DNA from: a virus
Taxonomy: Duplodnaviria > Caudoviricetes
DNA: 24,836 nt
Direction: 5' to 3' (one strand)
IMG/VR virus record: IMGVR_UViG_3300033067_000125
Span: 1 to 24,836 of that record
In this document: in pieces, positions 1 to 24,836 of the stretch
Layout: each line of letters opens with the position of its first letter
How positions within the stretch are numbered: the first letter of the stretch is position 1
Notes under the pieces: model-generated
Told to the model about the DNA's origin: nothing
The model's database searches: none
What the model saw: only the letters and a program-made list of their open reading frames with translations
Position numbers and translations under genes: made by a program

Positions 1-362
1 TAATAGGAATCACCAATCAAACATTCGCGGGTAAATTGTTCATAAGCTTCAAGGTAATTACACTCACCTTTGGTCTTACAAAGATGTAGAATTTCACGTT
101 TGTAATTTTCTACACCATTTGTTTGTACTTCTTCTGCGAGTACTTTATTCGATCCGTAGTAGTCTTTCCAATCTGACTCTACCTTTGTACGTTTCTTTTT
201 GCCTTTTACTGTCTTAGTCTTCTGAGACCAAAATAGTTTCTTACCTACGTACAACTTGCCTGTTTTAAGGCAAGTGATTAAATATACGAATCCGTATACT
301 TCTTTAAATGTTTGGTCACCTAATTCGTAAGGTTCACCATTCATCGTCCATTGTGTTGTCAT
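1..362 (-). CDS. GIY-YIG-family nuclease (partial; 3' end runs off the window)
   Basis: Not in the ORF track. Manual translation from ATG at 362: MTTQWTMNGEPYELGDQTFKEVYGFVYLITCLKTGKLYVGKKLFWSQK...ESDWKDYYGSN...KREILHLC...YLEAYEQF. GFVY-x10-YVG matches the GIY-YIG signature. Confidence 0.8.
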   Translation of the reverse strand, partial: MTTQWTMNGEPYELGDQTFKEVYGFVYLITCLKTGKLYVGKKLFWSQKTKTVKGKKKRTKVESDWKDYYGSNKVLAEEVQTNGVENYKREILHLCKTKGECNYLEAYEQFTRECLIGDSY

Positions 363-507
363 GAGGATATTCCAAGTCTAGTTCCTCTTCTATATATGTG
401 TCTCCACAAAATGGACAATACAATGGCTCTTCGCCTACCTCATCAAAATTAAACTCAATGGTTGCTTCACATGAACATGATTTACATTCGTAAGTCTTTT
501 TTGTCAT
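334..507 (-). CDS. Small zinc-ribbon protein with acidic tail (57 aa)
   Basis: Manual translation MTKKTYECKSCSCEATIEFNFDEVGEEPLYCPFCGDTYIEEELDLEYPHDNTMDDEW, with CxxC...CPxCG. The start overlaps the glutaredoxin stop (ATGA) and the ORF fills the gap exactly. Confidence 0.8.
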   Translation of the reverse strand: MTKKTYECKSCSCEATIEFNFDEVGEEPLYCPFCGDTYIEEELDLEYPHDNTMDDEW

Positions 508-737
508 AGTGATTGATCTTTAATTTCTAAAAATATTTTTAGTTTATCAACGCCGCCAATTAGCTCTTCACCAGCAAATACTTGTGGTAATGAGCGTAGG
601 CCTTTACCTAAAAGGTAATCTCTACCAGCAGCATTAGTTTCTATATTGATCTCTGTAAATTCTACAAAGTTTTGTTCTAATAAACTCTTTGCAGTCACAC
701 AGTGCGGGCAGTTGTTCTTTGAATATACTATAATCAT
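504..737 (-). CDS. nrdC: Glutaredoxin (NrdC-like RNR reductant)
   Basis: YSKNNCPHC active site, SLPQVF cis-Pro motif, IGG; ATGA overlap with the nrdB stop. Confidence 0.93.
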   Translation of the reverse strand: MIIVYSKNNCPHCVTAKSLLEQNFVEFTEINIETNAAGRDYLLGKGLRSLPQVFAGEELIGGVDKLKIFLEIKDQSL

Positions 738-1858
738 AGTGATAGTCCTTTCATTGTTTCAGCTGAGACGTCTTGCTTAACGCCACCAGTGATGTAACTT
801 GTGATTTCAGTTTCTTGTGGAGCAACTTGAACGTTGCCACCACCAATCCACTTTTCTGTCCATGGCAAAGGATTTGATTGAGGTACACTATATGGTGAAG
901 TGTAACTTAATGCTCTCATACGGCGTGAACCAATCCACTCAACATAGTCACCTAACAAGCGTTCATTAAGACCAATCATTGAACCATCTTTGAAAAGGTA
1001 TTTAGCCCAGTCTTTTTCTTGCTCAATAGCTGATGTAAACATTGATAGGACTTGTGGCTCTGTTTCTTGACGAATACGAGCAAAGTCTAAATCATCTTTC
1101 AATAAGTGTTTAATGATAGATGTACTTGCAGCAAGGTGAGTGTTCTCATCACGCGCAATAAACTTAATAACCTTAGCATTACCTTCCATCTTCTTAAGCT
1201 CAGCAAACGCCCATGAACATGCAAAGGAAACATAAAAGCGAATTCCTTCGAGTATGTATACTGACATCAAACAAAGGAATAGTTTTTTCTTTAGTTCATA
1301 AAGGTCAATAACAATTGTTTTATCATTGACAATATGCTCACCGAATCCAAGTAACTCATACCAACGACTATAAGAAATAAAGTCGTCATAATATACAGAG
1401 ATGTCATGAGCGCAATCAAGAATAGGTTGAATAGTTTTGATTTCATCGAAAATCTTGCTCGGGTTTGCATAGATGTTACGAATGATATGAGTGTATGAGC
1501 GTGAATGAATTGTTTCAAAGAACGCCCATGTTTCCACCATCACCTCAAGTTCGGGCACAGACGCCATAGGTAGAAACGCAAGGTTAGGAGATCTACCTTG
1601 CACCGAGTCCAATAGGATCTGGCGCTTCAAGTTAGATGTAAAAATATGTTGCTCAAATTCATTGAGCGAAGCAAAGTCTTTACTATCTTTTGATAAATCC
1701 ATTTCTTCTGGGCGCCAAAAGAAACCCAATTGCTTATCGGTAATCTTTTCAAACTGTGGATATCGCACTGAGTCATATCGCGCAATATCAACTGACTCAC
1801 CGAAAAACATTGGTGACTCTAAATGACTTAGAGTCTTTAACTTAAATACTGATGACAT
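734..1858 (-). CDS. nrdB: Ribonucleotide reductase class Ia beta subunit
   Basis: FFWRPEE, LLDSVQGR, FETIHSRSY (radical Tyr), LEGIRFYVSF, RDENTH metal ligands, QVAPQETEITSY tail. Uninterrupted. Confidence 0.98.
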   Translation of the reverse strand: MSSVFKLKTLSHLESPMFFGESVDIARYDSVRYPQFEKITDKQLGFFWRPEEMDLSKDSKDFASLNEFEQHIFTSNLKRQILLDSVQGRSPNLAFLPMASVPELEVMVETWAFFETIHSRSYTHIIRNIYANPSKIFDEIKTIQPILDCAHDISVYYDDFISYSRWYELLGFGEHIVNDKTIVIDLYELKKKLFLCLMSVYILEGIRFYVSFACSWAFAELKKMEGNAKVIKFIARDENTHLAASTSIIKHLLKDDLDFARIRQETEPQVLSMFTSAIEQEKDWAKYLFKDGSMIGLNERLLGDYVEWIGSRRMRALSYTSPYSVPQSNPLPWTEKWIGGGNVQVAPQETEITSYITGGVKQDVSAETMKGLSL

Positions 1859-2014
1859 TTACCATTTTCCTAGTGGACACTTACTTGATGGTGGCATTAT
1901 CTTAAATAGGATAATGCAACCACAAGCTTTACATCTTTCAATTTGCTCTTTTGTAGACTTATCACATGTTTTACATATGTCGTATCTACGCTGTAATTCT
2001 TCTTTAATAGACAT
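1859..2014 (-). CDS. Small Cys-rich protein (51 aa) between nrdA and nrdB
   Basis: Manual translation MSIKEELQRRYDICKTCDKSTKEQIERCKACGCIILFKIMPPSSKCPLGKW, with CxxC...CxxCGC...CPxGKW. Its stop directly abuts the nrdB ATG. Confidence 0.8.
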   Translation of the reverse strand: MSIKEELQRRYDICKTCDKSTKEQIERCKACGCIILFKIMPPSSKCPLGKW

Positions 2015-2025
2015 ATGTATAACAA

Positions 2026-4326
2026 TTAGATTTTACACGATTCGCAATCTTCTTCGCCATCAACTGGTTCTGCTAACTTGTCTTCGATTTCTTTGAAGTC
2101 TCGTTCATGCATTTCGCCAGCACCATCATGAGTGTTGAAGTAGTATAGTTGCTTACCACCATACTTATAAAACATCACCAAGTGTTTAATCATTTCTGAC
2201 ATTGGTACTTTATGATCTTCATAGTTTTCTGGATTATATGAAGTGTTTACTGAGATACCTTGATCGATATACTTTTGCAACACTGCACAAATCTTTAGAT
2301 AACCTTCTGGTGATTTTTGATCCCACAGTAAATGATAGTGATTCTTTAACTTATGGTAACCTGGAACAACTTGAGCCATAACGCCATCCTTAGATTGCTT
2401 AAAGGATACTAATGCTCGTGGTGGTTCAATACCATTTGTTGAGTTACTAATCTGTGCTGATGTTTCAGCTGGCATTAATGCCATCAAGGTAGAGTTACGA
2501 ATACCGTATGTTTTTAGATCTTTACGTAAACCTTCCCAGTCCATACGTTCTTGATGTGGTACTAATTCATCCACTTCTTTCTTGTATGTTTGGTTAGGAG
2601 TAAGGCCTAACGAATACTTAGTTTCTTTCCACGCAGGACAAGCACCATATTCTTTTGCTAAATTGACAGACGCTTTGATCAAATAATATGACCATGCTTC
2701 AGTGTACTCATCAACAACTGGCAAAGCAGATTCATCATACTTTAGGCCACGTTTAGCAAGGAAGTATGCTAGGTTGATGATACCGTTGCCAAGAGGACGG
2801 CGATTTTTGGTTGATCGCTCTGCTGCTGGGACTGGGTACGATTGGTAGTCAAGCAAGGCGTCAAGGGCTCTGACTTGGAGGTCACAGTACTTTTCAAACT
2901 CATGTGGTGCGTTGATAAGTCCGTAGTTGGTGGCAGACAAAGTGCACAAACTGATTTCGCCATCGGTATCCTCTGATGATTTAAGTGGTTTAGTTGGTAA
3001 GTCGATTTCTGTACATAGGTTACTCATACGAATAGGAGCAACTTCTGGTATGAATGAGCCATGGCTATTAGCATGGTCTACGTTCATTAGGTAGATGCGA
3101 CCTGTGTCTTTACGTTCTGTCAAGAACTGTGAGAAGACTTCAAGTGCAGGTAAAACTTTCTTACGAATATCAGTACGTTGTTCGTACTTAATATACAACT
3201 CTTTGAACTTGTCTTGATCGGCAAAGAATGCATCGAACAAATCAGGAACATCATCAGGTGAGAATAGAGTAATGTTGCCACCAGTCAATAGACGTTCATA
3301 CATTGTCTTGTTGAATTGGAAGCAATAATCCATGTGGCGAACACGAGTTTCTTCAGTACCTTTATTGTTCTTTAGAACGATAAGGTTTTCAAACTCAAGA
3401 TGCCAAATAGGAATATAAACAGTTGCTGCGCCACCACGAACACCACCTTGTGAACATGATTTTACAGCAGCTTGGAAATACTTAAGGAATGGAATTAAGC
3501 CGGTATGAACAACGGAACCATCACCGATACGACTACCAATAGAACGAATGGCACCAGCGCCGATACCAATCCCAGCTTTCTTAGAAATGTAACGGACAAT
3601 CGAAGTCGACGTTGAATTGATGGAGTCCAAAGAATCGCCTGACTCAATAAGCACACAGCTACTAAACTGGCGAGTAGGAGTGCGAACGCCGGCCATGATT
3701 GGGGTAGGCAAACTGATATAAAATTGAGAAATTGCATCGTAGTAATCCTTAACGTATTTCATACGTGTATCACGAGGATAACGCATAAAGAGTGTCATAG
3801 CAATTAACATGTACAAGACTTGTGGTGTTTCATAAGGTACCTTATTAACACGGTCTTGAACCAAGTACTTACCACGGAATTGTTCCATGCCTACGTAAGT
3901 AAAATCGTTATCACGGTCATGTTTGATATAACGATCTAGCAAATCAATTTCTTGTTCAGTGAATTCAACCAGGACTTGACCATCATATACTCCACGCATA
4001 ACGTTTTGAGTGATGATAGTATTCAAACCCCAAGGCGTATATTCACCGTACACTTGCTTACGAATCTTGTAATTGACAAGACGAGCAGCAACATACTGAT
4101 AGTTTGGTGTATGCTCAGAAATAAGTTCTGCAGCAGATTTGATCAATAACTCATGAATGTCATCAGTTTGCATTCCATCATTGATCTGAATGTTAGACTT
4201 CAATTCAATCTCAGAGATTGAGACTCCATTGATGCCTTCACATGCCCACTCCAATACTTTATGGATTTTGTTCACGTCAAACGGTTCTTTGTTACCGTCT
4301 CTCTTTACTACATTAATATTTTGCAT
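2026..4326 (-). CDS. nrdA: Ribonucleotide reductase class Ia alpha subunit
   Basis: N-terminal ATP cone (VVKRDG), TRQFSSCVL, SQGGVRGG, SNLCTEI (thiyl Cys), PAETSAQISN, KQLYY, C-terminal CESCKI. No intron or intein apparent. Confidence 0.98.
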   Translation of the reverse strand: MQNINVVKRDGNKEPFDVNKIHKVLEWACEGINGVSISEIELKSNIQINDGMQTDDIHELLIKSAAELISEHTPNYQYVAARLVNYKIRKQVYGEYTPWGLNTIITQNVMRGVYDGQVLVEFTEQEIDLLDRYIKHDRDNDFTYVGMEQFRGKYLVQDRVNKVPYETPQVLYMLIAMTLFMRYPRDTRMKYVKDYYDAISQFYISLPTPIMAGVRTPTRQFSSCVLIESGDSLDSINSTSTSIVRYISKKAGIGIGAGAIRSIGSRIGDGSVVHTGLIPFLKYFQAAVKSCSQGGVRGGAATVYIPIWHLEFENLIVLKNNKGTEETRVRHMDYCFQFNKTMYERLLTGGNITLFSPDDVPDLFDAFFADQDKFKELYIKYEQRTDIRKKVLPALEVFSQFLTERKDTGRIYLMNVDHANSHGSFIPEVAPIRMSNLCTEIDLPTKPLKSSEDTDGEISLCTLSATNYGLINAPHEFEKYCDLQVRALDALLDYQSYPVPAAERSTKNRRPLGNGIINLAYFLAKRGLKYDESALPVVDEYTEAWSYYLIKASVNLAKEYGACPAWKETKYSLGLTPNQTYKKEVDELVPHQERMDWEGLRKDLKTYGIRNSTLMALMPAETSAQISNSTNGIEPPRALVSFKQSKDGVMAQVVPGYHKLKNHYHLLWDQKSPEGYLKICAVLQKYIDQGISVNTSYNPENYEDHKVPMSEMIKHLVMFYKYGGKQLYYFNTHDGAGEMHERDFKEIEDKLAEPVDGEEDCESCKI

Positions 4327-4358
4327 TGTTTATTTTAAAACTCCAAAGTTCAAAGTAT

Positions 4359-4387
4359 ATTATATCACACACCTAATTCGTTGTAAA
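4359..4387 (-). promoter_or_regulatory. Sigma70-type promoter for the nrd operon
   Basis: Minus strand TTTACA-17 nt-TATAAT with extended -10 (TGa-TATAAT), followed by a GGAG RBS upstream of nrdA. Confidence 0.85.
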
Positions 4388-4420
4388 TAGGCGTGATTAA
4401 AAATTTAAGCGGGATATGTG

Positions 4421-4996
4421 TTACGGGTTTAGCTTCTGTTGTTCACGGATCCACTCTTGCAATGCTTTTAGTTGCTGAGTGTTTTGGTGGCAGAGCCCGT
4501 AGTTTGCGATGACTGCGGTTGTTGCTTCAGAGAGTTTAACTTCTGAGGTTCTCGCATCAGTAGCTCCGATGGAGTCGGGAAGCTCGTTTTTCGCGGCAGC
4601 GTCGTGGAGCACGCTGTAAGAGTTAGGAAGCTGACACTTAGCATCAGCTTCATTAGTAACGTATTTCGAGATTGCATCATTGGTTTCCTTAACGACTGTA
4701 AGTTTATCTATATACTTCGTAACAACTTTTGTAGTTACTACAGCCTCTTTTTCTTTCAATTGTGCAATCTCTATTTGTTGTTCAAGTACCTTTTTCTGCC
4801 ATGATTCTTCATTAGCAATTCCACCTACCATGTACACTGAAAATAATAGGGTTGCAATAGAACCATATTTGATTGGTGTTGAGTAAGTGGCAATGAATGG
4901 AATTTTACTTAGAAGTGTGCCGGCAAATGTGCCAACCACAGCTAAGAGTAATAGACCAAAGAAGAACCAATCTGGCAAAAAAGATAACAAGAACAT
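4421..4996 (-). CDS. Inner-membrane spanin (Rz-like)
   Basis: Hydrophobic N-terminus, coiled-coil-like periplasmic part, two Cys (KCQLP, NYGLCHQN), C-terminal QLKALQEWIREQ; hosts an out-of-frame lipoprotein gene. Confidence 0.8.
   Translation of the reverse strand: MFLLSFLPDWFFFGLLLLAVVGTFAGTLLSKIPFIATYSTPIKYGSIATLLFSVYMVGGIANEESWQKKVLEQQIEIAQLKEKEAVVTTKVVTKYIDKLTVVKETNDAISKYVTNEADAKCQLPNSYSVLHDAAAKNELPDSIGATDARTSEVKLSEATTAVIANYGLCHQNTQQLKALQEWIREQQKLNP
4468..4680 (-). CDS. Outer-membrane lipoprotein spanin (Rz1-like), fully embedded in the i-spanin gene
   Basis: Signal peptide ending in lipobox LTA|C, Pro-containing mature part (FPTPSELLMREP), AAGGA RBS just upstream of the ATG; alternate frame within 4421-4996. 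Confidence 0.8.
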   Translation of the reverse strand: MMQSRNTLLMKLMLSVSFLTLTACSTTLPRKTSFPTPSELLMREPQKLNSLKQQPQSSQTTGSATKTLSN

Positions 4997-4997
4997 A

Positions 4998-6506
4998 TTA
5001 GCAATTCCATTTACGTAGAGCTAGAGCCTTACGTGTAGGTTCACCATTTGGTTTTTTCATTGGACCATCAACACCAGACATACGAGCGCAGAATGACTTA
5101 CGGCGTTTAGCAGCTTTACTTCCTGGCTTTAACTTTGATGGAGGAGTTGTAACAGCAGTCTTAAGGTTACCACCAGTCTTACGATTATAAGCATCAACAC
5201 CTTTTTGTGTTAATCCACCAGTAGAAGACTTATGACCTTTAGCATCAATAGCATATTCAAACAATTGATCGTCTTCAATAGACTCTAAACTTTCCCAAAC
5301 TGTTTCAGCATCAACATTATTTTCTAATGCTAATTCTGATACAAGTTCTTCGATTAAGTCAAATTGTTCATCAACTGATAACTCTTCGTTTGCTGCTTTA
5401 AAGTCTGCATCAGTTGGAGCACCTTTAGATCCTGGAGCACGCATCTTCTCGCCTGAACCATTTTTGATACGCTTGCGCTTAGCATGAATGTTTGCCCATA
5501 GGCCAGTCTTACCTTCTTCTAGTTCAACTGATTCTTTTACACATGAGCCTTTAGCACATGGTTTAGTTTTTGGTTTGCGCTTATAACCAGTCCAGCAATC
5601 ACACTCTTCGCTAAATTCTTTAAATGTTTGACGTTTCATTGGTTTCTTAGTTATAACTGACTTTTTACCAGCATCACCTTGTGTACCAGCAATAGATCCA
5701 CCACCTACGTTGTTACATGCAACTTCTTCATGTGTTGATAAAGATAGTTCATGGTGATGTTCAGCTTTCTCAGCGTGTTTATCTGCAGATGCAGAACGAC
5801 CTTTAGAATCATGCCACATAGACATTGCATCGTGGTGATTAGCCATGTGAGCGTGGTAAGATTTCTTATCACCTTTAGCATCAGCATCATTAGCTTTTGA
5901 TAGATGCTCTTCAGCTTCAGCGTGGTGATCAGTAGATTCATTAACCTTCTTTGGTTCTTCTTTCTTCTTTAGAAGATCTTCACCAGCTTTACGTTCACGA
6001 GCAGTTTTCTCTTGTTCACGTTGGAATGCTTGTTGAAGTTTCATAGCAGCAGTCATACGTACTTCGTCCAATTCAACTTCTTCATTAGTCTTCTTAGTAT
6101 GTTCTAAGTCACGCGTACCATGAACTTCAACGCTGTCATTCTTATCAGCCCAATCATGTAGATGCTCGTGGCTCTTAAATGTTTTACGCCATGGAGTACC
6201 CTTAGTACCTTTGATGCCGTGAGCTTCAATTGTATGACCTTTAGGTGTCACTGCTTCATCTAGATCTTCTTTAACAGCTTTGAAGTGAGTAGGTTTCAAC
6301 TGAATAGACTTACGTTCACCTGTAGTTTCATGGTGATCATAATCGACTGTATAAGTCTTAGGTGCACCTTTGTATAAACCCTTACGGATTTCACCAATGC
6401 GACCTTGCTTACCCTTTACATCAGCAGGGCCTTTATGAATAAGAACTTTGTCGCCAACTTTATGGGCTTCGTCCAATTGTTCTTCTAGTTCTTTAAACGT
6501 AATCAT
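4998..6506 (-). CDS. Modular putative internal head polyprotein (502 aa)
   Basis: N-terminus MITFKELEEQLDE resembles the T4 capsid-targeting sequence. Basic modules (KOW/SH3-like KVGDKVLIHKG, His-rich helix, CWxGY mini-domain, GLWANIHAKRKR, C-terminal GGLTQKG...RRKSFCARM...RKWNC) are separated by acidic LDE/VKE/VNE/LEE linkers. CDS is secure; function is inferred. Confidence 0.7.
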   Translation of the reverse strand: MITFKELEEQLDEAHKVGDKVLIHKGPADVKGKQGRIGEIRKGLYKGAPKTYTVDYDHHETTGERKSIQLKPTHFKAVKEDLDEAVTPKGHTIEAHGIKGTKGTPWRKTFKSHEHLHDWADKNDSVEVHGTRDLEHTKKTNEEVELDEVRMTAAMKLQQAFQREQEKTARERKAGEDLLKKKEEPKKVNESTDHHAEAEEHLSKANDADAKGDKKSYHAHMANHHDAMSMWHDSKGRSASADKHAEKAEHHHELSLSTHEEVACNNVGGGSIAGTQGDAGKKSVITKKPMKRQTFKEFSEECDCWTGYKRKPKTKPCAKGSCVKESVELEEGKTGLWANIHAKRKRIKNGSGEKMRAPGSKGAPTDADFKAANEELSVDEQFDLIEELVSELALENNVDAETVWESLESIEDDQLFEYAIDAKGHKSSTGGLTQKGVDAYNRKTGGNLKTAVTTPPSKLKPGSKAAKRRKSFCARMSGVDGPMKKPNGEPTRKALALRKWNC

Positions 6507-7096
6507 CTATAGATGTCCTCTACTGTTATGTATATTTTTTGTTTTGTAGATGGGTGGTAGACAGAGTAAATATTCACATCATTAAACTTACCTTGTGGAG
6601 GTGCACTTGCTTCATTGACCATAATCAATGAACCTTTGAATGCAACAAGTTCTCCAGTAATAGGAGACACTACATGTTCTGCTAACTTGTATTTACCTGG
6701 AAGTAGGTTCTCACCTTTAGTCATCCAAGTTTTTGATTCCGATAATGTATTGTCTAATGTAACACCTTGTTGTTCAAGGTATGCATTGAAGCCTTCAATA
6801 ATAGCTTCTTCTGACATTTTAGTATTCTCTTTAATCAACCAAAGCGCTGCAGCATATGATGCAAGTTTAGTTGAACCAAGAGGTACTTTATTAAGTAATC
6901 GTTTGATGTTATAAACTAAACGAAAGAATAGTGTATAAGCATCTTTCTCATCAGGTGTTGTTGCTTTACGTAACACCTTTCCATCTGCATCGATTAACCC
7001 AAGTTTGAATGCTTTAGTTTCATTCCATGGTGTAACCAATTGGCGTAGGAATCTAAACGTATAGTAGACATCTACTGCTCGTTGTAATATCGCCAT
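6503..7096 (-). CDS. Conserved hypothetical T4-like phage protein (197 aa)
   Basis: Long ORF translationally coupled on both sides. The TPWxxTxAFKLGLIDxxG motif is recalled from large T4-like phage late genes. Confidence 0.75.
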   Translation of the reverse strand: MAILQRAVDVYYTFRFLRQLVTPWNETKAFKLGLIDADGKVLRKATTPDEKDAYTLFFRLVYNIKRLLNKVPLGSTKLASYAAALWLIKENTKMSEEAIIEGFNAYLEQQGVTLDNTLSESKTWMTKGENLLPGKYKLAEHVVSPITGELVAFKGSLIMVNEASAPPQGKFNDVNIYSVYHPSTKQKIYITVEDIYR

Positions 7097-7464
7097 TAAA
7101 TTTTCCTTAATACTTCTACGACGTTTTGGTCTAGAGGTACTTCAACATATTGTTCTTCTGGTAGGTAATTTAAGTAGACAAGGAATGTCTTCAATACCGA
7201 CCAATTCTTTTCTTCAATCTTATAAAACATCATATGATTTGCTTCCTTAATACCAAACACATTATATAGTACTATCAAATGATTAAGGATTAGGCGTTCA
7301 GTCAATTCACCATTTGTCTCATAGCGATTAAACAACCTCTTCAAATATTTAAACCTTTGAAGATCTTCTTGAAATTCTTCTTCAGTCATACACTGAGGGT
7401 TGTTATAACTTTTTGCTGCAAAAAGCATAAAGTTTTTGCTATTCAGTTGTTCAAAACTTTTCAT
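7096..7464 (-). CDS. Conserved hypothetical T4-like phage protein (122 aa)
   Basis: AGGA RBS. YNNPQC...EEFQEDLQRFKYLKRLF...ERLILNHLIVLYNVFG is recalled from marine/freshwater T4-like phages. Confidence 0.8.
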   Translation of the reverse strand: MKSFEQLNSKNFMLFAAKSYNNPQCMTEEEFQEDLQRFKYLKRLFNRYETNGELTERLILNHLIVLYNVFGIKEANHMMFYKIEEKNWSVLKTFLVYLNYLPEEQYVEVPLDQNVVEVLRKI

Positions 7465-7472
7465 GATGTCCT

Positions 7473-7508
7473 AATAAAACATAACAGAGGGAATATTCCC
7501 TCTGTTAT
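7473..7508 (-). terminator. Probable intrinsic terminator or RNA hairpin built on a perfect 28-bp palindrome
   Basis: ATAACAGAGGGAATATTCCCTCTGTTAT (7481-7508) is self-complementary, lies directly after a stop codon and is followed on the minus strand by GTTTTATT. Confidence 0.6.
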
Positions 7509-7664
7509 TTACTCAACTACTGGAGTGTCTTCTTCAGGTTGGACAGGTTGTTGAGTTGTATCTAAACCTGTCACAGCCATTAGTAACTCACCAGTCTTAG
7601 CATCTGTCCATCCCATTTCAGTAGGGATAGCATCAGGTGCCCAGTGTGGTGCAGTTTGTGCCAT
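7509..7664 (-). CDS. Small hypothetical protein (51 aa)
   Basis: Manual translation MAQTAPHWAPDAIPTEMGWTDAKTGELLMAVTGLDTTQQPVQPEEDTPVVE; AGGA RBS; fills the gap after the 693-aa gene. Confidence 0.75.
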   Translation of the reverse strand: MAQTAPHWAPDAIPTEMGWTDAKTGELLMAVTGLDTTQQPVQPEEDTPVVE

Positions 7665-7667
7665 GGA

Positions 7668-9749
7668 TTATCCTGTCACTTTTGCTTTGAAGGTGCTGAA
7701 ACCTTTTTTGCCGGAGCCTTCTTTGCAGTTGGCTTTTTCGCTGATGGCGTCACCTTCTTCGTTGGTGCCTTCTTTGTAGCTGGCTTTGTCTTTGTCGCTG
7801 AGCTTGGAGTCGCCTTTGTAGGTTGCTGCACCTTGGCCTTTTGGACCTGTGGCTTTTCCAAGCTTACCGGCTCCACCGTCTTGCTTATCGGCTGTGACGT
7901 CGTCTGTGACGTCGACGTAATGCTGGTCAATAAAGTTTGCTTCACCTTCAGAATGAGGTTCCATAATTTCTGCATCATCTTGTTTATCCTTCATGTTTGC
8001 ATGTTTAATTTCTTTAGCGCCCATCTTAACGATTTCTGGTTGCTTTTCTTCATCTAAAACTAAGAAAGATTCATAGTCTGTTGATTCTTTTTTCTGAGCA
8101 GCGTAATAAGCAGCAAGAGCCATTTGCTTACGCTTCTCTGTTGACTTACCAGAGAATTGAGGAGCATCTGATTTAGTAAAATCGGAAATCCATTTTCCTG
8201 CTGATGAGTCTTTTGATAACACTTCATTGATTAGGAGGTCTAATTCTTTTTCATTGAAGAGTTCAAAACCTTCTTTTTTCATGCCATGCGCTTTACCATG
8301 TTCATGAGCTGCACTCATTGCAGCGTTAGGACCACGCTTTTCATAAGCAGACAAATACGCATGAGCACCTTCTTTAGCTTTTGCTGCAGTAGAATAACTC
8401 TTACCACCAGCGTACATTACAGTACCCTTTTCCTTATGCTTTACAATAGGGCGGTGACCACCAAACTGTGATGGTTCTGATGTTGCATGGTAGTCATCTG
8501 CATGAATAGCTTCAGTGATCACTGAATCAAAATCATATTGTGTATCTGCTTTATCATACACATAAACATCGTGGTGTGCTGCGTCTGCTTTGCGAATACG
8601 TTGGTGTGAATGAGCACCTGACTTAGCATTTTGATCTACATTAGTACGTTTTCCATTAGCATAAGTTGCTTTTGGAGCATCCTTAGAATACTTATGAGCA
8701 TTAGGATTGTCTTTGCCTAAACGACCTTGTAAAACAACACGCTTATTAGTACCTTTATGTTGAGCTTTAAGATCTGCTAATTTCTTTTCGGATTCAGCAT
8801 CACCTGGTTTGTGAGTGAATTGGAATGAAGAACTAGTGCGTGCTTGAGCTTCACCGAGCATATCTGAACCGTCATAATATGTACCATCATCAAGTAATTC
8901 TAAGTCAACTGATTCGTTCTTTTTGTCTTTACGCTCTTGAGCTTCATCATCTTTTTGCTTGCCGCCACCATAGCGCACGCCTTGTTTCTTACCAGTGCCA
9001 CCATTAGGTTGAGTAGCGTTCTTGTCTTTAACAGACTTAAGCATGTCATCCCAACCTTCTTCAACTTGCTCAACGGATTCACGTGTTAACTTATTAACTG
9101 CGCGTTTAATTCCTTTATTGCGTTTCTCTTGACCAGCATGAACTTTGTTTTTCATTGGTTCGCCGTAAGGTTTGTGGTCGCTGTTGCTATATGCACTATA
9201 TCCACGATGGAATGCGGTATCAGCTTTGTCATTAGCAGCTTTCTTGATATAGTTACCAAGTGTAGTCTTGCTTAATTCATCTAATTGTTCAAAATCTTCA
9301 GATACCATAAATTCTTGAAGTTCTTCCAAAGAATAGTCTTTAATATCTTCATTCACCGATTCTTTTTTGTAACCGTGAGATGCTAAGTGTTTTTCTAAAG
9401 AATCTTTGTGTTTGAATGCGGCAACAGTAGAACCGTCCTTACGACTATGTCCATATTCTGAACCACCACGCAATGCAGTAATAGTTTCACCAGTTTTTGG
9501 ATGCTTGTATGAACCTTTTTCAAAACCGGTTTTTACTTTTTCAAATCCATGTGCTTTAGCAACTGTGCTAACGGCAGCTTCATCTAATTGTTCAACTTCT
9601 TCTTTGCGAAGAAGTTTAAAGTCATGCTTATCTAGTTTACCATTCTTGTTTTTATCAAGTTTATGTTGATCGCCTTTAAGGCTTTCATCTTTCATCTTCT
9701 TGTAAGATTCAGAGATGCTATCAGTTTTAAAAATACCCCATGTAGTCAT
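7668..9749 (-). CDS. Modular putative internal head polyprotein (693 aa)
   Basis: AAGGA RBS; EF-hand-like loop DKNKNGKLDKHD; basic or His-rich modules separated by acidic linkers ending LDE, VNE, VEE, LGE, ITE, INE. One module is homologous to ORF 15117-15428. Confidence 0.72.
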   Translation of the reverse strand: MTTWGIFKTDSISESYKKMKDESLKGDQHKLDKNKNGKLDKHDFKLLRKEEVEQLDEAAVSTVAKAHGFEKVKTGFEKGSYKHPKTGETITALRGGSEYGHSRKDGSTVAAFKHKDSLEKHLASHGYKKESVNEDIKDYSLEELQEFMVSEDFEQLDELSKTTLGNYIKKAANDKADTAFHRGYSAYSNSDHKPYGEPMKNKVHAGQEKRNKGIKRAVNKLTRESVEQVEEGWDDMLKSVKDKNATQPNGGTGKKQGVRYGGGKQKDDEAQERKDKKNESVDLELLDDGTYYDGSDMLGEAQARTSSSFQFTHKPGDAESEKKLADLKAQHKGTNKRVVLQGRLGKDNPNAHKYSKDAPKATYANGKRTNVDQNAKSGAHSHQRIRKADAAHHDVYVYDKADTQYDFDSVITEAIHADDYHATSEPSQFGGHRPIVKHKEKGTVMYAGGKSYSTAAKAKEGAHAYLSAYEKRGPNAAMSAAHEHGKAHGMKKEGFELFNEKELDLLINEVLSKDSSAGKWISDFTKSDAPQFSGKSTEKRKQMALAAYYAAQKKESTDYESFLVLDEEKQPEIVKMGAKEIKHANMKDKQDDAEIMEPHSEGEANFIDQHYVDVTDDVTADKQDGGAGKLGKATGPKGQGAATYKGDSKLSDKDKASYKEGTNEEGDAISEKANCKEGSGKKGFSTFKAKVTG
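7676..7978 (-). CDS. Overprinted Lys/Ala/Pro/Thr-rich (histone H1-tail-like) protein, 100 aa
   Basis: Alternate frame inside the 3' end of the 693-aa gene; AAGGA 8 nt upstream of ATG; amphipathic N-terminus MMQKLWNLILKVKQ; repeated ATKK/PTKK/SAKK/TAKK/PAKK; 22 Lys versus 2 acidic residues. Confidence 0.65.
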   Translation of the reverse strand: MMQKLWNLILKVKQTLLTSITSTSQTTSQPISKTVEPVSLEKPQVQKAKVQQPTKATPSSATKTKPATKKAPTKKVTPSAKKPTAKKAPAKKVSAPSKQK

Positions 9750-9760
9750 TTTGTTATTCC

Positions 9761-10114
9761 TTAACCTAAAATTTTAGTAACGATATCTGCGTGACCAACG
9801 AGATATCCCAGTACGATTGCACCACCAGCGATCATCCAACGCCATCTTTCAAGAACATCTACTCTACTTGAGATTTGTTTAATGTCTTTTTGAATTTCAA
9901 CTTGGATTTCTTGGTGTTGAGTTTTTGCGGCCTCAGCAGATTTATTTAGTTTGGCATCTAATCTCTGATCCATCGCTTCAATCTTTTCAATGATCTCACG
10001 ATTGCCGGTTGTGATACGCGAATGAACTTCTTTCACGTCAGCTTTGAGGTCTTTAACATCCTCTTTAATGCCTTCGACTTGAATTTCCAATTTAGCTATT
10101 CTTTCAGTTTCCAT
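9761..10114 (-). CDS. Coiled-coil protein with C-terminal membrane anchor (XhlA/holin-like architecture)
   Basis: Heptad-rich METERIAKLEIQVEGIKEDVKDLK..., then LERWRWMIAGGAIVLGYLVG. Start moved to ATG 10114, just after the upstream stop. Confidence 0.6.
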   Translation of the reverse strand: METERIAKLEIQVEGIKEDVKDLKADVKEVHSRITTGNREIIEKIEAMDQRLDAKLNKSAEAAKTQHQEIQVEIQKDIKQISSRVDVLERWRWMIAGGAIVLGYLVGHADIVTKILG

Positions 10115-10115
10115 C

Positions 10116-10808
10116 TCACTGACTCTTCTTAATTGCAAGATCAACGAGGCGTTGAATTGATGTTGATTCTTTTTGCACTTCAGCCTTTAAACGGTTAAAG
10201 ACTTGATCGTCACCAGTGACTAATTCAGTTAGAGTAGTAAATGTAGTTAATAATAAAGTTCGTTGTTGAGTAGATAATGGCTTATTAGCCTTTAGTGTAT
10301 CTATAGCAAGTTTTAATTTGCTTACATCTGACTTATCTACTAAACCTAGTCGAGCTAACATTAAAATACGAAGTTCGCCTTGATCTGATGTCTCATAAAT
10401 CAAACGAGTATATTCTTCTTCAGTACTTTCATGAACACCACCATATTGATGGCTATGCACTGTAGCACCTTGTTTCTTATAGTGAGCAAGGGCAGTCTTA
10501 ACTGCGTGTTCACGACCATGATGTGTTGATACAGTAGCTGTACGCTTTTGCTTAGCAGTAGAACCCTTAGGAGTAATCTCAACATGGATTTTATGCTGCG
10601 GTTGTCTTACTGGATCTGGAACATGGTACTCATCATCTTCACGACCACGACCTAAACCTTCAACAACTTGTGTTTCTTCAGTCTTTACATCGTTCTCATC
10701 TTTAACATCTTTAACTTTGGCACGTACTTTACGACCAGACCTTGGACTAATTTTAAAGTCAGCCGAAACAATCTGATGCAGTTCCATGAATGCTTTAAGA
10801 GTTGCCAT
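10116..10808 (-). CDS. Modular hypothetical protein, possible internal head protein
   Basis: GGAG RBS before MATLKAFMEL (capsid-targeting-like); segments separated by VVE, VHE, IYE; His-rich central module and helical C-terminal domain. Confidence 0.7.
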   Translation of the reverse strand: MATLKAFMELHQIVSADFKISPRSGRKVRAKVKDVKDENDVKTEETQVVEGLGRGREDDEYHVPDPVRQPQHKIHVEITPKGSTAKQKRTATVSTHHGREHAVKTALAHYKKQGATVHSHQYGGVHESTEEEYTRLIYETSDQGELRILMLARLGLVDKSDVSKLKLAIDTLKANKPLSTQQRTLLLTTFTTLTELVTGDDQVFNRLKAEVQKESTSIQRLVDLAIKKSQ

Positions 10809-10809
10809 A

Positions 10810-11064
10810 TTAGTCTCCAAATGCTACAGCCACAGCTTTAATTGCTGCACTTGACGCAATAGTTTCAATAGTTACTTTACGAACATATGAAACTGAACCT
10901 GCTGGAATAGTGCATGTGCCAGTTGTGCCTGCACCATTAGCAACAGTAATCAATACAGCTGCAGCAGTGTCGTTGTAAAGACGAACAAGTTGGGCGCCGT
11001 TTACTGTAGTAGCAGTACTCAATGCAAATTCTTGTCCTACAAGTTTAATGATTCTTTCACTCAT
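10810..11064 (-). CDS. Small beta-rich Ala/Thr/Val protein, possible virion component
   Basis: 84 aa in the late operon, composition typical of small structural beta-sandwich proteins (VRLYN...LITV...TIPAG). Confidence 0.65.
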   Translation of the reverse strand: MSERIIKLVGQEFALSTATTVNGAQLVRLYNDTAAAVLITVANGAGTTGTCTIPAGSVSYVRKVTIETIASSAAIKAVAVAFGD

Positions 11065-11087
11065 TTTAATTTCCCATTAGATGTTGT

Positions 11088-11990
11088 TTAAGCTTTAAAT
11101 GGCTTAATTGATTTTTTATTTATTGATGTATATTCGGCCCAGTTAGTCTTATTCAACATCTCGTTGATAACAGCTTCCTCAACCTTGATCACGTCTTTTA
11201 ACCACTTACGCTGTTTAATACCATTGTAAGTTTCGATAATCACATAGTTAGAACCAAGGCGTTGGATTTGACCAAGCTCCTTTGATTCTTTAATTTCAAT
11301 TACGTCGCCAACCTTGAATAGATCACCATTCACATAGGCTTCTCGTTCTTTACTGAGTGTTGGCAATTGGATGTGTTGTCTAAAGTTGTATGATTCTTTG
11401 AGACCCATTCCTGCTCTAACTGCATTAAAAAGTTTTTGCGCTTCTTTAAATCCGCTTGGTAAGCCTTTTGCAAACAACTCAAAGTTGTTATCTCCGGCTG
11501 CTGCTCGCATTTTGCTTGCAGACATACCACTAACGTCTTCAGCGTCCGGGTCACGCTCACCAGCAGAGACAACCTGTACGCCGCCCTCAAAATTGTAGAA
11601 TCCTGTTGCACGTTTTTCTCCGTTGTATTTGTTCAGAGTTTTATTGAACTCTTCAACACGGTCAGAACCAACGACAAAAGTTACTTGTCTGTAACCTTGA
11701 GCATACAAAGAATCAAGAGCATCAAACGCAGTCTTAATTTTTACATCATTGATGATACTACGCGCATGACGTGGAAACATCTTGCGCATAAATTTAATTT
11801 TTGTATTGTAGTCTAATGGATTCTTCTTAGCATCATGTGATTGAGATGCGTAGATACGATACGTACCTTTAGAAATAGCATGAACTTTTTCAATGAGTTT
11901 CTCATGACCAACTGTAGGAGGATTGAAACGACCAAACGTAAATGTTACGTGGCCAGTAGCCTCTTTCAAATACTCTTTAAAATGTTTCAA
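11088..11990 (-). CDS. HxGH-class (cytidylyltransferase-like) nucleotidyltransferase with capsid-targeting-like N-terminus
   Basis: TFGRFNPPTVGH, KNPL, VVGSDR, SAGERDPD, MSASKMR; TTG start with GGAG RBS; N-terminus MKHFKEYLKE; extra C-terminal SH3-like segment. Confidence 0.85.
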   Translation of the reverse strand: MKHFKEYLKEATGHVTFTFGRFNPPTVGHEKLIEKVHAISKGTYRIYASQSHDAKKNPLDYNTKIKFMRKMFPRHARSIINDVKIKTAFDALDSLYAQGYRQVTFVVGSDRVEEFNKTLNKYNGEKRATGFYNFEGGVQVVSAGERDPDAEDVSGMSASKMRAAAGDNNFELFAKGLPSGFKEAQKLFNAVRAGMGLKESYNFRQHIQLPTLSKEREAYVNGDLFKVGDVIEIKESKELGQIQRLGSNYVIIETYNGIKQRKWLKDVIKVEEAVINEMLNKTNWAEYTSINKKSIKPFKA

Positions 11991-12398
11991 TTACTTTGCT
12001 CCGGTTTTACGAGCAATATCGTCTTGCTTAACGCGACGAAGTAACTTAGTTGAAATGCGCTTAATAGCACCTTTCATACGTTCAAGTCTTTTACTTACTT
12101 GAGCACGTTGTGAAATTGGAATTTGGGAAATAGAACGACCTTGATATAGTCGTTTGACTAAGAGTGATTTTGCTCTTGTCTTTGCGCGACCTTTGATTCG
12201 GTCTGATGATGCCAAACGTTTAGCTTGGATTTTGCGTGCTAGTGAGATTCTAGCTTTACGGCGAATGAATGATGCTTTTCTCTTTAGACGACCAGCGGTG
12301 TCTAAGACTTCATCAATCTGTTGTAGTTCTTCTGTGGTTAGTTCTACTGCGCTCGCAGCTTCATCTAACTCTTGTGAGTATTCTTTAAAATTTAACAT
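11991..12398 (-). CDS. Highly basic putative internal head or DNA-binding protein (135 aa)
   Basis: Start reassigned to MLNFKEYSQELDE. An acidic leader ending IDE is followed by an Arg/Lys-rich helical region. Confidence 0.72.
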   Translation of the reverse strand: MLNFKEYSQELDEAASAVELTTEELQQIDEVLDTAGRLKRKASFIRRKARISLARKIQAKRLASSDRIKGRAKTRAKSLLVKRLYQGRSISQIPISQRAQVSKRLERMKGAIKRISTKLLRRVKQDDIARKTGAK

Positions 12399-12408
12399 GT
12401 GTTTCCCA

Positions 12409-13644
12409 TTAACCGCGACCAGGACTATCCCAGCCTTTGATAATATCTGGATTGAAGTTGTTCGTACTGAACTCGAGTCTGTCAACCAATTTTACAGCCC
12501 CACCACCAATCCTGTCAATAGCAACGAATCCTTCCGCGCCTGTTACCTTAAAGCCTTGCTTTGTTTTAACAAACGTTTTAGTATTATTGATTTGGTTTAG
12601 CTTATTTATAATAATCTCTTTTGCAGCAACGATTTGTTTTTGCAATTCGAACATTTTTGCTAGATCTTCAAGGTGAGCATCTAGACTATTTAGTACTTGT
12701 TGGCGCTTATCAGATTTTGCAGTTTTAGACTTATCTGTTTTAAGTTTATCAATGTCTTTTTGATACTTGTCATGAATAAACTTTAATAGTCCTCTAGCAT
12801 GGTCTCGTCCACTTCCCATTCGCTCAGCTCTTCGGATGTAAGTGTTGTTGTAGGTATTAACGATGGTGTTAAGTTCTGTATCTGAAGAGATAAGATTGAA
12901 TACTCCTCTTCCAATAGACTGGAAGATTTTACCTGCATCGGATAATATCTTCGTGACGTGCTTCGTCTCACTCGAGGTAAGACTAGCTCGTCCTCCAACA
13001 TCTGAGAGTCCAGCTGATACAGCCCAGACCTTTGTAGTTTTCTTGAACGCTTCAACATTGACGCCATAGGATGCTCTCATTTCTTCGAATGATTTACCAT
13101 CGTATGATGTATGGAAGACTACACCAATGTTTGCATTTAGCAAAGCACCAGCCTCATCTTTTGGTACAGCATAAACGATGGTGTTTGGATGGAATGTAAT
13201 ATAATCCTCACCTTCAATAGTTTCACTCTTGAGATCGTCTTGAGTGAACATAATATCGCCTTGCACTACACCTTTAATACCTAACAACTTTAAGTTGTCA
13301 AATGCAATGATGAGTTTCTTTTGAAGGTCGCCTTGTGTATCTGCTTCGATATCAGCATGTGACTTATACACCTTTGGGTTCTTGTTAAAGATACCCTTCT
13401 TAGCGACAAAGAACTTACCATCTTGTGGATCGATTCCAGCAAACACTGCTGGTGCACCATCCCACTTGACTGTAAGTCCTACCTTTGATTCTGTTGCTTG
13501 ATGTCCAGCTAACATATCTCTTAATGATTGAAGAGCGTTAATTGCTTGACGTGCTCCATTGACTCCACCATCAAGGACTAAATCCTCAAGGTGAGTCATG
13601 TGTGTATTCTTTTCTTCAGTTAAATAATTCTTGAATGATTTCAT
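12409..13644 (-). CDS. Ligase-like covalent nucleotidyltransferase-motif protein (411 aa; resembles the family I recall as DUF6267)
   Basis: Start reassigned to MKSFKNYLTEE. TVKWDG, QGDIMF, EGFVA and VKLV occur in the order of ligase motifs I, III, IV and V. Confidence 0.7.
   Translation of the reverse strand: MKSFKNYLTEEKNTHMTHLEDLVLDGGVNGARQAINALQSLRDMLAGHQATESKVGLTVKWDGAPAVFAGIDPQDGKFFVAKKGIFNKNPKVYKSHADIEADTQGDLQKKLIIAFDNLKLLGIKGVVQGDIMFTQDDLKSETIEGEDYITFHPNTIVYAVPKDEAGALLNANIGVVFHTSYDGKSFEEMRASYGVNVEAFKKTTKVWAVSAGLSDVGGRASLTSSETKHVTKILSDAGKIFQSIGRGVFNLISSDTELNTIVNTYNNTYIRRAERMGSGRDHARGLLKFIHDKYQKDIDKLKTDKSKTAKSDKRQQVLNSLDAHLEDLAKMFELQKQIVAAKEIIINKLNQINNTKTFVKTKQGFKVTGAEGFVAIDRIGGGAVKLVDRLEFSTNNFNPDIIKGWDSPGRG
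12603..12610 (-). promoter_or_regulatory. Possible internal T4-type late promoter
   Basis: Exact TATAAATA on the minus strand about 200 nt upstream of the 12398 start; could be chance in AT-rich DNA. Confidence 0.4.
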
Positions 13645-13651
13645 TTTGTTC

Positions 13652-14464
13652 TTACAGTAAGCATTTATAGTTTGCGTTGTTTTCCATAATGTTAACAGTA
13701 GTACCATTGATTGGTGCGATGTTGTATGGTGTTGTGTTTTTAGGCAACGCAAATTCGATAGTAAATGTAAACTGATAACCTTGAGCACCAATTCGTCCAT
13801 TTGACTTTTCAGCAGCATCAGCTTTGGTAATACCCTTTGATTGACATCTTACACGAGCTGTGATTCTGCATGAATCTTCAAACTTTGGCACTAATGGAAG
13901 ACCAGCTTTTTTCATTCTTTCGTTTAAACCTAATGGGTCTTTATTGCCAAGTAAGTAGAAACCATGTGTACCAACGTTTATGTAGTACGTATTCTTAAGG
14001 TTATAATACTTAGTCATTGCATCTGCTGGTAATTGCATCTTGATGTCTGGGCAAGTTTTTAAGTCAGTGTCATAACGTTCACGTAATGGAATCTTTAACA
14101 TTTGACGTTCCCAGTCTTTTGTTCTATCTGAAACATTATAGATCGGTGTATCCCATTTTCTATTGATTTCAGTTAGTACACCAGCAGACTTTGCTAAATC
14201 TGCAAGGAACTGTTTCTCAGTTTCATCATGATCGATGTCACCAAATTTCCAGTGTGGAGTTGAGTTGGCATATGCTTTAATTACAAGACTTCCACCAGCA
14301 GTAGGTGATATCTTTAGTTCGCAACCTGCCTCTTTACCTCTTACAGTAAGCATTAAATCTGGGCGAGTGTGGGATGCACCTGCAGTTACACCATCAGATA
14401 ATCCAAATTTCTTGAGAAACTTGGTTGCATTTTCCTCGTATACGAATCCTTGTTGAGCAGCCAT
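13652..14464 (-). CDS. PD-(D/E)xK restriction-endonuclease-fold protein
   Basis: N-terminal GFVYE helix, then RPDLML-x8-CELK (PD...ExK); first gene after the late promoter. Confidence 0.6.
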   Translation of the reverse strand: MAAQQGFVYEENATKFLKKFGLSDGVTAGASHTRPDLMLTVRGKEAGCELKISPTAGGSLVIKAYANSTPHWKFGDIDHDETEKQFLADLAKSAGVLTEINRKWDTPIYNVSDRTKDWERQMLKIPLRERYDTDLKTCPDIKMQLPADAMTKYYNLKNTYYINVGTHGFYLLGNKDPLGLNERMKKAGLPLVPKFEDSCRITARVRCQSKGITKADAAEKSNGRIGAQGYQFTFTIEFALPKNTTPYNIAPINGTTVNIMENNANYKCLL

Positions 14465-14488
14465 TTTTATTCCATTAAACTATACTGC

Positions 14489-14496
14489 TATTTATA
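14489..14496 (-). promoter_or_regulatory. T4-type late promoter
   Basis: Exact TATAAATA on the minus strand, intergenic, about 25 nt upstream of the 14464 ATG and directly after a terminator. Confidence 0.85.
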
Positions 14497-14523
14497 AAAA
14501 ACTAAGGGCAGCTAATGCTGCCC
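14496..14523 (-). terminator. Intrinsic terminator ending the early cluster
   Basis: Minus strand GGGCAGC-ATTA-GCTGCCC followed by TTAGTTTTTT, just after the peptidase stop. Confidence 0.85.
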
Positions 14524-14527
14524 CGTT

Positions 14528-14944
14528 TTAACTATTTTTTAGATAGAGGTTGTAGAGTGGTTCCTCTAATTCCCTAGCCTCTCGTTCCCAAGAGGAGTTA
14601 TAATGGTCTTTTGTCTTATGGTAAGCTTGTTCATCTATTCGACCAGTACACATTTGCCATACATGAACCAATTCATGAGCTAGACATTTTATGGCAAAAT
14701 CCATTCCTTTGTCACCACGAATATCTACATCAATTTCCTTTGGTTTACCATTATCATATTCTTCGGTACAAAGACAATAACCATCTACATCTTTCTCAAG
14801 ACCTTTGCCTTTGACTGCAATATTGATCGTAACTCGATTTTGTTTACGTCCCATCAATTCATTCAAAATAATACTCGCAGCATTATACAAGATCTCACGT
14901 TTTTCTGTAGTGAGATATGGACTTGGCTTAATGTAAATCATCAC
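14528..14944 (-). CDS. HExxH zincin-like metallopeptidase-fold protein
   Basis: LAHELVHVWQ and downstream WEREA; DGYC strand upstream. Confidence 0.75.
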   Translation of the reverse strand: MMIYIKPSPYLTTEKREILYNAASIILNELMGRKQNRVTINIAVKGKGLEKDVDGYCLCTEEYDNGKPKEIDVDIRGDKGMDFAIKCLAHELVHVWQMCTGRIDEQAYHKTKDHYNSSWEREARELEEPLYNLYLKNS

Positions 14945-15114
14945 TTATTTTTAATGTAGTTAATCAGTTCTTTTGCTTGACTTAGATCACTAAAATCGAC
15001 AGCTGCATCAATCATGTCAAGTTGTTGTTCATGTAGATAATCTAATGTTTGTTGAATGACAACCTGTTTCTTGCGATTGCCAGTAATACGTTTATAATAA
15101 TCTTGTGGATTCAT
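14941..15114 (-). CDS. Small hypothetical protein (57 aa)
   Basis: Manual translation MNPQDYYKRITGNRKKQVVIQQTLDYLHEQQLDMIDAAVDFSDLSQAKELINYIKNK; AAGGAG RBS; fills the gap. Confidence 0.75.
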   Translation of the reverse strand: MNPQDYYKRITGNRKKQVVIQQTLDYLHEQQLDMIDAAVDFSDLSQAKELINYIKNK

Positions 15115-15116
15115 TC

Positions 15117-15428
15117 TTAACTCCTTGCATGAACATACACATCAATACGAGTTGCGTCTTCCATCTTAATAGACTTAATCCATTGGTTCTTGTATTTAGT
15201 AGCATATGCTGGATTGTTTTTACCAAGACGTGGCTTCAATACAACACGATATTGTTTGGGCTTTTGCAAGTCAGATTGTGGATTCCACTTCATCTTATTT
15301 TCATAGTGAAGTCGAGCAATCTTGTTTGATGTAGCAACTGTCTTGCGTACAATCTCAACTGCATTCATATCAGTAACTGAGTTCACATCAGCTGTAAAAA
15401 TGTATGCATCACTAGTACGTTTAGTCAT
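15117..15428 (-). CDS. Early hypothetical protein, paralogous to a module of the 693-aa polyprotein
   Basis: RTSDAYIFT / RVVLKPRLGKNNP / DATRIDVYVH align by eye with RTSSSFQFT / RVVLQGRLGKDNP / DAAHHDVYVY at 8550-8849. Confidence 0.8.
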   Translation of the reverse strand: MTKRTSDAYIFTADVNSVTDMNAVEIVRKTVATSNKIARLHYENKMKWNPQSDLQKPKQYRVVLKPRLGKNNPAYATKYKNQWIKSIKMEDATRIDVYVHARS

Positions 15429-15591
15429 TGTTGTCTTCCGTCAAAAGTTGATTAGTCAATTTGTAGCATTCAGTTTCCACTTCAAGAATCATCTCAAGCG
15501 GATAACCTGTAAGTTTCTCAATATCAGCAGGCCAATATCCAGCACGAATGTATTCAGCAACCTCGAGTTGCATTTCAGCCATCTTACCCAC
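15421..15591 (-). CDS. Small acidic hypothetical protein (possible HTH-like)
   Basis: Probable GTG start overlapping the upstream stop (MGKMAEMQLEVAEYIRAGYWPADIEKLTGYPLEMI); exact start uncertain. Confidence 0.6.
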   Translation of the reverse strand: MGKMAEMQLEVAEYIRAGYWPADIEKLTGYPLEMILEVETECYKLTNQLLTEDNND

Positions 15592-15775
15592 GATCAACTG
15601 TTCCCAAAACACCACGAGAACCACGAACATACTTGCTTACAGTTTGAGCCCAAGGTGTATAACGACTTTTGTTAATTGGAAAAGTTGTTTCACTATTCTT
15701 TGGACCACGATAAGCGCATCGAGTAATCTTTACACCGTCTACAATGGTAACCACATCTACTTTTTTCTTAGCCAT
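15584..15775 (-). CDS. Small basic early protein (63 aa)
   Basis: First ORF after the strong promoter; AAGGAG RBS. Confidence 0.75.
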   Translation of the reverse strand: MAKKKVDVVTIVDGVKITRCAYRGPKNSETTFPINKSRYTPWAQTVSKYVRGSRGVLGTVDRG

Positions 15776-15806
15776 TTCAAACTCCTTTTTGACTGTTGAT
15801 GGATCT

Positions 15807-15835
15807 ATTATACACCATTTGCGGGTAGTTGTACA
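15807..15835 (-). promoter_or_regulatory. Sigma70-type early promoter
   Basis: Minus strand TGTACA-17 nt-TATAAT, intergenic, followed by AAGGAG and ATG. Confidence 0.85.
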
Positions 15836-15846
15836 GGGCTAAACGT

Positions 15847-15888
15847 AAAAAAGTTCTAACTGTATCATTTTAGACACAGTTAGAACTT
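15847..15888 (-). terminator. Intrinsic terminator after the epimerase
   Basis: 13-bp perfect inverted repeat AAGTTCTAACTGT / ACAGTTAGAACTT (15851-15863, 15876-15888), extendable with a G-U pair on the minus strand and running into a T tract. Confidence 0.7.
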
Positions 15889-15908
15889 AAACCTAAAGTA
15901 TTCAGTTT

Positions 15909-16877
15909 TTACTTATTGAAGTAACTTGAATTTTGTAACCAAAAGTAATACTTTTCAAAACCTTCTTGAACGTCTACTTTTGGATCATACCCAAAGTCAC
16001 GACGAGCTGCTGTAATATCTAATGCACCACGACTTGGAAAATCTGCATCTTTATCACGAACTTCAATGTTGCCTTTGCCGGCAAGTTTCACAGCCATTTC
16101 AGCAGCGTCATATAAACTTACACTATGACTTTTAGTAATGTTATAAGTTTTGTTCTTAGTGTTCTCACTTAGTGTAGCAGCAACAATACCATCTGCTGCG
16201 TCTTCAACATATGTGAAGTCTAGAACTTCTTTAATGCCATTAACCTTTAGTGTTCCACCACGCATTGCTGTTAGTAAGAACTTAGAGATGACTCTGTCTT
16301 CAACGTCGAATTCACCATAGACTGCACTGGGACGTATAATAGTGTAACTAAAAGCGTTACGACGAGCATAATCTTTAACAAGCCATTCTCCTGCAAGTTT
16401 CATAATTCCATACTGACCTTCTGGATAGCATGGTTCATCTTCTCTAATGCAATGTGTAAATTCGCCATATACCATAGATGAACTAATATACAAAAACTTT
16501 TTAACTTTAAATTCTTGCGATAGTTCACATAGGTTCAATAAACCTTCTGACATAGTTTTTGAACCAAGTTGAGGATTAGCATTAACAACCTTTTGACGTG
16601 GAAAACTTGCTAGGTGCATAACGATCTCAGGATTAAAATCCTTGAAGATTGATCGCATTACTTGACGATCTGCAATATCTACTACACGAATGTTCAATGG
16701 ATCACGTGGAGTTTCAATCTTTTGTAAACGCTCATTGAACAAATAGTTCATTTGTTCTTCTGGAATAATTCCATAATTTGTCATGTTATCAACAATCAAC
16801 AAATCATGGTTATCCTTTAAACGCTTTACAACGTTATGACCAATGAGGCCTAAGCCTCCTGTAATCAAGATTCGCAT
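15909..16877 (-). CDS. NAD-dependent NDP-sugar epimerase/dehydratase (extended SDR)
   Basis: ITGGLGLIG, HLAS, SSSMVYG, YGIMK (YxxxK), RPSAVYG, DFTYVED. Confidence 0.92.
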   Translation of the reverse strand: MRILITGGLGLIGHNVVKRLKDNHDLLIVDNMTNYGIIPEEQMNYLFNERLQKIETPRDPLNIRVVDIADRQVMRSIFKDFNPEIVMHLASFPRQKVVNANPQLGSKTMSEGLLNLCELSQEFKVKKFLYISSSMVYGEFTHCIREDEPCYPEGQYGIMKLAGEWLVKDYARRNAFSYTIIRPSAVYGEFDVEDRVISKFLLTAMRGGTLKVNGIKEVLDFTYVEDAADGIVAATLSENTKNKTYNITKSHSVSLYDAAEMAVKLAGKGNIEVRDKDADFPSRGALDITAARRDFGYDPKVDVQEGFEKYYFWLQNSSYFNK

Positions 16878-17560
16878 GTGACCAGTTCCTCAGCCATTGG
16901 GAAAATTTCAGCAATTACTTTAGCACATGCCAATGCTACTTCACGGTGTTCTTTCTGAGTACCATTACCAGCACGCAATTGGATGAAGTGAATCCATGAA
17001 CGAAGTGTACCATTCATATACATGCGTGATACAGTTAAACCTTCAGGTAGAACTGCACGAGCTTGTTCTTTAGCAATCCCATTCGCAATCGCCCATTTGT
17101 ATTCTTTTTCAACTGCAAACAATACACGCTTCTGAGCACGTTCCCATTCAATTGATAATTGACGTTGTGCTTCATCATTCATATCAGCGTCAATTGAGTT
17201 TTGACGATTTTTAGTATCTTGGAATCTAGCTTCACGTATTACGAATGCCTTACTCATCTCTGCAGTTGGATCTGCGTATCGTTGAGAAAACTCTTGGAAG
17301 GAGAATGAACGATGACGTAAGATTTGACGAGCAATATCACGTGTAGTTTCAATCTCAATGCATGCAGAAACCATTTCAAGTGGTGACCAATGTTGGTGCT
17401 TAATTAGATAACGAATAAGTTTATCTGCAGTTCCAGCATTCATTTGGTTAGATGGATTTGATACTCTAGCACAAAATGCGATCAAATCTTGCACATCAGA
17501 AAGACCTTCTGAATAAAATTCACGTGATGGTTTACTATACGATACTAACTTAACTTGCAT
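16865..17560 (-). CDS. thyX: FAD-dependent thymidylate synthase
   Basis: HWSPLEM, RHRSFSFQEFSQRY signature, AKEQARAVLP, TQKEHR; start placed at ATG 17560 (AAGGA RBS). Confidence 0.96.
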   Translation of the reverse strand: MQVKLVSYSKPSREFYSEGLSDVQDLIAFCARVSNPSNQMNAGTADKLIRYLIKHQHWSPLEMVSACIEIETTRDIARQILRHRSFSFQEFSQRYADPTAEMSKAFVIREARFQDTKNRQNSIDADMNDEAQRQLSIEWERAQKRVLFAVEKEYKWAIANGIAKEQARAVLPEGLTVSRMYMNGTLRSWIHFIQLRAGNGTQKEHREVALACAKVIAEIFPMAEELVTCES

Positions 17561-17702
17561 TTTCAATCCTTTTAATTTCTAAAACATCACCTGTTGGTAA
17601 GCTATTTGCAAATGAAATAGCATCCTCATAATTATCAAAATATTTTGTAGTTACACTGCTTTCTAATGAGCTAATATAGTAACACACCTTATACTTCTTC
17701 AT
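17550..17702 (-). CDS. Small hypothetical protein (50 aa)
   Basis: Manual translation MKKYKVCYYISSLESSVTTKYFDNYEDAISFANSLPTGDVLEIKRIENAS; GGAG RBS; overlaps both neighbours. Confidence 0.7.
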   Translation of the reverse strand: MKKYKVCYYISSLESSVTTKYFDNYEDAISFANSLPTGDVLEIKRIENAS

Positions 17703-17940
17703 ATGTAGTTTCTCCATATTGCGTAGAAGTATGCCATTTTCTATGGCATGTAACGCAACTTACTTTACTGCTTGTAATATTTCCATCAGGGTTTGTGTTC
17801 ACACCATTCTTATCATAGATAGGTGTGAAGTACATTGCCGTTGTCATAGACACGCCTTGAATGAATCTACAATTCTTATCGCAGCCTTTGCTTAACTCTG
17901 TGAACACGCTAACATTCCTTGTTTTACTGTATGATACCAT
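17689..17940 (-). CDS. Small Cys-containing hypothetical protein
   Basis: CxxxC...YDKNGVNTNPDGN...CxxC; start uncertain. Confidence 0.6.
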   Translation of the reverse strand: MVSYSKTRNVSVFTELSKGCDKNCRFIQGVSMTTAMYFTPIYDKNGVNTNPDGNITSSKVSCVTCHRKWHTSTQYGETTYEEV

Positions 17941-18164
17941 TTAGTTCTATCACTTGGAAATATATATGAATGCTTCCAAAGTGTATTAAATGCATCAAGA
18001 TCTTTTATTGTAAATTTGACTTTAACTTCCATGTAACCATTAAAGCCTTCACCATTCATATCTGGTGATGTTGATTCATAATTAACAACAGCCTTAGAGA
18101 ACTGTTCTGGATTTAATAACATTGCCATCAATGAAGCGTGACACATTACAACTTCTAATTTCAT
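17892..18164 (-). CDS. Hypothetical protein (about 90 aa)
   Basis: Start reassigned to MKLEVVM just after the upstream stop (AGGA RBS). Confidence 0.6.
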   Translation of the reverse strand: MKLEVVMCHASLMAMLLNPEQFSKAVVNYESTSPDMNGEGFNGYMEVKVKFTIKDLDAFNTLWKHSYIFPSDRTKWYHTVKQGMLACSQS

Positions 18165-18165
18165 A

Positions 18166-18420
18166 TTAATCCTGAATTGCACCTGGATTGATTGGTGGGA
18201 AGCCACGACCACTTGGGCAATTAACAGCATTACCACATGATCCACTTGTAGTATTCAAATCAATACCGCATGTAGAACATGGACGAGGTGCTTTGGCAAT
18301 TAACCAATCAGGGAGAAAGTTTGGACGATCGCCAAACTCCTGAACTTTCTGTACATTACTAATCTCAGTGAAGGTACCATCCTTATAAAAGATGACAACC
18401 TTTTCAATTTCTTTATTCAT
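18166..18420 (-). CDS. Small hypothetical protein with C-terminal CxxC...CxxxxxC
   Basis: Start reassigned to MNKEIEKVVIF, overlapping the helicase stop. Confidence 0.6.
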   Translation of the reverse strand: MNKEIEKVVIFYKDGTFTEISNVQKVQEFGDRPNFLPDWLIAKAPRPCSTCGIDLNTTSGSCGNAVNCPSGRGFPPINPGAIQD

Positions 18421-19798
18421 AACTAAAATTTCCAAAGTCTTTGCGTTCACGTGTTCCAAAAGTGTTTAGAGGTTTATCCTCTTTAGCATCAGGCACATGT
18501 GCTGCATCATTAATCAATGTTTGTGCTGATGGTTCTACATCATACAATTTCATACGAGATCTATCAATACCAACAATGAATCGCTTATTAGATGTTGGAT
18601 CGTTATAACGATTCTTTAATTGTTTGACCATGACTTGACCGAGCTTTTCAAGTTCTTCCGTCGAGATAACGGCAAACATGAAGTCGGCTGTCGCTGGGAG
18701 ACCGAACGATTCTGAAGTATCTTCGAGGCCCACGTCTGTATTTGAAAATCCTGATCGTGTGGTCTGCGTTGCGGATACAACCGGGACGCCTGCTTCAACT
18801 GCCAAGCCACGCATTTCTTCTGCGATCGCCTTAACATATGAGTATGTATTGACTGAACCGCCAAGTCCTTTAATTCGCGAAGACGCGCAAATATTGAGGT
18901 AATCGATAAAGATGATATCAGGCTTAAAATTCTTTTTAAGTTTAAGTTCATTTAGTAACGCTCTGAAGTGACCAACGTGGGCCGCTCCAGTTGGATACTC
19001 TTTAACAATCAATTTGCCAATATTCTTCTGAGCAATCTTTTGGATCTTCTGGTCGTATACGGCTTTCGGCAATGATTCCAATTGATCAACTGGGATGTTC
19101 ATTAGGTTAGCATCAATACGTTCAGCAATACGTTCTTCTGCCATTTCCATAGTTATGTATAGAACATTTTTACCTTGAACTAAGGTAGCACCTGCCATGT
19201 GACACATAAACAAAGACTTACCAACACCAGTACCAGCAAGGATGATGTTCAAAGTTTTATTTGGCAATCCACCTTTAGTGATTTTGTTGAAGTAATCAAG
19301 GTCGAAGGGCAAACGTCCTTCGACTCTGTGGTAAAAATCAAATCGCTGATCTGAATTATCGATGTAATCATGCCCGATATTAGTGTCAAAACTAACACCA
19401 AGGGCTTTAGATAATATATCGGGAATTGCATTGTTACTTAGTTCTTTATGTTTGCCATCAATAATCTGAATAGACTCCATGATAGCAAGATAGATTGAAC
19501 GATCTTGGCAAAACTTTTCAGTTTGCTTAAGCATCCATTCCATATCAACTGGCTCGGCACGATATGCCTGATGAACTTGGTCAAAGATTTCATTTGGTAC
19601 ATTTGGAATCTTTTGCAGTTCAATCTTTAATGCTGCTTCAGTTGGAACAACATTATATGTTTCAACAAATCGTGAGACCACAGCGAAGAGTAGTTTCTCA
19701 CCACGCTCAAAGTATTCGTCTTTGAGGAATGGAATTGCTCTTCGTGTGAATTCTTCATTCGTGCACAGTTGATTCAGAATCAGTTGGTTTATCATCAT
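18413..19798 (-). CDS. 41: T4 gp41-like replicative (DnaB-family) helicase
   Basis: Walker A AGTGVGKS, TMEMAEERIAERIDAN, KEYPT, IDYLNIC, SATQTTR, SESFGLPATAD, KQLKNRY. Confidence 0.97.
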   Translation of the reverse strand: MMINQLILNQLCTNEEFTRRAIPFLKDEYFERGEKLLFAVVSRFVETYNVVPTEAALKIELQKIPNVPNEIFDQVHQAYRAEPVDMEWMLKQTEKFCQDRSIYLAIMESIQIIDGKHKELSNNAIPDILSKALGVSFDTNIGHDYIDNSDQRFDFYHRVEGRLPFDLDYFNKITKGGLPNKTLNIILAGTGVGKSLFMCHMAGATLVQGKNVLYITMEMAEERIAERIDANLMNIPVDQLESLPKAVYDQKIQKIAQKNIGKLIVKEYPTGAAHVGHFRALLNELKLKKNFKPDIIFIDYLNICASSRIKGLGGSVNTYSYVKAIAEEMRGLAVEAGVPVVSATQTTRSGFSNTDVGLEDTSESFGLPATADFMFAVISTEELEKLGQVMVKQLKNRYNDPTSNKRFIVGIDRSRMKLYDVEPSAQTLINDAAHVPDAKEDKPLNTFGTRERKDFGNFSYE

Positions 19799-20093
19799 TA
19801 CCTAATTTAAATTTGCCAGTTTCAAGTGAGTCTTCAATAACGTGAGTTAGAACATCACCTAATAAATCCATGAAGTCTACACTACAGTTTAGTTCTTCTT
19901 CATCTAAATGTTCTGGTAAGTCTATCACTTTAAATTGAAAACTTAATAGTGCTTCATCGTCTTTTTCTTTGACTTGAATCTTACCATATTTGTATACAAC
20001 ATCTTTGAATGTACCTTCATTGATTTTTACATGCCACTCGTCATTGACGGTGGCATTTTCAACGAATGAGTACGAATTACTCGTTATCTTCAT
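19755..20093 (-). CDS. Conserved hypothetical protein in the gp40 position (between uvsX and 41)
   Basis: Acidic protein of about 112 aa overlapping both neighbours. Synteny matches T4 gene 40, but sequence homology is not established. Confidence 0.65.
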   Translation of the reverse strand: MKITSNSYSFVENATVNDEWHVKINEGTFKDVVYKYGKIQVKEKDDEALLSFQFKVIDLPEHLDEEELNCSVDFMDLLGDVLTHVIEDSLETGKFKLGNDDKPTDSESTVHE

Positions 20094-21135
20094 CGATGTC
20101 CTCATACTTATCTTGCATCATGGCAGCATGGCCAATTTGGAAGTTATCAGTAATATACTTTTGGAATTCTTGTGAGGCTAGAATGTCTTGCCAGAATTCT
20201 TTATTGAGCGTATCTTTCTCTCGTACCTTTGTACCCACGAGCTCACCTGTACTTCGGTCCACTTTTTGATACCACCCGTTGTTAGGCTTAACAACGAAGT
20301 TACCAGCCAAAGCAATATCAAGCAAACCAGAATACTTCTGAATACCACCATTGAAAGAAACCGAGACAGGAATCTTAGACTTTTCTTTAACATATCGAGA
20401 TTTTTCTACGTTAATGATAAAGTGGTAACCTTTGATCTCTGTGCCATCTTTATCTTGTTGACGACCCAAGATCCAGATCGTATCCGCTGAGTAGTAAATA
20501 CCAGTGCCACCTGAGACAACAGCCTTAGGGAACATACCAATTTCCATGTATGTATGATTCACTACAACCATAGGAACATCCTTCATGGTTAAGTACGGTG
20601 TAATCATACGGAACAAACCTTTTAGTGCTTTAGCACGAGACATATCTGCAACAGATTTCTCATTCAATGCATCTTCCAATTCTTTCTTAGAAGCAAGGTT
20701 ACCAACTGAGTCAATGACGATAATAACTTTTTCGCCACGCTCAAGGTTATTCAATTGACCAACTACGTCAAACTTAAGTTGTTCAACATCGGTGATTGGT
20801 GTATGTAATACTCGTGAGGTATCAATACCGAATGAATCGAAGTAGGCTTGTGGTGTACCGAATTCAGAATCATAAAATAACATAACTGCATCAGGATATT
20901 TGTCCATGTATGCCTTTGCCATTAGCAAAGAGAACGCAGTTTTAAAGTGTTTAGATGGACCAGCCAAGACTGTAAGTCCTGGTGTAAGTCCACCATCAAG
21001 TTTGCCACTCAACGCAACGTTAATCATAGGAACTGATGTGGTAATCATATCCTTTGCGCCAAAGAACTTCGAATCTTCTAACACCGCAGTGTATTCGATT
21101 TTCGAATTCTTTTTTAGTTTATCCATTAAGCCCAT
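20077..21135 (-). CDS. uvsX: UvsX RecA-like recombinase
   Basis: AGPSKHFKT, YDSEFG, IDSVGNLASKKE, DMSRAK, NHTY, SGGTGIYYSAD, EKSRYVKEKS. Confidence 0.97.
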   Translation of the reverse strand: MGLMDKLKKNSKIEYTAVLEDSKFFGAKDMITTSVPMINVALSGKLDGGLTPGLTVLAGPSKHFKTAFSLLMAKAYMDKYPDAVMLFYDSEFGTPQAYFDSFGIDTSRVLHTPITDVEQLKFDVVGQLNNLERGEKVIIVIDSVGNLASKKELEDALNEKSVADMSRAKALKGLFRMITPYLTMKDVPMVVVNHTYMEIGMFPKAVVSGGTGIYYSADTIWILGRQQDKDGTEIKGYHFIINVEKSRYVKEKSKIPVSVSFNGGIQKYSGLLDIALAGNFVVKPNNGWYQKVDRSTGELVGTKVREKDTLNKEFWQDILASQEFQKYITDNFQIGHAAMMQDKYEDIDEDNE

Positions 21136-21159
21136 TTGTATTCTCCAAAGTATTGAACT

Positions 21160-21188
21160 ATTATATCACATTTTATTACAGGAAGAAA
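21160..21188 (-). promoter_or_regulatory. Extended -10 promoter for uvsX
   Basis: Minus strand TGaTATAAT (-10 at 21160-21165), weak -35 (TTTCTT at 17 nt), GGAG RBS; shares TGTGATATAATA with the nrdA promoter. Confidence 0.7.
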
Positions 21189-22381
21189 CCATCTAGTGAA
21201 GCTTTTGGAACTTCAATCATATCTCTGAAGTCCTGAGATTCACTGTGGTTGTATTGTAAAAGAATTCTATCAGTTGCATCGACAGTGTCTCTACGACCTT
21301 CAAGGAATTCTTTAATCTCAAACGCCATGTCTACAGCGGTACCTACTGGCACGTTTTGACAGATGTGGTTCAAGTTTGCTTTAGGGTTCAACAACTCGAA
21401 GTCATGAGGTAATCCCATGATTGTCATTGCTTCCCTATAAGTTATGTATCTGTCTTCATAAGGATGAGTTAACATGGTTGGATAGTGACCAACAAAAGCA
21501 CCAATGTAATTCTTTGGAACAGTGGTCAATCTACGCATGATGTTTTCACCGCGTCCTAGTTTCTCATGAATACGTTTACACCGTGCTTCAATGTTTGGAT
21601 AGTTATTCTCTGCCATCCATTTGCCTACTTCTAGATATGAAACGTTGTTACGTTCTATCCAATCCATCGCGTTATCAGTCTTCTCAATCTTATCGAAAAA
21701 CTCTCGATGTGAGATTCCACCTTCCATTTTCTCAAGAACATAACGATACCAAGGATCAGTTTTTGTTGGAATTTTGTCATTAGTCACAGTGTGTTGAGTT
21801 AAGTTCTGTGGCATATTGCTAATCAGGTCTTCAATTCGTGTCCAAGGTTTCTTGTAGAAGTTAAAGACTGGTGCACGTGTACCACGCCAGAAAAAGTAGA
21901 ATGAACGTTCACGAATTTGCGGAACTCCATGCAACTGAGATTTTGTACGATAAATTGACATAACATAACCATGCTCTTTAGCAATGGCATGAAGTTTCTC
22001 TACAACAGGTTTACCAACCTTGCCTGCAAATCCTGGTGCATTCTCACCCCAGAACACATCTGGTTTCCATGTACCTAAAACTAACTCAGCGGTTTTATAC
22101 ATCCAATCATTTGCTGCTGCATCAGAAGAAGCACCTGCAGATAACGACGACAGACCTGCACATGGGCAAGTCGTCGAGATAACATTTACTTTACTTGGAG
22201 AGTGAGTACCTTTATCCATAACGTAATATGGAAGGTCTCTATAGTGATTCACTGCATGTGAATCATTGGACGCAAAAGCTTCAAAAGAAGCCAGCCATTC
22301 AGGCCGACTTCCCATAGCTTTCTCTTGACCCAATGTCTGTCCACCAATCAATGGGACGATACTTGCATGTTTAATTGTCAT
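21176..22381 (-). CDS. Divergent C5-cytosine methyltransferase-fold enzyme
   Basis: Motif IV CPCAGLS, VI GENAPG, VIII GVPQIRERSF, IX RYITYREAMTIMGLP, X CQNVP; motif I degenerate (IVPLIGG instead of FxGxGG). Confidence 0.8.
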   Translation of the reverse strand: MTIKHASIVPLIGGQTLGQEKAMGSRPEWLASFEAFASNDSHAVNHYRDLPYYVMDKGTHSPSKVNVISTTCPCAGLSSLSAGASSDAAANDWMYKTAELVLGTWKPDVFWGENAPGFAGKVGKPVVEKLHAIAKEHGYVMSIYRTKSQLHGVPQIRERSFYFFWRGTRAPVFNFYKKPWTRIEDLISNMPQNLTQHTVTNDKIPTKTDPWYRYVLEKMEGGISHREFFDKIEKTDNAMDWIERNNVSYLEVGKWMAENNYPNIEARCKRIHEKLGRGENIMRRLTTVPKNYIGAFVGHYPTMLTHPYEDRYITYREAMTIMGLPHDFELLNPKANLNHICQNVPVGTAVDMAFEIKEFLEGRRDTVDATDRILLQYNHSESQDFRDMIEVPKASLDGFFL

Positions 22382-23583
22382 AGTCTTTCTTTAATAAGAG
22401 TCATCATTTCACTGAATGTATGTTCTGCATCTTGGTGTGACTTATAAAATTCATAAGCCATTTCACGATATTCATCACGCATTCCACGGTCTTTAGATAA
22501 TTTATCTAGAATGTCAAATGCTGGTTTCATATCAGTGTCATCAAGCCAAATAGTACCTGTATCTTTACAATCGATAAGCTTCTTACCTTGAGCACGATGT
22601 GTACAACGTTCACCATAAGATTTACGGAATACAGGAACAACACCAACTGCAGCAAGTTCACAATGAGTGTATTCAATTGAACGTTGAATATAACGTTCAT
22701 CTAACAATGATAGTTGATAACCAAATGCAACTCGTGACATGCGTTCAAGCATTTGCTCATTGATATATGGACCAAACACATATGCTGGTTGATTGATGGC
22801 AATAGATGATGTTGAAATATCTTTGTCAATCAAACCATGGAATTCTGACAATTCACGGAACGCAAGATATGCTGGTGATTTTTCAATACCTTCAAATGTA
22901 GTGATATAGCCATTTGGGCGTAGGTATGAATTGTGGAAAGCAAACATTTGTTTGTAACCTTTCCAACTTGTAGTACGACCAATCCACTTATTGTGGAGTT
23001 CATCTTGTTCAGCAATGTCTTTCCAGTACTTAGAACGTACTGATGCAAAGTCAATTCCTGGTTGGAAGTTTAAGATAGTCTTTGAGGTATCATCACCACC
23101 CATGAAAGCATCTAAGCCAGATGAGGTTACCTCTGTAACATACTTAGCAAAATCGTTTGTTGCTGAGTGACCAAATAGAATGTCAGCTTTATTAACAGCT
23201 TCTTCAATACAAGCATTACGCTTAATAGACAATGAAGAATGATCATGTTGAATAAGCACCACTGGCTTTTTGATTTCTTTCAGTGCACGATTAAATTCAG
23301 CAATCGCTGCTTCTGGGTGAGATAACGATGGAAGACTATTAATGATAACAACATCAGACTCATTGCAACCATCAATCATCTTCTGAGTTTCTTCAGGTTT
23401 AGACAACTTTAGTTGAATAACATTAGAAACATCATGAGCATTTTTACGTGTCCATGATTTATCTTTAGATGAAAAGACTGTGAAGTCATATCCATTCTTT
23501 GCAAACCATTTAGTTTGCTCAACAGTAAATTTAGTTACACCGCAGCCTTCAATACCACGACCCATAATGATTGCGATTTTCAT
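22378..23583 (-). CDS. agt: T4 alpha-glucosyltransferase-like DNA hmC glycosyltransferase
   Basis: N-terminus MKIAIIMGRGIEGCGVTKF closely matches recalled T4 AGT; also QHDH, WIGRTTSWKG, EYTHCELAAVGVVPVF; length about 400 aa. Confidence 0.92.
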   Translation of the reverse strand: MKIAIIMGRGIEGCGVTKFTVEQTKWFAKNGYDFTVFSSKDKSWTRKNAHDVSNVIQLKLSKPEETQKMIDGCNESDVVIINSLPSLSHPEAAIAEFNRALKEIKKPVVLIQHDHSSLSIKRNACIEEAVNKADILFGHSATNDFAKYVTEVTSSGLDAFMGGDDTSKTILNFQPGIDFASVRSKYWKDIAEQDELHNKWIGRTTSWKGYKQMFAFHNSYLRPNGYITTFEGIEKSPAYLAFRELSEFHGLIDKDISTSSIAINQPAYVFGPYINEQMLERMSRVAFGYQLSLLDERYIQRSIEYTHCELAAVGVVPVFRKSYGERCTHRAQGKKLIDCKDTGTIWLDDTDMKPAFDILDKLSKDRGMRDEYREMAYEFYKSHQDAEHTFSEMMTLIKERL

Positions 23584-24038
23584 ATCACATATACCTTTAC
23601 ATTTGCTTCACTGAACATCTCAGCAGATTGCAACCATGACTCATGCCAATGAGGTCGCAGATTTAAACATTCTTCTGAGATATAGACTTCACTAATACCT
23701 ACTTGAATGACGCCTTTACAGCATTCACTACAAACAGGTAACCCATAAACAAAAAGCTTAGCGCCGTCTAAAGATATTCCAGAATACGTAGCATTATATA
23801 TGACATTCATTTCTGCATGAACTACATATTTGTACTTTGTTTCTCTATCATTTAGACGTTCTTCAAAATCAAAAATACCACGTGGGAAACCATTAAATCC
23901 CTGTGACAAGATTTGACCTTTAGATCCAACAGCAATTGCACCAATCTTAGTGTTTGGATCTTTAGACCATGACGAAACTTCTTTCGCCATAGACATATAA
24001 CGATTAGCCCACTTATCAGGCGTATTTGTCTTCATCAT
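23580..24038 (-). CDS. dCMP deaminase
   Basis: SKDPNTKIGA, GFNGFPRG, HAEMN, PVCSEC zinc ligands. Confidence 0.92.
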   Translation of the reverse strand: MMKTNTPDKWANRYMSMAKEVSSWSKDPNTKIGAIAVGSKGQILSQGFNGFPRGIFDFEERLNDRETKYKYVVHAEMNVIYNATYSGISLDGAKLFVYGLPVCSECCKGVIQVGISEVYISEECLNLRPHWHESWLQSAEMFSEANVKVYVI

Positions 24039-24720
24039 TAATAGACCATTCTTTTACTAGATCAAAGTGGCGTTCATACACATGAAGACTACCAGCATTC
24101 CAGTGAAGATCACCAAGAGCATATACTGTATTAGACTTACCATTAACTGCTTGGAGTACTTCCTTATGAACATAATGTTGCCATGCAAAATCATTCTTAT
24201 AACCATATACAGCATCATTAGATCTCATGAAAACTGATGCATGCAATCTGCCATCGCGGATGTAGTACTGAGTTGAGTAAGTACACATGAAGTCAGACAT
24301 ACCATCACGCTTATAATCTTCATGCATTGTTGGACGAATGTAAATCATTGTTGCACGACGAGACAATGGTGATGCAACCAACTCATCTACAACTTTTACA
24401 AACTGATGATGATTATCTGCTGAGTAGATACACCAACCATAGTTTGAATTGATGCGACCATACTTATCTGCAACTTGTTTCCAGATTGCAGGTGCACCAC
24501 CAGGAATATCATTCACACATAATGAAAGTGAGCGATACCATTCAAGTTCACGTTTGACATAGTCTTGATTAATAACACCAAAGATTGATTCTTCATCAGC
24601 AATGAAAGATGCATTGATAATTTCAATAGTCTTTTGACCACCTTTATCTGTGACGTACTCATTGCGTTTGAGCATGTCTGCAAATTCAGAACGGATGTCA
24701 TGTACATAATTACGACGCAT
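24016..24720 (-). CDS. 42: dCMP hydroxymethylase (T4 gp42-like, thymidylate synthase fold)
   Basis: KTIEIINASF, RELEWY, INSNYGW, SRRA, GMSDFMCT (catalytic Cys), MRSND, KND (Asp at the cytosine-specificity position), GSLHVYERH; all match recalled T4 gp42. Confidence 0.95.
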   Translation of the reverse strand: MRRNYVHDIRSEFADMLKRNEYVTDKGGQKTIEIINASFIADEESIFGVINQDYVKRELEWYRSLSLCVNDIPGGAPAIWKQVADKYGRINSNYGWCIYSADNHHQFVKVVDELVASPLSRRATMIYIRPTMHEDYKRDGMSDFMCTYSTQYYIRDGRLHASVFMRSNDAVYGYKNDFAWQHYVHKEVLQAVNGKSNTVYALGDLHWNAGSLHVYERHFDLVKEWSINDEDKYA

Positions 24721-24836
24721 TATTTGATTTCCTTTTTATAACGATCATCACATTCTGGGTGCTCCATTTCATGGATCATGAGAATGATTAGTTGTGTAGT
24801 TGCATGAGCAAGGTGTGATTGGCCTGATTCAGGGTC
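24720..24836 (-). CDS. C-terminus of a putative dNTP diphosphohydrolase (DUF5664-like), partial
   Basis: Manual translation DPESGQSHLAHATTQLIILMIHEMEHPECDDRYKKEIK*. DPESGxxHLAHA is the motif I recall for this family; the stop overlaps the gp42 start (TAATG). Confidence 0.65.
   Translation of the reverse strand, partial: DPESGQSHLAHATTQLIILMIHEMEHPECDDRYKKEIK

What the first reader, a model, noticed from the sequence alone, without database searches (positions are those of the whole stretch)
8550..8849. One domain encoded twice: as a polyprotein module and as a free-standing early gene (15117-15428)
Seen: three collinear blocks match - RTSSSFQFT/RTSDAYIFT, RVVLQGRLGKDNPNAHKY/RVVLKPRLGKNNPAYATKY and RIRKADAAHHDVYVY/SIKMEDATRIDVYVH. 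The module is bounded by LGE| and ITE| linkers that coincide with the ends of the free protein. Inference: polyprotein modules are autonomous domains, and this activity is delivered first from the virion and then re-supplied by early transcription, as expected for an anti-defence or host-takeover effector. This is the best internal evidence for the cargo model.
Basis: seen in the sequence. Interest (0 to 1): 0.85.

Follow-up and report, generated by a model that had tools for sequence, protein, structure and literature searches.

The report
Early phage protein recruited as capsid cargo
An uncultured T4-like phage encodes the same unnamed small basic protein domain twice, once as a free gene and once as a removable cassette in a long multi-module protein that close relatives carry with or without it; the cassette is likely loaded into the capsid, cut free and injected, giving the phage a predicted head-start dose of a protein family it otherwise likely makes early in infection.

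Summary
Polyprotein residues 301-400 (8550-8849) and gene 15117-15428 are homologues: pairwise evidence is modest, separately built profiles match at E 4.5e-14, and both predicted folds agree. They belong to a large unnamed family with no Pfam, PHROG or PDB match. It occurs mostly as free genes (509 clusters) and also as polyprotein modules (102 proteins). The module is a genetic cassette: contigs from two lake runs and relative L004 lack it in frame, leaving one linker, while keeping the free gene. Head packaging and cutting are inferred. T4-type protease motifs flank 98 of 99 modules upstream and none lies inside; 8 of 18 fused loci sit beside portal or protease genes. The 'same activity re-supplied' step is weaker. 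The two copies are old paralogues, not sisters (AU p=0.022), and the module lost a helix extension and a conserved Asn. It works like T4 Alt (packaged) versus ModA/ModB (free). Function is untested; the best guess is a nucleic-acid-directed counter-defence or takeover binder.

The parts
8511..8849 (-). Predicted excised module (polyprotein aa 301-413); homologous core aa 301-400 = 8550-8849; pI 9.55
8850..8858 (-). Upstream L-G-E|A site, fits T4 gp21 rule L/I-X-E
   Evidence: rule from PMC9026906 passage
8511..8519 (-). Downstream I-T-E|A site
8515..8904 (-). Stretch replaced by 9 other bases in empty-site contigs (net 381 nt = 127 codons, in frame): the genetic cassette
   Evidence: tables 5 and 5c; L004 orthologue lacks it
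7668..9749 (-). 693-aa multi-module polyprotein with 8 segments of 35 aa or more between [LIVMF]-X-E sites
9057..9348 (-). Second cassette (aa 135-231), absent in frame from variant contigs exactly between predicted sites E134 and G232
   Evidence: joint 9056-9349, one base between
15117..15428 (-). Free-standing 103-aa gene of the same family, pI 10.0, no leader
15807..15835 (-). Sigma-70-like promoter (TGTACA-17-TATAAT) heading the small-gene cassette 15775-14528
   Evidence: same spacing in L001-L005
15851..15888 (-). Terminator-like hairpin insulating the cassette upstream
14505..14524 (-). Terminator-like hairpin closing the cassette
14489..14496 (-). TATAAATA, T4 late-promoter consensus (recalled), 25 nt before the gene run that includes the polyprotein
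4998..6506 (-). Second polyprotein-like gene with leader-like start MITFKELEEQLDE and DUF6321 C-terminus

Best explanation
The two stretches are old paralogues of one unnamed basic domain family: the free gene is likely an early gene, and the module is an optional cassette that is likely loaded into the prohead, cut out at its flanking L/I-X-E sites and injected, where it would act like the free protein as a predicted non-enzymatic binder of nucleic acid or of a nucleic-acid-handling host protein that protects or primes the phage genome. Shown: homology, cassette gain/loss at the linkers, and gene context. Inferred: the free form is ancestral and was captured into head-targeted proteins more than once; packaging and cleavage (about 0.75); injection and action in the cell (about 0.55); nucleic-acid-directed counter-defence or takeover role (about 0.35). 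The packaged copy is probably a diverged, time-zero version rather than an identical top-up, as T4 Alt is to ModA/ModB.
For: Homology; same secondary-structure order; both models' top three viral fold hits are the same three entries, TM 0.57-0.73. Cassette: contigs in runs X1 and X2 skip 8515-8904 in frame (depth 58 and 23.8) beside module-bearing contigs (26.8 and 16.7). L004 has the free gene (84% identical) and the polyprotein orthologue without the module. Protease logic: a [LIVMF]-X-E site ends within 6 aa upstream in 98 of 99 fused copies (14% at random positions) and within 20 aa downstream in 83 of 99 (13 of the other 16 are C-terminal). [LIV]-X-E lies inside 0 of 99 fused cores (shuffles expect 26) against 80 of 252 free ones. 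Such a site is in the first 16 aa of 75 of 99 polyproteins against 8 of 252 free proteins. Context: 8 of 18 fused loci adjoin the portal and/or head-protease gene (names checked for L010 and L026). Near-complete relative G002 has a T4-type protease. Leader-only fusions exist (P0118, P0099, P0250). Timing: sigma-70-like sites within 600 nt of 15 of 34 free representatives (12% of random windows) and 0 of 9 fused; TATAAATA within 600 nt of 3 of 9 fused and 2 of 34 free. Both forms share a contig in the window, L001/L018, G001, G002, G006, G020 and G021. Chemistry: pI about 10, with conserved T12, N35, R67, Y79, D96, Y98 and a GRLGKxNP loop, no obvious catalytic cluster.
Against: No packaging, cleavage, expression or activity was measured. 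The 99 fused copies are only 2 clusters at 60% identity (11 at 75%), so absence of internal sites rests on about 4 lineages; with 71 of 149 free representatives carrying a site, chance is roughly 0.07 (hand calculation). Free cores are also somewhat depleted (80 against 103 expected). The window polyprotein starts MTTWGIF, not with the K-x-F-K-E leader of many relatives, is not in the head operon, and has no TATAAATA within 2.5 kb upstream. Promoter counts in the window are at chance level (44 vs 38.7; TATAAATA 2 vs 1.7). One origin of all head forms is not rejected (p-AU 0.225). Contig depths are crude, and X1 and X2 are one study. The function guess has no fold or family support. Both alignments used for folding share sequences, so the two models are not independent.
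Confidence: 0.5

Rival explanations
1. One reading: both copies have the same activity and target; the virion dose is replaced by early synthesis.
For: Core residues R67, G69, Y79, A92, D96, Y98 are shared; both forms co-occur in 7 contigs; opposite promoter types.
Against: Same-genome copies are not sisters; partners come from different subfamilies; the module lacks the helix extension and N35; the module is dispensable; G015 (94% complete) and G003 (80%) show only a free copy.
Confidence: 0.2
2. The module is packaged and cut but works inside the head, as a basic DNA-neutralising or core-filling protein; only the free copy acts in the cell.
For: pI 9.6; in several relatives the polyprotein occupies the prohead-core slot between portal and protease; T4 internal-protein lysines contact packaged DNA (PMC3012670 passage) and IPIII loss slows head assembly (PMC9026906 passage).
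Against: The module keeps the family's specific conserved residues and stays about 75-85% alike while neighbours are shuffled; filler would not need that.
Confidence: 0.18
3. The module is a near-neutral passenger captured by recombination at linker DNA and destroyed with the core during maturation.
For: Empty and filled alleles coexist; gp22, gp67 and gp68 are degraded by gp21 (PMC9958956 passage).
Against: 0 of 99 cores hold a protease motif against 2.2 per 100 aa elsewhere in the same proteins; strong conservation across many genomes.
Confidence: 0.07
4. The polyprotein is an ordinary uncut multidomain protein with acidic linkers.
For: L/I-X-E is short and common; no cut was observed.
Against: Sites flank module ends far above chance, leaders end in the same motif, and natural deletions end on the sites.
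Confidence: 0.05

Closest known systems
T4 Alt (packaged, gp21-processed, injected) versus its paralogues ModA and ModB (PMC5512222 passage; PMC9026906 passage)
   Same: One genome holds a head-delivered and a non-packaged paralogue of one domain family; processing at L/I-X-E.
   Different: Alt/Mod are ADP-ribosyltransferases encoded as whole genes; here a 100-aa unnamed domain with no enzyme signature is an internal, removable cassette of a shuffled polyprotein.
T4 internal proteins IPI/IPII/IPIII (Ip1-3), inhibitors of distinct GmrSD type IV restriction enzymes (PMC12373910 and PMC9026906 passages)
   Same: Small basic proteins, N-terminal leader removed at L/I-X-E, non-essential and variable between relatives.
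   Different: Each Ip has its own capsid-targeting sequence and gene, is narrowly distributed and has no free early twin described in the passages read; this family is broad, mostly free, and has no sequence hit to solved structures.
Polyvalent proteins of phages and conjugative elements (Iyer et al. 2017, PMC5512222 passages)
   Same: Multidomain virion-linked proteins whose domains (e.g. PBECR) also occur solo; proposed processing and injection.
   Different: Those are proposed to be cut by their own zincin-like metallopeptidase and carry mostly enzymes; here the joints fit the prohead protease and the modules are small non-Pfam domains.
T4 prohead core proteins gp67/gp68 (PMC9958956, PMC9026906 passages)
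   Same: Gene slot between portal and protease in several relatives; many gp21-type sites.
   Different: gp67/gp68 are small and digested; these are 250-1100 aa mosaics with site-free domains, and the window's copy lies outside the head operon.

Membership tests
T4 internal (Ip) proteins | N-terminal capsid-targeting propeptide of about 10-19 aa ending at L/I-X-E | tested here: inconclusive
   Window polyprotein has I-S-E at aa 12-14 but an atypical start; 75 of 99 relatives have such a site in the first 16 aa. No profile comparison with the T4 sequence was made.
T4 internal (Ip) proteins | Encoded by a phage with a T4 gp21-type protease | tested here: met
   In relatives G001, G002, G003, G015 (4 of 5 searched) and L010, L026; the window fragment itself lacks head genes.
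T4 internal (Ip) proteins | Present in mature head, cleaved, injected | not testable with these tools
   Needs virion proteomics.
T4 internal (Ip) proteins | Sequence or fold homology to Ip1, Ip2 or Ip3 | tested here: inconclusive
   No PHROG, PDB-sequence or fold hit to them; a missing match does not exclude kinship.
T4 internal (Ip) proteins | Inhibits a GmrSD-type nuclease | not testable with these tools
   Bench assay.
Polyvalent proteins (Iyer et al. 2017) | Several unrelated domains in one polypeptide, shuffled between relatives, also found solo | tested here: met
Polyvalent proteins (Iyer et al. 2017) | Contains catalogued effector or MPTase domains | tested here: inconclusive
   No Pfam or PHROG hit above cut-off in the window polyprotein; the paper's supplementary domain list was not seen.
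Alt/ModA/ModB ADP-ribosyltransferases | ART domain with R-S-E active site | tested here: not met
   About 100-aa beta-alpha-beta-alpha-beta model without invariant Ser or Glu; no ART family hit.
gp67/gp68 prohead core | Gene between portal and prohead protease | tested here: not met
   Not for the window's gene; G002, with the same locus layout, has two small genes in that slot. Met for 8 of 18 fused loci in part or whole.

The most novel reading that the evidence does not exclude
T4-like phages retime effectors genetically. An early gene of a new, pan-phage counter-defence family with an unsolved fold is slotted as a cassette between head-protease sites, purged of internal cut sites and delivered at time zero, and filled and empty alleles are kept side by side in one lake population as a switchable payload.
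Probability: 0.3. Interest if true: 0.8.

Novelty: new variant of a known kind. Interest (0 to 1): 0.58.

Why it matters
It gives a genetic handle on how phage heads acquire cargo: a domain that normally stands alone is found inside protease-type joints, and natural with/without alleles end exactly on those joints. That makes the cargo-polyprotein idea testable with two peptides and one allele pair. It also defines a widespread small phage family (hundreds of clusters, in T4-like, roughly 50-kb and cultured Pseudoalteromonas phages) with no named relative and no clear solved fold. Its capture into head-targeted proteins marks it as a candidate first-minutes effector, and a cultured host-phage pair (XG4) exists to test it.

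Tried and rejected
Family libraries gave nothing: Pfam (138 members, best E 0.008), PHROGs (11, 29, 46, 86), NCBIfam (122: 1 of 142 at E 0.003), PADLOC (121: 1 of 7 at E 0.02). PDB by sequence: 0 hits; tryptophan synthase at E about 1, rejected. Foldseek PDB none at E 0.001 or below. VIA wide: best Z 3.8 for the free model and 4.5 for the module (SpoVS, rmsd 6.5, 59 aligned), which are generic. ESM Atlas: unnamed clusters at 0.84 with an automatic 'carboxylate-amine ligase' label, not trusted; no named hit. Cultured phages: no match for P0001, P0103, P0128; only XG4 through L037; mycobacteriophage tape-measure hits at E 0.3 or worse rejected. One GTDB pattern scan found 7 stretches and no confirmed relative, a weak test. 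No RNA holder listed, so expression is untested. Resemblance of the P0263 N-terminus to the small post-portal genes was inconclusive (37 and 1404 of 2000 shuffles). The other 17 window segments showed no leaderless free twin among 4175 ORFs of the fetched loci, which were selected for this domain. Module family M0 is over-merged, so '89 architectures in 99 proteins' is approximate. The careful tree did not finish; quick trees were used. The two models could not be superposed directly. No complex prediction was obtained, so oligomeric state is open. A closer allele count around the module in runs X1-X4 was not obtained. Recent duplication inside this genome was rejected. Literature searches listed no paper describing this domain or protease-jointed T4-like cargo polyproteins; subscription papers and supplements were not seen.

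Full report
Setting. The window is a 24.8-kb fragment of a T4-like phage; the long, recognisable genes all lie on the minus strand, and no more of the genome is held. Near-identical DNA is in freshwater metagenomes. One contig in run X5 spans 4300-16000 without a difference, though it may be the source.

Observation. BLASTP sees only the central block (E 1e-4). Shuffled controls reach the real score in 0-3 of 3000 trials against the module and 0-14 of 3000 against the whole polyprotein. Profiles built separately from 20 free homologues and 14 modules match at probability 98.2, E 4.5e-14. Intermediate forms bridge the two (L026-L039). AlphaFold models have the same element order: free E9-14, H18-48, E59-67, H73-79, E94-102, pLDDT 92; module E9-13, H18-31, E36-43, H51-54, E92-99, pLDDT 83. 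Both rank the same three unnamed viral structures first. The folding alignments overlap, so this is not independent support. The downstream site ITE lies 13 residues beyond the homologous end.

The family. A profile found 509 proteins of 41-189 aa among 1134 candidates, 277 representatives at 50% identity, and 102 proteins of 215 aa or more among 8000 scored. No library names it and no solved fold stands out. There are three architectures: free genes (most), internal or terminal modules of polyproteins, and short leader plus domain (P0118, P0099, P0250). Free genes lie within five genes of DUF6267 in 23 of 69 entries. Others sit beside a Gp2.5-like SSB gene in roughly 50-kb phages. The cultured Pseudoalteromonas phage XG4 has a tandem pair among small genes in a 9.3-kb inverted repeat. 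Both proteins are basic (pI 10.0 and 9.6). Alignments not filtered by motif keep T12, R67, A92, D96 and Y98 invariant among 138 rows. The 100% values for T12, D96 and Y98 are partly forced by my trimming rule.

The module is a cassette. Laid on the window, contigs of runs X1 and X2 (one study) jump from 8514 to 8905 with 9 other bases, a net loss of 127 codons in frame. Read by hand, this leaves one linker, E-S-V-E-Q-I-D-E|A. These contigs have depth 58 and 23.8 beside module-bearing contigs at 26.8 and 16.7. A second joint removes aa 135-231 exactly between E134 and G232. None of the 8 listed joints skips the free gene. Independently, L004 carries the free gene and an orthologous 327-aa polyprotein without the module. 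Across 99 polyproteins the neighbours vary widely (approximate).

Case for head loading and cutting (inferred). T4 gp21 cuts after L/I-X-E, and a 10-residue leader targets Ip proteins to the head (PMC9026906, passages; PMC9958956, passages). Of 372 proteins held, 99 fused and 252 free cores were scored; 21 were dropped as intermediate in length, leader forms or not delimitable. With the motif relaxed to [LIVMF]-X-E, 98 of 99 modules have a site within 6 aa upstream (14% at random) and 83 of 99 within 20 aa downstream. [LIV]-X-E occurs inside 0 of 99 fused cores, against 26 expected by shuffling, 2.2 per 100 aa in the rest of the same proteins, and 80 of 252 free cores. Against this, the fused set is 2 clusters at 60% identity, so the absence rests on about four lineages (chance about 0.07). 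In 8 of 18 fused loci the gene adjoins the portal and/or protease gene. The window's own gene does not, and its N-terminus is atypical.

Timing (inferred). The free gene sits in a five-gene cassette between two terminator-like hairpins behind TGTACA-17-TATAAT; TATAAATA follows the second hairpin. These motifs are not above chance by count in the window. After clustering, sigma-70-like sites lie within 600 nt of 15 of 34 free and 0 of 9 fused representatives; late boxes lie within 600 nt of 2 of 34 and 3 of 9 (unclustered 21 of 50, 0 of 14, 2 of 50 and 7 of 14).

Are the two copies the same tool? Both forms share a contig in seven cases, but G015 and G003 show only a free copy. The tree is weak (97 columns, quick search). 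It puts modules together and scatters their same-genome partners over subfamilies. A clade of the window-type pairs is rejected (p-AU 0.022); a single origin of head forms is not (0.225). The module has lost half the long helix and usually N35. So I read old paralogues, with the free form ancestral and the packaged form optional.

Mechanism. I commit to a small basic, non-catalytic binder that acts in the first minutes on nucleic acid or a nucleic-acid-handling host protein. The early gene is the standing supply and the cut-out module is an optional time-zero dose. This rests on charge, conservation, breadth and analogy; no target is identified. Rivals are identical re-supply, an in-capsid role, a neutral passenger and an uncut protein.

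Comparison and novelty. Packaged plus free paralogues are known for T4 Alt versus ModA/ModB, and solo plus polyvalent domains for PBECR (PMC5512222, passages). Ip1-3 inhibit distinct GmrSD enzymes (PMC12373910, passages). Passages of PMC3012670, PMC9503650 and PMC7824862 add context but not this family. No supplements were read; the Iyer domain list could contain it. Ten searches listed no description. This scan's own notes hold 81 similar cargo-polyprotein findings and three twin or capture cases; these are unchecked and not independent. No look-alike of either sequence was indexed. Verdict: real, a new variant of a known kind, with unusually direct genetic evidence for cassette behaviour and an unknown function. 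Interest 0.58.

Noticed in passing
window 4998-6506, 7096-7464, 11088-11990, 11991-12485, 12409-13818 (-): A run of genes whose products start (at the first or an internal Met) with leader-like M-x-x-F-K-E sequences, most followed by a site such as L-x-E: a second polyprotein, DUF7207, a cytidyltransferase, DUF6267 and others; candidate head-cargo cluster.
   Followed up: partly
window 5269-5392, 4828-5038, 6090-9227, 9605-10611: Further joints in X1/X2 contigs within or between the polyprotein genes, suggesting more cassette variants.
   Followed up: no
window 8513-8913: A third, low-depth allele (7.2, X1) with unknown sequence between the same sites; possibly a different cassette.
   Followed up: no
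window 13385-14605: X1 contig differs at 133 of about 1220 bases with compensating indels over gene 13652-14464, while flanks are near-identical: a divergent allele of this gene.
   Followed up: no
L047 (XG4, PP712099.1) 1-9333 and 12590-21922: Perfect 9.3-kb inverted repeat of small genes with two tandem family members; may be terminal repeats or an assembly artefact.
   Followed up: partly
L112 4728-5294; L029, L030, L033: HD-type phosphohydrolase with a leader-like start (MLNFKSHINQPLNE) downstream of the free gene.
   Followed up: no
P0230: 247-aa protein combining this domain with a segment like window ORF 4998-6506 aa 11-75 and the LSKxTLGSYIKKA module of the window polyprotein: modules move between the two polyproteins.
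   Followed up: partly
P0103 and P0311; BFVD A0A2H4N7S4 and A0A2H4N7T5: A free and a fused form with the same longest-contig length (166,207) and neighbouring accessions; probably one more genome with both.
   Followed up: no
L150 6351-7685 (G002): Major head protein has I-T-E at aa 53-55, the same tripeptide as the module's downstream site, at a plausible propeptide position.
   Followed up: no
window 14528-14944: Metallopeptidase-like gene (Pfam Peptidase_M91, E 1e-5) near the free gene in 9 of 69 free entries.
   Followed up: no

Follow-up and report, generated by a model that had tools for sequence, protein, structure and literature searches.

Why does a phage gene cassette for making and decorating 5-hydroxymethylcytosine (hmC) also encode a protein with the fold of a cytosine-C5 methyltransferase (MTase)? 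The locus that raises this question lies in 24,836 nt of DNA (the window) from an uncultured, T4-like tailed phage, in which five minus-strand ORFs at positions 21176..24836 overlap one another in a chain, by 1 nt (TAATG, read from the printed sequence), 23 nt, 4 nt and 4 nt in succession. The preliminary description had reported five chained genes, and its ORFs, their position, overlaps and identities were all borne out. The substrate paradox that it had noted, of hmC synthesis beside a C5-MTase fold, also holds. The genes of the cassette and of its context are as follows.

24720..24836, minus strand: 3' end of a dNTP-diphosphohydrolase gene (dATP/dGTP-diphosphohydrolase domain, PF18909), of which the contig end leaves only the last 38 residues (24723-24836)
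24016..24720, minus strand: gp42-type dCMP hydroxymethylase, 234 aa, with D143, C146, D169 and D177 and a match to T4 1b49
23580..24038, minus strand: dCMP deaminase, 152 aa (PF00383)
22378..23583, minus strand: DNA alpha-glucosyltransferase (AGT) homologue, 401 aa (PF11440), in a swappable decoration slot
21176..22381, minus strand: C5-MTase-fold protein (MT), 401 aa (PF00145, 57 bits)
20077..21135, minus strand: uvsX, of a T4-like replication module, as context outside the cassette
16865..17566, minus strand: ThyX, with a putative role in dTMP supply

The hydroxymethylase matches T4 dCMP hydroxymethylase (1b49) at E 3.9e-78, is 55% identical to T4 gp42 and has the same signature under the residue rules for ThyA-family dCMP enzymes (PMC13326640): Asp at E. 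coli ThyA positions 143 and 177, the catalytic Cys, and D169 rather than Asn. These residues strongly suggest that the gp42 homologue makes hm-dCMP. The 5-hydroxy-dCMP/arabinosyl pathway of RB69 and DLP3 (PMC13326640) shares with the window a ThyA-family enzyme acting on dCMP, followed by glycosylation, but its D169N signature is missing here; D169 is retained in an RSND motif, and a 5-hydroxycytosine route was therefore ruled out. ThyX would supply dTMP and so leave the ThyA-family gene free to act on dCMP. The diphosphohydrolase fragment scores 25.6 bits against PF18909 (dGTP_diPhyd_N), slightly below the cut-off of 27, and the related contig L001 holds a complete 104-aa gene that is 95% identical (E 6.8e-29). 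This domain might belong to a dCTP-removing enzyme, and the fragment was the one candidate found within the 24.8-kb contig for a dCTPase or dNMP kinase serving full substitution. Relatives have other pyrophosphatase-like or kinase genes in this slot instead. The AGT homologue scores 334 bits against PF11440 and is 45.7% identical to T6 AGT. Compared with the T-even glucosyl-hmC pathway (T4 gp56, gp42, gp1, cd, alpha-gt and beta-gt), the window shares the gp42 orthologue, AGT and dCMP deaminase, putatively has the PF18909 protein for gp56, has ThyX for Td and lacks beta-gt, whereas MT is missing from the T-evens.

The predicted model of MT (pLDDT 90.6) aligns with C5-MTases at Z ~25, has their Rossmann fold and carries motifs I-X in order. 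Every cytosine-attacking residue is intact (C74, E113, R157 and R159 of the catalytic PC, EN and RxR); across 136 distant representatives, C74 is present in 135 and the other three are each present in all 136. The strongest clue to the role of MT, unmentioned in the preliminary description, is its rebuilt cofactor pocket. The canonical SAM-binding set (FxGxG, acidic motif II and motif X GN) is absent, FxGxG was found in 0 of 137 distinct MT locus proteins, and the SAM-contacting F/G/E/N are V9/L11/S32/Q342 in the window. These replacements are conserved among the distant representatives (L11 in 132/136, S or T at 32 in 130/136, Q342 in 133/136), and P10, F36 and N39 are new invariant residues of the pocket. 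A decaying pseudo-enzyme was ruled out, since catalytic and pocket residues are near-invariant across the 136 representatives; this pattern argues for rebuilding under selection, not decay. An aromatic residue at 33 and an Asp at 56 (97/136) are SAM-side remnants through which MT may still bind an adenosyl ligand, and the phage G copy retains the motif II Glu. M.HhaI, M.HaeIII and DNMT1 (PF00145) have the same fold as MT, the same succession of motifs and the same catalytic Cys and Glu and pair of Arg. Identity is 13-23%, and MT has PLIGG for their FxGxG, Ser for their motif II Glu and QN for their motif X GN.

Non-methyl chemistry on a phage C5-MTase fold has a precedent in CmoX, the carboxymethyltransferase of phage S-B43 (PMC12783734, PDB 8yf3). 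Taking the CmoX cofactor contacts as reference (PMC12783734), F25 maps to V9 of MT, E47 to S32, R350 (HhaI N304) to Q342 and the motif-I G27 to L11. The cofactor of CmoX is changed via the same position that is altered in MT, N304 being Arg in CmoX and Gln in MT. This precedent and the new invariant P10, F36 and N39 would fit a protein that transfers another group and yields a new base, whether a nucleophile replaces the hydroxyl of hmC or a SAM analogue or formaldehyde serves as donor on C. CmoX, in contrast, keeps FAGGGG and Glu47, has an SPPC motif and Arg350 where MT has TCPC and Gln342, and needs CmoA; MT falls outside the definition of CmoX and on a separate branch. No cofactor-making gene accompanies MT across the loci, unlike CmoA with CmoX, no CmoA-like family was found among the neighbour families scanned, and decorating enzymes already occupy the upstream slot. 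We therefore consider a new base unlikely.

The gene neighbourhoods connect MT to hmC synthesis. A D177 ThyA-family gene lay upstream of MT in 68 of the 69 informative loci (those with at least 6.5 kb upstream of MT), a near-total linkage to hmC genes, and the refutation by lack of linkage fails. Among UvsX-anchored contigs, an unbiased sample, MT was present in 12/18 with a D/D/D synthase and in 0/17 without; the linkage exceeds chance in this sample, whose loci share phylogeny and so are not independent. The partner synthase has three origins. The window and Pseudoalteromonas phage XG4 have a gp42-type enzyme, phage G has one of SP10/SPO1 type that carries D143/D177, and the enzyme of TIM5-like phages is ThyA-type and carries C143/D177. 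Cys rather than Asp/Glu at 143 of the S-TIM5 synthase suggests a methyl product by the rule of PMC13326640.

The decorating enzyme upstream of MT is variable: across the 69 loci the slot holds AGT in 36, one of four other families in 29 and nothing recognised in 4. Its occupants have unrelated folds, and a search for a solved structural relative of one family, c35, found none. Since MT follows hmC synthesis whatever decorating enzyme lies upstream, it is tied to hmC and not to glucose. The earlier grouping of MT with AGT was too narrow, and an AGT-specific partner was ruled out by the varying slot occupants. MT is nearly always encoded directly after the decorating gene, as would suit an accessory protein that, by flipping bases or as a chaperone, offers hmC to the decorating enzyme; such a partner, or an MT acting on host DNA, would leave phage bases net unchanged. 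We regard this as very improbable, given the retained catalytic Cys, the unrelated folds of the partner enzymes and the 130 kb between the MT and AGT genes of S-TIM5. Phage clusters of C5-MT, TET and GT genes (Burke 2021 PMC8256090; Pyle bioRxiv 2023.12.21.572611) likewise have a C5-MTase fold beside a DNA glycosyltransferase, but by their descriptions TET makes hmC there from 5mC after replication, whereas MT loci have a dCMP synthase and no TET found. Tet_JBP (PF12851, E 0.1) was found in 0/5 whole genomes, a search that a very divergent dioxygenase could escape, and no TET/JBP dioxygenase was found among the MT-neighbour families scanned. A Burke-type MT+TET route was set aside on the result for the five genomes.

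The C-terminus of the window MT, SLDGFFL, resembles a polymerase tail, and 83 of 99 MT ends fit an L-x-x-F motif, like the related polymerase tail ASLEDFF. A predicted complex of the clamp and MT tail of locus L024 scored 0.43 against 0.02 for the best control; to pass, contacts had to agree at 65% or more and the partner had to reach a pLDDT of 37. Scores at or below 0.60 were obtained for 5/78 pairs of solved structure and for every one of the 4 mismatches, among 180, that passed. Clamp-peptide complexes have solved structures, so the score may reflect structures known to the predictor. The tail and the model hint that MT might bind the sliding clamp.

To our knowledge, enzymes that strip hydroxymethyl directly from hmC are known only among methyltransferases, ordinary C5-MTases included, which do so as a side reaction. 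We tentatively favour, at well short of an even chance, the reading that MT is a replication-coupled editor that removes hydroxymethyl from hmC in set contexts and leaves a mosaic genome. The diphosphohydrolase would clear dCTP, the gp42 homologue, judging from T4 homology and its active-site residues, would make hm-dCMP, and AGT, by homology, would put sugar on hmC. The tail of MT would hold it on the sliding clamp, directly behind the replication fork, where it would flip hmC and Cys74 would add to C6. Without a methyl donor, C5-CH2OH would depart as formaldehyde and C would be restored, in set sequence contexts or where the decorating enzyme left hmC bare. Such methyltransferase-catalysed loss as formaldehyde, without SAM, is described in PMC11347137, and PMC13216743 describes hmC runs left bare by T4 AGT. 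Speculatively, the phage could benefit by losing bare hmC that modification-dependent nucleases recognise. We rank a mosaic genome through editing above a new base.

Two controls whose enzyme is GpC-directed or canonical, S-B43 and Melnitz, are depleted in GpC (0.46 and 0.58), and no such depletion was found in MT carriers (0.93-1.53). The window (0.52, z -8.4) and G001-G003 show strong CpC depletion, and the median rho of CpC is 0.83 in 81 MT loci versus 1.04 in 23 MT-less loci. It is ~1.0 in XG4, S-TIM5, phage G and the MT carriers within the UvsX-anchored set, and CpC depletion was not taken as a target signature because it is confounded by lineage. RC is enriched over YC in S-TIM5, which was set aside as a diagnostic because T4 is likewise GpC-enriched. 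The points counted for an editor were the rebuilt pocket, the linkage to synthases of three origins, the varied decoration, the lack of TET in the five genomes, the described formaldehyde-releasing side reaction, the bare hmC runs left by T4 AGT, the lack of GpC depletion and the polymerase-like tail.

The MT family comprises 2405 clusters at 90% identity and 383 at 50% (E up to 1e-30). Cultured records hold a gp42 relative in 772 cases and MT in 6. Matches in GTDB, at 16 loci, are all in metagenome bins and are probably phage contigs; a scan with the XG4 protein found no viral relatives, and MT relatives in the ESM Atlas are labelled PF00145 only. A eukaryote-like PLIGG/QNVP subclade has fused forms with CXXC or zinc-finger tails, including one member with zf-CXXC, and presumably lacks a dCMP synthase; an ESM Atlas query for the taxa of these forms returned nothing. 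No paper describing the clade was found in a search that covered subscription journals thinly; supplementary data to Burke 2021 and Pyle 2023 may list it.

The cultured carriers cyanophage S-TIM5 (MT gene product gp080), phage G (gp301) and XG4 each have a dCMP-type synthase and a glycosyltransferase-like gene. In S-TIM5, MT is the sole PF00145 gene, a conserved AGT is retained and no dCTPase-type family was found. Its cytosines following purines (RC) are reportedly methylated (Sabehi 2012). The preprint methylome of phage G makes no statement on base identity. The sole PF00145 gene, the RC methylation and the lack of a dCTPase-type family in S-TIM5 would suit an MT that, despite its unusual pocket, is still a SAM-dependent C5-methyltransferase. 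It would methylate leftover C under partial substitution, or re-methylate after hmC stripping, within a short motif, for instance purine-C. The partly retained adenine-side contacts and the eukaryote-like fusions would fit, and M.MpeI turns hmC into mC by strip-and-methylate (PMC11347137). We hold this methylation slightly less likely than the editor: the pocket has three invariant changes, including motif-I Gly to Leu, a fill-in methylase has no evident need of a dCMP-type synthase of three origins, canonical phage C5-MTases exist without dCMP synthase (Melnitz), GpC erosion is absent, and the conserved AGT of S-TIM5 needs a hydroxyl, missing from 5mC. Counted against an editor were the sole PF00145 gene and reported RC methylation of S-TIM5, most simply read as SAM-dependent methylation; its C143 synthase, whose suggested methyl product the editor chemistry could not strip; its lack of a dCTPase-type family; the adenosyl-side remnants and phage G motif II Glu; the T-evens without MT; the eukaryote-like subclade; and a CpC depletion not common to all MT carriers.

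For the family as a whole, we think it possible, though somewhat under an even chance, that MT has given up methylation and now reshapes phage DNA modified before replication, as an enzyme dedicated either to hmC dehydroxymethylation or to group transfer on hmC. Its products would then include what is taken for RC 'methylation' in S-TIM5 and the anomalous DNA of phage G, and one branch, taken up by eukaryote-like chromatin proteins that have CXXC or zinc-finger tails, could erase hmC directly. The three cultured carriers make the question testable. If true, a natural enzyme for hmC stripping or group exchange would be new DNA chemistry; it could serve as a tool in sequencing or editing hmC and would bear on whether DNA can be demethylated directly.

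The window, 24.8 kb long, is part of a T4-like phage genome and carries nrdA/B, thyX, a helicase gene and uvsX. A chain of five overlapping genes claimed in the preliminary description was borne out by minus-strand ORFs, with families assigned as follows.

Cassette features in the window
21176-24836, minus strand: five-gene cassette, ORFs overlapping head to tail; in order, PF18909 diphosphohydrolase (partial), ThyA-family protein, dCMP deaminase, DNA alpha-glucosyltransferase (AGT) and PF00145 protein
21176-22381, minus strand: the PF00145 protein, of C5-methyltransferase fold (MT, 401 aa)

Only the last 38 residues of the diphosphohydrolase are in the window; a related locus, L001, has a complete copy. 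The ThyA-family protein matched T4 dCMP hydroxymethylase (1b49) with an E value of 3.9e-78 and, by sequence, is the T4 gp42 orthologue. According to PMC13326640, D177 (E. coli ThyA numbering) in this family directs the enzyme to dCMP, D/E143 to hydroxymethylation and N169 to hydroxylation. The window synthase has D143, D169 and D177, a signature that predicts hm-dCMP as its product. The AGT is 45.7% identical to T6 AGT. The synthase and AGT belong to an ordinary pathway of T-even type; MT is the unusual part. An NDP-sugar epimerase gene (15909-16877) adjoins thyX, 5.5 kb from the AGT gene, and could provide a sugar other than glucose. A 693-aa ORF at 7668-9749 had no Pfam or PHROG match.

The neighbourhood survey proposed in the preliminary description, for this MTase clade near hmC genes, was performed on viral-contig scans (the best 80 of 190 and the best 80 of 592 relatives) plus 14 TIM5-like loci. 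In this redundant sample, every MT locus that had 6.5 kb or more of upstream sequence also had a ThyA-family gene (66/66), as did 107/146 overall. The residues at 143/169/177 were D/D/D in 93, C/D/D in 12 and other in 2, with D177 in all. A wider recount, also of redundant loci, upheld the linkage: the synthase accompanied MT in 68/69 loci that had 6.5 kb or more of upstream sequence, and the exception (L283) had a partial synthase match of unreadable signature. Against ascertainment bias, 39 loci of at least 9 kb were chosen by anchoring on uvsX. MT occurred with a D/D/D synthase in 12, the synthase alone in 6 and neither in 17 (Fisher p 3e-5, leaving out four loci with MT and <4 kb upstream). 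Cultured records had a gp42 relative in 772 cases versus an MT match in 6. Because of these two sets of counts, we conclude that MT depends on the synthase and that the synthase does not depend on MT.

The slot next upstream of MT was occupied by AGT in 36 loci and by one of four unrelated families in 29; in the other 4 its gene was unrecognised. One slot family, c35, co-occurs with a PLP enzyme (PHROG match), and the proteins travelling with it presumably resemble amino-acid:DNA transferases. Motifs inspected by eye suggest that in L034, L035, L046, L047, L051, L111 and L121 the glycosyltransferase gives way to a pair of transferase-like proteins together with a PLP enzyme and an SGNH-like protein, a set that could possibly serve amino-acid decoration of hmC. 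Other sugar kits (L052-L054, L012, L057, L082) comprise UDP-galactopyranose mutase with an epimerase, or nucleotidyltransferase/kinase/HAD sets. In 20 loci a small UDG-superfamily gene, a candidate hmU glycosylase, lies between the deaminase gene and the slot (e.g. L056 6460-6924).

The predicted MT structure (pLDDT 90.6) matched DNMT1, M.HaeIII and M.HhaI with Z of 24-25 and rmsd of 3-3.5. Cofactor contacts of CmoX, the carboxymethyltransferase of C5-MTase fold from phage S-B43, were taken from PMC12783734 and transferred by alignment. CmoX F25, E47 and R350 (HhaI N304) correspond to MT V9, S32 and Q342, the motif-I glycine G27 corresponds to L11, and F48 is unchanged as F33; D69 has no aligned residue, D56 being the candidate equivalent. 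Among 136 representatives of at least 350 residues, drawn from 149 new ids, the substituted residues were conserved (L11 132/136, S/T32 130/136, Q342 133/136), as were the catalytic residues (C74 135/136; E113, R157 and R159 each 136/136). PL[IVL]GG was found in 135 of 137 distinct locus MT proteins and FxGxG in 0/137. Enzymes that have lost the first glycine of motif I usually bind SAM less well.

A single clade nested within the MT family (support 0.999) unites four long representatives, P0165, P0184, P0195 and P0224 (598-1462 aa), which keep the same motifs. They have low-complexity tails, one with a zf-CXXC match at the cut-off (E 6.6e-7), and sit on 2-5 kb contigs barely exceeding the ORF. 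Other clade members have Cys/His motifs like zinc fingers. We infer a eukaryotic origin for this clade, and a phage-to-eukaryote transfer is possible.

Three cultured phages carry MT. In XG4 (Pseudoalteromonas), a gp42-type synthase gene, sugar genes and MT are consecutive. In the cyanophage S-TIM5, MT is the sole PF00145 gene, a ThyA-type synthase (C143/D177) lies 2.4 kb away, and a separate ThyX is encoded. Its full-length AGT homologue is conserved in 2/5 other TIM5-like records, four of those five being incomplete. S-TIM5 gp076 (L081 4766-5602) and 11 related loci have a D177/C143 ThyA-like protein beside a separate ThyX, annotated merely as thymidylate synthase; this is putatively a dCMP-acting synthase of uncharacterised kind. 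The top viral fold match of MT was phage G gp301 (TM 0.77), which shares CPCSGLS, the bulky motif-I residue and the Gln with the family and retains the motif II Glu. Nearby are genes for two AGTs, a dNMP kinase and a dCMP deaminase; gp319, also in the vicinity, is a synthase of SP10/SPO1 type that has D143/D169/D177. These three loci show that MT is paired with dCMP synthases of three separate origins, in phages whose polymerases differ. Melnitz, a comparison phage with a canonical MTase, has neither synthase nor AGT. The phage G gp301-gp319 region (L149, L159) also holds a nucleotidyltransferase and a HAD protein. It is predicted from gene content to be a previously unrecognised hmC-glycosylation island and may cause the anomalous mobility of the DNA, which a preprint puts down to DNA derivatization, naming no base.

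The tails of 83/99 MTs have an L-x-x-F motif, also present in kin polymerase tails; the MTs of TIM5-like phages, whose replisome is of a different type, have (E/K/Q)PIW at their ends. The predicted complex of the L024 clamp with its own MT tail scored 0.43 versus 0.02 for the best control (contact agreement of at least 65%, partner pLDDT of at least 37), on a scale where 5/78 solved pairs and all 4 passing mismatches of 180 lie at <=0.60 and a pass may reflect memorised clamp-peptide complexes. This model hints that the tail is held on the sliding clamp.

We tentatively favour MT as an hmC editor. With its catalytic residues kept, it could still attack cytosine C6; its donor pocket is rebuilt; it requires a C5-modified dCMP pathway and no particular decoration; and it probably rides the clamp. 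C5-MTases without SAM are reported to free hydroxymethyl as formaldehyde (PMC11347137), and T4 AGT is reported to leave some stretches of hmC undecorated (PMC13216743). For these reasons, MT may strip hydroxymethyl from hmC and produce a C/hmC/glycosyl-hmC mosaic genome. That MT instead makes a new base, for which CmoX is a precedent, is unlikely, and no cofactor gene travels with MT. Tet_JBP was found in none of the five genomes searched, a set without phage G.

Plain methylation by MT is a real but lesser possibility. Its best case is S-TIM5, where cytosines after purines are reportedly methylated. By a codon-junction test, GpC was eroded in S-B43 (0.46), whose GC modification is known, and in Melnitz (0.58) but not in MT carriers (0.93-1.53), which counts mildly against long-standing GpC-specific 5mC. 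CpC/GpG depletion (rho 0.75-0.85) was seen in the window lineage (window 1-24836; contigs G001-G003); it is absent from T4, XG4, S-TIM5 and phage G and is not general among MT carriers. If the S-TIM5 synthase makes hm-dCMP, which its C143 renders doubtful, editing would also explain the context-limited pattern in S-TIM5.

The literature text consulted contained no description of the MT clade. The cassette is real and conserved, a variant form of hmC hypermodification, and there is a fair chance that its chemistry is new.
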